DNA of 64,000 nt from Lophium mytilinum (taxonomy: Eukaryota), in contig MU004196.1 of assembly GCA_010093605.1 (NCBI GenBank), positions 22,606 to 86,605 on the forward strand. Direction: 5' to 3'. Both the position numbers and the translations under genes were made by a program. The notes under the pieces are model-generated. The model worked only from the letters and a program-made list of their open reading frames with translations. It ran no database searches and had not been told where the DNA came from. Positions 1 to 64,000 of the stretch are shown piece by piece; the stretch's first letter is position 1, and every line of letters starts with the position of its first letter.

Positions 1-2760
1 ATATAATCCTTTATATATTTCTTTTATACTATATTATAGTAGTTATATATAGTAGTAGTTATACTAATTTTTAAGCGCAAGGCTATTCTTATACTAAACC
101 CTTTAAGTAATTTCTATTCTATACCTGCGCATTCTATAGCCTCTCTATATTTACCTTAAGCTACTACTATAGCTTATAAATTAAATTAAAGTTAATAGAA
201 CGCTATTATATTATATTTTAAGTATTATTCTTTATATATATACTCTATTTTATATTATAGTAGTTAAATGCAGTAGTATAAGGTTATACTGCACGTAATT
301 CTTAAAGGTTAATTTTCTCTATATTAAACTTACTTCTCTCTATCTAACTCTAACCCTCTAGCCTCTATAATATAGAGAACTAAATATTATACTAAATCTA
401 GTATAATTATAAGAAAAAAGCTATATAGAAAGAGAGTACTAAAGTATAGTACTATATAGTAGAAAAGGTAATAAATAACTTAAAGAGGTATAGAAACTAG
501 CTAAATAGAGCTATATAGTTAGAAAGGAATTAAGGCCCTCTTTTTAATTTTCTTCTTTTTCTTAGCTAGGTAACTCTACCCTATATATAGATAATAAGAT
601 AAAAGTATATATACTTACTAAATAGTTCTTTCTACTACTAGTAGAAGCTAATCTATTTAATTTAAAAGAGTTTTAATACCTAGAACTATATACTACCTCT
701 ATAGAAGTTACTATAGAAAATATACTCTTAGTACTAATAGAAATTACGCCGGATAAGGCCTTTAGAATTATAGAAATTATAAATAGATTTCTAAAGAAGT
801 ATAAGATATAACTAGTACTAGTACTTACCTACTTCTTTATAAAGTACCTATATAGAGAATACTACCTCTATCTATTTAAAGAATTAATTATAGTAGTTCT
901 ATATAAACTCTAGAAAGTATTCTATATAATAGTAAAGACCTATAGGCCTATTACGCTACTAGAAATAATAGGTAAGCTATTTAAATATATTATAGCTAAG
1001 AGGCTCTTTAAGATAGTAGAGAAAAAGAGTATACTACTACCTAGCTAAATAGAGGTATAGCTAGAATACTCTATATAGATAGTACTTAAACTTCTTATAG
1101 AATAAATCTATACTATATAGAAAGGAAACCTATAGCTAGTAGTATTACTTCTTAGCCTAGATATATTAGAAGTATTTAATTAAGTCTTATATAAATAAAT
1201 AATATATAATCTATAAATCTAAAGTATACTAGAGTAGATAATAAGGTTTACTAGGTTCTTTCTATAAAACTATATAACTAGGCTCTCTATAGAAAGCTAT
1301 ATAGTAGAACTAATTATAGTTACTATAGGTATTCTATAGGGCTCCTTTCTATTACCTATTCTTTTTCTTTTCTTTACTAGTATACTACTACTAACTCTTT
1401 AAAATAGTAATATAATAGCCTATAGATTTATAAATAATATAAATATTCTTATATATAGTAGAACTATAGAAATAAACTATAGAGCTATTAAGAGAGCCTA
1501 TAATAGATATATAGAATAGGTAAGAAAGTATAGTATAGTATTTATACTAGATAAATATTACCTAATATACTTTATAAGAGCCTATAAAAAAGTTAATTTA
1601 AAAGCTATAGTTAATATATAAGGCTTTATAGAGGGCCCTATAATAGACCTAAAAGTACTTAAAGTATAGGTAGACTTAAAGCTTAAATAGGGCCCGCATA
1701 TTAGTATTTATAAAGAATAAAGCTATAACCTAAATAGAAGTACTTACGCGGCTTATAGTATCTACCTAGGGTGCTAGCTTTAAAAAAGTACGCCTAATAT
1801 ACTTAGTAGTAGTCTAGCCTACTATTATATATAGATATACTATCTAGTATACTATACTAGGTATACTAGAGTAGCTTAGTAAGATAAAAATTAAGTAGCT
1901 TAAAATAGCCTAGAACTAATACCTCTAGAGAATCTTAAAAGTATATAAAACTATAAGTACTATAGTACTAGAATATAAAATATTATATCTACTACTTTAG
2001 CTAAAACTAAAGAAACTTATAGTAGCTTATATAGACTATATATATAAAAGGCTAGTATACTAGTATATTAAAATAGTATATAGTAATATATAAAGGGAAA
2101 TCTATATCTACTATAGGCTACTTATAAGGCTAAAGTATAGCTCTAGCCGCTATAATATACTCTATAACCTTATAGTAAAGGCTATATAGTTATATACTAG
2201 GTATAAAGATAAATTAAATAAAGCCTATAAGCGCTTAAAGTAATTTATAATTAAATATAAATATAAAGAAAGGTAGAAGAAGGTATAGAAGTTCTTTTAT
2301 AAAATAGAATAGTATAGGCTACTAACGCCGGCCCTTAATACTAGATAGAGTAAATAATAGAAGACTATATATAAAGGGCTTATAAAGGTTAAAAGTACTA
2401 TTTTTATAAATCTATAAGTAGAGTATATAGGGCTTAATAGATACCTATACTATATATAAGTGCTAGGCTACCTAATACTAGTTTACCCCTATAGATATAG
2501 CCTCTAATTACTATACTATATAGTAATAAACTATAAGAGGTATATAGAGAGTAAAGGTAAACTATTTAAGAAAGTAAAGACTTAAATATATAAGGAAATA
2601 TATAAAAGTAAAAAGAAATTTAAAGTAGTAGCTAAGTAGTTTCTATAGAAAATAGACCTACTACTCTACCTCTTAATAGTAAGAGAGATAGAAAGAAAGT
2701 AGACCTAGCTCTTCTGCTTAATACTATAGCCCTGCTATTATCTATAGCCTTACTATAACT
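1..2760 (+). mobile_element. RIP-degraded non-LTR (LINE, Tad1-like) retrotransposon ORF2 relic; left end probably outside window
   Basis: RT motifs fall in one frame and in order: YRPITLLEIIGKLF (941-), LSLDILEVFN (1151-), GIL*GSLLLPILFLF (1328-, from GIPQGSPLSPILF), YRFINN (1421-, the xxDD box after G>A), KVLKV*VDLKLK*GPHI (1652-). A C-terminal L*VEYIGLNRYL (~2412) lies in another frame. Most differences fit C>T/G>A changes. Confidence 0.88.
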
Positions 2761-3079
2761 AATAGCCTAGCTATTACTAATAGCCTTACTATTATCTATA
2801 GTCTTACTATTACCCCCTAACTATACTATAGCGGGCCTTAGCGCCCTCTTTTAACTAGTACTTAGTATAGATAGTTAGCTTTAGGTCTCTACTATATACT
2901 CTATAATATATACTTTCTATATACTTTCTATTTCTTATAGCTCTTTTATTTCTAAATAGCCTATCTACTTTATAATAGTATATATACGCGGCTTTCTTTC
3001 TTCTACTATTAGTTAGTTATACTATAAAAGCTTATACTTACTATAAGTAGCTATATACTTTCTACTTATAGACTATAAA

Positions 3080-3649
3080 NNNNNNNNNNNNNNNNNNNNN
3101 NNNNNNNNNNNNNNNNNNNNNNNNNNNNNNNNNNNNNNNNNNNNNNNNNNNNNNNNNNNNNNNNNNNNNNNNNNNNNNNNNNNNNNNNNNNNNNNNNNNN
3201 NNNNNNNNNNNNNNNNNNNNNNNNNNNNNNNNNNNNNNNNNNNNNNNNNNNNNNNNNNNNNNNNNNNNNNNNNNNNNNNNNNNNNNNNNNNNNNNNNNNN
3301 NNNNNNNNNNNNNNNNNNNNNNNNNNNNNNNNNNNNNNNNNNNNNNNNNNNNNNNNNNNNNNNNNNNNNNNNNNNNNNNNNNNNNNNNNNNNNNNNNNNN
3401 NNNNNNNNNNNNNNNNNNNNNNNNNNNNNNNNNNNNNNNNNNNNNNNNNNNNNNNNNNNNNNNNNNNNNNNNNNNNNNNNNNNNNNNNNNNNNNNNNNNN
3501 NNNNNNNNNNNNNNNNNNNNNNNNNNNNNNNNNNNNNNNNNNNNNNNNNNNNNNNNNNNNNNNNNNNNNNNNNNNNNNNNNNNNNNNNNNNNNNNNNNNN
3601 NNNNNNNNNNNNNNNNNNNNNNNNNNNNNNNNNNNNNNNNNNNNNNNNN
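3080..3649. other. Assembly gap (run of N)
   Basis: Continuous N run. Confidence 1.
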
Positions 3650-3944
3650 TTATAATAGAATATTAATATAAGTAATATATTAAATACTAGTACTAATTTA
3701 TTAAATTAGTATATATATATTATTCTTTTAAATAGTTAGTACTTTTATATTCTAGTCTTTTAATTAGCCTAGAAGGGTTCTTTAAGGCCTTTAGTTTACT
3801 TATATAACTTATTTATAATCTTTAAATACTTTTACTAAGTATTTATAATCTATTATATTTTTATTTTTATTCTCTATAATATACTTTCTCTATTTCTTAC
3901 TATAGTTTTTCTACTACTATAAAAAGGGGCTATATAGTATTATA

Positions 3945-4480
3945 ATAGTACTTATTTTAAGCCTTAGCTAGCTTTTTAGCTTTAGCTAGCTTTTTAGCCT
4001 TAAATAGCGCCTATACTACTTCTATTAAAAAGCTTTAATATTAAATAGTATTATATAATTAGTATATAGAGGGGTTAATAAATTAAAATAGCTAGAAAGA
4101 TATAGTAGTAATATAGAGGGGCTAGATTTATTATAGAGAGGCTATAATAAAATAAAAATTTATCTATTTTAGTATATTTATAGATATATAAATATATAAA
4201 TAGTAATATAATAGCCTATATATACTATAGAAAATAGAAAGTATATATAGTAAAATAGATATACTATATAGCTTTACTATAAGTAGCCTTATATATAGCT
4301 TTATATATAGCTTATATATATAGCTTTATTTATAGCTTTATCTATAGCCTTATATATAGCTAAGTATAGGCTATTAAAAATAGTAAAAATATATAATAAA
4401 ATAGAAAAACTATATAGTCTTACTATAAAGTACTAGAGTAGTATTTTAAGCCCTTTAGACTAATTAAAAGACTAAATAAG
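3945..4480 (+). repeat. Direct repeat copy 1 (~500 bp), paired with ~5930-6445
   Basis: Shared strings such as 'tctattaaaaag..taatattaaatagtattatataattagtatata' and 'tatataaatagtaatataatagcctatatatactatagaaaata' recur ~1.98 kb later. Confidence 0.85.
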
Positions 4481-5929
4481 ATAGAGGGTATATATATACT
4501 AAAAAGAGAATATACTTATACTAATTAAAGAAAGTACTAGTACTAGGTCTCTATTTTTAATTTTTAATTATAATATACTAGTATAATTTTAAAAAAAGTT
4601 AAAATATTTTTAAATAAGAAATAATTAGAGTAATAATAATAATTAGTTAAATACTAATATTATAAAACCCTATAAATAACTCTTAACTTTAAAAAAACCT
4701 TAGCCTTATTTAAAGTTTTAACCTTTAAAGAAGCTATAATAGTAGTTTAAATATATTAAGTAAAAATAGTTAGCTTATATTTTTATATAAATAGTTTAAA
4801 TATTACTTAAATAGGCTAGTATAATAGTAGTAGTAAATAACTCTAGTAGATATAATATTCTAAGCTAGTCTCTATTAAGTAAGTAGACTAATAATAGTAT
4901 AGCTAGTAGATAACTCTAAAAATATTCTATTATAATAGTAATAATATTATTTTTACTTTAATAATAAGTACTTTAGAAATAATAAGCTAAATTAGTAGAA
5001 ACTTTTAGGCTATATAATAAAAGTACTACTAATACTAACTACTTCTAGTAAGTAATTATATACTAGTACTATATAAGAGACTTTAAATATATAAAAACTA
5101 TTTATAGTATATTATTATTAAAACTAAATCTTTACCTCTAAAGAAGCTATATAATAAGTAACTTATTATAAAATAAGCTTATACTATAAAATAACCTTAT
5201 ACTATAGAATAAACTTATACTATAAAATAAGTATAGTATTTTTTTTTTTTTTTATAAAATACTAAGTTTATTTCTATAGCCTATTTATTCTATAGCTAAG
5301 CTATATTAGTCTTTTTATTTTTCTAGCTAATTTTATTAAGCTATTACTATACTAGCTTTTAAATAGAAAAGCTACTACTAACTATTACTTTCTACTTTTC
5401 TATCTACCTCTAACTATTACTATAGCTAAACTTTTTATACTTTTTTTTTTTAGTTTTCTATAATCTTTATTTTTTTAGCTATCTAGTCTTCTATTTATAG
5501 TAGTTTTTAGTAATTCTTAGTATTTATCTACTTTATATAGTTTACTATATTATTATAGAATAACTTCTAGATAGAAAAATATATAGTAAGATAGATTAGT
5601 ATAGATATATAAATAGTATATAATAAGTATCTAGGCCTTTTTTTAATTATAGAGAGTAGAGCTTTATTATTTATTATTTCTTCTTTTTATAAAGTCTACT
5701 CTAGATAGTATAATAGTTATAGTCTTATTTTTAATATAATATAATTAAGATTATTTTCTTCTACTTTTTTTTCTTTCTTAGTAAATATATTTTTTACTTT
5801 TATAACTATTTTACTTTCTACTACTATACTATATCTATTACTATATCTTAGTATATCTAAGAAGTATAGCTAGCCTTTTAGTTTAAATAATAAAGTATTA
5901 AAAAAGAAGAGAGTAGTTATAGAGTACTA

Positions 5930-6445
5930 GAATAGTACTAATTTTAGGCTTTAGCCTTAGTCTACTTTTTAGCCTTAGATAGTATATATACTACTTTCTA
6001 TTAAAAAGTTCTAATATTAAATAGTATTATATAATTAGTATATAAAGGCGTTAATAGATTAAAATAGCTAGAAAGATATAGAAATAATATAGAAGAGCTA
6101 GGTTTAATATAAAGAGGCTATAATAAAATAAAATTTAACTATTTTAGTATACTTATAGGTATATAAATATATAAATAGTAATATAATAGCCTATATATAC
6201 TATAGAAAATAAAAAGTATATATAGTAAAATAGATATACTATATAGTTTTACTATAATTATAGTTTTATATATAGCTTTATATATAGCCTATATATATAG
6301 CTTTATTTATAGCTTTAATAAACTACTAGAAATAGTAAAAATATATAATAAAATAGTAAAACTATATAGCTTTACTATAAAATATATATATATAAGTACT
6401 AAAGTAGTATTTTAAGCTTTTAAGCTAATTTAAAAATTAAATAAG
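5930..6445 (+). repeat. Direct repeat copy 2
   Basis: Colinear match to ~3945-4480, differing largely by transitions. Confidence 0.85.
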
Positions 6446-6763
6446 AAAAAGAATATATATTAAATAAGAAGAGAGTATAGAAATATAAAAAAAAAAGTAA
6501 AAATATACTAATTTTCTATAAATATAGTTTAAGTAAATATAAAGTTTACTTTTTAATACTTTATTTTTATATAACTTTATTTTTATAAATATACTTTATA
6601 CTTTATTTTCTATAGTTTATAATACTTATAGCTACTTTATCTTTATACTTATATTAGGTTTTTTTCTATAATCTACTATTATACTATAATATCTTAGGGC
6701 TCTACTCTTTATCTTTTCTTAGTTAAATCTTGTTTTCCCTAGCCTGTCTACGCCCCGATCGTA

Positions 6764-9226
6764 ATGTCCATCCTACCCCCCACCACTCCCTCCCTTAATC
6801 CCCAGTTCCAGGGCCTTAAAGACCTCTTCTTCCACTCCACTCGCATAGTCGGTATATCCCTCTTCCACACCCTCCTTCTCGGCCCGCTCGCCTCCTACGC
6901 CGAGGTCTACTTTCCCGGTCTCGCTCCTGTTTTCTTCTTTTATCACCTCGGCCCTCTCTGGCTCTTTTTCCAAGTTCCAGAAACTCGGCGTCTGTGCCTA
7001 AGTATAGTAGAGTGGATTAAAACCGACGCCCCATGCATAGGATTGCTGGGGGACATCTGGGGAGAGGCCGGGCAAGTGGGCACGTATCTTGTTGCTAGGG
7101 TTCTGATGCGCTATATTTCTCTTTCGGTTCTCAAGTCTCTACTGAAGATAGAATTCTACGCTCTGCTGCTTTCTGGGAGCCTCATCTTATTGTGGATCTA
7201 CCTCGAGCGTGCCAAGCAGGCCATCTTTACGGCCGCCCTCTTTATCGCAGTCCTAATCCCTGGTCTTTCCGTCCTCGCAATCCTTCAAATCCCGAGTGCG
7301 CTGATATACGCGTTCGCATACCTCCAAGTCCACCTCTCCATCTTGTATCGCCAGCTCTGGGCGCCTTTCATCCTATGCGGCGGAATGCGCGACCAAAGCC
7401 ATCATCCGGCTTACTCCTACAACCCTCTCCCGACCACCCGCTCCATTCGCCTGCTCCGCCTCCATCCCCGACGTTCTCTCGAGCTCCACTGCACACTCGA
7501 AACGCACACGCTCGGCCACCCGAGTATTCCAGCTTACGACACAATATCCTACCACTGGGGCCCATCCACCCCCACGCACTCCATCCTCCTCCATTCTCAA
7601 CACACCACAACCCACCTCCTCGTCCCTACAAACTGTTTCAAAGTTCTCTGCGACCGCGCCTCGCTCTTCCAATCCCGTGTTGTTTGGATAGACTTCATCT
7701 GCATCAACCAGCAAGACGCCCAGGAGAAAGGGGTCCAGATCCCACTCATGCGCGAAATCTACAGCCGCGCACGGCGGACGGTGGCGTGGGTGGGCGACTC
7801 CCTCGAAGCAAAGCTAGCGGATAACATGGTGAAGCGGATGTTTATCGATAACGCGAGCACGCCTACACGGGAGGCGGGCATGCAAAGCCTCGTTGAGGCG
7901 AACAGCGGCAAGCGGGACAAGGAGGCAGAAGCGCTGCGGGACATGCTGAAGCAACCATACTTCTTCCGCGTGTGGATGATTCAAGAAATCGCAGTCGCGG
8001 AGAGCGTCGATGTGCGGTACGGGAACGCGTGGTTGGATTGGGATATGCTGGCGTCGGTGTGTGCTGTTATTGGGGATCCGAGGCGGGGGAATCTGGCGGA
8101 GGCGATGATCGTGTTTGACCAAGGGCGCGGGAGGGGCTGGGCGCAGGTGAGCTCGCTCGACCGGTTTAGGGGCGAGGTGCAAGATGGAAGGGAGGTGGGC
8201 CTTGTTCATTTGCTGGGTGAGGCGGGAGCTTTCGGCGCGACTGAGAAGCAAGACCATGTGTTCAGTCTTGTGGCGATCAGCGCCGACAAGGGGCAGGTGG
8301 ACTTGTTCAAGACTTTTGGGAGCGCGCCGGCGGAGGTGTTTGCGCATACGACGAGGTTGTCGCTGGAGCAGGATGAGAGGCTATGCGCGTTGGGCTTTGC
8401 GGGCATCGGGCATGAACGACGAGTTGAAGGGCTGCCGTCTTGGGTGCCGGATTATAGCTGCCTGCCGAAGACGTCACCGTTGCAGAAGACGACAAATAAG
8501 CGCTTCTACCATGCGTCTGGATCGACGAAACCGGAGATTTCGATTGATGTGTCGTTGAATACATTGTCGGTAAGAGTGCTTGTCATCGACCAGATAGCTG
8601 CAGCTTCGACACACTACCTACGCCGCCAACCAAACGAGAACGATGCTTCCGAGTCTTATGCAGCGCAGCGTGGGCCATTCCAAGAGGAAGTGGAGTCCCT
8701 ATCTCGCCGCTGTGCACAGCCTTATCAAGTGGGCACCAGCACTCAGAGCCGTCGAGAGGCTACATGGCGGACCCTGATTGGGAATTGCGTGCATCCAATG
8801 ACGATGCAGGATAGCCTTGTCTACCCAGCTCCAGAATCTCTTGCCAACGGAGACCAAGCAATAAAGCGGCTCATCGATTTTGAGTCTCGCATTAAGGGCT
8901 TAGATCCGAGCGAGCTGCAACGAGAACGCGATACTGCAGTCTCCCTCGAGGAAGATCTGACACTATCGAGTGCTTACGGTGCTGCGGAGGCAGCGTGCTC
9001 ACAGGGGAGACGCTTCGCTGTGACGGAAGGCGGGAGAATGGCGATGGTGCCACCGGGCTCAATGCAGGGCGACTTGGTAGTCGTGATATTGGGAGCTGAG
9101 ATGCCATTCCTGCTGAGGAAAACGGAAAGCGAGTCGATGAAACTGGTTGGCGAGTGTTACGTCCATGGCTTGATGGATGAGGAGGCGATGGGATTGTACG
9201 ATAGTGCTACACTTACATTCACATAG
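6764..9226 (+). CDS. HET-domain (HET-6-like) protein with ~200-aa hydrophobic N-terminus
   Basis: Uninterrupted 820-aa ORF. HET motifs IRLLRL, YDTISYHWG, VWIDFICINQQD..EK..QIPLMREIYSRA, YFFRVWMIQE; also LPSWVPDYS and the HET-6-type tail GRRFAVT..G.MAMVP..GD.VV...G...PFLLR..LVGECYVHGLMD. Confidence 0.92.
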   Translation: MSILPPTTPSLNPQFQGLKDLFFHSTRIVGISLFHTLLLGPLASYAEVYFPGLAPVFFFYHLGPLWLFFQVPETRRLCLSIVEWIKTDAPCIGLLGDIWGEAGQVGTYLVARVLMRYISLSVLKSLLKIEFYALLLSGSLILLWIYLERAKQAIFTAALFIAVLIPGLSVLAILQIPSALIYAFAYLQVHLSILYRQLWAPFILCGGMRDQSHHPAYSYNPLPTTRSIRLLRLHPRRSLELHCTLETHTLGHPSIPAYDTISYHWGPSTPTHSILLHSQHTTTHLLVPTNCFKVLCDRASLFQSRVVWIDFICINQQDAQEKGVQIPLMREIYSRARRTVAWVGDSLEAKLADNMVKRMFIDNASTPTREAGMQSLVEANSGKRDKEAEALRDMLKQPYFFRVWMIQEIAVAESVDVRYGNAWLDWDMLASVCAVIGDPRRGNLAEAMIVFDQGRGRGWAQVSSLDRFRGEVQDGREVGLVHLLGEAGAFGATEKQDHVFSLVAISADKGQVDLFKTFGSAPAEVFAHTTRLSLEQDERLCALGFAGIGHERRVEGLPSWVPDYSCLPKTSPLQKTTNKRFYHASGSTKPEISIDVSLNTLSVRVLVIDQIAAASTHYLRRQPNENDASESYAAQRGPFQEEVESLSRRCAQPYQVGTSTQSRREATWRTLIGNCVHPMTMQDSLVYPAPESLANGDQAIKRLIDFESRIKGLDPSELQRERDTAVSLEEDLTLSSAYGAAEAACSQGRRFAVTEGGRMAMVPPGSMQGDLVVVILGAEMPFLLRKTESESMKLVGECYVHGLMDEEAMGLYDSATLTFT

Positions 9227-9457
9227 AAACGAGATCGAAAGGAAAGGCGAATGCGATCGCGGCACGTTTTGCAAGCACTGTCATGTCTCTTACCGTGTCT
9301 CATGAGCTGAGTCATCGCGATGCTGATTTTTGACCGAAAAGGATGCCTGAGTTGATGAGAATGTACAAAGTATCTTCATTGCCCGTATTTTGGGATTGCC
9401 TTCTCTGGTCACGTCAAGTCAACCCCCTAATCATCTGAACCTGGCGGCTGAGACCGC

Positions 9458-9855
9458 CTAAATGTCCAACTTCTTCGCCGCCTCTCCAACCAACGTTCTC
9501 CCAGGACTTTTCCCTTGAACCCACTCGTCGGGAGTGAACAACTCAAACATCCCAACTTTCTTAAGTATTGGGAGCGAGGCCTTCATCTGCTCAGCCAAAT
9601 TTTTCAGCTCTTTTTCATTCTCGTTTGTCTTGCTACCATCTGCGGCGAGCTCGTCGTAGCGGCGTACATTCTGCAGCAGAGCACCGACAGTTCCTGTGGG
9701 GACCTTCAGGCCTGAAGCGAGGGTGATGACGGAAAATGACGCTCCCAATGTCTTGGAGTTGCTTGATGCGAGAGAATCTACCTGGTTGACGCGTTAGTCC
9801 TGCGTGTTCTACGCGTGGGTGTTGACTAGGTTACTACTTCATTTGAAGAAGACAT
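9458..9855 (-). CDS. Small unknown protein (~110 aa), one intron near 5' end
   Basis: ORF 9458-9748 extends through an intron (branch CTAAC, acceptor CAG ~9782) to ATG 9855, giving MSSSNEVDSLASSNSKTLG...; TATA-like TATATAAA at ~9943-9950 on the minus strand. Confidence 0.75.
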
Positions 9856-10867
9856 CTCTTTGGTATTGAAGGCTACTAAGTCGGCTTGACGAGAGAGACC
9901 AAGCAGTGAGAATGTTACTAGAGTCAGTAGACAATGCGTTTGTTTATATACGTTGCTGATCCGAGAGTGGTCTAACGGAATTGCTCCAGTCTGCTCGATT
10001 GATTGTGTCAAACACGTAAGATGACGCGTCCGGCACGAAGGATGACAGTAAGTATAGGCATACCATCCTAAAAGATGACAGGAAGGTGGAAGACGGGATG
10101 AAGTGCTCAGGTCGGACCGATGGGGGGACACCGAGTGGCCGAGGCTGTCACGTGAACTCTTTTGAGCAGATACTTATTCCGGAGTCAACAGGAAAAGAAT
10201 AAATAAATTGCGTAACAGAGGCTGATTACAGTTTAAAAACACAATGGTGTTTCGATTAGTGTAATTTAGAGCTTTGAGGATTCTGTCATGTGATGAGCCC
10301 ACACCTGAACGCGAACTCATTACAAGTACCTTCATCTCCACATCAACAACCATTTGTTATCTTGCCTTTTGCAAAGAACTTCGCCATACTGTAAGTCTGG
10401 TAGTAGGGATTCGAAAAAGACTCGCACGGATTCGGTCGATGTATGTTAGATGCCCTCGCGACCTCTTGCGACAGATGACAAGGACAGAATCGAAAGGAAC
10501 TGCCATGAAAAGAGCGCGGAATTGTGTTGAAGATGAGTTAACAATGATTAGATTTACTCAAGGAGAATCTGGTAAATGGACGCTCTGCTAGTAGGTACGT
10601 CCCTTCTTGGATAACACGTAATATGACTAGAAATCCCTCCGGTCGTTCATTGCCTTCTTGCAATCAAAGCTGCTTTTTGAAGTTTCGGCGTGGAAGCTGA
10701 AGCAGCTGAGCTTTTCCATCATTCTCTACGTGGTACAATATCAACGACCCCGTTCCTTCGTGGACCTTCAAACAACGTGAGAATCTTTTGCCAGAGCACA
10801 ACGACAGCCATTCCCCTGGACACATCTTAGGCACGACCCAACCTTGAGTTCTGATTCCGGCTCCATA

Positions 10868-11425
10868 CTACGGCCCAGGGGGCAAACGCCTTGGCCCGAT
10901 GTCAGGCCTCTTTTTGATCGACGCATGATCCTCTCCAGACCGCAGCCTCCTACATAACTCCTCCGGATCAAAGTCCACCCCGATGGGATTCTCCGCGAAC
11001 TCTTTTGACGCCATAAACTTATCCGCGTCCTTGAGGTCGTCGAAATTATCCACCTGTGTCTCGATCTGGTTGCCATCTGGGTCTTTGTAGTAGATGCTCG
11101 TCGTCGGTCCATGATTCACACACCAGATCGGCTCCATCCCGTGCTCCTTCCTCTGCGTATAGGCTAGGGCCAAGTCATAAAGATTTGGGAATGTGAAGGC
11201 AACGTGCTCTAAGCCTGACGATCCTAGAACCTTTGGGGTTGTCTCCGGGACCGCGAGAATGGCGATTCGATGATGTTCGTCGTCGTATGTGATGAACGAA
11301 ACGATATCATTTTCGTAGGTTGTGTGGCCGCCTAGGAAAGTCTTGTAGAATTCAGCCATGGGGGTCAGCTTCTGGGTGCGTAGCACCACGTGAGCCAGCT
11401 TCGAAGGGCTTTGGACTTTCGACAT
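10868..11425 (-). CDS. VOC/glyoxalase superfamily protein resembling small single-domain extradiol dioxygenases
   Basis: Intronless. Motifs LAHVVLRT, ITYDDEHHRIAI, GLEHVAFTF, NHGPTTSIYYKDPDGNQIETQVD, with candidate His/His/Glu metal ligands. Confidence 0.88.
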   Translation of the reverse strand: MSKVQSPSKLAHVVLRTQKLTPMAEFYKTFLGGHTTYENDIVSFITYDDEHHRIAILAVPETTPKVLGSSGLEHVAFTFPNLYDLALAYTQRKEHGMEPIWCVNHGPTTSIYYKDPDGNQIETQVDNFDDLKDADKFMASKEFAENPIGVDFDPEELCRRLRSGEDHASIKKRPDIGPRRLPPGP

Positions 11426-11613
11426 GGTGAGGAACAATTTCTGAGGCGATATCGATTAGGTATTCGCGATTGCGTTTGTGGTTGCACATGCAATAAGGTG
11501 CAGGCAAGTTCGTCGCTAATATACGATATGTGGAAATAGGCCGGAAGCTGCAGTTGCGGAAACTGTCCGCTTTTAGCTACTCGTGGAGCTCGCGCTCCGC
11601 ACCTGTCCCACCA

Positions 11614-11623
11614 CCGAGCTCGG
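11614..11623. promoter_or_regulatory. Palindrome CCGAGCTCGG (CCG-N4-CGG), candidate Zn2Cys6 site upstream of VOC gene
   Basis: Perfect palindrome ~190 bp upstream of ATG 11425; near-identical copy at 14151. Confidence 0.4.
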
Positions 11624-11957
11624 GTCTCGGGACCTTCTCAATATTGCTGTACGCTGTACGCCTTGAGGTTCCCCTCCGGATCTACGGATGTATCCAATGA
11701 GCTGCTTCATGGCTGCGACGTCATACATCCGGCGATCACACCAGATGATCAACTTAGCATGCTAACGGAATCAGGACAGCGGACACGTGCAGGATAGCAA
11801 TTCCATGTATAACTAAGACGTAATGTAATCATTATACCTGTCCAATCTGGTAGATTACAGCCTAAAGGAAATATGAGTAATGACAAATGCGGACAAAATT
11901 TCTGGAATTCTGTCTATTCCATGTCGCATGATCATATCTTGCTATTTACACACTATT

Positions 11958-13960
11958 CTAATGAACACCATTGGTGCCAGAGTGGGAATCAACCCTTCCT
12001 AGTTCTTCACTCGATTTGCCTAGTAGCGTAGCAACCGCTCCTGCAATCTCCTTTTCAGCATTCTTGCTGGGTTTCAACCATCTTGCAGCCACAAAGTTAT
12101 CTGGCCGGACCAAAATGGCTCCTCCTTCCTTAATACCTTTCAATTTCTCCCATCTCTCTTCTCGGTCTCTCAAAGTACCATCGCGATTGGAGCTACTGAT
12201 AACCGCTGTGGAGATTTTGGCACCGCTCGATTTCGCAACCTTCTTTGCTGCCTCCAGCCACGCTGCTCCGCTTTCGTCGGTAATGACGAGGAAATTCGAG
12301 TCTCTAGCGATCAAATCGTGTGTTGATACCACCTTCTTCCCATCATTCAGCCATACATGAGGAAGCCGGTTGCCGGGTCCAGTGTTCGCTGCGTATATCT
12401 GACCAAGCGGATCAACTGGGGGTGCATCAACACCATCCGGAATGAGTGCTCCGGAAGGATATCTGACTACATGTAATCACAAACAGTCAGTCTTGAACAC
12501 AGCTGAAATAAAGTTGAAACTTACAGCCGAGCTCCAGATCATGAGCGCTAAACTCCACGACTTGCGAGTCGATGATCCGTTGGACCTGCGCTCGGAATGT
12601 CCTTCCCGACTCGGAGTCTTCCCAAAGGGCTTCAAATCGTAGCTTGTTCGCTTCGGGCTGGCCTTGGATCAGACCAACAGCCGCGTTGATTACGACCGTG
12701 TTTGCAAAGGTGAAGAGACCCCAGTCGCAGTTACGTTTTCCTGCATATCGCCGCTCCGTCTCGTACGTGTCCAACAAGCTCTTATCGGCAAGTCCTTTCG
12801 TTACGGCGTTGAGTTTCCATGCGAGGTTCTAGAGGACTGATTAGAGATAGGAGGTGTATAATTTTGCAAGTGAACTGACGTTCGCATCCTCAATCGCCGT
12901 ATTCAAACCCAACCCAGTCGTAGGTGGATGACGATGGGCCGCATCCCCCGCGATATACACCCGGCCTTTTTGAAACTTACTCGCCAGGACTCGCTCCAAA
13001 TTCCAATGGCTAATCTTATGCACCTCCATCTTCAAATCCGGGATCTTGAGCAACTCCCGAATACGCGGTACTATCGCGCCTTCATCATGCCGCTTCTCAT
13101 CATCCATGCTAAACCCAAAATGACAAGACCACTGCTCCGAATGCCTCCCCCACGTCGGGCCCATAGGCACGATGGCGCCACTCTCCAACACTGTCCCACC
13201 AGATCCGTTGATGAAGTGGCACGCGAAGTAGCGGTCGTCCCAGTACTCTGACAAATCAGCGTTGAAATGGGTCGAGACCATATCTGCGATCCCGGATGGT
13301 CCCTCGAGTACAGCACCAATCTTCCCATTAACCAGCTTTCCGCCATCCGCGCCGATGAGAAATTGAGTCCGGTATTGTGTCTGTTGGCCGTTCGCTTCCA
13401 CGGTAACAAGCACCGAATCGCCCTCGTCGACAAAATCAACAACGTTGTGGCTAAAGCGTACGTTGCCCGGATTGCGTGTTTCAGCGATCTTCTTGAGCAG
13501 AGGCTCCAGTCGGATTTGGGGCATGTTGCAAGAGCGGAGGGGTGCATCGCGTCTACTCCCATTAGCCTTCTCTATTCAACACCCCCAGCTCCAAGGCTCA
13601 AACTTAAACGTACCTATAGCTCTCCGCCTTGATCGACCCATCATCGCCCCCAAAACTGGTAAATTTGTGGATCACTTTCCGATCCAGCGGCCCGTCCCCT
13701 CCCAAACTCGACTGCCACGCCACCTGGCTCATGTTCCAGAGCGGAGAGCCTTTCTCCAAGATCTCGGACTCCATGTGATGTTGGCGGAGGACCTCCATAG
13801 ACCGCTGGTTCAGATAATGCGCTTTCGGGAGGCGGGAGGTCGCATCGTGGCGCTCGAAGAGCACATGCTCGACATTGTAGTCCGAGAGAAGAGAAGAGAG
13901 AGTCAACCCACACCCACCGCCGCCGACAATAACCACGGGAAATTCTTTGACTTCAGCCAT
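11958..13960 (-). CDS. FAD-dependent aromatic monooxygenase (PheA/TfdB, 2,4-dichlorophenol 6-monooxygenase-like), 4 exons
   Basis: VIVGGGGCG (GxGxxG), LIGADGG (DG), IAGDAAHRHPPTTGLGLNTAIEDA (GD), LDTYETERR, C-terminal LVRPDNFVA. First intron 13613-13553 is GT..AG and restores frame. Confidence 0.93.
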
Positions 13961-14150
13961 CTCTCCGTAAAACTGCGATACGATCTCGCTAGTTGCTACA
14001 GGTTCGACTCCTCGGAAAAAGTGGTTTAATTATGAACAAAAGGTAGACAATGCGTGGACCACTCAGATATTCTACGAAAGACGAAGTGGAGATGAAGGAC
14101 GCAGATAAGTATCTCGCCTAGGAAAACGCGTCGCGCGTCTAAGTTCCGCT

Positions 14151-14160
14151 CCGAGCTCGA
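14151..14160. promoter_or_regulatory. CCGAGCTCGA, one-mismatch copy of the 11614 palindrome, upstream of the monooxygenase
   Basis: ~190 bp upstream of ATG 13960, the same spacing as at the VOC gene. Confidence 0.35.
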
Positions 14161-14538
14161 CTACCGAAGCGCTCACCTGAGTATGTACAGTGGGGTCAGT
14201 GAAGCGCAATTACCCCGGACGCCCCCATCTGGGCAGGGGTGGGCCGGGTGTGGGCCTCCGAGCGGGATCCCCGCATTTCGGACTGATTTCGGATTCGGGG
14301 GCTCCGATACCGTAATCTTTTTTGTTACAGTGGTTTCCTGGAAGATCCGGAGAGGTTTCAAGATGCAGAGATGGTGGTTGGAGTGGTGGAAGGAAGGTTT
14401 GCGGATCTTGCCGTCGCATAGATATGTGCATATTCATATTTCGTGATATTTAGATAAGATAATGGGCCAGTCCGGGTATATATAGACACGAACGATTAAC
14501 GCTGTTGAACCGCAGAAGGACGACCCAATCCTACTTCC

Positions 14539-17092
14539 TCATGTCAATAGATCCAGGTTCCAGGTCCCTGGCCAAGGCGAGGTGCCATTGAAGCCGAAAT
14601 TATGCTCCAGTTGCATGCCCGATTCCAAGTTCATGTCAAAGCCAGCATCGCCTCCAGCATCTGTCGGACCATTGCCGATGCTAATGTTTGCCCAATCAGG
14701 GCAGTCTATCCAGCTACTCCCAGGCGTAACGTCCGAGATGCTTTGAGGAAGCTTTAAGATTGATTCCGTAGTGGCAGTAGTCAAAGACGGAATGTCTGAT
14801 TGCGGAGAGACGGAAGTGATGCCCTGGCTTCGAGAAGTGCCGGGCCTGTGGTCGAGGCCTACTCATATTGTCAGTATTATCGCGAACCATGGTATCTAGT
14901 GGTGTGGGCACATACCTTTCTCCCTTCTCGCTTTCTTGATAGCCTTCCTCGCCAGCCGCGAGAGCTCCGCAGTCTTCGTAAATGCCATTCCCCCGGAGGT
15001 ACAGAATTCTAGCTTTCCGAAGAATCCAGTCACGACTTCCATGAGTGCGATGTCGGTGTTGGCGGTCGGAGCTAACGGGTCAGTAACCACATTTGTGAAG
15101 AGTGTGATTATGCCGCTGAGAGGATAGTAAATGAGAAGCCTGCGCAAGATAGATTAGTGTATTGCTTCTGATATTGAAGATAGCTTGTGGCCTACCAGCC
15201 AGGATTGTACGCGTGGAATTCAAGGTTACTGGTCAGGAGGCAGATCGACCTCGAAGCTTCCAAGCACTTCCTCGCCTTCTCAACCATTTTTGGGGTCGCA
15301 CTATCGTCTGGCGAGCGTTGAGATTTCGAGTGCCAGAAGGTCTGCGCAGGAAACCGCCGATGAATGGCACAGATCGCATAGTGGTAGAAATACTCTAACG
15401 CTAGGGACTGCAAGTGTGGTACAGTGCCATTCGAACTCAGCTGTTCTTTCTTCGTATTCCCCAAGCGAGCAGATTCTGGAATATCATCATGCCACCTCTG
15501 CAGCTTCGCTTCCAGCTCCTCTGCCGTGTCTAAAAGGTCGGAAAGCGGCATCACGAGCGCCTTTGCGGAGTACATCAGACTCGTGATTTGCGAGCATATA
15601 CGAGCATAGCGTACGGCGAAGAGGTAGAAGCTGAACGCCGTACTCGAAATCCCTGACGTACGCGGAAGCGGACAGCTGACCTCGCCATCATCAATGGCAG
15701 ATGGCCGCCCCATGCGAAGTGCAATCGTCTTGTCCATCCAGTACAGCACCCAGAAAACTCGACTTCTTCCCTCGCTCTCCGCGGGTGTGATGTCCCACTG
15801 CGGAGAAGCCTTTTTGTGAATACCCATTCCCTGGGATAGCCGAACAGCCATGGAGCAAAATTTGTATTCGCATTGAGGGGTCGTTGTGTGCTGAGCGTAC
15901 AGCGTCATTGCTGCGAAGGCTTGGATGGTAGTCAGGGTGGTCCGGCGACTGATCAACTCTCCTTGGACCATGAGCGCATTGTGGAAGTATCTCTGCGCTT
16001 CTGATTCTGACTCTGCAAAAGGGGCTGGTCGGTGACTGGGGCTTTGCTTGGAGCCGACGACGCGGCAGCCTAAAGCAAGAACCGTAGTGTAGAGGGCGTA
16101 CCAAGGGACACTGTCTGGGAAAGGACGATTCGACTGTGCGTAAGCCTGGAATTGGTGCATGAAGTCCTCGCGGTCTACTAGCGGGAACCAGCTCTGGTCA
16201 GCGTCAAAGTAGGCTTTGACATATTCCCTAGCAATCGTAGGGCTTGGAAGAGGGTTGAGTTGGGCTTTCATCGCGATGAGGATCCTCATGCCTTCGTCTT
16301 CTGCCGTTGGCATCGCAAAATGCGATGTTATCTCTTCGGCGAATTCGCGAAGTGTGGCCACACTTTCTTCGTCCTCAGTCTTTTCTAGAATCCAGCGCAG
16401 ACCATTGTTTGAGAGAAGAGATATACCGGAGGAGGGGCCGGTGAACTCGAAGCCTGAAGTCTCGTGGCGGACAAGGATTGAGTTGTCTTCGTTGGCTTCG
16501 TCTATGTCGGGGTTCCAGAGAATGGTATCTATGAGGCTTGTTCGAATGTCCTGGATAACGTGCGTTGTGGTGTGTAAGACAGTCCTTGGAAGATCATTTG
16601 CGAGATCGGAGCTGGGGAGATCCGGCATCTGCGTGGTTCTGACATCTTGAGAGAGGGTTGACTCGGTGGAGGAATATGAGGACTCAGATCCAGAGAGACG
16701 CCTGAACTCTAGGAAGGCCGTAGAATTCTCATCGTTCGGCCTTTGGAGAGTTGGCTGGCTCCCAGAAGCTGGAAGATGGCCATGTGGTTCGGTGATACGT
16801 GTCCAACCAAAGCGCATTCGTTTGCGTGGACTATCGGCCGTACCCGCACGTTGTCTCTTCCCTGGTGCAGTTGTACACGGTAGGTTATGATTCTGGATGG
16901 TGTTCAATTGGCTGGTCAAATGAAAGATAAGCCATTACTAACCCTACAGTAGTCGCATGTAGTAGTATTCGTTACATTGCCTACACAAGCATTAGTCCAC
17001 GGTAGCTCATTGACAGTGTCTCATCGAGGGCTCAGACTTTGGGTGTCGAAGGCGCATTTAACCTTTTTGGCGCGGCAGTTGTCACAAGCCAT
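14539..17092 (-). CDS. Zn(II)2Cys6 transcription factor with fungal-specific middle homology domain; 5' end uncertain
   Basis: Cys cluster rebuilt across small exons: ACDNCRAKKVKC (~17090-17055), CDYCR (~16960-16943), NHNLPC (~16890-16872). Middle domain: YF...WFPLVDR..F, AVRLSQGMGIHK, RSRVFWVLYWMDK..ALRMGRPSAIDD. Confidence 0.9.
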
Positions 17093-18062
17093 CTAATATA
17101 GATAGATGAGGTCGCACGGAGGAGGTTGAGGGTTGAGAGCGGGTACGCGGGAATCATGCAGTAGTCAGAGGTCAAGGCCCTTTCCCCGCTTTTTCCCCAC
17201 GGGGTATTTTCATGTTCAGAGCTATTCTAGCGGCCTTGTCATGACCTCGGTTATTATCTACTTTTCAACGAGGGGGGAGGCTCCATTCGTCGTTATATCC
17301 AACGCCTAAACGGCTTTCGCGATCTTATTCTTTCATCGTCGCATTTTCTGCTGAACAATTCAATTGAATATTAGGGCTGGCCGGGGTCTATATGTTCGAC
17401 AGAGCCATGACGCAACATGGATACAAAACCTGCTAGACCCGCAAGATATTTTCCACTTTTTCTCTGTCATGTATCGATGGTCCGTGTCGGCTCGGATTCT
17501 TCAAAAAGCTAGCTTCGTTTTCGTTGTATCGGACGGACGAAATCCTACCATAATGAGTTAGCGCCTGTACCGGAACTCCGAATATGGACGTCATCAGTTG
17601 GTCCATGCTGCTATGTCATCTACAACGGTATCGGTCGACTGCATTGAAAATCAAATGGTATCTCGTTACAGAAGAGACAGATTCTGTTCACCTGAAAAGG
17701 TCCGCGGAGTGATCTAGTCAAGCCTATTGCGGCGCTCCGGATGGATAAACCCTGCCCAAGCGTCCATTTGGAGACCTTCCCCGGATTTGAACTTCAAGAT
17801 ACGAAATACTAATCCGGGGAGTTACTGCAGTAGACGCTGTGTCCGAGTTTTCATACTGCATCTCTCCGAATATGGAGAAGCAATACAACGATGCAGTGCC
17901 AGTGGAGAGACCAGCTGATCGTTTCCTCTATAACTTCCCCGAACCTCAAGGCTTCTATATATCTTCTCCCACATGAAACTTCAAGTATACATGTGGGATT
18001 GAATCTTATATTGGTCGGATCAAGTTTGCCACTCATATTTGGTATTCCAATCTCTGCTCATC

Positions 18063-20340
18063 ATGTCTCTCGACCTTGTCAATAAACTAGAAACAATACT
18101 TCCTTCTAGTGTGGTCGCGGGAGCGGCTCTGGTACTTGAACGAGCTACCGAGCATGTGGTCCTGCAAGGACTTTTCCTGGGCCTGGTACAGTCCACTTCC
18201 ACAACCTGGCTTTGCAGCTTTGATGACTAACATAATATGATAGTTCTCCCACACCATCTTCAGGAACGCCGAACCTTCTGCTCTTGGCTTTATCTTCTGG
18301 ATTCTAACGCTCATGGCTGCGGAATTCACACTGTTCAACCGAGACGATCTCGACGATTTCAAATGGTCCAACTTCGCAGTTCTTCCAGTTTTTCTTGTAT
18401 TGAGCGTGTACTTTGCCACTTTGGGGTAAGCAATCTACAGTGACAGGCTACAAGTCTGGGCACACGGACTCGGCTCCAACTTGTCCACCCAACACCACTG
18501 TTGGAGGTAGCCTGACTGCTGAGCAGGCGATTGGTCAAGAGGCAGTGTAATCTACACTGCTTGAAGCTTGACATCGCCCTCGAGTTTTGGTAACCCTGTG
18601 GGGGTATCCCATGCAGTGGCGTACCAGTGTGCCCAGACTTGTGCCTGTCACTATATGCATGGTTTGAACAGCATATGCTTACCGCTACAGATTATCGATA
18701 GCGTTTTACAGGCTCTTCCTAAATCCTCTCCGTCACTTTCCAGGCGACACGTTCCCAGCACTCACCAAATGGCAATCCTTCTGGGTGGCCAAATACGGCC
18801 AAACCCACCACTTCCTCTTTTCCCAGCACCAAAAGTACGGCGACTACGTGCGAGTTGGCCCTAACGAGCTATCCGTAGCCAATTATGAAGATCTCCCTAT
18901 CATACACGGGAATAAATCGAAATTTACGAAGGGGCCGTGGTACTGGAAGAACCTCAACGAGCCAGAGCCAGGACTATTCTCCGTTCAAGACTGGGATGAA
19001 CATAAAGCGCGCCGCAAAGCATGGGATACTGCTTTCGGTGTAAAGTCGTTAAAGGCGTACGAGCCGCGAATTGCGACGGCGCTAGATCACTTGTGTGCAA
19101 GGTTGGATCAATTTTCAAAAACGGGCGAGTACTTTGATATGGCCCTATGGGCTGAGCTCCTCGCCTTCGATGTCATGGGAGACCTGGGATTCGTTCGTGA
19201 GCTCCTTTTCTACTCATATATCTGTGTTCTAACCATTTCGTGCATAGGGCGATTCATTCCATATGCTCGAATCGGGGGAGCTCCACCACTACGTCGAATT
19301 CGTCCATACAGGACTCAAATTCATGTGCACCCTCGCACCTGTATCATGGACCATGCCTCTCCTCAGTCTCGTGCCTGTCGACAAGAAGACCAGAGAAGTC
19401 ACAGCTAAGTTCTTTTCCTACGGTGCGGATAGGTTCAAGTCCAGGTTGGCAAAAGGGCCGGTCAAGAACGACGTTTTCGGATTCTTGCTCGCAGCGCGGG
19501 AAGAAGGTGTCGGTGAACTCACGGATGCCAAACTCGAGTCTGATGCTCGCAACGTACTTCTCGGAGGTGGTGATACTACCGCAGTTCTGATGACGTTAGC
19601 TTCCCCCCTTTTTCTCCCCCCCCCGGCTCCTTTTTCTCCCCACCCCCCGTCAACCCACCCCTATCCCCGTGACTGAACCATATTGACGCATGGTACAGCT
19701 CCTTACTTTTCTATCTCACCCGCCACCCCGCTGCCAAAGCGAAGCTTCAAGCAGAAGTCAACACCCTCTTCAAAGACGAGCCATTTGATGCCGCCAAACT
19801 CGGAGGACCACCCTACCTCAACGCTTGCATCAACGAAGCTCTCCGGATGATACCACCCGGCCCTAACGGCATGCAGCGCGTCGTCAACACACCAGGCGGC
19901 ATTATCTTAGACGGCAAACACGTACCCGCCGGCACGAAGATCAGCGTCCATGGCTGGAGTGTCATGCACGATCCGCGAAACTTCGCCAGACCGGATGAGT
20001 TCATTCCGGAGCGGTGGATCGAAGGATCTGGATTTAAGGGGGCGCATAACGCCGCTGCATTCATTCCGTTCTCACAGGGGACGTATCAGTGTGTTGGGAG
20101 GCGGCTGGCGTTGCAAGAGTCGAGGATGTTTGTGGTTAGGTGAGTTAGACCCACGTTTATATCTTCAGGCTGGTAAGATGAAATGCTAATGCCGAAATCT
20201 CCTTTAGGATATTCCAGAATTACGATTTCCAAATTGATCCGAAGCTTGATCCAAAGGCTTGGGTGGCTGCGACGGAGAGTTATTTGACCATCACAAAGTC
20301 GCCGCTGCCACTTACTGTTACCAAACTGAAGAAGACATGA
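18063..20340 (+). CDS. Cytochrome P450, multi-exon, extended hydrophobic N-terminus
   Basis: YRLFLNPLRHFPG, KYGDYVRVGPNELS, I-helix LGGGDTT, EALR (ExxR), PDEFIPERW, heme motif FSQGTYQCVG; GT-AG introns link the ORF fragments; stop TGA 20338-20340. Confidence 0.93.
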
Positions 20341-21336
20341 AGATTAATATGGGAGACAGACTTGGGTAGAGGCAATTGAGATGTGTGGAGAGTAGATTAA
20401 ATTGACTTTCATACTACCAATCGAGCTCCGTCACGTGGTTGTCAACCGAAGAGGGTCCACAGCAAGAGACACACGCAGGGCATGAAAAAAGTGACACTCT
20501 ATATAGAATGCTGTACACCTGTCTGCCGCTGCTTGTGGTGCTTCAATGTATCATTCAAAACTAGGAATCTTTAGCTTTAGGCTATAAGGAAAATGGACAA
20601 GGCACTCCAAGCGGTGACACACCGGAGCACCTGCTGTACCTACTATGTAGAACAGCGTAAGGGAGCGTGGTAGATAAGTGGCGGTAGATATTGGCAGTAG
20701 ATATTGGCAGTCTACAAGTCCGTAAGGTATGCCTAATACTCCTATGCTTGTTTAATACCGTTAGAAGTCCTCTAGAATGCTAATGCTACTTATGAAGTAC
20801 CAGCTTTGGCAAGCCTGATAGCTCTCCAGGCCACCTCAGACGGTGTTGAATTGCTTGAGTGTGCCACTTCTTTTTTTGCCTAGCGTGGCGAACTCTCACT
20901 TTTTGTGACGGCGAGCCTGGCTGCTCGCCGCTCCTTGGGCACTTGATCCCATATGTACAGCTACCATAAGTAAAGGATTATGAGCTGGTCAAAAGGTACT
21001 CTGATCTTTTATGCATTCACCCTGCCATCACATTCAAAGTATACAAAACCTATTCGCGGTGGATCGAAGTACTCAGGCTCCAGTCTTGCTCGCCCCATAC
21101 CACTGTGAGGAGGGCCCTGGTAGGAAGGTTCTTAGTTGGTCAAGAGGGAGCTCAATATCCAATTCATCAAACTTTTAATCATATTCAGAGCCCGTAAAAC
21201 GAGTCAGAAATGCATCCATTTTCCCATGCTTCTCTTGAGGATTTACTATTGATGAACCGAGATGCTGAAGCTCTTCTTTTGTTCCACGGATACCAGTGTA
21301 AGGAGGGCCAGAGTTGGAACGTAGCTACCTTACGTA

Positions 21337-22479
21337 TCACCTCTTACCTCTTAAACTTCTCGGCATCTCAACTCCCATCGCTCTAACAAAAATCCTACAA
21401 CTCTCCTCAAACCTCCCCTTCACACCCCCTGTTCCACGCTTCACCTCTTCCTCCCCCGTCCGCACATCCATCTCCATAAACGCGCCGTACGTCGTATCCC
21501 ACTCCAGGCCCCTCACCGCCTCCCAAATCCCAGCAACCGCTTCCGCATCCAGCGGGATCCGGTTTGGGATGCTCCAGAAGAACGTGTACGAAATCACGCC
21601 CCGTTTCCCCGGCTCCGGGTTCGAGGCGCTCGGGACGGTGACGACGGTGTCGGCGATGAAGAGTGAGGAGTAAGCGGCCCAGTGCAGGCATAAGCTGCCG
21701 GGGAAGTGCCCGCCGCAGAGAACGGCTGTGACCCCCGGAAGGATAGGGGTCAGGTGGGCAGTAATGGGGCGGAGAATTAAGCCCAAAGTGGAGGTGCGCT
21801 CGAGCCAGGGGAAGTCGGCCGCGCCGGTGTAGACGGGGCAGCGGAAGGTGAGGGCCCAGTCGACGTAAGTGGTGTAGTAGTGTGGATGGGAAATTACAAT
21901 TGCGGCGATGCCGCCTAAGGAGTTGATCTGGGATTCAGGTCAGGACATGCTCTCTTCTGAGGTTTGAGGTGGTTGCGTACTTTATCAACCGTCTCTTGAT
22001 TGAGGAGGGTGATCAGGTCCCAGAGAACGTTGCCTTGGGAAGTCTGGAGGAGCATGGCGCGTTCTCCAATCGCGAACTGTGATGTTAGTAAGCTGGTGCG
22101 TCTTTTCTCGGACGTGGTGGATGAAAGAGGCATACCTGGGGCTCTGTGAAAATCTTCCATAGTTTCGGATTGACTTCATCTTGAACAAAGGTGTTTTGGT
22201 GGCCTTCTTCCCGGATCTTGGAGAGGGTGGTGAAGGTTTGGCCGGTTGGGGGAACGAACTGTCGTGGATCCTGCAGTGGATGAGTTTCTCATATTCAGAC
22301 CAATAGGTCGTTCCATTCAGGTCGGACTTTTGCAGAAATGCAGGGAGTCAAAGGGAGTGACTAACATCGCAGACCCGGCATTCCCTTTTATTTGACGAGG
22401 CCGTGACTTCGAACTGGGTGCCGCAAGCAGTGCAAATGAGGAGGCCATCAGAGGTCTTTAAAGTACCTTTGCACGCCAT
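21337..22479 (-). CDS. Metallo-beta-lactamase-fold hydrolase with N-terminal Cys pairs
   Basis: LICTACGTQF..CRVCD|DPRQFVP, FAIGERAMLLQT..GNVLWD, IVISHPHYY, GGHFPGS, LFIADT, FFWSIPNRIPL across several exons. Confidence 0.85.
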
Positions 22480-23133
22480 CTCTAGGGAAAGGGAAATATG
22501 TATGAATTTAGAAAAGTGTCCCTTTATACAGCAGCAGACATACGTTTATATTCTTCTTGTTTGCCACTCCCAAAGACGACAGTTTTCAAGTCGACACGTC
22601 GATAGGCCAGTCGATTACAGATACCGATTACAAAAGGGCGGAATTGGGATGATGAATGCGAAATTTACGCTTGTCGAGGTCGAACGACATACCTAGGTGC
22701 AGGCATACTTCGGAGTATGAAGAACACCAATGATATGATGGACTAGGGAGCTTTCTCGGCTAGACCTGACGTATCCAGTATGACTGCAAGCTAATGAAAG
22801 CTACTGGCACTAAAACGGACGTCGCTCCGATAGTGGCGAGGAGTAGAACGCGGGGGAAGCATCTGCAGCACTCACCATACCAGCGACTACACATAGGTCG
22901 ACCAACTTTTATGCTACAAGATAGAGAAGTGTGTTTTAATGCACGGTACGTTAAGTGCTCTATAGCAGTGTTACTTGCGTAGCGTGATATCTATCTACCC
23001 CAATTTCTTACTCAAATCGTTTATCGCCGCCAAAATAAATACTCCTAGGAAGTACTCTCAACTCGAGTCTTCAGCCTGCTACAAAACAGAGTCCATGTTG
23101 AAATAGACCTGTCCTACCACCATCTCCTCGACC

Positions 23134-25111
23134 TTACCAAGTGTTACCTGTAGTCGAGTTACCATAGATAGGGTACCAAACCGAACACCTTGCATCCAAG
23201 GCAGTGGACTGAATCACAGTAAGATTCGCAAACGTGTTCCCCGAGTTCCCCAGCACACCAATATACGCGCTCCCGCTCGCCGTTCCAACCTTGGGCCACG
23301 CCGGATCCGGCCCACCCGTAGGATTCTTCGCAAACGTAGCCCAAGCCGTTTGCAAGTAGCTGCTAAGTGCGATCTCCTGAGCAGTGGCGCCGGACGACGG
23401 ATAGGTCCCAAAGACGAGCGGAATCTCGGTCGTGTGGTAGACGCCGCGGTTTGTGAAGCCGGGAACGTTGCCGTAGTTGGCGGGATAGGAGGCGTTGAAG
23501 TAGTAGCGCCAAACTGGGATACTAGCTTTGGCGTCGTCTACGGTTACGACGGCCGCGGGCTGTGAAGAATGTCAATCGTCGTTCTTAAGGATCAGGACGC
23601 CGACGTGGGGAATTTATGAACGCAAACTTACACACTGATATATCGCCTCTGTCCAGGCCTGTGCAGTCGCGGTATCATCATCTGGAAACACTCCTGGAAC
23701 TGCGTAGGCGGCATCGATAGTGTTGAGGTTTGCACCAGGGGCGTATTGAAAATTACTGGTCACCCATTGTTTCAGCCCACCCGAGACGGCATATGGTAGT
23801 GAAAACAGCCGCCCCTCCTGCGCGTTGGTGCCTTGTAGAACTGGTACCTTGGCAATAGACCCTGCCAGGCGTGCAGCTTCGGGTTTTGCGAGCTCTGTGA
23901 CACCGTCTTGTATGGGAGGGAATTGGAAGAAAGGGGTCGCAGAGGTAGTGGCACTGTAGTCCTTTTCGATGGCGGTTTTGATGTCGGTTGCAGCTTTTGT
24001 GCGCATGCATTTAATTATCGGCGAGGACGATTGGCAGTTCATGAGTTTGACGAGGGAGTCCCAGTAACCCGTCGAGTTGTTGGCTCCGCCTGGGGTGACG
24101 GAAGAAGTGCCACTTTGCATGATGGCAGCGCGGAACGGAGTGTTGCTACCCATGGTAGTCACTAGACGGTCGACTGATGTTGCTCCAGAGCTAAAGAGAT
24201 GGTTTAGACATGCGTTCCATAACGTAGAAGCTTGTTTGCATAGTGGGCATACCTTTCACCGAAAATCGTTACTTTGGCCGGGTCGCCTCCAAAGGCCGCA
24301 ATGTTCTTTTGAACCCCTGGGAGTCAAGGATTAGTAAAACAACCGCAGTGTTACGTTTACGTGGCAGTGACTCACATTGGAGGGCGAATCGTTGATCCAG
24401 GAAGCCAATGTTCCATTCGGTTTGGTCAGTGATATCGCCGGAATGAGGAAAGCCAAAGACTTGAACACATGTTAATGAGAAGATTTTTCTTCTTATCAGG
24501 GATGTTTGTTACCATTGGTACGATAGTTTGGGGCCACGACAATAACATCTTGATGAGCCGCAAAGCTAGATCCATCATACCACGGATGCGAAGCGGTGCC
24601 ATACGTCAGTCCTCCGCCATAAATCCAGAACATGACTGCCTTTCCGGTAGCCCCTGAGCTGGGAACGTAGACATTGAGGTAAAGACAATCTTCGCTTTCT
24701 ACAGGGGCAGGAGTATTGAATAGCTGCATGACCTGCGTGCGATTTGGGGTGTAAGGCGAATCTTGTTCAAGATTAGCTGCATACTTTGGAGGTACGCTTA
24801 GCCCTAAATGAAGATCTGGACATACCTATGAACTGCTGCATGCAGGAGTTGCTCCACGCATTAGCTTGTCTTGTAGTATAGGTGGGAACAGCCTGCGGTG
24901 GTGCGAAACGCAAAGAGCTGGTTGGAATGGCTGCATAAGGAACGCCTAGGAACTTGTTCACAGATGCGGTAGCGCTGGGTAGAGTAGTCGTCGTCCCAAT
25001 GAGGACCCCATCGGAAACCGTTACAGTTGGAAGAGCTCGCCCACAACCAGGGAAAGCAGCTAAAACACAAGTGAGAAGAAACGACGATTGAACCATCGGA
25101 TGGACCTTCAT
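23134..25111 (-). CDS. Secreted type-B carboxylesterase (cholinesterase-like fold), multi-exon
   Basis: Signal-peptide-like N-terminus, [44 protein letters not shown] (intron inside the Ser codon), [20 protein letters not shown]. Start could instead be ATG 25096. Confidence 0.93.
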
Positions 25112-25879
25112 AATGAACCAATATATGTCAATTGAATGTTTTCCCAGAAAATGAAAGCAGAAAGTCAAGTTCGAAAGGTGTGCTGATGGTGTTTGTTGAA
25201 GTATTCATAGATTCATTAGCACTATATATATTCCCGACTTGTACTTTCAGAGGGTGATGTAGTAGTCGGAGATATAAACAGATCATCGAATCCTTCTCGT
25301 ATAGCTACCAGGCGTCGGCCAACCTGGCCTCGATCCTTCGCGTATGAATCGAAGCCCAGACCTCGAGCCTCAAAGAGTTCCCCTTCATTAGCCATAGGCA
25401 TTTACCAAACACGTACCTGAAGTCAGCGAATTTTGAACGGTGGGGGCTAAACGACCGGGAAAAAGTACACGACCGACATCCAACTCCAGGGGTTTGATAT
25501 TTCCGACCGGGAAAAATCACATTACGAAGTTTGAGGAATCTTAAAAATACACTACCCCCTGGTACTGTTGCAAGTTACTGACGTTGCAAATTTCCTTTCC
25601 TAGTACGTGCTGCCTCCATACTATCGACTTCCTATGCTAGGGATTGGAAGAATGAATGGAGCGGTGACCATTCAATTTTGCCCAAAATGGATATACTATT
25701 TTGCAGCCTCTGTCATTGGCCGAATATTTCGTTTCAATGAAACTACTAACCAGGATACAGGTTACGAACCCCCTAGTAGCACGCTTGACATATGAGAGAA
25801 GACATGACTGCACCCCCATCGCATATTATTAGAAGACCTAAGTCCTAGTCTAGCCGTTGCTATCTTCTCCATCCTAGAA

Positions 25880-28800
25880 TCACAGACGCTCTCCAACTTC
25901 CCCGCCTCTCCTTCTCAACTGCTCTACCTTCCTTGCCCTCTCTTTCCGCTCATCTACCGACAAATCCCCACCAATAGCCCCATCCTGCATCCTCCAAGCT
26001 TCCTGCAGATGCTCAAGAGCATTCCTCCACTGTCCCTGTCCCTGTGCAATCTCGCTTCTAATCTCCAGAAGATCCGCCTTGTTGATGACATCGTTACTCG
26101 CGTCATTTAGCTCCATCACAAAAGCCTCATCAACGAGTCTTTCCGCCTCTTTCCAATCCTTCTTCTTGATCGCAGCACGGATACCCTTATTCACCAAAAT
26201 CATGTGCCTAAACTGCGCCGACAACGACAAAATCTCAAAGGGGATGTCTTCCCACGACTTTTGATTCTCTGGATATTCTTCACTGCCTTCGTCGGCCAAT
26301 ATGAACCGATGATACGCCATTCTTTCTTTGAAAACTTCCTTCTTCTCTTGCAAGCGATGAGGAGGGTCGAGTGCGAGTCGGAGACCAAATTCGCAGTGTT
26401 CAAAAGCGCGATTCATCTTTTCCTTCTGCTCCGGCAGGAGGCTTGCTGGCATATGCGCCCTGGAATCATCGATGATGGATTGAGCGATTTTGTTGAATTT
26501 GGGGGATTGGCTAGAGTGAAGACGGTGGTAATGCCCTGCAAGATTGGCGGCGAGGTTCATTGCAAGGCCTCGTAAAGCGAAAATACCCATTTCGGCTGTT
26601 TCTTCCTCTTCGGATCGTGGTTCTGGAGTAGTTTGGGCCCAAGACTTGAGTCTCCCGAAAACGGAGTCGAGAGATGGCACAAGAGGCGCTGGCTTCTCCT
26701 TGGCGACAATCTTGAGAGTGTCGATTTCTGCGAGAATACGAGTAAGGGCCAGCTCCCAGAGAACGGCAACGATTCGCAGTCGTCCTGGATCCTTGAGTAC
26801 ACCGCGCTGTATAACGCTGACAAGTCGAAAGAGGCACACGAGTTGCAAGGAGTCGGATGTATTGCTCTGCAATCCAATCAAGGCGGCAGCGACGAAATTG
26901 CCAAACTCAGCATGCAACTCCTCCCGAGGTTGTGTCCAGGTCGGGCTGTAGTAGATTTTGGACCAAGGCCATTGTTTCGTGCGATAGCAGTAGTAGTAGA
27001 CGAACCCCTGCTTTATCGACTCAGTAATCCTTAGCACGTTTTGGTCATAGCCCGGTTGCGCCCTCATCATTATGGGGACCAGGGGGTGTAGAGCCATAGC
27101 GCCCCTGTGGTAACTACCCTGATCCCCTTCGATCGTGGTCGTATTTGCGGGTATGTTCTCTAAGAACCCTGCCTCCTTCAACTTTGATAGGAATCTTGTG
27201 CAGCCGGACTCCAGTATTTCACTGACTATGGGTATTGCGGGAAAATCGATTTCCTCATAGGCAACGATGATATTCGCCATGTCGGCTTTTGGTTTCGGTA
27301 CCTCGTCTTCGCTGGAAGCAGCCACAAGACGCATCAATTCGATCATCATTCTCATGTTTTCAGTCATGTCGTCCATGTCCACTCCAGCGTTCTCAAGCAT
27401 CTCGAGCGTGGCCCTCGCTTTTTGTTGCGGAGTGTCACCCATGAGCTTTTGTGCAGAGATACTCCACAGCTGGACAAACTTGCCCAAGTCGTCCACTGGC
27501 AATACGTGTTGGAAGCAAGCGAAGACGACGGGTGTGAAACCATCTCCCAAACGTTCTGGCATCAGCTCGTCCGCGATGTGATCAAGCTGCAAAACGCTAC
27601 GCAAGCCCTCCTTTCCTCTCGCTTCCGATCGGTTCAACATGATATGTTTGCCACTCAACATGTCAAAATAGTACTCTTTAGGGCTTTTCAGTATGCATAG
27701 CCCATCTTGAGCCAGGAGCCGAATCGCAAGTGGGTTTCCGGCGGTGATATTCACGACCTGTTCCAAATACTGGAAGTCTTCCTCGGACTTATAGTCTCCC
27801 ACGTTCATCAGCTCCTGGGCACCCTTCAATATACCGTAAACGACTTGCGTTCCGGGAACGGTGCGAAGGCCAGATAGTCGATGAGGCACTGTTGCTGCGC
27901 CGAGCCATTTTTCTGGCCGCCGGGAAGCGATAACCACGAGAGCCTTTGTTTTGGCGAGGGCTTTTATGAACTTGATGAAGACGCCGTACATTCGATTCAT
28001 GTTTACTGCTTCGAGGCGATCTAGAATAATGACGCATCGGTGTTTGTTTAGATGTGCATAGAGCTTCTCCGGCACCACGGGAGACTTGATGCCAGTAAAA
28101 TAACCCTGTAATTGAGAGCAAAGAGCATTCACATCAAAAGGATCCGTGGGCAATTGGATGTGTATGGCATCTTTTACAAGGCCTGTGATTGCCCACCAGC
28201 GGCGGAGATGCGCCAGCAATGTCGTCTTACCAACTCCGGGCGAGCCGGTAAGGAGAACGGGTTTACTTCCGATTAGCAGCGCTGACTCAAGGTGCATGAT
28301 ATCTGTTTCCCGCCCATACGGAAACAAGCGTCGCAGGTCTTGTTCCTCTTCTAGACCTTCGAGCTCCGGGAAAGTCTCTGGGAATGGCCTGTTAATTGAG
28401 GGATCCAAGTAAACGACTGGCACGATTGAATCCGCAACCTTGACGACGCTCCCTACCTTGGTCGTTCGATTCGAGTTGCGAACCATTGCTTGTCGTGCAA
28501 GAGATGCTGCCGCCTCAAGCGGCAATTTGTGCTCCACCAGCCCTTGATAGAGCGCTTCAGTGAAGACTTCCACGCTTCGGTCTGCAATCGTGAAGCTCAT
28601 GGCCACGACGACAGGTACCCCGGCATGGACGAATGCACTCGCAATATTTGTCTCCGGACTTGATCCACACGCAGATCGACACGCATTCAGTACTACCTGG
28701 CCCACTGCTCGTTCTTGAAGCAACTCGCCAACTTCTGCGGCAGTGCGATAATCAGACCGCAACTTGAGATACTCAGACCCAGCCTCGTGCTTGACAAACT

Positions 28801-29542
28801 TCAAAAACACGGTGCCACTTGCCGTGTCCTCCACACCGTGCATATCGAAATGAAGCACATCAAAGTAACCTGGCTCTTGTGACTCAAGGTGCGTCTTGAG
28901 GGCTTCGAAAGTGCCTGGACGAACGATCTCCACGCTGATGGTGTTGTCATACCGCTCAGATGCCTCCACAATGAGCCGGGATACGAGTCGTGGAGCCACA
29001 TCGTTATCTTCACCGGAGCGAGCAGTTACAATGAGTATACGAAGGGCATTCGTGAATTTGGCTCTGGCAGTGGACGGATTTGGCTCTGCGTGACCTTGTT
29101 CTCGACGGATGACCCGGATAATATTTACTGAAATAGGACGATGTGAGGGTCGCCATAGTTCCAAGCGTTCTAGTACTTCCCAGAAGATGACCGCGGTTGA
29201 GCCTTGCTGGTCTGGCTCCTCGACATTAATAACGAGTGGCTTGTTTAATTCCGATGGAGGTAAGAATTCGGCGAAGTTGAGTGAGGATACCAACGCCTTG
29301 CCGTAAGCTACAAGAGCAGAGAACGCTTTCGACGCACGCTCGCTATTGAATGGGTCGAGCTCTGCGTAGTCCTCAAGGTACCAGCGGAACTCCTCTAACG
29401 ACGACGTTGACAATATGGGGATTTCCCGCTCTATGCGGCGGCTAAGTTCATGGTCCACGATCAGGCAGGTGGTCGCATCATAGGAGGTAGACGCTAGAGA
29501 TTTTTGAGTTAATAGAAATGGAGTGATTGTAATAACCGTCAT
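25880..29542 (-). CDS. NLR-like protein: CHAT (caspase-like) protease + NB-ARC-type STAND NTPase + helical/TPR-like C-terminus
   Basis: Uninterrupted 1220-aa ORF. CHAT dyad VLHFDMHG (~28835-28858) and VVLNACRS (~28673-28696), then GVPVVVAMSF..F...LY. NB-ARC: YGRE, GSPGVGKTT (~28220-28246), IILDRLE, VIASRR, GNPLAI, LHPLV. TPR-like end ..SEIAQGQGQWRNALEHLQEAWRM. Confidence 0.9.
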   Translation of the reverse strand: MTVITITPFLLTQKSLASTSYDATTCLIVDHELSRRIEREIPILSTSSLEEFRWYLEDYAELDPFNSERASKAFSALVAYGKALVSSLNFAEFLPPSELNKPLVINVEEPDQQGSTAVIFWEVLERLELWRPSHRPISVNIIRVIRREQGHAEPNPSTARAKFTNALRILIVTARSGEDNDVAPRLVSRLIVEASERYDNTISVEIVRPGTFEALKTHLESQEPGYFDVLHFDMHGVEDTASGTVFLKFVKHEAGSEYLKLRSDYRTAAEVGELLQERAVGQVVLNACRSACGSSPETNIASAFVHAGVPVVVAMSFTIADRSVEVFTEALYQGLVEHKLPLEAAASLARQAMVRNSNRTTKVGSVVKVADSIVPVVYLDPSINRPFPETFPELEGLEEEQDLRRLFPYGRETDIMHLESALLIGSKPVLLTGSPGVGKTTLLAHLRRWWAITGLVKDAIHIQLPTDPFDVNALCSQLQGYFTGIKSPVVPEKLYAHLNKHRCVIILDRLEAVNMNRMYGVFIKFIKALAKTKALVVIASRRPEKWLGAATVPHRLSGLRTVPGTQVVYGILKGAQELMNVGDYKSEEDFQYLEQVVNITAGNPLAIRLLAQDGLCILKSPKEYYFDMLSGKHIMLNRSEARGKEGLRSVLQLDHIADELMPERLGDGFTPVVFACFQHVLPVDDLGKFVQLWSISAQKLMGDTPQQKARATLEMLENAGVDMDDMTENMRMMIELMRLVAASSEDEVPKPKADMANIIVAYEEIDFPAIPIVSEILESGCTRFLSKLKEAGFLENIPANTTTIEGDQGSYHRGAMALHPLVPIMMRAQPGYDQNVLRITESIKQGFVYYYCYRTKQWPWSKIYYSPTWTQPREELHAEFGNFVAAALIGLQSNTSDSLQLVCLFRLVSVIQRGVLKDPGRLRIVAVLWELALTRILAEIDTLKIVAKEKPAPLVPSLDSVFGRLKSWAQTTPEPRSEEEETAEMGIFALRGLAMNLAANLAGHYHRLHSSQSPKFNKIAQSIIDDSRAHMPASLLPEQKEKMNRAFEHCEFGLRLALDPPHRLQEKKEVFKERMAYHRFILADEGSEEYPENQKSWEDIPFEILSLSAQFRHMILVNKGIRAAIKKKDWKEAERLVDEAFVMELNDASNDVINKADLLEIRSEIAQGQGQWRNALEHLQEAWRMQDGAIGGDLSVDERKERARKVEQLRRRGGEVGERL

Positions 29543-29983
29543 TCTTAACTGGATATTGAGTGAAGTTCGGCGGTGTTAGACTTGTGTTCTTGCTACCCGT
29601 ATTGATACTTTAGACGCTAGATGTGAAGAAGGTGTCTGGGCAAGAGAGATGCGACAAAAACCTAGGTATAAAGCATGGTAAATATTCTAGACCTCGCTTG
29701 ATACTTCCCGAAGACGCGAAGGCTGCATAGATCGATGAGGCTGAGCTGCGAGTTCAGCTCTGACGATTCCGCGATAGCCGTGGACTTGGCCTGCGGCTGA
29801 GTCTGGGCCAAGGTTGCTGCGGCACAGAACTTGCTTTTTCTACTACGTACCTCCTAGGCAGCCATGAAGCGACATAGCGAGGCGAGAAGGTGTTAAAGTA
29901 TCTCTGAACTCATCACCTCCAGGACGTCCCGAACTTCAACCCTACCACATCCCAATCACGTGATCCTACCCACTTTCAATATT

Positions 29984-30871
29984 ATGGCCGACACTCCTTT
30001 CTTCTACCTGCTCGACCCAGAGCGCTTGATCCCCACCTCGGATATCGCCCTCTGGCTCGGTCGAATTGTCAAGCATTATGCAGAACCTGACGCTTCATAC
30101 ACGCCTTCGGACCCCTCCCCATTCATCACGACGCCCATCTCCGCAAACGCTCTCGTCAATACCAGTAGTGTTCTCTCAGGCTCCAACAATACATCCCTAT
30201 CCGCTGCTCTCGCCAAATCCGCCTCCGTCGCGGCGTCCAAATCAAGTTCAAGCGGCACAGATTTCACCACCCCAGAAATATTAAGCGTCCGAATGCAAAA
30301 GTACGACACGATTTTCGATTCAATGCGACAGAATGATGAGGTCAAAGCCGACTTGGGCCGTATGTTAACGCCGGGAGGAAAACCAGCATTCATGATCGTT
30401 GCGGTACTGATATGGACCGACGCGAGCTTCACGGATGTTCGGTCCCTCGAGTCTTCTGTATCGGGCAGCGTGACGGCGCCCTTAACTGCGACTGTCGCGG
30501 CCACGACGGGTGTGGTTGTTCCTGGAATCAATCCTAAGCTGAAGGGTGAGAAAGGAAGCAGTACCTCGCGGAAGCTAGCTGGATTGAGTCTCGGGAGCCA
30601 CATCTTCGCGTTGCAGTACAAGGCTGTGCGTAGACCGGCATGGGCTATCGGCCGGAGCTTCACGCCTAAATTAGAGGATAAGGGCCCACGAGTGGAGGGT
30701 GTAAAGAGATTCGCGGGTAGATTGGAGGAAGAGAGTAAGACGGAAGATGGGCCGGTGGAGGTGGAAATGGATGAAGACCTTGTAAGCTGGACAGATGTAT
30801 TGGACGAGGATGAAGGCGAATTGGAGACGGAGGAGCTGGGAGAACTAGCACTTGCTTTCACAGGGAGTTGA
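29984..30871 (+). CDS. Fungal gasdermin-like pore-forming protein (RCD-1/HET-Q1-like) with acidic C-terminal tail
   Basis: Intronless 295 aa. N-terminal FYLL..P..WLGRIV...P; Ser/Thr-rich beta-hairpin-like segment; helix ending DEVK; PAFMIVAVLI; second alternating segment SVSGSVTAP..; HIFALQYKAV; then a ~50-aa D/E-rich tail. This motif order matches my recollection of fungal gasdermins, and the gene neighbours a protease. Confidence 0.78.
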   Translation: MADTPFFYLLDPERLIPTSDIALWLGRIVKHYAEPDASYTPSDPSPFITTPISANALVNTSSVLSGSNNTSLSAALAKSASVAASKSSSSGTDFTTPEILSVRMQKYDTIFDSMRQNDEVKADLGRMLTPGGKPAFMIVAVLIWTDASFTDVRSLESSVSGSVTAPLTATVAATTGVVVPGINPKLKGEKGSSTSRKLAGLSLGSHIFALQYKAVRRPAWAIGRSFTPKLEDKGPRVEGVKRFAGRLEEESKTEDGPVEVEMDEDLVSWTDVLDEDEGELETEELGELALAFTGS

Positions 30872-31219
30872 GACTATCAGTCGAAGAAGGTCGTTAGACA
30901 CCTAATTGAAAGACATGGGCGGCCCACATGAGAGTAGTGAACAATGTAACGTAAAGCCCTACCACTGCCGCTACCCTGTTTTCATCACCGATAGCTAGGT
31001 TTCAGGCTAGGCTTTTACATAGCGACTATATCGTCATTGCGTCACATGAATTAACCCTTTTGAGCACAACATAGAAAGAAAAGCAAAAGTTGGGGAAAGA
31101 AGGTTTGTTCTATAGATTTATCGAATGCGGATGGACTAGCTATGCTAATCGTATCATCCATTGTCAGGTGATGCTAGGAAGTTCGTATGGACGCACTAAC
31201 TACGCTCCTTGATAAGTAT

Positions 31220-32197
31220 TCATACATCAAGTGAGTGAATGATAGTCTCGACGTGTTCATCCCAGCCATCATAGAGATCACGGTAGACATCATCATCAGA
31301 GTCTTCTGAATCATCAGAATCATCTGATTGATCAGTAGAGTCTTCGATGTTGAAGATCCGACGACACATAGGGCAGTTCTTGTGCTCTTCAACCCACGTT
31401 CCCAAGCAATTTGCCCCAAAGATGTGCCCGCATAGCTTCGTTCGTACTGGAGCCTCCTCAATGTAATCATCCTTGCAGATTGGGCAGATTTCATCCGGGT
31501 CGACATCACAGTTCTCAACTATGCTGTCCCAGATCTGCTCCTGCCTGCGGCGAACTCGTTCTCGCCGGTCAGCGATCCGAAGGGCAGTAGCACGATAGTG
31601 ATGGAAGCGTAACGTAGCTTCTTCAGCCGAGTCGTTAAAGGCGTTGGACAATCCATGCGCAATGCGCATTTCAGGGCTGTTGGCTGGCAGCTGGGCCTGA
31701 TCGTCACCCAGCTCGCCAATCAACCGGAACAGATATCTGATCCCCTGTGCTTGGATCATGCGTCCAATTTCCAACGAACTTGGTTCCCAGATCTGTTCAA
31801 CACCCAGAGTAATCTCATCATCAGGATCAGGAAGCCCGATGATGCGGCGAACCACACGCGCTCGGTCTCGCACTGACTGAATAAAGGGCTCTAGGTCGGC
31901 AATGGATGGAAAGACAGCTTCTGCGGCAGGGTGCTGGCGGAGAACAGAGGCTCGGATGTTGTGGACTCGGGCGGGGGAGTCTGGTTCGTCGCTCTCGAAT
32001 GCGACCCAGTAGAACGACCTGTGAAACGAGTTGAAAGCGCGCAGCATCTGCCCACGGAGTACCCAGGGATCTACGTTGTCACGTTCTTCGTAGCCCTCCA
32101 GCCTTAGGTAGTTGTACAGGATGTCGAGATTCAGGTCCGGGAGGGGGTTTTGACCAATTGTGGGATCAACTGGAGGGTCAGGAGCGAAGTTCTCCAT
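31220..32197 (-). CDS. RING-finger protein (variant CGHxFGxxC) with acidic tail
   Basis: CPIC-x14-CGHIFGANC-x10-CPMCR; intronless 325 aa. Confidence 0.85.
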   Translation of the reverse strand: MENFAPDPPVDPTIGQNPLPDLNLDILYNYLRLEGYEERDNVDPWVLRGQMLRAFNSFHRSFYWVAFESDEPDSPARVHNIRASVLRQHPAAEAVFPSIADLEPFIQSVRDRARVVRRIIGLPDPDDEITLGVEQIWEPSSLEIGRMIQAQGIRYLFRLIGELGDDQAQLPANSPEMRIAHGLSNAFNDSAEEATLRFHHYRATALRIADRRERVRRRQEQIWDSIVENCDVDPDEICPICKDDYIEEAPVRTKLCGHIFGANCLGTWVEEHKNCPMCRRIFNIEDSTDQSDDSDDSEDSDDDVYRDLYDGWDEHVETIIHSLDV

Positions 32198-32722
32198 GAT
32201 GTTGAGTGTGTTGACTGTACGCTCGACCGAGTTGCTTGATGATTGGCTTGAGAACCTGTGCTGTGGTCAGCTAGATGGGGTTTTGCGTATGTTGCCGAGC
32301 TTGAGAAGTGTGCAACCAGTATCCTGCAGAGTTTAACGTGGGTGAAAAGACTCTTTTTAATTGCGCATCAACTAGGACATCGTTGACGGACGACGTAGAA
32401 GACGACGAGAGACGCTCACCATGTAAGTATGTACATGTACAATGCTTGGTCACAAATAGTACCTTGTTCGTAAACTTGATGAAATGTGGACGGAGAAGGT
32501 TATTCACAATGCAAATGTACTGCTCCCCTTCACAACAATGACATTGTGCCAAATCATAAAGATATAAAACACCTGGGCTTTCCGTTTAAGTCTGCTCTTC
32601 ATCAGATCTTCGGAAACCAAGCTTGCAACATACCTTCAAGTCACCCTTCCCCCAGATCCAATCTTCCAACAAACCTTTCAACCATCATACCTGAAAGCAC
32701 CCCAGCACACAACTACACAAAC

Positions 32723-34297
32723 ATGCCACTCGATTACCTGGGCTCGAATTCCGAGACTCCTGGGTCTTCGTCTCGACGGCGCCAGGTCCGCGAGTTCACG
32801 CCAGCCCGAACAGAGTTGCCCGCCGGGTCTTCTCGGCCTCGCAACGAAGCCTCAGCTTCAGCATCTCGACAACAAGAAGCCTCTTGGGGCTTCGAGGGAC
32901 TGAGTCTAGGACACGGGCGCTCAACGCACAGCTCCACCCCACGTGGTCAAACCCATGCCCCCACGTCTCGTGCTCCATCGACGAATCGTACTGCCACGTC
33001 TCGTACTCCCGCAACGACCCGTACTCCAGCCACGTCTCGTACCACAGCCCAAAAAGACTCCTCTTCGGGCTTCGAGTCGCGTCGTCTAGGACCTCACGGG
33101 GACTCCACGCACAGCGCTACCCCACGACAGACCCATACCCAAGGGACGACCCGTACTCAAGCCACATCTCGTACTCCAGCAACGAATCGTACTGAGTCCA
33201 CGACCCGTACTCAAGCTACATCTCGTACTTCAGCAACGAATCGTACTGAGTCCACGTCTCGTACTCAAGCTACGTCTCGTAACACAACCACGTCTCGTAC
33301 CACGGCCACGTCTCATAGCTTGCCCGACTTCGAGACTTTGATTCAGAAACATCTCGTTCCCGCAACCGTCAAAGCGGGGGATGACGAGTGCATAATCTGC
33401 ACCAGCGAATTTGACACCGGCAAGCACCAGGCAGTCAAAGTTAAGAGCAATCCCGCCTGCGGCCATTACTGGGGTCGTGAGTGCATTCTCATCTGGTTTC
33501 ACTCACAACGCGAGACGTCTAATCGTTGCCCAGTTTGCCGCCAAGAGCTCTTCAAGATCAATGATGCGATGATCAAGCATTCTCGAGCCAACATGGACGG
33601 AATCCTGCCGGAGGAAGACTGGCTGCGACAGGAGCACGGCGTCGTGCGGTCGCGGTCGCTGATAGATCGACCGCAGTCGACTCCAGAGTGGGAGAAGCGT
33701 CTTAAGCGCCAAACTTGCGAAGAGCATGCGTCGTACCTGCGAGAAGTTGGCCGCCCTCATGAGATCCCTTCGCGATGGCGACCTGCACCAGACGCCGCAA
33801 AGGCGCGTTGGCTTCTCCAAGAAGGGCGAGACCTGATTCGCCACTTCAATAATCGGAAGATCCTTTTCTTCAATTATGATGGAGACAAGGTGATTGACCC
33901 AGATGCTCCCATCGGTCGTCGTGTAGCCTTTACCTCTACACCCCACGGTCGGCCATGGAGTGGCGAGCCTACGTCCCGTACCACGTCCCGTTCCACGTCC
34001 CGTACCACGTCCCGCACTGCTACTACGTCGCTTCGTTCTGACCCTGTTGCTTCTGTATCGCGTCCTAGCTACTGGGCCGGTACTGACGTTCCAATAGCGG
34101 ATGATGCGTGGGTCCGACGTCTCAAAGCTCAACGGCACGCGGAGATAGACTGGTATGGGGTAGAGCCGGATGCCGACAAGAAACGATCCCTGCTTGCAGA
34201 AGGCAAGGCATTGGTCAAAGTCTTCGGTAAGGAAGCATTCGTCTTCGACTATAGTGGCAATCAGATCATAGTCCCAGATGCTTCTCAACTTCGTTAG
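32723..34297 (+). CDS. RING-finger protein with S/T/R-rich repeats and a duplicated C-terminal module
   Basis: ATG 32723 (MPLDYL) follows TATAAAA at 32563; CIIC..CGHYWGREC..W..CPVCRQELF. Confidence 0.85.
   Translation: MPLDYLGSNSETPGSSSRRRQVREFTPARTELPAGSSRPRNEASASASRQQEASWGFEGLSLGHGRSTHSSTPRGQTHAPTSRAPSTNRTATSRTPATTRTPATSRTTAQKDSSSGFESRRLGPHGDSTHSATPRQTHTQGTTRTQATSRTPATNRTESTTRTQATSRTSATNRTESTSRTQATSRNTTTSRTTATSHSLPDFETLIQKHLVPATVKAGDDECIICTSEFDTGKHQAVKVKSNPACGHYWGRECILIWFHSQRETSNRCPVCRQELFKINDAMIKHSRANMDGILPEEDWLRQEHGVVRSRSLIDRPQSTPEWEKRLKRQTCEEHASYLREVGRPHEIPSRWRPAPDAAKARWLLQEGRDLIRHFNNRKILFFNYDGDKVIDPDAPIGRRVAFTSTPHGRPWSGEPTSRTTSRSTSRTTSRTATTSLRSDPVASVSRPSYWAGTDVPIADDAWVRRLKAQRHAEIDWYGVEPDADKKRSLLAEGKALVKVFGKEAFVFDYSGNQIIVPDASQLR
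33146..33280 (+). repeat. In-frame 54-bp tandem repeat (~2.5 copies; TTRTQATSRTPATNRTES)
   Basis: Units start at 33146, 33200 and 33254. Confidence 0.9.
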
Positions 34298-34978
34298 CTT
34301 GGCCACGGCCGCTAGCCGTACATTCGCCATAGCAGCGACATGTGTTTGATAGCTTGTTCCTTCGAGTCACCTCTTACAATCTCCCATTCAGGGAGATTAG
34401 CCCATTGCTCTAGTGCTGATACTGGGCGCTGGAGTTGTCAAGTTTTTATAGGCTAGTGAATAGCCTCCTTACCTAAATTGAAATCATTACCAAACTCTTT
34501 TTATCCCATGACCGTGATGTGCCCACAGTGTTATTGTAAAAAGGCAGCTTTAACCTTCGTAAGACGGTAGTCTGCATGAGGATCTGAGCAAATTGAGAGC
34601 TTCGTAGGTAGCGATATCAATTCCTGCGTGGCCAAAAGTTCAATGAGAGGTATTGCAACGATTGAGACCTATGACACCGCACCTTTCTGCTATTCAATGC
34701 CAGTACGCATTGTTAGCTTACAATGAAATACATCGCAGATTGCTCACCATCTTCACAATACCCAAGCCTCACAATTCCATTGTTCCAATTGCACAACGCG
34801 CTTTAACAACGCAAAGAGCAACAGTATAAAGGTCTGCGTAGACTTGTGTCAACAGTCTTCTCATCATCGGATCTTTAGAAGTCAACTTACAATCACAACT
34901 GCAAAGCACTTCTTCCTACATCCAACCCCCACAATCCCCACCACAACTTCAATCAATCACCAGCACAGCCAACCAGCC

Positions 34979-35788
34979 ATGCCTCTCAACTATCTCGATG
35001 GCTCAGCAGGCGATCGGAAGACACGCCGGCAAGAAGTTCGCGATTTCCAGCCCGCCCGCACGGTGATTCCGTCTCAAGCAGAGCGTGCAGCGCCTTCTCG
35101 TTCCCTCGATACGACGCGCGAGGCATCCCGCTCGCACCACGAGAACTCCCAATCCCGCAATACGACGCGCGAAGCATCCCGCCCGCACCACGAGAGCTCC
35201 CAGTCGCAGAGCCGTTCGCGAGCGCACGGCTCCAACTCTCAAAGCCACGCCCGCGTACGTGAAGTACTTCCCTCGACTTCGCATCCATCTGGCCACGGAC
35301 TCGCGCGTGAAGTACGTCCCTCGGCTTCGTATCAAGGGAGCCAACCCCGTCGTAGTGAGCGCGATCGGCTGCCATCGTCCAGCATGCGTAGGACGGTGGC
35401 CCGTGCCCCAACCAGCAACGGCGACCTTAAACTTCGCTTCCAGTCGAAGGAAGAGGCGGTCGAGTACGGGCGCAAATTGATGGAAGAGGGCGGCAAGTTT
35501 GCCGACGGGTTTGAGATCATTCACACAACCTATGCTACTGAAGATGGCAAGGAGGTGCCGGGGTCGAAGAAGCGGACCAAAGCAGAATACGATGGTTCCG
35601 GTGCGCAGCTCAGCTATGGAGTCTATGGCGGTAGCTCCGCTACTGATCGAGAACGTACCGCGCAGTCCAAACCGTCCAGCTCCAAATATGGCGGTAGCTC
35701 CGCTACTGATCGAGAGCGTCGTACAACGCAGTCCAAACCATCCAGCTCCAAATACGGCGGTAGTTCCCGGTATGGCTCGAATTATTGA
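34979..35788 (+). CDS. Low-complexity S/R-rich protein whose N-terminus is paralogous to the upstream RING gene
   Basis: ATG 34979 in CAGCCATG context after TATAAA 34825; MPLNYL..RRQEVRDFQPARTVIP; in-frame internal repeats. Confidence 0.72.
   Translation: MPLNYLDGSAGDRKTRRQEVRDFQPARTVIPSQAERAAPSRSLDTTREASRSHHENSQSRNTTREASRPHHESSQSQSRSRAHGSNSQSHARVREVLPSTSHPSGHGLAREVRPSASYQGSQPRRSERDRLPSSSMRRTVARAPTSNGDLKLRFQSKEEAVEYGRKLMEEGGKFADGFEIIHTTYATEDGKEVPGSKKRTKAEYDGSGAQLSYGVYGGSSATDRERTAQSKPSSSKYGGSSATDRERRTTQSKPSSSKYGGSSRYGSNY
35624..35767 (+). repeat. In-frame 63/66-bp tandem repeat (YGGSSATDRER.TxQSKPSSSK)
   Basis: Units start at 35624, 35687 and 35753 (partial). Confidence 0.9.
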
Positions 35789-36405
35789 GTAGTAGACCCA
35801 TCGCGGTAAGTATCTGAGACGCTCACTCATGACTTTCCCCCAATTCTTGATATCGGACAATAGCGCGGATTAACAGATCCGGGGTCTGATAGATATCTTG
35901 GCTGCTGTTGATCAATGGTCCAGCAGCCTTCCTTCACACATATCTCCTTAGCTTGCTAGGGTTCCGACAATACAAATTTTTTCCTTGAATGACTTTGGTC
36001 CAAATTGACATGACGATGTAAAAGTGACTAATGTGAGCTGCGATTTCCCCAGCGAAAATGGACATGATAACGAAGGGATATGAGTATATAAAGAAGTCAT
36101 GGGATCATCGGGTATCGTATTGACTAAAGAAGAGAGAGACTATGATGAACAAAAGGAGTGAATTTCGCGCAGAAGGACCGCGTATAAAGGATCTACAAAC
36201 ATGAGCATGATTAGGTGATCCAGCAACAAACCATTGCGGCAATTCAGCGAAATTTCTGGCGATAATCCAAGTAATTCCAAAACGTACGAATCAACAGCTC
36301 GATAACATTTTGTACTCGCATTCCATTCCCAAATAACATACAAAAAGCAGTCCTCCATATCTTCATAGGTTAAGTATCACTGCCGTGGGAAGTGCGATTG
36401 ACTAT

Positions 36406-37438
36406 TCAAAGACGACTCCGCGGCCAGGTAGTCATGCGAGGAACATCACGTGGGTCGGGGGTGTAGTAATCCTTCTGATCGCGGCGAACCTATTGGCATC
36501 GGGTTAGCGTATCGCTCTTTGTGAAAGTACAATGTATGCATGCATACCTCTCTCTGTTCAATCCATTCTTCCTGGCCACCCCCGCCGTTCCTTCGAACCT
36601 CTGCTCTGTACTGGAACTCTGGGCGGCCACCCTCGCGTCTGACCTCCCTCTCATAACGGAAGTCCTGTGGGGGACCGAAATCCTGTGGAGGACCTCCGCG
36701 TCTAATGTCTGCCTGGTATTGAAAGTCTTGCGGCGGACCCTGCGGACCCTCCCTTCTAACCTCTGCTTGATAGCGGATCTCTCTTGGCGGTCCCTGATGC
36801 CTCCTCTCAAACTGTAGATCCTTATGGCCACCCCTCTTCCCATCGAACTCGACATCAATTTGTCTCGTCACGGTCCTCTGCTGCTGCTGCGGCTGTTGTT
36901 GCTGCTGCTGTAGCGGTTGCTGCTGGGGCTGTTGCTTCTGCTTCTGCTTCTCAGCCTCACAGCACGCCAACGGCTCCATCGCTGCCAAGAATCCTAGCAC
37001 CTGCGTCAAGCTATTGTGGCAGGCTACAAGCTCCAGGTTGTGATTGACCAGTCTCTCCTTCGTGTCCAGCACCCACTTCATGCGATGCCTGAGTCCCACA
37101 TGATGGCCTCCCTCGGTATCAGCCGCAACGGGCTCGACAAGCGGCATCATGCGCTCCAGCGCGCCTCGCGTACTCTTCATGACAGAGTTGATCCAGGCGA
37201 CCTTCTCCGGCGCGGTGGAGAGGGCGTATTCGACCTCTTCGAGCTTGACGAGGCGGCGCGTCTCCCCGAGGTCTTCGTTTACGCGGCGGACCAGACGCAT
37301 GAAGACTTCGTTCTCGCGGCCGACTTCATGGAGCTTCTTAGCGCGGACCAGGAATTCGGAGAGCTTGTAGGTGCCCGCAATAGCAGAGATGGCAGTGCCG
37401 GCGCCGATGGCGGCGAAGAGCCCTTTGCCTTTGGCCAT
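36406..37438 (-). CDS. Unknown protein: helical N-terminal domain, polyQ linker, charged/aromatic C-terminal repeats; one 3' intron
   Basis: ATG 37438 (MAKGKG). Intron GTATGC..GCTAAC..TAG (~36547-36490) gives final exon VRRDQKDYYTPDPRDVPRMTTWPRSRL*. Confidence 0.8.
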
Positions 37439-38290
37439 GTTGATCGAAGGGGCCAGGGGTGTTGTGGGCGGATGAGGTCCTAGGAAAGTCGCGACGCGCG
37501 ATTGATCGGAGTGGAGAGGGTCCTCCTCGAGTGGGGAGCCGGGTCGAGTAGAGAGAGCGTCGCGATGGATGGGATGCGATGGAGTAGCATAGGGGTGTTT
37601 TGGTGCCCAGCTGGAGGTGTTGACGATTGCTCCAGCTGTTGTTCTCCAGCCACCCACGTGACGTCCCAGCCCCCTCACCAGCCACTCATATCAACACCGC
37701 GCTTCCGACCACGCTTCTATCCCGAGGTCATCAACTCCAAGCCGTAAACGACTTTCTAGACTGAAGGAACCGTACGAAACAATCACGAGACACGTGTAAT
37801 CAGTCTCACCGCTTCCCTTTCTACTCTCTATCATCCAGGACAGGCGCGCAGTGTAGCCGGACTCTTTACCACCTGCTGAGGGTACACTATCAATGGCCAC
37901 TGGGTAGTGCTGTTGTATCCCCATAGACCAGATCCAGTACCTCTGATCACTTCTCATTCTCGCTACAGAAGCAACATCTTTAGTCCCTAAACAGTAAGAT
38001 GTGTGAGCAGCGGGCTACAACCGAATATCAGTAATCTCATAAAGTTTGTACCCCGGGGGTACAAAGCTGTTCACGGTACGTTCGCATAGGTTGGTGGCAA
38101 GCACTTGTATTTAATATACCCGGTAGCATATTCTCATTAAGAGTTGAATACCCCCACGCGATACTTGTAATAGAGTCTGCTTGTGAAGCCGCAGATCTAG
38201 TCAACATCGGTGGCGTTCAGCGGCACTGAATGATGATACCGTAGAACCATAATCATCTGTACCATGGCATCATGCCTGTGGAAATCGCTG

Positions 38291-39925
38291 CTAGAAGATG
38301 GTTGCCAAGGCATTCTCGTCCCCTTCGTCCGTGTACGGGTCCCTGTTATAACGACTTTGGAAGAAGGTGTTACCGCCTCGCTTGTTCCGCGTGTTAGGCA
38401 GGGCCAGTCGAAGTGCGGCATGAAGTCTCTTTATCCTGTGGGATCGTGAAATGCTCTCCTCCGTGTCTAAACTTTGAAAACTGCTGTCGCCTTCACCAAG
38501 GATACGAAGCTGTGAAATCCAGAGTATCTGGAGAGTAGCCGGAAATTTGGAAGCAAAGGCCTGCAGAGATCGCCGCGTGGTATGTAAGTGATCAAATTCC
38601 AGGACCCGTATAGAAGGCCAAGAAACGTCCTGAATTAGTGAGAGGAAGTCGGTTGTTGCTTCGTCGGAATACCATTTGAGTTCTGTAAACTCCGGGAGAC
38701 TAAACTCTGGGTGTAGTGGATTCACTTCCCCCAAGGAAAGAAACAGATGTTCTAGACACTCCGCCTTGAGGAGAAAACGAGCCAACTGCCTTGAAATCTG
38801 CCTTTCGTTGGTACGGCATTCTTCGATATTACGGTCCAGAAGTACTCGGGCCTCAAGAGTCCGAAGGTTCTTAAACGTGCCAGCCATCACGTTGAGGATG
38901 CTGTTTCTCTTTTCGATGGAAAGGGGTGGACCGCATTGCAACTCGCCGCCGTCGAGGTGTTTCTGATCCCAGAAATTCTGGCCAACCGTCGAAAACCGCA
39001 ATTGTTTTAAGTGCTCGAAGGCACCCGTTGTACTGATAGCCGTCAAGAGGCTGCTCAGTTGAGAGACTCCATCGAACCAATAATCGTGATTTTCCGCATC
39101 AGTGCCAACCCTAGGAATACTGAAATCGAGAGCCCCTCGTCCGTCAGACCGCCAATTCCGCGGGTACCAAAGTGTTTCTTCATAGAAGGTTTGCGCGTAT
39201 GAGGGATAGTTGTTACTACACCAGTATTCCGTGCCGATGTCATATGATCCGACAACGGCAACCGTATCGAGATTGACAAGCCTACGAATTGCCTCTGTGA
39301 ACAGATAGAATGTGCGCCTCATCGGGTTGTACGGCCTGGGACTGTCGATTCCGTCGTGGACAGCTCGCATACATTTGTTAAAATGATGCCACTGTAGCCG
39401 TAGTTCCTCGTACCGGTCGTAGTAGGCTTGGAGGTCAAAGTCGGAATACTGGTGCTTAGGATGCCACTCTGGTGAGTATTATATGTCAGTGGTGCTAAAG
39501 CAACGTCATTTCTGGCAAAGAAATGCTTCCAACTTACTTTTACAACCCTTCACTTCACATGTTCTAATCTCTGACTCACAAAACTCCTCCTGATCAGTAA
39601 ACTCCTCCCACTCGTCCCCGCACAACTGAATGTTCCAGAGTCGCTTCTCCCAGTCCTGTTGATCTTTAAAAGTTCTTGCAACGTCACCCCGGAAAACGAC
39701 CTTCTTGACAAGTCTGCACAAGTGGTCGTTGTGCGCGATGTTTATGAATGTATTCATGCTATCTTTGAATAGAAACAGTTGGAATGTTGAGAAGAGGTGT
39801 TCTGTCACAGCGGCATTCAGGCTAAAATGTTTCGACGTCAGACGTAGACGCTTCAGGCTACGGTGACCAAGTCGAGTGCAGATGTTGAGGAGAAGTTCTG
39901 CGGGCAAATCCAGGAAAGAGGCCAT
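38291..39925 (-). CDS. F-box protein, 2 exons, leucine-rich C-terminal region
   Basis: MASFLDLPAELLLNICTRL...LKRLRLTSK (F-box); intron GTAAGT..CTGAC..CAG (~39536-39469) joins the 359-aa downstream ORF. Confidence 0.85.
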
Positions 39926-42900
39926 AATGATAGCAGGGCCTGACGGGCCTACGATTCTCCACTTTGGCGAAGACGTATCACAGCAACGAGACGAGGATCC
40001 GTGGGTGTGGGTGTTGAGGTGTGGTTGAAAGAAGGCAGAAATGAAGTTGAAGTAGGAACCAAAACGCATGGCATCACCATACCCAAACTAGAAACACCAA
40101 GTCGAACCTCATCACGTCCCTTCCAAAACAATGCCATCTAGCTCCTGACTCAATCGATCATGCTGTTGCCCTACCATTTTAAATGCAATCAAGGAAAGCA
40201 AGTGCTTCTCAGAGGCTGGAAATCATTCTCGGGGAGAAGCCGCCATATAGAACTATTTGCCGCGCCCTTCTACGAAAAAGGAGGAGGGACCATCAAGAAT
40301 AGCTCTTTAGCTATAGCGACCTCGACTTAGAGAATATAGCGCTAAGGTGCCATTTCTAGAACCTAGATTTTTACGCCTCAAAAGAAGAGTTTTAAGAGAT
40401 ATCACTTTAATTCATATCCACTTTGCGCCATTTCCTTTCGTCCTAGATCTATGGTTCTTCACGTCAGCATTTCCGAGACCCAGTTTTATCCAACTGTCAA
40501 ACCTTCCGTCATGAGAGACGAATAGTGTGTCCGGCTAGTCATGCTTCGGCGTCCCTAGTCACATATTTACCTCCTTTACCATGTGTACATGAATAATTTG
40601 AAGCTAGGCAAATGTATAAAACCTCATTCACAGTTTCAGCTTTCAGTCTTAAGCAATAGGGACGATGAGAATCGCATCACACTCGTTTAGAAGCTCTATC
40701 CCATGGGTCGGCAGCTTGGGCGTTGAACCCGATAGGTAAGCAAGACCAACTTATGTAGTGCGTGGGTGTGTGTGTAAAACCGATCCTAACAGCGGCTTAC
40801 TGGAGATGGGAGTCTGCGATTTGCTGTAGTAACATTCAAACAGCCGCGACGCATGGAATTGGCGGAGGATGTCGTAGGCGTAAATCAATGGCGGTGATGC
40901 TTCCCATGAAGACTTCGTGCCTTTGACTAACCACACCTCTAGGCGCTAATCACCTCCATGTCCAGGTGCGCGACACAGGCGCCATCGCTCAATATCGTTG
41001 GCAGACATCCAGCATTCTCAAAGATTCGAAACTTCTTCTTTCCCTGAGTCTGGTCTGCATCATGTCGCGACTTTAGTACCTCCAACGTCACATCCTCCTT
41101 GGCACGGTTTTGCACTCCATTCCCGCCACTCCATCGTCGTTGAGGAGTTGATTTTCTGATAATGTCTCATACCTCAATTCCCATAGATGCGTCTGAAAGT
41201 ATCTTACAACCCATCAAGTTCCACACCAGACCATGCGACGTGTTGTGACAGGTGGTTGACCTAAACACCGGAAACTCCTAAAGAACCCAACAAATCGCAC
41301 CAACAGGCACCTTTATACCTCTCAACAGAAGACTTCCAGCGAGGTCATGTGGGAGCCCTGTGATCTAGCTCCTGTGACTATCGCACTGGGGCTCGCCAAC
41401 GCAGAGCGCCAGGGCCAAAGTCCCTGGTGGGCTTATCACGAGCATGGGAAAGAGTGCAACACAGATGTGCTGCAATCTTTCCGAATACAAATACCTTTCC
41501 ACCTCCATTTTTTCCTTCTTCAGCGCCGTGGAGTTTTGGCATGGGTTCAGAATTACACGAACACCAGATGCCCATGGGCGTTGGTTCCGTTCAAACTGGC
41601 GATGCAGTACATTAATGGAGCTGGCGGTTTCGGCGGTTGGAAGAAAAACGGCGATCGACGATGATGATTGCCATTCCCCTCAAAGGAACAGCGAGATTCA
41701 GTGTACGGTGGAAGCATAGCGTCAATCATTGACTCAGCCCGCTGTAGATCATCGATAGAACCATTCGGCAAACAGCATCATGGCAAAGTGCGGCCCCAAC
41801 TCTCCAACCCAATCTCCGCACCACCAAAGATCTTCTTCTCGATAGCAGCCACGATGTGGAATCTCGTACCCTCTTTTGACGCTCCTCCAAGTCCACTCCG
41901 ATCCGCTCCATAGAACTACCCAAAGGAAAACCTTGATAATTCCTTAGAGTCACCCTTGGAGAAAGGAAAGTGGAGGTGAAGAAGAGAGGTTTATATACCA
42001 CTCGAAAGCCTCGGAAACCCCTTTGGCCTTGGCAGCGCATGACTGGCGTCAAAGCACGTGCAAGTCGGTCTGGTGAAAGTGCGTTGATTATACTTCCCGG
42101 TCAAATTTGGTATCCACATTCACCCGTTAGTCATTTTCTGCTCTTGGCGAATGGCTTGTGTTCTTACTAGGAACGACAGACTCATGTTGCAGCTACACCA
42201 AACGTGTGTAGTTGACGGAGTGTTTCTAGCTAGGCCTGCCCGCTAAAGGGGATGCGGGCGAGAATTGTGTATGGCAAGCATCCATCTCTTTCAGTTTTCT
42301 GCAGCTCATCGCACCTCTCGAAAGCGTTCTCCGACAATCAGGAAGCACACGTCGCAAGAATCCACTTCAGCGCTTTTTGACTCCTAGTGGTTCCATCAAC
42401 ATGATTCACGTCTAGGTCGTTCATTTCGCCTTGTCTCATCTCTAGACACAGAGTAGACGTTCGTGATAAAGAAAGCGTGACCTGCTGGACCGCTAGAATG
42501 CTGGTTCACCCACTTGAGCCTCCGTAGAGAGATGTAAAAGAGATTGAAGCTATTCCTGTCCGGATTCTGAGAGTATCTCCTCGGCGGGGTGGCGGCGCAT
42601 AGCGGGGGCGTGAGGTGCTCTAAGAGGCTACGGGAAGCACATACGACCAATTCTCATTGGACGAAATAGCTTGAGGGTAGCAATTGAGGCTCGGGAGTTA
42701 ATAGAGAGAACATATGATTGTTGATGAAAGAAAAGTTAGGCAGCGGAGTCCAGCCACCTGTTAGGATGTATCGTACTTTACCTTTCCATAGACCTTGGAG
42801 TTCGGCAAGGCACTTCGGAATCAAAAGTGAAGTACTAAATGGGCTAGTAGTTGATATCAGACATGGTAGACCTGATAGTATTAACTCCTTGCATTCGGAG

Positions 42901-43077
42901 ACGTGAATTGAGATGAGGTTAAAGTCAGCAGTGAGCGGGCCTGTGGAGTACTGTGGATAACATCGAGAAACGTATGTCCGTGGGTCAGAAAGCACCACGC
43001 GTAAGGTAAAAGGCGCACGGAAAATCGATACTGCGATACTTGCTTCGAAACTTCCGAGTCGTTGAAAGCAATATTCT

Positions 43078-44731
43078 CTAATCGCCACCACTCCGTGGCC
43101 CCTTTCCAGCTTGTGAATCGATAAATGTAACCAAAGCAATGAGCAGTGCTCCTAGTCATCTTGTAAGTATCAATACCTATCAATTCAAGCGCCCTATCAG
43201 GAGGAGAACATACCAGTAGTGACGACATAGCTAGCCACCGTGAAGCCCGTCTGCGCACTTGTCTGGACATCTGCATCGTAGGCCTTCACTGCCACCACAG
43301 TCCAGATAATTCCCGCCAAGAGACTGAGAACCGTAGGTGTCAGAACTAGAAAGCTCATCATGCGCATATCCCATGAGCGCACCATGTTCAGAGCGTACAA
43401 ATGCTGCTCCGCAGATGGAGCTATGACAACTTTGCGCTCGGGCCTATTTTCAGTTGGGTTCGGTGGTACTGCGTCTTTTTTCAATAGCGTGACGATCTCG
43501 TCGCCTGTGATCTCCTCTGGATTTCTGAAGTAATAAGTAGCTCTATTAGCGCTACCATGTGGCCCGAGTTGAAGGGTAGACTGAGTGGCGCCAGGGGCAA
43601 CCCCGCGCTCCAGCTATGGTGTCGTCAGTCAATTTACTAGAAATCGATGCTTGGAAATCGTTACCTTGATGACATCTACTCTTGCGAGAGATTTCGCACT
43701 AAGCGCTTCTATGAGCCCTCCTTCGGCCTTCCGCAGGTCGTAGAAGTGACCGAGCATTTTGAGAAAAGTACGATCGTCCAGAATCTCGTCGCAAAACGGC
43801 ACTTCCAATCGCGCTTTATTATCCATGAACATGACAAACGTCGATGAGCTATGCCAATCATGATGTGATTGCATATAGTTTTGATGAAAATTGTTTTTGA
43901 AGTCTGTAATGAAGTACAAGTACCAGAACCCAACGAACAAAGTTGACGAGACTACTTGATTTGCTCCGTGTGCTCCATACAGCTTGTAGGTATCCCTTCG
44001 CCGTGCACTGGCCAATGAGATGACTGTCTGTATGTCGACACTTTGTCAGAGCCCGATATCCAGTCTAAAGTTATAGGCAACGTTGCCATCGTTTATGCGC
44101 CCCGGATGTTTGCCCTATCGAAGACAAAAATCACTCACCAAGATGGCCATCTCAACAAATGTATAACATAGCGCTCCGAAATGTTTGAACTCGAAGCCGA
44201 AATCAGAGTAATAAAGAGCTCCCCAACTCAGTAAGTGCCAGGAGATCCAGAGCCAGTAAATCGGATTTATGTATCTGAAGAAGTACAAGGTAGAGCAAGC
44301 CGACTTTAGAAGAACCGTACATCTCCACGAGACTGGTCTCGCCCATTGACCTAAGATGGTGGCAGGCAATATCCTGCGTTCCGGCCTCATCGCTACTCTC
44401 TGGAAGCTGCTGGAATAAACCATCGTCAAGATCGATCCGGTGTATAGAAGCCAAATTACTCAAGTGTTCCAGAAGCTGAGATATTTATAACGGGAGGAGG
44501 AGATTTCTGGAAGGCTGGCGCGGGGCAAAGCCACTATTTGTAGGAGTGCTTGTTTTGGGGGCCAAAAAGGCGCATCGCATCTAGGCATGCATGGTCGCAC
44601 AGCGTGACAATTGGGTAGTCACTCGATCGGAAAGACACCATGCTCTCGAAGCTCAAGGGAACCGTGATCTCATAACAACCCAAATACTCAAGTCCTTTGC
44701 CCTCACAATTCGACACTATCACGTCCGACAT
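43078..44731 (-). CDS. Uncharacterised multi-pass membrane protein, multi-exon; 5' structure uncertain
   Basis: Successive minus-strand ORF fragments with hydrophobic segments. C-terminal TM pair VLSLLAGIIWTVV..DVQTSAQTGFTVASYVVTT, spliced to GALLIALVTFIDSQ...*. Confidence 0.6.
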
Positions 44732-44804
44732 GTGCCTAAAAATGCAAATAGTAAATGAGTCTTTCTCTTTAAGTATTCAAGATTAGTGTATCAGTAACAT
44801 TGCC

Positions 44805-46668
44805 CTATCGACCCGCCACCTCTTCTAGATGCGAGAACCTTTCCATGAAATCCTTGGGTTCCTCAAGCTCGAGATCTGCGGAAACGCTAACATAATTTTG
44901 ACAGGGTAAGGGACATTCCCAGAGGTTGTCGTCTGAGTTTGGAATGGTGACCATGTTGGTATCATTTAATGTCTCTTTCGAAGGTGGAAATGTGAAAGGT
45001 CTGAATACTTCATGTAGAGGTTCGCTACGTGATGGCCCCTCGTCGTTGAACCAGACAAGATCGGTCTCAGCATCGCTATCTTGATATCTGTCTTCAGAAG
45101 GGCTTGCTCCCCAGACCAAGTCGGCAAGCATCTCCTCATCTGCATCATCTGCGAAAGTATCGTCCTCATAAAAGAGGTCTTCATCCTCAATAGATGTTCC
45201 GATACTCCACTCGAAGTTTCTGTCAGGCGGTTCCTGGAGAAATATGTTAGGCTCATCTAAGCTTGGTGAAGGATCTTCCCTCTGTCGTAGAGGTTTCAAT
45301 CGTCTCGCCGCGCTCGGGTCAAATAATGCAGGCGTAAGAAAATTCCACAGCTCGGTTTCAATCACTTCGACCTTATCGTTGCTACCGGGTCGATACTGAG
45401 GAGACTGCGCGTGACTAGCATGGCATTGGTTGCACTGGCAGTGTGCGCGCCCGCATAGCGCATCGACTTTCGCTCTCAAAGTCATCGACCGCGAGTTCGA
45501 GTAAACGGTCCGAGCGAGGGCGCGACTGATGGTAGGCAACAAACAGGAGCGCTGTGCAACAGACTGAGCACAAATGTTAGCAACGAGCGTGCACAGAGGA
45601 TCCTAGGCCAAGTTACTGTAAGGTAATCCGGACTCCATAGACTAGGGGCGATATCGGCGAGTCTTGCAACGAAGTCACATTTCCTCAATTTGACCCCCGG
45701 GGTCACCTTCAAAGGGCCCTTGCAAATAGTCATGCGGATCGCTGCGTCAAGTAAGCTTGTGATAGTATCCATACTATAGTCGCTTGTGTCGTGGCTGAGA
45801 CTGTCATCATCAGGTCGCGCTGCTAGTCTCTTGAGGTTACAAGTAGTCGTTGGCGGCCTTAGAGCCACGATATGCTGTGCTGAATTCGTATCCTGAAGAA
45901 TTGAAAAGGGATTCTGATTAGGTGACAATGGCGGGTCGAGCAGCATCCCAACGTCGTCGTGTATGTTCGATTGCGAATGCCCCTCTTCGAGGCTAGCAAA
46001 TTGTTCAGTTTCCTCTCCATCTGATATAGTATCCGCTATTATGCCCTTCTCTTCACCCTTAGCGTCACACTTAACCCTCTTATCTTTGTGTCGTCGCGAA
46101 GCTCTGCTGCTAAATTTCGCGTGAAATACTACCGATTCGAGGCCCACGACAGGTACGCCATCCGGAGGTCTTATGGCTGCAGAGGATACCCCAGTCGCTA
46201 TTCGATGTGCTGCTTGCTTTAGGGTGTCCGATCCTGTATGGCTGTGGGATATATCAAGGTGAATCGTCCTCGTTGTGAATGAAGGAGGACCCGGGGAAAC
46301 AACCTTCGGGACCGCTTGAAGGTTGAGCTGGCTCCACAGCTATGGGCACTGTTAGCTTTCTTCAAACAAATAGATCAAGTGTCTATAGTTACCGCTGCGT
46401 CACTCAGAGTCGTCGTCAGTGTCTCGATATCTTGATCGCTCAGCGTTCGTCCTTCAACTTCTAGCTGGAGCTCGAGATGCAAACCGCATCCTCGAGAAAC
46501 CCACACAGATTTCGAAGTTAACAGAGTCAAGATGTCTCGATGATGGCATTGCTGTATGTCAATTGAGCTTTCCAGATGAGATGCGGTCAGAGAGGTAGTT
46601 AGCTCCAGCTGTAGATTAGCCTTTGGATAGCTCAGGACCAGCTTTCCCAGCTCCACGGTGTCTGGCAT
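44805..46668 (-). CDS. Uncharacterised protein, about 3 exons, acidic C-terminus
   Basis: ORFs 46375-46668, 45482-46147 and 44805-45542 are separated by intron-like gaps with CTAAC; ordered-looking block LLDAAIR..LADIAPSLWSPDY..LLPTISRAL. Confidence 0.65.
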
Positions 46669-46939
46669 GTAGTCTGCAACATTGAAGTGTCGATATCTGG
46701 ATTCTCCTCGTCTTTTATGGGAATTTTGATCGTTTCATGAGTTTTATGGAGGAGTCATTGAGGTGTGGTGGAGGGGTCGAAGCTCTTGCAGAAGCTAAAG
46801 ACCCTTGAAAATAAGACCTCCAACGTCATCCCTCCACTGCTTCCACGCAACCCAGCAATTGCAACAACTGCAAATTGTGCAACTTCTGAGACTCTGCTAG
46901 TATATTGAGATTGGTGTTAACAGATATTGCCATCTCATC

Positions 46940-48632
46940 ATGGCGTCTTATCGGGCCATTTCTACCTCAAAGAGGTTGTGTCATTCTGTTCCGTCTGCGA
47001 CGCGTAACTTCAGCTGCAAATCAATAACGGCGCGTAACACCACCCGCAGCTTACACGCCACAGCGAAACGTTTTACAGATGGAGTCTTTAGAGAATTGAC
47101 AGCAGCACGGACTGGGTAAGTTGCCGCAAGAGCCTGCTTGTACCGCAATTCGAGCTCACACTCCCCGCCATGACAGGAGGACACCATGGATCGAAGCATT
47201 CCGAAGACAACAAGCGGACAAGCAAGACCTGTCGAAGCCGTCCGGGATACCTCAAGTACCACCGAACCGTGACCTGAAACCCAAAAAGATGTCCGATAGC
47301 TATCACTCGGTGGTGAGTATTTCCGCGAATAGCGCTACTCCGTGCAACGCAGCAGACTGACTGATCCAGTGATAGATACTACCACTTGCTCAAGACCCTT
47401 GGCTACTCGATACCTACCTCAACTCGTCGGGACAAATAAGGTGCCGCTAGAATCTCGAAACCCACCAGACCCCTCACGACGCTGACCCTCCGACAGACTC
47501 GGTACATTATTCATGGACTTGGATGCTCTATCTGGCGTGGTTGCATACAAACATACGGGCGATGCTGTGACGACTGTCACTGCAGCTTGCGACAGGATCA
47601 AGATCAACTCTCCGTTGACCGAGATATGCGATCTAGAGTTAAGCGGGCAGGTCACATATGCCACTGGCAGGTCCAGCATGGAGATATCTCTACAAGTCGC
47701 AAAAGCTCCCAAGAACGGCGAGAAAGTACCCAAGGAAGACGTCTTCATCGAATGTACCTTCACCATGGTTTCGTTGGACCCCGGTACCAAGAAGTAAGTC
47801 CCCAGACAGCTTTACTAGCGCATATACTAATGCAGGAAAGGCCCGTCCCAATCAACTCCGTTGTAGCAGAGACTACAGAAGAGAAAGAGTTATTTTCTCT
47901 AGGGGAACAACACTCAAACCAGAGAAAACAGCGCTCAAAAACATCTCTCATCAAATACACCCCCAACGACCTCGAATCCGACCTCATCCACGCCTACTGG
48001 CAACACCAAATCCAATTCCACGGCACGCCCCACCCCCCCATCCCTCTCCCATCCCGCTAACACCCCTAGACCCCAACGACCCCAACCGCAAGCCCAAAAA
48101 CGCCCACTTCATGGACTCGACCGAACTCCGCACCGCCATGATCATGCAACCCCAATACCGCAACCGGCACAACTTCATGATCTTCGGCGGCTTCCTCCTC
48201 AAGCAGACCTTCGAGCTCGCCTTCAGCTGCGCCGCCGCCTTCTCCCACGCCCGCCCCGTCTTCGTCTCCCTTGACCCCTCCACCTTCCAGAACCCCGTCC
48301 CCGTCGGCTCGATCTTGTACCTGACGGCGCGAGTCGTGTATACGGATCCGCCGCTCATCGCGGCGCCGGGCGAGTCGTACGACGCCGAGAGCCCGTATAC
48401 GCGCGTGCAGATCCGCGTCGACTCCAAGGTGCGGAATGTGGAGCATGGGGAGACGAAGCCGACGGGGCAGTTCAACTACACGTTCACAGTGAACAAGAAC
48501 ATTAGGGTGATGCCGCGGACGTACGGCGAGTTTATGATGTACATCGATGCAAGGCGGCGGGCGGAGGAGGTTTCGGCTAGCTTGGGCGACGCGGAAGCGC
48601 CGGCGATAACGGGGGAGAGCGTCACGGAGTGA
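46940..48632 (+). CDS. Mitochondrial acyl-CoA thioesterase (double hotdog fold, ACOT9-like)
   Basis: Basic presequence; KMSDSYHSV|ILPLAQDPWLLDTYLN; MDLDALSGVVAYKH..VTAACDRI; MQPQYRNRHNFMIFGGFLLKQTFELAF; PRTYGEFMMYID. Confidence 0.92.
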
Positions 48633-49040
48633 AGCACGTGACTGTTGATGATGACTAACGTATATATATTCGAACGCAGCGATGCAAATGCTAGTCTAGA
48701 TATCCCGAATGATAATGGGAATGCGCGCTCAAAGTGCAGATTATCAATCTTGGTTCAAATGCGGGAAACAGTGCCGGAGGAACGCCAATGTGTCCCAGAC
48801 GCTATAACGCTAGAAAGCCCAGCGCTAGAAAATGCTGCCAATAACATAATTTCGAGAATGAAGTGGTATCGTACGTCGCGCGCTTTTACAATCTCGTGTC
48901 GTCTATGTCTCGTAAACGCCTCAAACCCCGGCGAGCGACTCGAAGTAGAAAAACTGCATACACGCAACACCCCGTCAGCTTCTACACCCTCAGTTCCAGC
49001 ATCTCGTGCGCAACTTACAGTAATCAAAAGGCGAGCGTAT

Positions 49041-49265
49041 TCACATCTCATCGAGCTCAAACTCTAAAGACACGTCCTCGGAGCAGTCGGAGCAGTAGTA
49101 GTTTGAGAAGCCACCGCAAGTAACTTTGGAGTTCTTGCACATGTCGATGCTCCAGCAGTCGTACGAGTAGCCGCTCAGCAGGCGGTTGGGGCAGACTTCG
49201 ACGCTGTTGGCCCAGATGTAGTAGTCGTGGTTGCAGTAGTACCAGGAGTAGGTGTAGGAGCACAT
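49041..49265 (-). CDS. Small Cys-rich, probably Zn-binding intracellular protein (74 aa)
   Basis: MC-x8-CxH-x11-C...C...CxxC pattern, strong C-ending codon bias, CAACATG start context, no signal peptide. Confidence 0.65.
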   Translation of the reverse strand: MCSYTYSWYYCNHDYYIWANSVEVCPNRLLSGYSYDCWSIDMCKNSKVTCGGFSNYYCSDCSEDVSLEFELDEM

Positions 49266-51184
49266 GTTGGGCGGTTGGAAGGGTGCAGTAGGATTATAAC
49301 TTTGGTGGGCTGACGAGGTTGGGATGGTGTGCTGGTTTAGAGACGTATTTGAGAATGCGGTGTATAGATGCCTGGAATGGAGATGTCAGCTGAGGGCTTG
49401 GGATGTATGCAGAGTAAGACGGTGACGGGAGATTGATCATTCCGGTCATGTTGTTCGCTGTGGTGTGATATACGAGCAAGAAGGCAGAGAAGGCAAAATG
49501 GTTGCCTTCGATTGAAGCACTCACCTTCTGAATCGCAAGAAATGCTCACGCGCTGAAAAGACTTCGCGCTGGAAAGACTCACGCAACGTATATGCGACAG
49601 CTAAGTAGCTTCAAAAGATTGACTGCGTATATATCTGCTTTTCCACGCGTGTTCTAGAACTTTGCCTTATCGAAAACTGCCCTTCGTTTCTCTGTCCTCA
49701 GTAAGATAAAGAAGGAAATCCACCCACCACTCCGAAGATCCGGGGACAAAGCACTTCTTATATGCAGACTCTGCGGCCATCCAGCCAGTCAGCCCAGTCA
49801 CGTCAGCCCAGTCACGCCAATCTTCAGCTACTTTGCACGCGTGTCCGCACGGGAGGGGGGCTACGGTGTTCCTCCGATGCAGGCCCCGGAGCCCCGGCTG
49901 CGGGTGATAAGGTGGGCGCGCATGGACTGGTACCTACCTACCTTGGGAGAACGTGGTGCCATTGGGGTAACGTGGTGCCATTGGAAAAGCAGCCAGGTGA
50001 GGCGGTTCCGAGGACGCCCGCCTTACCGATGAGAGCTCCTCCCCATACAATAGATGCATGCGTGGTTAGAGGCATGCACTCCAGCACCTACATACGGAGT
50101 ACAGTAGTAGCAGCCTCACTGCACCTCGCGTGCAGCTACTCCCAACAGATGCAGTCTCGCTTCACGTCAACTTTTTTGGACTTCTTGAGGAACTTCGAGG
50201 CCCGAGTCCACGCCCGCTGCGAGTCATCCCGAGAGGTCTTGATAAGCACCTGATACCTCGCTCCCTTCCGTCGCCGGCAATCTCTTCCGAGCAACGAAGG
50301 TCGTGGCCCTGAGGACTGCCCCTGGGACCCTGGATCGGCGTCGTGGGAGCTTAGTCGTCGCAAATGCAGGGTCTCGGTAGCCTCTTAGCGGAGGGTGGGC
50401 ATCTTCTTCAATTGGCTGCCCTTCCCTCGAGGCGGTCTGGTGGTGGCCCGTTCCAGATGCATGGGTGGTGGTGATAAGAGACGAAGACATGTCGAGACTC
50501 GGAATCTGATCACACGAGCGTCTAGAGCGTGGTCTTTGATGCTGTGCGGTGCTTTTGGTGTTGTTTGGACGCAACCTCGTAAATTTTGGTGAACGGTCGT
50601 TGAGGTTGTGTCTGTGGAAGAACGACGCCAATCGGTGCGCGAGGCGATAGCGGCATGTCAGCAGCGACCCGATTCGTGGACGCGCACACCGCTGTGGGTA
50701 TCAGATCGACGGATAGTGGGGGCAGATTACTGTAGAAGGGCACTTGGAAGCGTGGTCCGTGTGTGGTGTCCGGCGTTGTTTTGAAGCTTTTTGCGCCATG
50801 ACTCAAGATGCATAATCTGAAGTTTTGGTAGAGTCGCTCGAAACTCTTCCCAGAATCCGCGTGGTCTCGGAACATGCTGCTGTAGGATAGGAGAATTCAA
50901 ATGGTATGATATATATAGGTTTAGTCAGCAAGTCTTCCTTTTTCCCAATCTGGTGCTGGCCACATGCCTGGTCAGCTTCCCCAGCATCAATCCGATATTC
51001 GAGCGTCTTTTTCAGCCGTCCTGAGGACCCGCTGTGCTAGGTACTACACGTAGTAGTTACCATCAGTGCTTTGCCAGCCAACATAGATCATCAACTAGGT
51101 GTCACTGCCCAGTAGTCCACCGCCCTTTGCCCGTTGTGCCCCTCCTTATAGGATATATACAAGCCCGCAGCACCAAGCCTCAGC

Positions 51185-52483
51185 ATGCATCATTTCAACC
51201 ACTCAGCGTCCGGTCCCCCTACTCCTGTCCAAGTACCTTCTCCCGCCCAGACATCAAGCGCGCCTCCACTGCCCCCCGGATGGATCGCCCAGTTCGACCA
51301 GAATAGCCAGCGCTGGTTCTTCGTTCAGACAGCCACAGGGTTCACACAATGGGATCCCCCGATGTTTGCACCACCGCCAGGGCCGCCTCCACCGCAGACG
51401 TACTATCCTCCACCTCCAATTCCGGCACCATACTACGAGGGCCACAGGGGCTTCGACCCCAATGCGGCAGAGACAGGCCCGCAGGAGGTTCAGTTTGCAG
51501 AGCCTCATGTTCCAGAAGCTGAAGTCCCAGATGCGGGACCACAGTCAGCAAGTAGCAAGATGGGGGTATTCTTGTGAGCCATTCATTCATTTTAGAACAA
51601 TCATTTCCGTATATCTTACAAGACCTCAAAGTCCACGCTTTACCTTCTTTTCTATCTTTCGTTCTTCCTCCCTCTCACACCTCCCCCAGAAAAGAAAGCC
51701 TCAACACTGGCCTCGTAAAAAGCAAGCTCGTCCTCGAGCACTCCCTCGGCTTAGGCCATCGCCCCAACGCCGTGCCCCCCGGCGAAGCCTCTATCGACGA
51801 AGAGCCGCGCCTCGTCGAGATCGGGTGGCACCCCGTCGGCGGCTTCGGTGGGAAATGGTTCGCAGAGAAGACCGGATTAGGCAAGAAGATCACAGAGAAG
51901 ATCAACAAGTACCCAGACCCAACGCAGCACTGGGCGGTGTTGGTGGACGAGTATGCGCACGAGCTTTGGATGGTGAGCGTCCCCCTTCCGCCTATCACCA
52001 TTGTTCCCACCAGCGCGGATCAAGGACCAAACTGTACTAAACAGACGGTATCGCGTGCAGGACGAACACCTCGACGTAATCTACATCAACGAGAAAATAA
52101 ACCGCGCCGAATGGCACACCTTCTCCGTCGGCAAAACCCGCTTCAACGACGAAGCCCTGCGCCAGGCCGGCGAAATGGTCATCCACAACATGCGCGCCAC
52201 CCGCCCCGCCTACAACATCATCAGCAACAACTGCCAGAACTTCGCCGTCGCCCTCCTCGACGCCATCCAAGTCGGCGCGCACGCCGAGTTCGCCACCAGC
52301 TTCGCCGTCTACCAGCGCGCGACTGGGAAAGGCAAGATCATCGATTTGTTCGTGGATAAGCATCCTGATGAGAAGACGGACCAGCAGCGGCCCGAGCTGC
52401 ATCGCATGGATACGGTCCAGACGGCAGCGCAGGTGATGGAGGCCGAGACGACCAAGTTGGATAATCACCGGAGGATTTTCTGA
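51185..52483 (+). CDS. WW domain + permuted papain-like (PPPDE/LRAT-type) peptidase domain protein
   Basis: LPPGWIAQFD..RWFFV..TG.TQWDPP (WW); after introns QHWAVLV..HEL and YNIISNNCQNFA (His before Cys). Confidence 0.75.
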
Positions 52484-52982
52484 GGGGGGATGATGATATG
52501 GGGGTGATAGGAGGGGTATGGATCATGTTGCCAGGGGGGGTCGAAGTGAAAATCTATTGCGCTATTCACTGTCTGTGAACACCGGCTGTTGCGGCCTGAG
52601 GTAGTTTAGCGAGTTTCCAGTCTGTTCACGATCGCGAAATTACATCCCATCCGAAAGTCCAAATCCACATCGAGGCACCACAAGCAGCGGCAAGCTCGTG
52701 CACACTCACAGTCACATATGCAAATCCGCTCGAATAATCAGGGATGAATCGATTGGCTAGTCAAACTACCCTCAATCCTCATATCCCTATTCGGCGGCCC
52801 AGATCGCCATATGATCCCCATTCCCCAGTGCAGCTAGCCAGCTGTCTGTATGGTACAATTCCCCCGTATGACGAGTCTCAATGCAAGGATCGTTCCAAAG
52901 GATCGTTCCCAAAAGAGTCCCGTATGCAAAAGGCTCACAAAACGCCGGTCATAAACCCCAGAGGACTAAGGAAAATTCCCGC

Positions 52983-54419
52983 TCATTTAGAAGGGTGGCG
53001 ACTAAGCAGTTCTTCGTTGATCTCGAGGCGGTTTATACCTTTCTTGGTGTACTCGAAGAGCGAGAAGAAGATTGCGTTGAGGATGCAAGAGCGGCTCATT
53101 GAGACGGTCAGACCTATGAGGATGTTAATGTGTGAGCTATGTTTGCGACTGGGATCATTTGAGGGTCGACTAACCTCGATACATGCTCTGGTTACCGTAC
53201 TGGATTTTCGGCACGACAGTCCGGTCTTTGTGCGACGTCAAGCAGTTCTGCTGATACTGGCTCTTAGTAGTATCGATTGGATATATCTGTAATCGTTAGT
53301 CAACTCATTGAGAACAACTGCGAACGTTGAACTTACAACAGCCCAGCTAACGAGGCCACAGAGACCGCCTGCAATGACAACAGCGGTAGGTGTAGTAGGC
53401 GAGTTGCCACGAGCATTGGCCAGATACTGCTTTGCACTCTCGTAGGCCATGAAGTAAACCCCAGTTCCAATGGAATCCCTCACTGGTCCGTCGTTAATTA
53501 TGTTTTGGGAGAGATGTCGGAGCGGCTTACATAAGTGCAAATGAAACCCCGAATAAAGCCCCCTGAACCCTCTATCATGAATCACTTTTCGTGCCGTCTC
53601 CAATGTATTCAAGTTCTGATAGCTACGCTTTAAAGGTTCGTCGAGGCTGGAGGAGGTCTTCTTCTGAGCATTGATATACGACGTTTGTGCGCTAAGCTTT
53701 ATCAACTCAAATGGACCTGTGCAGTCTGTCAGCATATTCCTTCGTTGCGTCCACGATTTTCGGGTTGCTCACAGGCGATGGCAGTAGTAGCTACGCCGGC
53801 TGTTGCTCCCGCGGCTCCGAAACAAATCACCGTGGCCAGATTCGGGGTCGCGCCCTTTGTATTGGCTATCATGAGCGGAGATACGCCCGTCGATCGGTGC
53901 ATCCAACCATCGTATAAGTATTTGGATCTCTGATAAACCGAGAAGGACACAGTTCGGACAACGGTTATGCTAACCAGGGGAGCGAAGGCACCTGTTCAGT
54001 GTGTGAGCGTGCAGTCAGAAATGGGCTAGGAGAAGGTCAAACTTACCACGCCAAAATCCAGCGAGCCGCTCTTGTAGGTACGTCTTCCGAATGCAGTCGA
54101 GTATAGAATCGTATTTATGACTGCATATGATCAGCACTATCATGAGTCCGCGCGAGGGAAAAGTGTACGTACACTTGCATGCGGGTCTTGGTGGAATCCA
54201 AAGGGTACTGATGGGAGATTAGTATTCTGAACCGATTGGATAGCTCATATGGACAGCTTAACGTACAGTGACGCCAGTTGCGAGAACGCTGGCAGTGCTG
54301 GCTGCTATCTCGGTCCGATAGTGCTTGGTCCACCACTTCACATCCTCGATGTTCCAGGAGAAGTACGTCTGCAGGCGGGGATTGCGGCTGTTGTCACTGC
54401 CGTCCGGCATACTGGCCAT
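52983..54419 (-). CDS. Mitochondrial carrier family protein, multi-exon
   Basis: PxDxxK signatures YPLDSTKTRMQ, PFELIKL, YPIDTTK; GFRGLYSG; AGGLCGLVSW. Confidence 0.9.
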
Positions 54420-56147
54420 CGCTTGCGGCTCGAAGACTCGGGAGTCCTCAAGCAGTTCGCGATAAGCACAGTAGCCCACGGGCCTCCATGGAACTGTTGG
54501 GGACGGTCAGCTCGACGAATTGCGCCTCCAATCGAACAATCAATGCGCAGTTAGTATCGGCGGGTACGACGACGGGCGAACGGGCGACGAGCGAGCGTTG
54601 GTGTTGAGGTTTGGCGCTCGTTGTCAAAGTTCAAAGTGAGGTGTTGACGTCGGTCCTCTTGAAGATTTGGCGGGCGCCGAGTGGTCCAAGCTCCACAATT
54701 CTAACTCCTTTTGGCATAGCCGACTAATTCAATGGACCCCGAAAAGTCTCGCGATATCTAGACAGCGGTTTACCCGCCCGTCTAAACCGTCCATTACCCC
54801 TCGGGGGCGACACGAGATCAAGGACAGGGCACAATCTTCGCTAGGGCCTTCACATGATAATTGTCTGAAGCTGACGGCGGATGCAAGAGAGTTGCGGTCT
54901 TGAGACCTGCACCCTTTGCTTTAGAAGCACGGGTGTAACGCGAAGAGAGCCCGAGTGGAGCACGCTGGAAGTCACCTCTCTTCTCACGATGTCTTCTCAG
55001 TCTCGTCGAGCACTGTCTGAAGCTTGAGGGGACCAACAGGATGACACTCGAAAACAATGCCAGTGCGGGGAAGCTGAGAGCTATTATGCAACATGCCAGC
55101 CACGTTGCGGACAGCATGATGCCAGCGTAGCCAATGAAAGCCCTTGCTCGAACGGTGGAGTGGTGTCAAGCTGGATAGCTTGTCCAATCGATCAATGGAC
55201 GAGAGCTAGCAGACTAGGGAAGGCTTGTACGTTTCATCTGCAAGGTCACTCACGTGGCAGCAGCACGAGATGTGGGCAATATAAACAGTACATTGCTTCG
55301 TCGCACTCGTCTCGTCTGTGCTCGTGCTTCCATGCCTCTTCGTAACTGTGCAGATATATCCTCTCAATGACTTCTGAGTTCAGACGTTGAGGGTAGCATT
55401 CGTAGACACCACCGTCGGGTATAGCTCTTCATGTGTATCAATAAAGCGAGGGGTTTTAGATCTCGCTCCAACTTTCGAGACTGTAGAGAAGGAATCATGA
55501 CAAAGGGAAGAAGGTACAATGGAAAAAGAGTGAAACGTTTACGAAGGTGAAACCGTCCAATTGTGACCGGCATAAAATACCTAAATGCCTTCTGAAGAAT
55601 ACCAGACCTATATGAGTTGCACGTAGTCAACCTTCTAGTAGGCTCTGTAGGCTTTACTAGGTCTAGTAACAATTGACATATTCAACTCTTTACAAGAAGT
55701 CCACTTCGTCTTAGGAAGAGGCGCGTTGAGCCCGCAGTAAAAGCAACGTATAACGCTAAAGCGGTTGGCAGGCTTCCAACAACCTGCTAACAGAAGTGTC
55801 AAGGGAAGTGTCAAGCATAATAGCATCGCGTCGAGGCGGTCTGAGGGAATACAGCTGGCAGATGGAGATGGCCCACGTGGATGCAGTCAATGGGTGGTGC
55901 TCATTGGAAGGTTTGGGCGAAGGGATGAATCGGAGCTTCCCGCGACTGCTTTCCCGGAGCTGCGACCTCACCGCAAAACACCAGTCTCTTCCACTGTTTT
56001 TATTTGCTCCCTCACCGCCCCAACACCCCATCCATACATATCTTCCTTCGCTGTGAGTCCATCGCCATGGCTGCTCCAGACTTCTCCGACGTATCTAAGA
56101 CCTCAGACACGAAGGCTTTCCCCACGCCCAAACTCAGCGCTCCCAAA

Positions 56148-57384
56148 ATGTCTATCCCGGCCTTTTCCGACATTGCGAAGCCCTCTAACGACGTACGTTG
56201 CCCCGAGCCTGGAGGACTTCAATGGCATACTGACCGCGGATGGATGTACTTCTAGCTTATCAACAAGGACTTCTACCATGTTGCGGCTGGTATGTGTCGC
56301 CCAATTGAGCTGCGCAGATCCCCTGCTGACTTTTCGCAGCCGCTCTTGAGGTCAAGCTAAAGACCCCGGATGGTGTTAACTTCACCGCCAAGGGCACGTC
56401 GGCGCACGATGGTCCTATTTCTTCATCTGTAAGCTACCTTTCCCAATTGCCCGTCTCCAATGCGATCCTCAGGTCTAACGCGTTGCTATAGATCGAAGCC
56501 AAGAAGGGCATCCAGAACGGTACATACTTTCACTCTTTTTCCACCGCATCGATACCCGTGTATTCTTCGCCAACCACACATATCTCGTTGCTCTCAGTAC
56601 TGTCGCCCAGTTGGCGACAGATTAGCTTGCATACTCAACTGACGCGCAACGGCGCAGGGATCAGCATCATTCAGTCCTGGAACACAGCCAACGTCTTAAA
56701 CACCAAGGTCGAGCTCGCCGACTCTTTCGCCAAGGACTTGAAGGTTGAGGTTCTCAACAACTTCAGCCCGGCCTCCGGCAACAAAGGCCAGAAGTTGAAC
56801 ATCTACTTCAAGCAACAGCAGTTCCACAGCCGGGCCTTCCTCGACTACCAGCCATCTGGCAAGGTCACGGCGCTCGCGGACATTGTTCTCGGCCATGAGG
56901 GCTTCCTCGTTGGTGGCGAGGCTGCATACGATGTCCAGAAGGCTGCTCTCACCAAGTACTCCGCTGCCGTCGGCTACAGCACCCCAACATACACTGCTGC
57001 GATTACTGCGACCAACAGCTTCAACATCTTCGCCGCCTCATACTACCACAAGGTCAACAAGTCTGTCGAGGCCGGCACCAAGGCCACCTACGACGCCAAG
57101 ACTGGCACTGCCGTTGGGATTGAACTTGCCAGCAAGTACAAGATTGATCCTCTTTCCTTCGCCAAGGTACGTCTAGAGCACGACAGCCAGTAGATTACCG
57201 TAATTGAAAGCCTCGCTAACCGCATCTATTACAGGCCAAGATCAACGACCGCGGCATCGCCTCTATCGCCTACAACACCAAGATCAACTCCGGCCTAACT
57301 TTCGGCATTGGTGGCTCCTTTGATACCCAGAAATTCAACGAGGCTGGCCACAAGTTCGGCACCAGCTTCACCTTCGAGGGTTAA
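56148..57384 (+). CDS. por1: Mitochondrial outer-membrane porin (VDAC), multi-exon
   Basis: MSIPAFSDIAKPSND|LINKDFYH, SWNTANVLNTKVE, GHEGFLVGGEAAYDVQKA, ASYYHKVN, AKIND.G..HKFGTSFTFEG*. Confidence 0.96.
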
Positions 57385-57719
57385 GTCTCCTATACTCCCT
57401 GTATATTTAGCCATAGATGTGGAGAGGAGAGGGGAGCGAGTTCAGTTGGCAGGATTTGGGATTAAAAACATGTTGCTTCTGTGACGCTTTTTGGCCCTCC
57501 TTTTGTGGTTGTCTTTTGGCATGTATCAACAGTCGGCTTAGATTCTGAATGCAAGCGCCTTGCCAGTCCCACATCTCAAAGTTTTCGAATATGTGCTGAG
57601 GACGCTTCTTGATATCGAAGTATACCTCCGTTTAGCGCCGGGAATATATCCTCTATCCCATATATACAACCGGTTCATTCGTCCCGTATGCACGTAATAC
57701 GACCATTTAGCCCTCCCCC

Positions 57720-58610
57720 TCAGCTCCCCTCCTTCTCCTTCCCCCTGCCCCTAGATCTCTTCCCCACACCCCCCTCATCCCGCTTAAACCACACCGCACT
57801 CAACATAATGACCACCACCGCACTCCCTACCGCCACAAAGTTAAACAGCATACTCCCACTACTCCCCGCCAAATCCTCCGCAAAATGCGCCCCCGCGCGC
57901 TCGGCTTTGCGCTTGAAATGCTGCGACACGCCCTCGTGCGTGCGCCGATGCCCACGGTGGTCAAAATGCGGCACTGTTGTCCCGTGGTGCTGCTGCCCCG
58001 GCGAAAACCCTCCCGCGGTGCTCGTTGCCGCCTCTGCCTCCTCTTCCCCCGTGCCCTCATTCCCGTGAGCGTGGGCATGTCCCGCGCCCCGCTTCGCGCC
58101 ATGCGCGCCGTACCCGCCCGATCTGTAGAACGAGGGCGGCGGCCCGCGGAACTGCGTGCGCCGCCTGCTCAGCCCGCTGGGCGGCCGCGAGCCTGCGTAG
58201 CCGGCGGAGCTGAAGCTGCCGGTGTGCTGGGTGTGGCGGGCGGTGGCGGGGGCGAGGTGGGTATGGTACTGGGCGTCGTAGGTAGAGCGTTTCGTGGGGG
58301 AGGAGAGGATGTGGTAGGCTTCGGAGAGGGCGACGAAGCGGGTGGAGGCGGTGGGGTCGGAGGGGTTGCGGTCGGGGTGGTGGAGTTTGGAGAGGGCGAA
58401 GAATTGGCGCTTGATTTCAGCGGGGGAGGCGGAGGGGGGGAGTTCGAGGGTTTCGTAGTGGTTTGGGAGGGGGTTATCGGTGTGGAGAGGTGGAGATGGG
58501 TGGAATGGGCGCGTTTTGGAGGCGATTGGGGGAAGGAGTAGGTGAGGTCGGAGGCATGGTGAGGAGGTGAGACGCTGCGGACGCGGCAGAAGAAGGAGGC
58601 GGAGTGGCAT
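57720..58610 (-). CDS. DnaJ-domain protein, likely mitochondrial, with C-terminal TM segment
   Basis: NHYETLEL...IKRQFFALSKLHHPDRN...LSEAYHILS..KRSTYD; R/L/P-rich presequence; hydrophobic FVAVGSAVVVIMLSAVWF. Confidence 0.92.
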   Translation of the reverse strand: MPLRLLLLPRPQRLTSSPCLRPHLLLPPIASKTRPFHPSPPLHTDNPLPNHYETLELPPSASPAEIKRQFFALSKLHHPDRNPSDPTASTRFVALSEAYHILSSPTKRSTYDAQYHTHLAPATARHTQHTGSFSSAGYAGSRPPSGLSRRRTQFRGPPPSFYRSGGYGAHGAKRGAGHAHAHGNEGTGEEEAEAATSTAGGFSPGQQHHGTTVPHFDHRGHRRTHEGVSQHFKRKAERAGAHFAEDLAGSSGSMLFNFVAVGSAVVVIMLSAVWFKRDEGGVGKRSRGRGKEKEGS

Positions 58611-58918
58611 TCCTCATTGGGAGAATTGCATTGGTTATTGTGGTGGATTGTGTCTGGTGAAGCTTCCATGAAGTGAAGGTTATAGAAATGCTAGTCTAAA
58701 CGTCATTCGTGACTGAGGAAGGTTTAGGCGAGGCATGTACGGCATACGATAGATGAGCTACAACCAATCGAAATTCTGAAAACTAGCTGCAGTATGCCGT
58801 ATAAATCAACTCCGCAAATGCCGCGTGACGGCTTCGGTGATGGATCAAGTGGTGGGGCTAAGAAAAGACATGTTGCTCGCTCCACCATCACTTCTCCACC
58901 ACACAAAAGGTAGCAAAG

Positions 58919-60552
<1,634 letters not shown>

Positions 60553-61025
60553 TGATGATATGGACTAAATGGCCTAGGAAAAGTCACCACCTGGCGTTTG
60601 TCATTGCATAAGCGGGATGGATGAGATGATATAGCTTTCACGCTCAACAGTTCAACTAGTAATATCAAAAACACCTTATAACCTTGATCAGCAATTGTGC
60701 CACGTTCAAGAACTGTTGAAAGCTACAACCAAAGTGGACTGGATAGTCTCTTGATTTTGAAGTGCGGATATTTACATCAATTGAAGCAAAGCAAGAACTC
60801 CATTAACCCAGTCCCACTAAATAGTTACTACATTTGTTGTAGTAACAGCTATCCCATACGCCGGTATTATTTTCTTGTGGAGCTTTGAAGCACGGGCACT
60901 TGATAATGTGGCGACTGGCGTTCCACTCTCACCCCACGTTCACCGCCGAGTTCCTGAACTTCGACCTCCATTTCGATGGCGGACTGCACTCTCCCTCACA
61001 CATCCGCACCTTTTCTTTCGTCAAG

Positions 61026-62307
61026 ATGCGTTCTTCTGTCACTACTGCTACGGTCCAGCCAAAGAAGACCCCGAAGAGGCTTTCCACCACCGCCAATGGA
61101 GGGAGAAAGCTGGACTCTGCTCCGACAAAGTCCGAAGACGACCAGTTCTTCTGGACATACACAGAGGAGCCGCACCGGACACGACGAATGGCCATAATCA
61201 AGGCTCACCCAGAGGTATACATCTCCTCATATGCATCAAGCCGAAGAAGCTAACTTCCTCCAGGTCACGAAGCTCTGCGGCCCTGAACCTCTTACCAAAT
61301 ATGTCGTCGCGGCCGTTGTCTCCCTCCAAGTCCTCTGCGCATACCTCCTACGAGATACCCCAGTGCTCTCATGGCCATTCTTCCTCACTGCATATATAAT
61401 CGGCGCGACCGCGAACCAGAATCTGTTCCTCGCCATCCACGAAATATCGCACAACCTTGCTTTCCGATCTCCGCTAGCAAACCGGATATTCGCCGTCTTC
61501 GCAAATCTTCCCATTGGAATACCATACAGTGCATCATTTAGGGTATGGCATCTCAAATTAACAAGGGCGCCTTGTCATTATCCAGTCGTATGTACTGACT
61601 TTATCTAGCCCTACCACCTAACCCACCACAAATCCCTCGGAGTCGACGGCCTCGACACCGACCTTCCCACACGCTTCGAGGCCCTGTTCCTCGACTCCGT
61701 CGCCGGCAAAGCCTTCTTCTGCACTTTCCAGATCCTCTTCTACGCCCTCCGGCCCATGATGGTCTACCAGCTCCCCCTCACCCGCATCCACGCCTTCAAC
61801 ATCGTCGCGCAAGTCGCCTTCGACTACGCCCTTGTGAGCCTAGCTTCCGGCCGCGCCCTCACCTACTTCATCCTCTCCTCCTTCCTCGCCGGGTCCCTGC
61901 ACCCCTGCGCCGGTCACTTCATCGCCGAGCATTACGTGTTCGATCGCCAGCCTGCAGGCGCGAAAGACCCCGCGAGCCTAGCGCCCCTGCCGGAGACCTT
62001 TTCGTATTACGGGCCGTTGAATCTGTTGACGTATAACGTGGGGCTGCATAATGAGCACCATGATTTCCCGGCTGTGCCGTGGACGAAGCTGCCGGCGTTG
62101 AACAGGATGGCGAGCGAGTTTTATGATGAGTTGCCGTGTCATAAGAGCTGGATCTACGTTATTTGGCAGTTTATATGGGACAAGGAGGTTGGGCTGTGGT
62201 GTCGGGTCAAGAGGGCGGAGGGGGGTAGGAGAGTTGGTGGTGGTGGGGCGTGGGGAATTGAGGAGTTAGGGGCGAATGAGGCGAGTGAGATTGCAGGTGT
62301 AAGATGA
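61026..62307 (+). CDS. des1: Dihydroceramide (sphingolipid) delta(4)-desaturase
   Basis: FFWTYTEEPHRTRRMAIIKAHPE; His boxes HEISH, HLTHH, HNEHH; two introns. Confidence 0.96.
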
Positions 62308-62931
62308 GGTTAAGAAGTAATGGCGTATTAGGAATTAGAAATATCATACTTATGTCTAGCGAGCCTTCACGAGTAAAATATGCTCCCGTGTACGAGACGG
62401 AGGTGCTGTATATTTAGGCTGCAATTACCAACTAGGCGCTACTCCTGGCGCTTGGCTATTCGCCGTGTAGACATTTGAATATTCCAACCTGTCTTTACAT
62501 AATTGAGACATTTCCGCCATCATTACCCAGACCTTGTAGCTCTAGGCACGTGATATATCATAAGCACTAAAATCACCACTATCTAACTATCTCGTGAATA
62601 AATAGGAGCACGTCGAAGGTCATGTCCCCCCTCTCCTATCGTGCACGAGCCCTCAGCGACTTCTCCATCACCAGCATGCTGAGCCATCACAAGGCAATAC
62701 TTTTCAGGGGCAGCAAGCCACACTCAGCCTGGCTATCTATGGAACCGCCCTTGGGCACTCTGGGCTGCCTAACGCCGCCATTTCCTACTCGCTGGCCCTC
62801 CATCATGCAGCACAGCCGCGCAACTTTACTTACATGGCACCAGGCACTCCTCGGGCGAGCTGCTCTGCTCTTCCAGCTTCAGCACCCATGAAAACTACGC
62901 CTACGACCCAATGTAACTTAGCAGTCTAATC

Positions 62932-64000
62932 ATGCCAAAAAGCCTTTTTCACAGGTTGGTCCATTCCGAACCGGACTTCCAAACGCTGAGCCAGGATATC
63001 TGTAATGGCCTGCAAGAGCGCATGGAAGAGCCCTTCGAAACCGATCCTGACTCTGCTTTCATCACTCAGCAAGATCTACACAATGTCTGGGCTGCGGAAG
63101 GCCTCAACGGAACTAAGAGCTTATTCTCAAAGCTTAGCGATGCGCTCCGCCTGAACGACAAGCAAAAAGTCGATCTTCGTGCCCGTCTCAAAATTATCTC
63201 TACGCTCGCGTGGACAGGAGGAGCTTTGAATGAGAGTCTTGCCAGCCTTTCCTGTAGTGATATGGATCTGCCCCTATCAAAAGACGATGTCACAAAGCAC
63301 TTTCCCAAATTGATAAATAAGGACGAATTCATGCGACAACAGTTCCGGTTTCTACCTATTCAGCTATGCGAACTGTCTAAAGACAGCCCAAGCCATGAGA
63401 TGAAAAAGCATGCTCGTCTTCCGTTTTCACTCAAGACGGTCGTGCACGGCGACAAGCATAGCAAATCAATGGTTTCCATTGGGTGGATCGCGAACGGATG
63501 CTTGAAATATGACACAAGCAAAGCGAGACCAACACCTGAACCAACGCCTAAATCAACTCCTGAACCTATACCTATCGACGTACCGGTATGTACCAACACT
63601 CAGCCTGATCAACCACAATCTAACCTATGATTTGATGTGGTAGCAAGATCGCCTATTGGCTGTCAAGAAGTACAGGATGAGGCAGGATTTTGTAGACGAG
63701 GCGGGAAACCTCCAGAAACTTCGGTCAGCCCCAAAGCCACATCCAAACATCCTTCTCAACATCGGTGCAGTTTCTATTATCGATGACTCTGGCTTTCTTG
63801 TCTTTGATGCTGCACACTGCGATCTCGAGGATTTGCTTTCCTGCAAATGCAAGTTTCGGGGCTTCCAACCATCAATTCTACTCGACAATGCTTGCGGAAT
63901 TGCCGAAGCCCTTGCTTGGTGCCACCAGGATATTCAGGAAGTAGGGGCTGGAGAGCGTAAAGTCATTCACAGCGATTTGAAACCAAAAAACATCCTCGTT
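62932..64000 (+). CDS. Protein kinase (non-RD) with ~220-aa N-terminal extension; truncated by window end
   Basis: After an intron (~63587-63643): LAVKK, FVDE..NL, HPNIL, AHCDLEDLL, GIAEALAWCH, VIHSDLKPKNILV. Confidence 0.88.

Follow-up and report, generated by a model that had tools for sequence, protein, structure and literature searches.

Does the divergent gene pair at positions 25880-30871 of the Lophium mytilinum DNA analysed here (the window, a stretch of 64,000 nucleotides in all) encode a gasdermin together with the protease that would release it, and, if so, is this a kind of system that fungi had not yet been known to possess? The original prediction described two intronless ORFs facing away from each other with starts about 440 bp apart, and the gene models bear out this layout.

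Positions 25880..29542, minus strand: CHAT-STAND (NLR-like) gene of L. mytilinum, 1220 aa (ORF call, Pfam).
Positions 29543..29983, no strand: spacer of 441 bp between the divergent start codons, presumed shared promoter region.
Positions 29984..30871, plus strand: gasdermin-like gene, 295 aa (ORF call, profile, fold).

The ATGs of the CHAT-STAND and gasdermin-like ORFs lie head to head, 441 bp apart, both ORFs are uninterrupted, and no upstream ATG is present for the gasdermin-like ORF in 29926-29983. The large gene has been deposited as BU16DRAFT_621394, a model of 1212 aa which departs from the 1220-aa ORF in the first residues only, and in the alignment the start of the longer form resembles the starts of its homologues. 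Contigs from a public run, whose kind could only be guessed as RNA, extend ungapped over all of 29926-31095, and contigs of the same run cover the large ORF, 3,663 nt long, over 3,440 nt, also ungapped, which agrees with the predicted lack of introns in both genes. Contig-free stretches were found at 25600-25873, at 29676-29925 and as three short gaps inside the large ORF; neither these nor the contig depths were counted as evidence on transcript ends or expression level.

The large protein was compared with Pfam and with 19 aligned homologues, and could be divided into the following parts.

Positions 28949..29542, minus strand: N-terminal region, residues 1-198, with a W-Y-L-E-D-Y...P-F motif (Pfam, alignment).
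Positions 28466..28948, minus strand: CHAT caspase-like protease domain, residues 199-359 (Pfam, E 2.6e-15).
Positions 28838-28840, minus strand: codon of the predicted catalytic His235 (alignment).
Positions 28679-28681, minus strand: codon of the predicted catalytic Cys288 (alignment).
Positions 27683..28318, minus strand: STAND P-loop NTPase module, residues ~409-620 (AAA_16, invariant columns).
Positions 28223-28246, minus strand: Walker A (alignment).
Positions 28019-28021, minus strand: codon of the Walker B Asp508 (alignment).
Positions 25883..27682, minus strand: C-terminal region, residues 621-1220, ~600 aa, presumed sensor part.

The CHAT family (PF12770) matched the large protein with 57.1 bits against a cutoff of 24, and it also matched 18 of the 19 homologues. 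Because the Pfam match begins at position 119 of the 289 in the profile, residues 1-198, whose motif is common to fungal and bacterial relatives, are probably the front part of the same domain. The intact caspase-type dyad that had been read from the letters is formed by H235-G236, within H-F-D-M-H-G, and A287-C288, within L-N-A-C. N286, A287, C288 and S290 are invariant in 19/19 aligned homologues, and the His motif is kept in every homologue that covers the region, three rows of the alignment being truncated at the N-terminus.

The NTPase module carries the GRE, Walker A, Walker B and G-N-P-L-A motifs, the last with P604, and the invariant residues among the aligned homologues comprise G410-R411, G433, G436 and K439 of Walker A, D508 of Walker B and the GxP proline P604. 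AAA_16 matched residues 409-538 (E 1.2e-7, 32.9 bits against a cutoff of 32.6), and NACHT (PF05729) gave 20.2 bits, below its cutoff of 26.7 (E 5.6e-4), while matching 19/19 homologues at E<=1e-3. NB-ARC (PF00931), of which a full motif set had been claimed, gave no match in the large protein at E<=0.1 and matched 8 of the 19 homologues at E<=1e-3; by Pfam, the STAND P-loop module is therefore not an NB-ARC domain. It sits in the middle of the chain, with the effector on its N-terminal side and the long C-terminal region behind it, as in NLR-like STAND proteins.

As regards the TPR-like end that had also been proposed, the C-terminal 600 aa are without a Pfam family, and neither a TPR model nor any other family of the superstructure-forming repeats usual at this end of NLR-like STAND proteins (WD40, ANK) matched at E<=0.1, so that an HMM scan for CHAT, NB-ARC and TPR recovers the first of the three and not the other two. 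TPR families match 6 of the 19 relatives, which protein ids and the match listing suggest to be the bacterial ones; in the alignment, the end of the C-terminal region falls opposite the TPRs of bacterial relatives; and an orthologue of residues 515-1217 from the sister genus Mytilinidion, 81% identical, bears the UniRef name 'TPR-like protein'. By these comparisons the C-terminal region is possibly TPR-like. Sequence comparison supports that the large protein joins a CHAT protease and a STAND NTPase in one chain, and its predicted catalytic and nucleotide-binding motifs are intact.

The small protein was divided as follows.

Positions 29990..30715, plus strand: predicted pore-forming gasdermin core, residues 3-244 (AF2 model, VIA-align, Foldseek).
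Positions 30710..30715, plus strand: F243-A244, conserved aromatic/small-residue junction that ends the core; candidate cleavage region.
Positions 30716..30868, plus strand: acidic C-terminal tail, residues 245-295; presumed inhibitory fragment.

It matched no Pfam family at E<=0.1. None of its 13 close relatives (0/13) matched a Pfam gasdermin model, such as Bact_GSDM (PF26164) or the animal Gasdermin models, at E<=10, and none of the 104 members of its family matched any Pfam family at E<=0.01; membership of the gasdermins therefore rests on profile and fold evidence. This lack of a match is a gap in model coverage and not a defining feature of the gasdermin superfamily. A feature match in the Atlas, to a cluster with 13% Bact_GSDM members, was kept as a lead only.

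Searching the PDB with the single sequence gave no match. With a profile built from the 104 sequences, all 5 distinct sequences at E<=1 were fungal gasdermins, including RCD-1-1 (1.1e-6), the HET-Q1 pore (8.7e-4) and RCD-1-2 (0.016). A shallow alignment of 13 sequences yielded an AF2 model with a pLDDT of only 46.4, and the 104-sequence alignment was needed for a usable one (pLDDT 84.4, pTM 0.72). In the gasdermin-N fold, two regions of a twisted beta-sheet core lengthen into hairpins that enter the membrane, and the modelled core contains two long predicted beta-hairpins, at residues 53-103 and 135-216. All 10 Foldseek matches at E<=1e-3 were gasdermins, and in VIA-align against 48,161 chains gasdermins took ranks 1-11, headed by the RCD-1 pore (Z 12.8, 211 residues aligned, rmsd 4.5) and including the RCD-1-1 crystal structure (Z 11.8), with the first non-gasdermin at Z 6.2. 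The best matches are pore states and the Foldseek TM-scores to RCD-1 are moderate (0.51/0.61), because AF2 drew the model with extended hairpins. Profile, Foldseek and VIA-align thus all returned gasdermins for the gene that had been called gasdermin-like from its motif order, and together they support a gasdermin-type pore-forming fold for the modelled small protein.

The acidic tail that had been noticed is also present, with about 20 of the last 51 residues being D or E. It comprises a low-confidence linker (249-262), a conserved L/M-D-E-D...W..D motif and a terminal hairpin; across the family its median length is 51 aa, and it is net acidic in 103 of the 104 members. Where the tail leaves the core, 92/104 members have F, Y or L at position 243, and 91/104 have G, A or S at position 244. 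HET-Q1 is cleaved after F238, to which this conserved F/Y/L is equivalent, and by analogy F243-A244 is a candidate cleavage region and the ~51-aa tail, positioned like the one cut from HET-Q1, is presumed to be inhibitory. With HET-Q1 and HET-Q2 of Podospora anserina the short C-terminal inhibitory fragment of the gasdermin is taken off by the protein that the linked gene encodes, through a cut just after the core; however, HET-Q2 is a subtilisin (S8) whereas the Lophium activator candidate is a CHAT-NLR, and het-Q1 and het-Q2 occupy a single locus as idiomorphs whereas the Lophium pair sits in one genome. Neurospora crassa RCD-1 (PDB 8jyz, 8jyx, 8jyy), the closest solved relative by both profile and fold, differs in this part: RCD-1-1 stops level with the end of the Lophium core (residues 2-257 of the chain to residues 4-244 of the model) and is without an acidic tail, and residues 245-295 reach past the stretch alignable with full-length RCD-1-1. 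Activation of RCD-1, as Li and colleagues are said to have described in 2024, needs neither cleavage nor a protease.

Pairing of a gasdermin gene with a protease gene of this kind has been described in fungi. The Lophium gasdermin gene lies within 10 kb of a CHAT protease gene, as in clusters of the het-Q1/het-Q2 type, in which a gasdermin is found within 10 kb of an S8 or CHAT protease gene, and its head-to-head arrangement fits this published type. According to Clavé et al. 2022, 353 of 1,884 gasdermins from fungi have a CHAT gene within 10 kb, and in Podospora anserina the CHAT of a TPR-CHAT protein has been shown to process the gasdermin encoded next to it. That pair, Q1-6/Q2L-6 (Pa_6_6615/Pa_6_6610), likewise consists of an adjacent gasdermin homologue and CHAT-protease gene, with processing of Q1-6 and localised cell death, whereas the Lophium pair is known from its sequence; Q2L-6 has N-terminal TPRs, a C-terminal CHAT and no NTPase, whereas the Lophium protein begins with CHAT and continues with the STAND NTPase. 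The legend of Fig. 6 in Clavé et al. 2022 already draws the model that leads from a CHAT-NLR to a gasdermin, including the comparison with the mammalian inflammasome. The earlier statement that no functional characterisation of this architecture was known therefore has to be narrowed: the architecture had been surveyed and modelled in that paper, and a literature search found no functional study of an NLR-fused CHAT from any eukaryote.

The pairs with a layout similar to that of Lophium, CHAT plus P-loop_NTPase, come from Fusarium, in the Sordariomycetes as opposed to the Dothideomycetes. In Datasets S1 and S2 of Clavé et al., CHAT+P-loop_NTPase proteins are listed for Fusarium fujikuroi, F. 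proliferatum and F. mangiferae, and each has a het-Q1 homologue beside it, the two accession numbers being neighbours (CCT65491.1/CCT65492.1 in F. fujikuroi). Compared by eye only, these proteins look clearly homologous to the large Lophium protein where the GRE and Walker A motifs lie and at the GxP motif; a region-restricted, word-based homology search with the large protein did not retrieve them. A search for loci related to the gasdermin gene gave a single metagenome contig, of 1,594 bp, too short to show neighbours. The Lophium genome itself has at least 3 further pairs of a gasdermin and a protease gene, the protease being of the S8 type in two, and the three Lophium pairs listed in the survey differ from the one at 25880-30871, which is an unlisted member of the described cluster type that the 2022 survey overlooked.

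Outside fungi, cyanobacterial CHAT-NACHT/NB-ARC-TPR proteins (loci L002-L081) have the same domain order and share the N-terminal motif, the dyad and the P-loop with the Lophium protein at 20-21% identity over the alignment, but they possess clear TPR arrays and no gasdermin was detected beside them. Around the 80 loci of the closest bacterial relatives, none of 182 flanking ORFs (within 2 kb, at least 150 aa) matched an HMM of the fungal gasdermin family, and none of the 112 among them that are gasdermin-sized (180-400 aa) matched a Pfam gasdermin family at E<=1e-4. The idea that the two genes came together from bacteria was rejected on this basis.

Genetic evidence for CHAT proteases in fungal cell-death or incompatibility pathways comes from two further systems. 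The hetB locus of Aspergillus fumigatus is idiomorphic and has a short unannotated partner (PMC11138114), while in Coccidioides the het-q1/het-q2-like CHAT gene acts together with an adjacent gasdermin, knockouts of het-q1 and of the CHAT gene phenocopying each other (preprint 10.64898/2026.10.27.762035); no NLR-type NTPase is mentioned in the passages on either case. In mammals, NLR, caspase-1 and GSDMD follow the same logic as is proposed here, with a STAND protein as sensor, a protease of the caspase clan, and a gasdermin freed from an inhibitory C-terminal part. In Lophium, however, sensor and protease form one polypeptide without CARD/PYD adaptors, the presumed inhibitory part is a tail of ~51 aa and not a folded domain, and the protease belongs to the CHAT clade and not to the caspases proper.

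We consider it probable that the pair is a het-Q1/het-Q2-like module of regulated cell death, with a gasdermin executioner and an all-in-one NLR-like activator that would cleave it. The C-terminal region of the large protein would sense a cue, nucleotide-dependent oligomerisation of the NTPase would then join the CHAT domains and activate them, and CHAT would cut the gasdermin just past the core, either around F243-A244 or within the acidic linker, removing the inhibitory tail; the freed core would oligomerise into membrane pores and kill the cell. Allorecognition, defence and development are all conceivable as the biological setting. We lean, with less assurance, towards the fuller version in which one polypeptide would serve as NLR, adaptor and caspase, its NTP-driven oligomerisation activating its own protease and so freeing the adjacent gasdermin. 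A 2025 review singles out what activates the sensors that carry a protease as the main open question.

The gasdermin could also be real and yet not be activated by its neighbour's protease, relying on an RCD-1-like interaction with an incompatible allelic variant or on another protease such as one of the S8 enzymes of the HET-Q2 type in the same genome, while the CHAT-NLR would have other substrates. This account, which we regard as unlikely, is favoured by RCD-1-1 being the top match of both profile and fold searches, by the additional Lophium pairs with S8 proteases and by the bacterial CHAT-STAND relatives, which function without a detectable adjacent gasdermin. However, unlike RCD-1, the Lophium protein has the conserved acidic tail and a junction conserved at the equivalent of the HET-Q1 cleavage site, the 441-bp divergent spacer is common to both genes, and Podospora HET-Q2, according to Clavé et al. 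2022, leaves the other two gasdermins unprocessed, which argues for specificity of cognate pairs.

A coincidental adjacency, or a decaying module with one or both genes non-functional in this strain, is quite improbable. The annotated Mytilinidion orthologue of the large protein is without the CHAT and P-loop parts, and one gasdermin relative with 76% identity is only 197 aa long, both of which would suit decay. In Lophium, by contrast, both reading frames run uninterrupted with all catalytic and nucleotide-binding motifs intact, and the ungapped contigs, of guessed run kind, lie on both genes.

Very improbable is control without proteolysis, in which the NLR-like protein would, for example, bind or sequester the acidic tail after oligomerisation and CHAT would be mainly an interaction module: four Fusarium relatives, by eye in the sequences printed in Dataset S2, have L-L in place of the catalytic H-G and still adjoin a gasdermin homologue, so that proteolysis may not be universal in the lineage, but the Cys motif is intact in Lophium and in all 19 homologues, the His motif wherever the region exists, and the sole biochemical test of a fungal CHAT/gasdermin pair saw processing.

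Cleavage of the gasdermin by its CHAT-NLR neighbour thus remains the reading that we prefer. In fungi and bacteria, gasdermin/protease clusters are viewed as the equivalent of pyroptosis in animals, and since this pair type had already been described in fungi, the locus is a clean new example and not a new system, and no new principle comes with it. As a compact pair it represents the NLR-fused CHAT class tidily, with uninterrupted ORFs, a short region presumed to be a shared promoter and an intact dyad and P-loop, and in its gasdermin the candidate junction for cleavage is clear. Published surveys and Pfam, as this locus also shows, have missed some of the gasdermins of fungi: the family of the small protein has at least 872 representatives, and as Pfam does not detect it, fungal gasdermin-protease modules may have been undercounted.

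The pair consists of two open reading frames (ORFs) in divergent orientation, with 441 bp between their start codons, encoding the large protein (hereafter the CHAT-NLR) and the small protein (the window gasdermin); both were read from the window translation:

25880-29542, minus strand: large ORF, 1220 aa
29984-30871, plus strand: small ORF, 295 aa

The DNA of the window is fungal, and the deposited Lophium mytilinum protein BU16DRAFT_621394 is 100% identical to the large protein over 1204 residues, the difference between this 1212-aa model and the ORF being confined to the first residues. Within its first ~16 codons (29495-29542) the ORF reads M-T-V-I-T-I, where the deposited model starts otherwise; since fungal and bacterial homologues open with M-x-(V/I)-I-T-(I/V) in the alignment, the start at 29542 looks correct. 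A public sequencing run of uncertain kind, X1, contains one 1,170-nt contig lying entirely on 29926-31095 and four further contigs on 25874-29675, all free of gaps and joints. Introns are absent from the whole small gene and from 3,440 of the large ORF's 3,663 nt if X1 is RNA; if it is DNA, the contigs are uninformative on this point. Word depth was 281 for the gasdermin-gene contig versus 3.8-6.6 for the four CHAT-NLR contigs, values that cannot rank the genes, and the kind of run is itself a guess.

Pfam identified in the large protein a CHAT domain at residues 199-359 (E 2.6e-15) and a P-loop NTPase at residues 409-538 (AAA_16, E 1.2e-7), together with a NACHT match (E 5.6e-4) that fell under the Pfam cutoff. 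The original prediction had described this protein as CHAT, NB-ARC and TPR-like; in the HMM scan of 25880-29542 the CHAT assignment held, and the other two labels were not confirmed for this protein, NB-ARC and all repeat families giving no match at E<=0.1. Alignment with 18 homologues (19 proteins in total) revealed no variation in the Cys motif (N286, A287, C288 and S290), Walker A (G433, G436 and K439), Walker B (D508), the G410-R411 motif or the GxP proline P604; the H-F-D-x-H-G motif is present in every aligned homologue that has the region. Pfam matches at E<=1e-3 among these 19 proteins were to NACHT (19), CHAT (18), NB-ARC (8) and TPR families (6). Given the Pfam results and invariant motifs, with NB-ARC and repeats unmatched, "CHAT-STAND NTPase, NLR-like" is the safe label for this sequence. 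The C-terminal half may tentatively be considered TPR-like; its end lines up with the portion of bacterial relatives that consists of TPRs, and an 81% identical Mytilinidion orthologue spanning residues 515-1217 bears the UniRef name "TPR-like protein".

As a single query, the small protein produced no Pfam match and no PDB sequence match, and a word-based search yielded no more than 15 relatives, none of them annotated and every named one fungal. Searching with a full HMMER profile recovered 872 representatives of its family at E<=1e-3, and the 104 members aligned from it gave no match to Pfam families at E<=0.01. Searched against the PDB, the 104-sequence profile retrieved RCD-1-1 (1.1e-6), the HET-Q1 pore (8.7e-4) and RCD-1-2 (0.016), and all five distinct sequences matched at E<=1 were fungal gasdermins. 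AF2 modelling required this alignment, reaching pLDDT 84.4 and pTM 0.72 with 104 sequences versus an unusable pLDDT of 46.4 with 13. All 10 Foldseek matches of the model at E<=1e-3 were gasdermins, and VIA-align, which is independent of Foldseek, placed gasdermins at ranks 1-11 among 48,161 chains (RCD-1 pore, Z 12.8; RCD-1-1 crystal, Z 11.8; best other fold, Z 6.2). Because profile, Foldseek and VIA-align all point to gasdermins, the gasdermin fold predicted for 29984-30871 is established as far as prediction allows, and we hold the identities of both proteins with great confidence.

The core of the window gasdermin comprises residues 3-244 and is followed, as had been anticipated, by an acidic tail, with ~20 acidic residues among the final 51. 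Of the 104 aligned family members, 92 carry F, Y or L at position 243 and 91 carry G, A or S at position 244; 103 have a net acidic tail, the median tail length being 51 aa. HET-Q1, which is cleaved after F238, just beyond its core, freeing a ~5-kDa fragment, has the same layout of a core and then a short tail past an aromatic junction. Beyond the domain identities, intact motifs, gasdermin fold and tail, and divergent adjacency present at this locus, a whole activation chain running from CHAT-NLR sensing to a gasdermin pore is likely. The C-terminal region of the CHAT-NLR would be the sensor, the protein would oligomerise in an NTP-dependent manner, its CHAT domains would be activated by proximity, the gasdermin would be cut near F243-A244 or within the acidic linker, and the freed core would form pores. 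Activation of the gasdermin independently of cleavage, or by a non-cognate partner, is unlikely; RCD-1-1 ends at the core end, whereas the window gasdermin runs 51 residues further.

Lophium mytilinum is represented by three rows in Clavé Dataset S1 and by a count of three gasdermins in Dataset S3, with a Patatin-S8 protein, a TPR-S8 protein and a CVNH>TPR-CHAT protein as the Lophium partners; the last differs from the window CHAT-NLR in its CHAT at the extreme C-terminus and its unlike N-terminal sequence. Since none of these three partners is the window protein, the window pair is a fourth Lophium pair, absent from the listing of Clavé et al. 2022. The first 11 of 83 "P-loop" rows of Dataset S2 comprise five CHAT+P-loop_NTPase and six S8+P-loop+beta-propeller proteins, and four of the former (F. 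fujikuroi, F. mangiferae and two F. proliferatum strains) show, by eye, clear homology to the window CHAT-NLR. For the three looked up in Dataset S1, CCT65492.1, CVK98824.1 and CVL06007.1, each adjoins a het-Q1 homologue. The word-based search placed Fusarium members in the window gasdermin's family. With both window ORFs uninterrupted and the motifs intact, a decaying pair or a coincidental adjacency is very improbable.

By eye, these three proteins and CZR48481.1, also Fusarium entries of Dataset S2, have Leu-Leu replacing the catalytic His-Gly and A-P-C in place of N-A-C, and may represent a catalytically altered lineage that retained gasdermin linkage; CVL11809.1, another Fusarium CHAT+P-loop protein, keeps both motifs by eye. 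In the sister genus, the annotated Mytilinidion resinicola orthologue (BDZ99DRAFT_27724) comprises only residues 515-1217, without CHAT and P-loop. A 76% identical gasdermin relative (P0004) has only 197 aa, its N-terminal part being absent; these short forms mean either that the genes are decaying or that the models are inadequate. Relatives of the window protein, encoded by CHAT-NACHT/NB-ARC-TPR genes, occur widely among cyanobacteria, with 80 stretches kept out of 373 confirmed. Their neighbours are unrelated housekeeping genes, and no gasdermin was detectable next to these 80 CHAT-STAND-TPR loci, mostly cyanobacterial, which hold the nearest bacterial relatives. A ~150-aa ORF family recurs in 20 of these loci, in 17 of the 20 on the opposite strand just past the match end; this is possibly a spurious frame read antisense to the TPR region.

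Clavé et al. 2022 reports 1,884 het-Q1 homologues, 80% with a protease gene within 10 kb and 353 adjoining a CHAT gene, and draws a CHAT-NLR-to-gasdermin model beside the NLRC4-caspase-1-GSDMD pathway. It also shows that the Podospora gasdermin Q1-6 is processed by the CHAT domain of its neighbour Q2L-6 (TPR-CHAT), and that this domain causes a barrage; non-proteolytic control of the gasdermin by the CHAT-NLR is the least probable alternative. In A. fumigatus, hetB encodes a CHAT protease and stands opposite a short protein that has no annotation (PMC11138114), and Coccidioides knockouts of het-q1 and the adjacent CHAT gene are reported to phenocopy each other (2026 preprint 10.64898/2026.10.27.762035). 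According to a 2025 review, the TPR-bearing CHAT protease is the only one tested so far, and how the sensors are activated is an open question; the literature searched yielded no functional characterisation of any NLR-fused CHAT.

Other features of the window are:

1-6000: very AT-rich block, GC 0.18-0.25 versus ~0.5 elsewhere
6743-9226, plus strand: HET-domain (heterokaryon incompatibility) ORF, 827 aa stop-to-stop (E 1.7e-25)
23614-25111, minus strand: carboxylesterase (COesterase) gene, at least two ORFs (ORFs and Pfam)
31220-32197, minus strand: RING-finger gene (zf-RING_2, 3.1e-12)
32723-34297, plus strand: RING-finger gene with long Thr/Ser/Arg-rich repeats (zf-RING_2, 4e-8)

The AT-rich block, which borders the gene-bearing region, resembles repeat DNA degraded by RIP, and its stretch 3047-3705 is low-complexity sequence, since all six frames are open there. 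Directly adjoining the block, the HET-domain ORF is a second gene of cell-death/incompatibility type in the window. The COesterase gene, presumably split by introns, lies just past the 3' end of the CHAT-NLR gene, and the two RING-finger genes follow shortly downstream of the gasdermin, with no evidence from ORFs and Pfam that they join the module.

The window pair is thus a real, well-formed gasdermin/CHAT-NLR module of the kind described in 2022. It offers a tractable representative of the NLR-fused CHAT subclass, and the locus suggests that fungal gasdermins are under-detected both by surveys and by Pfam.
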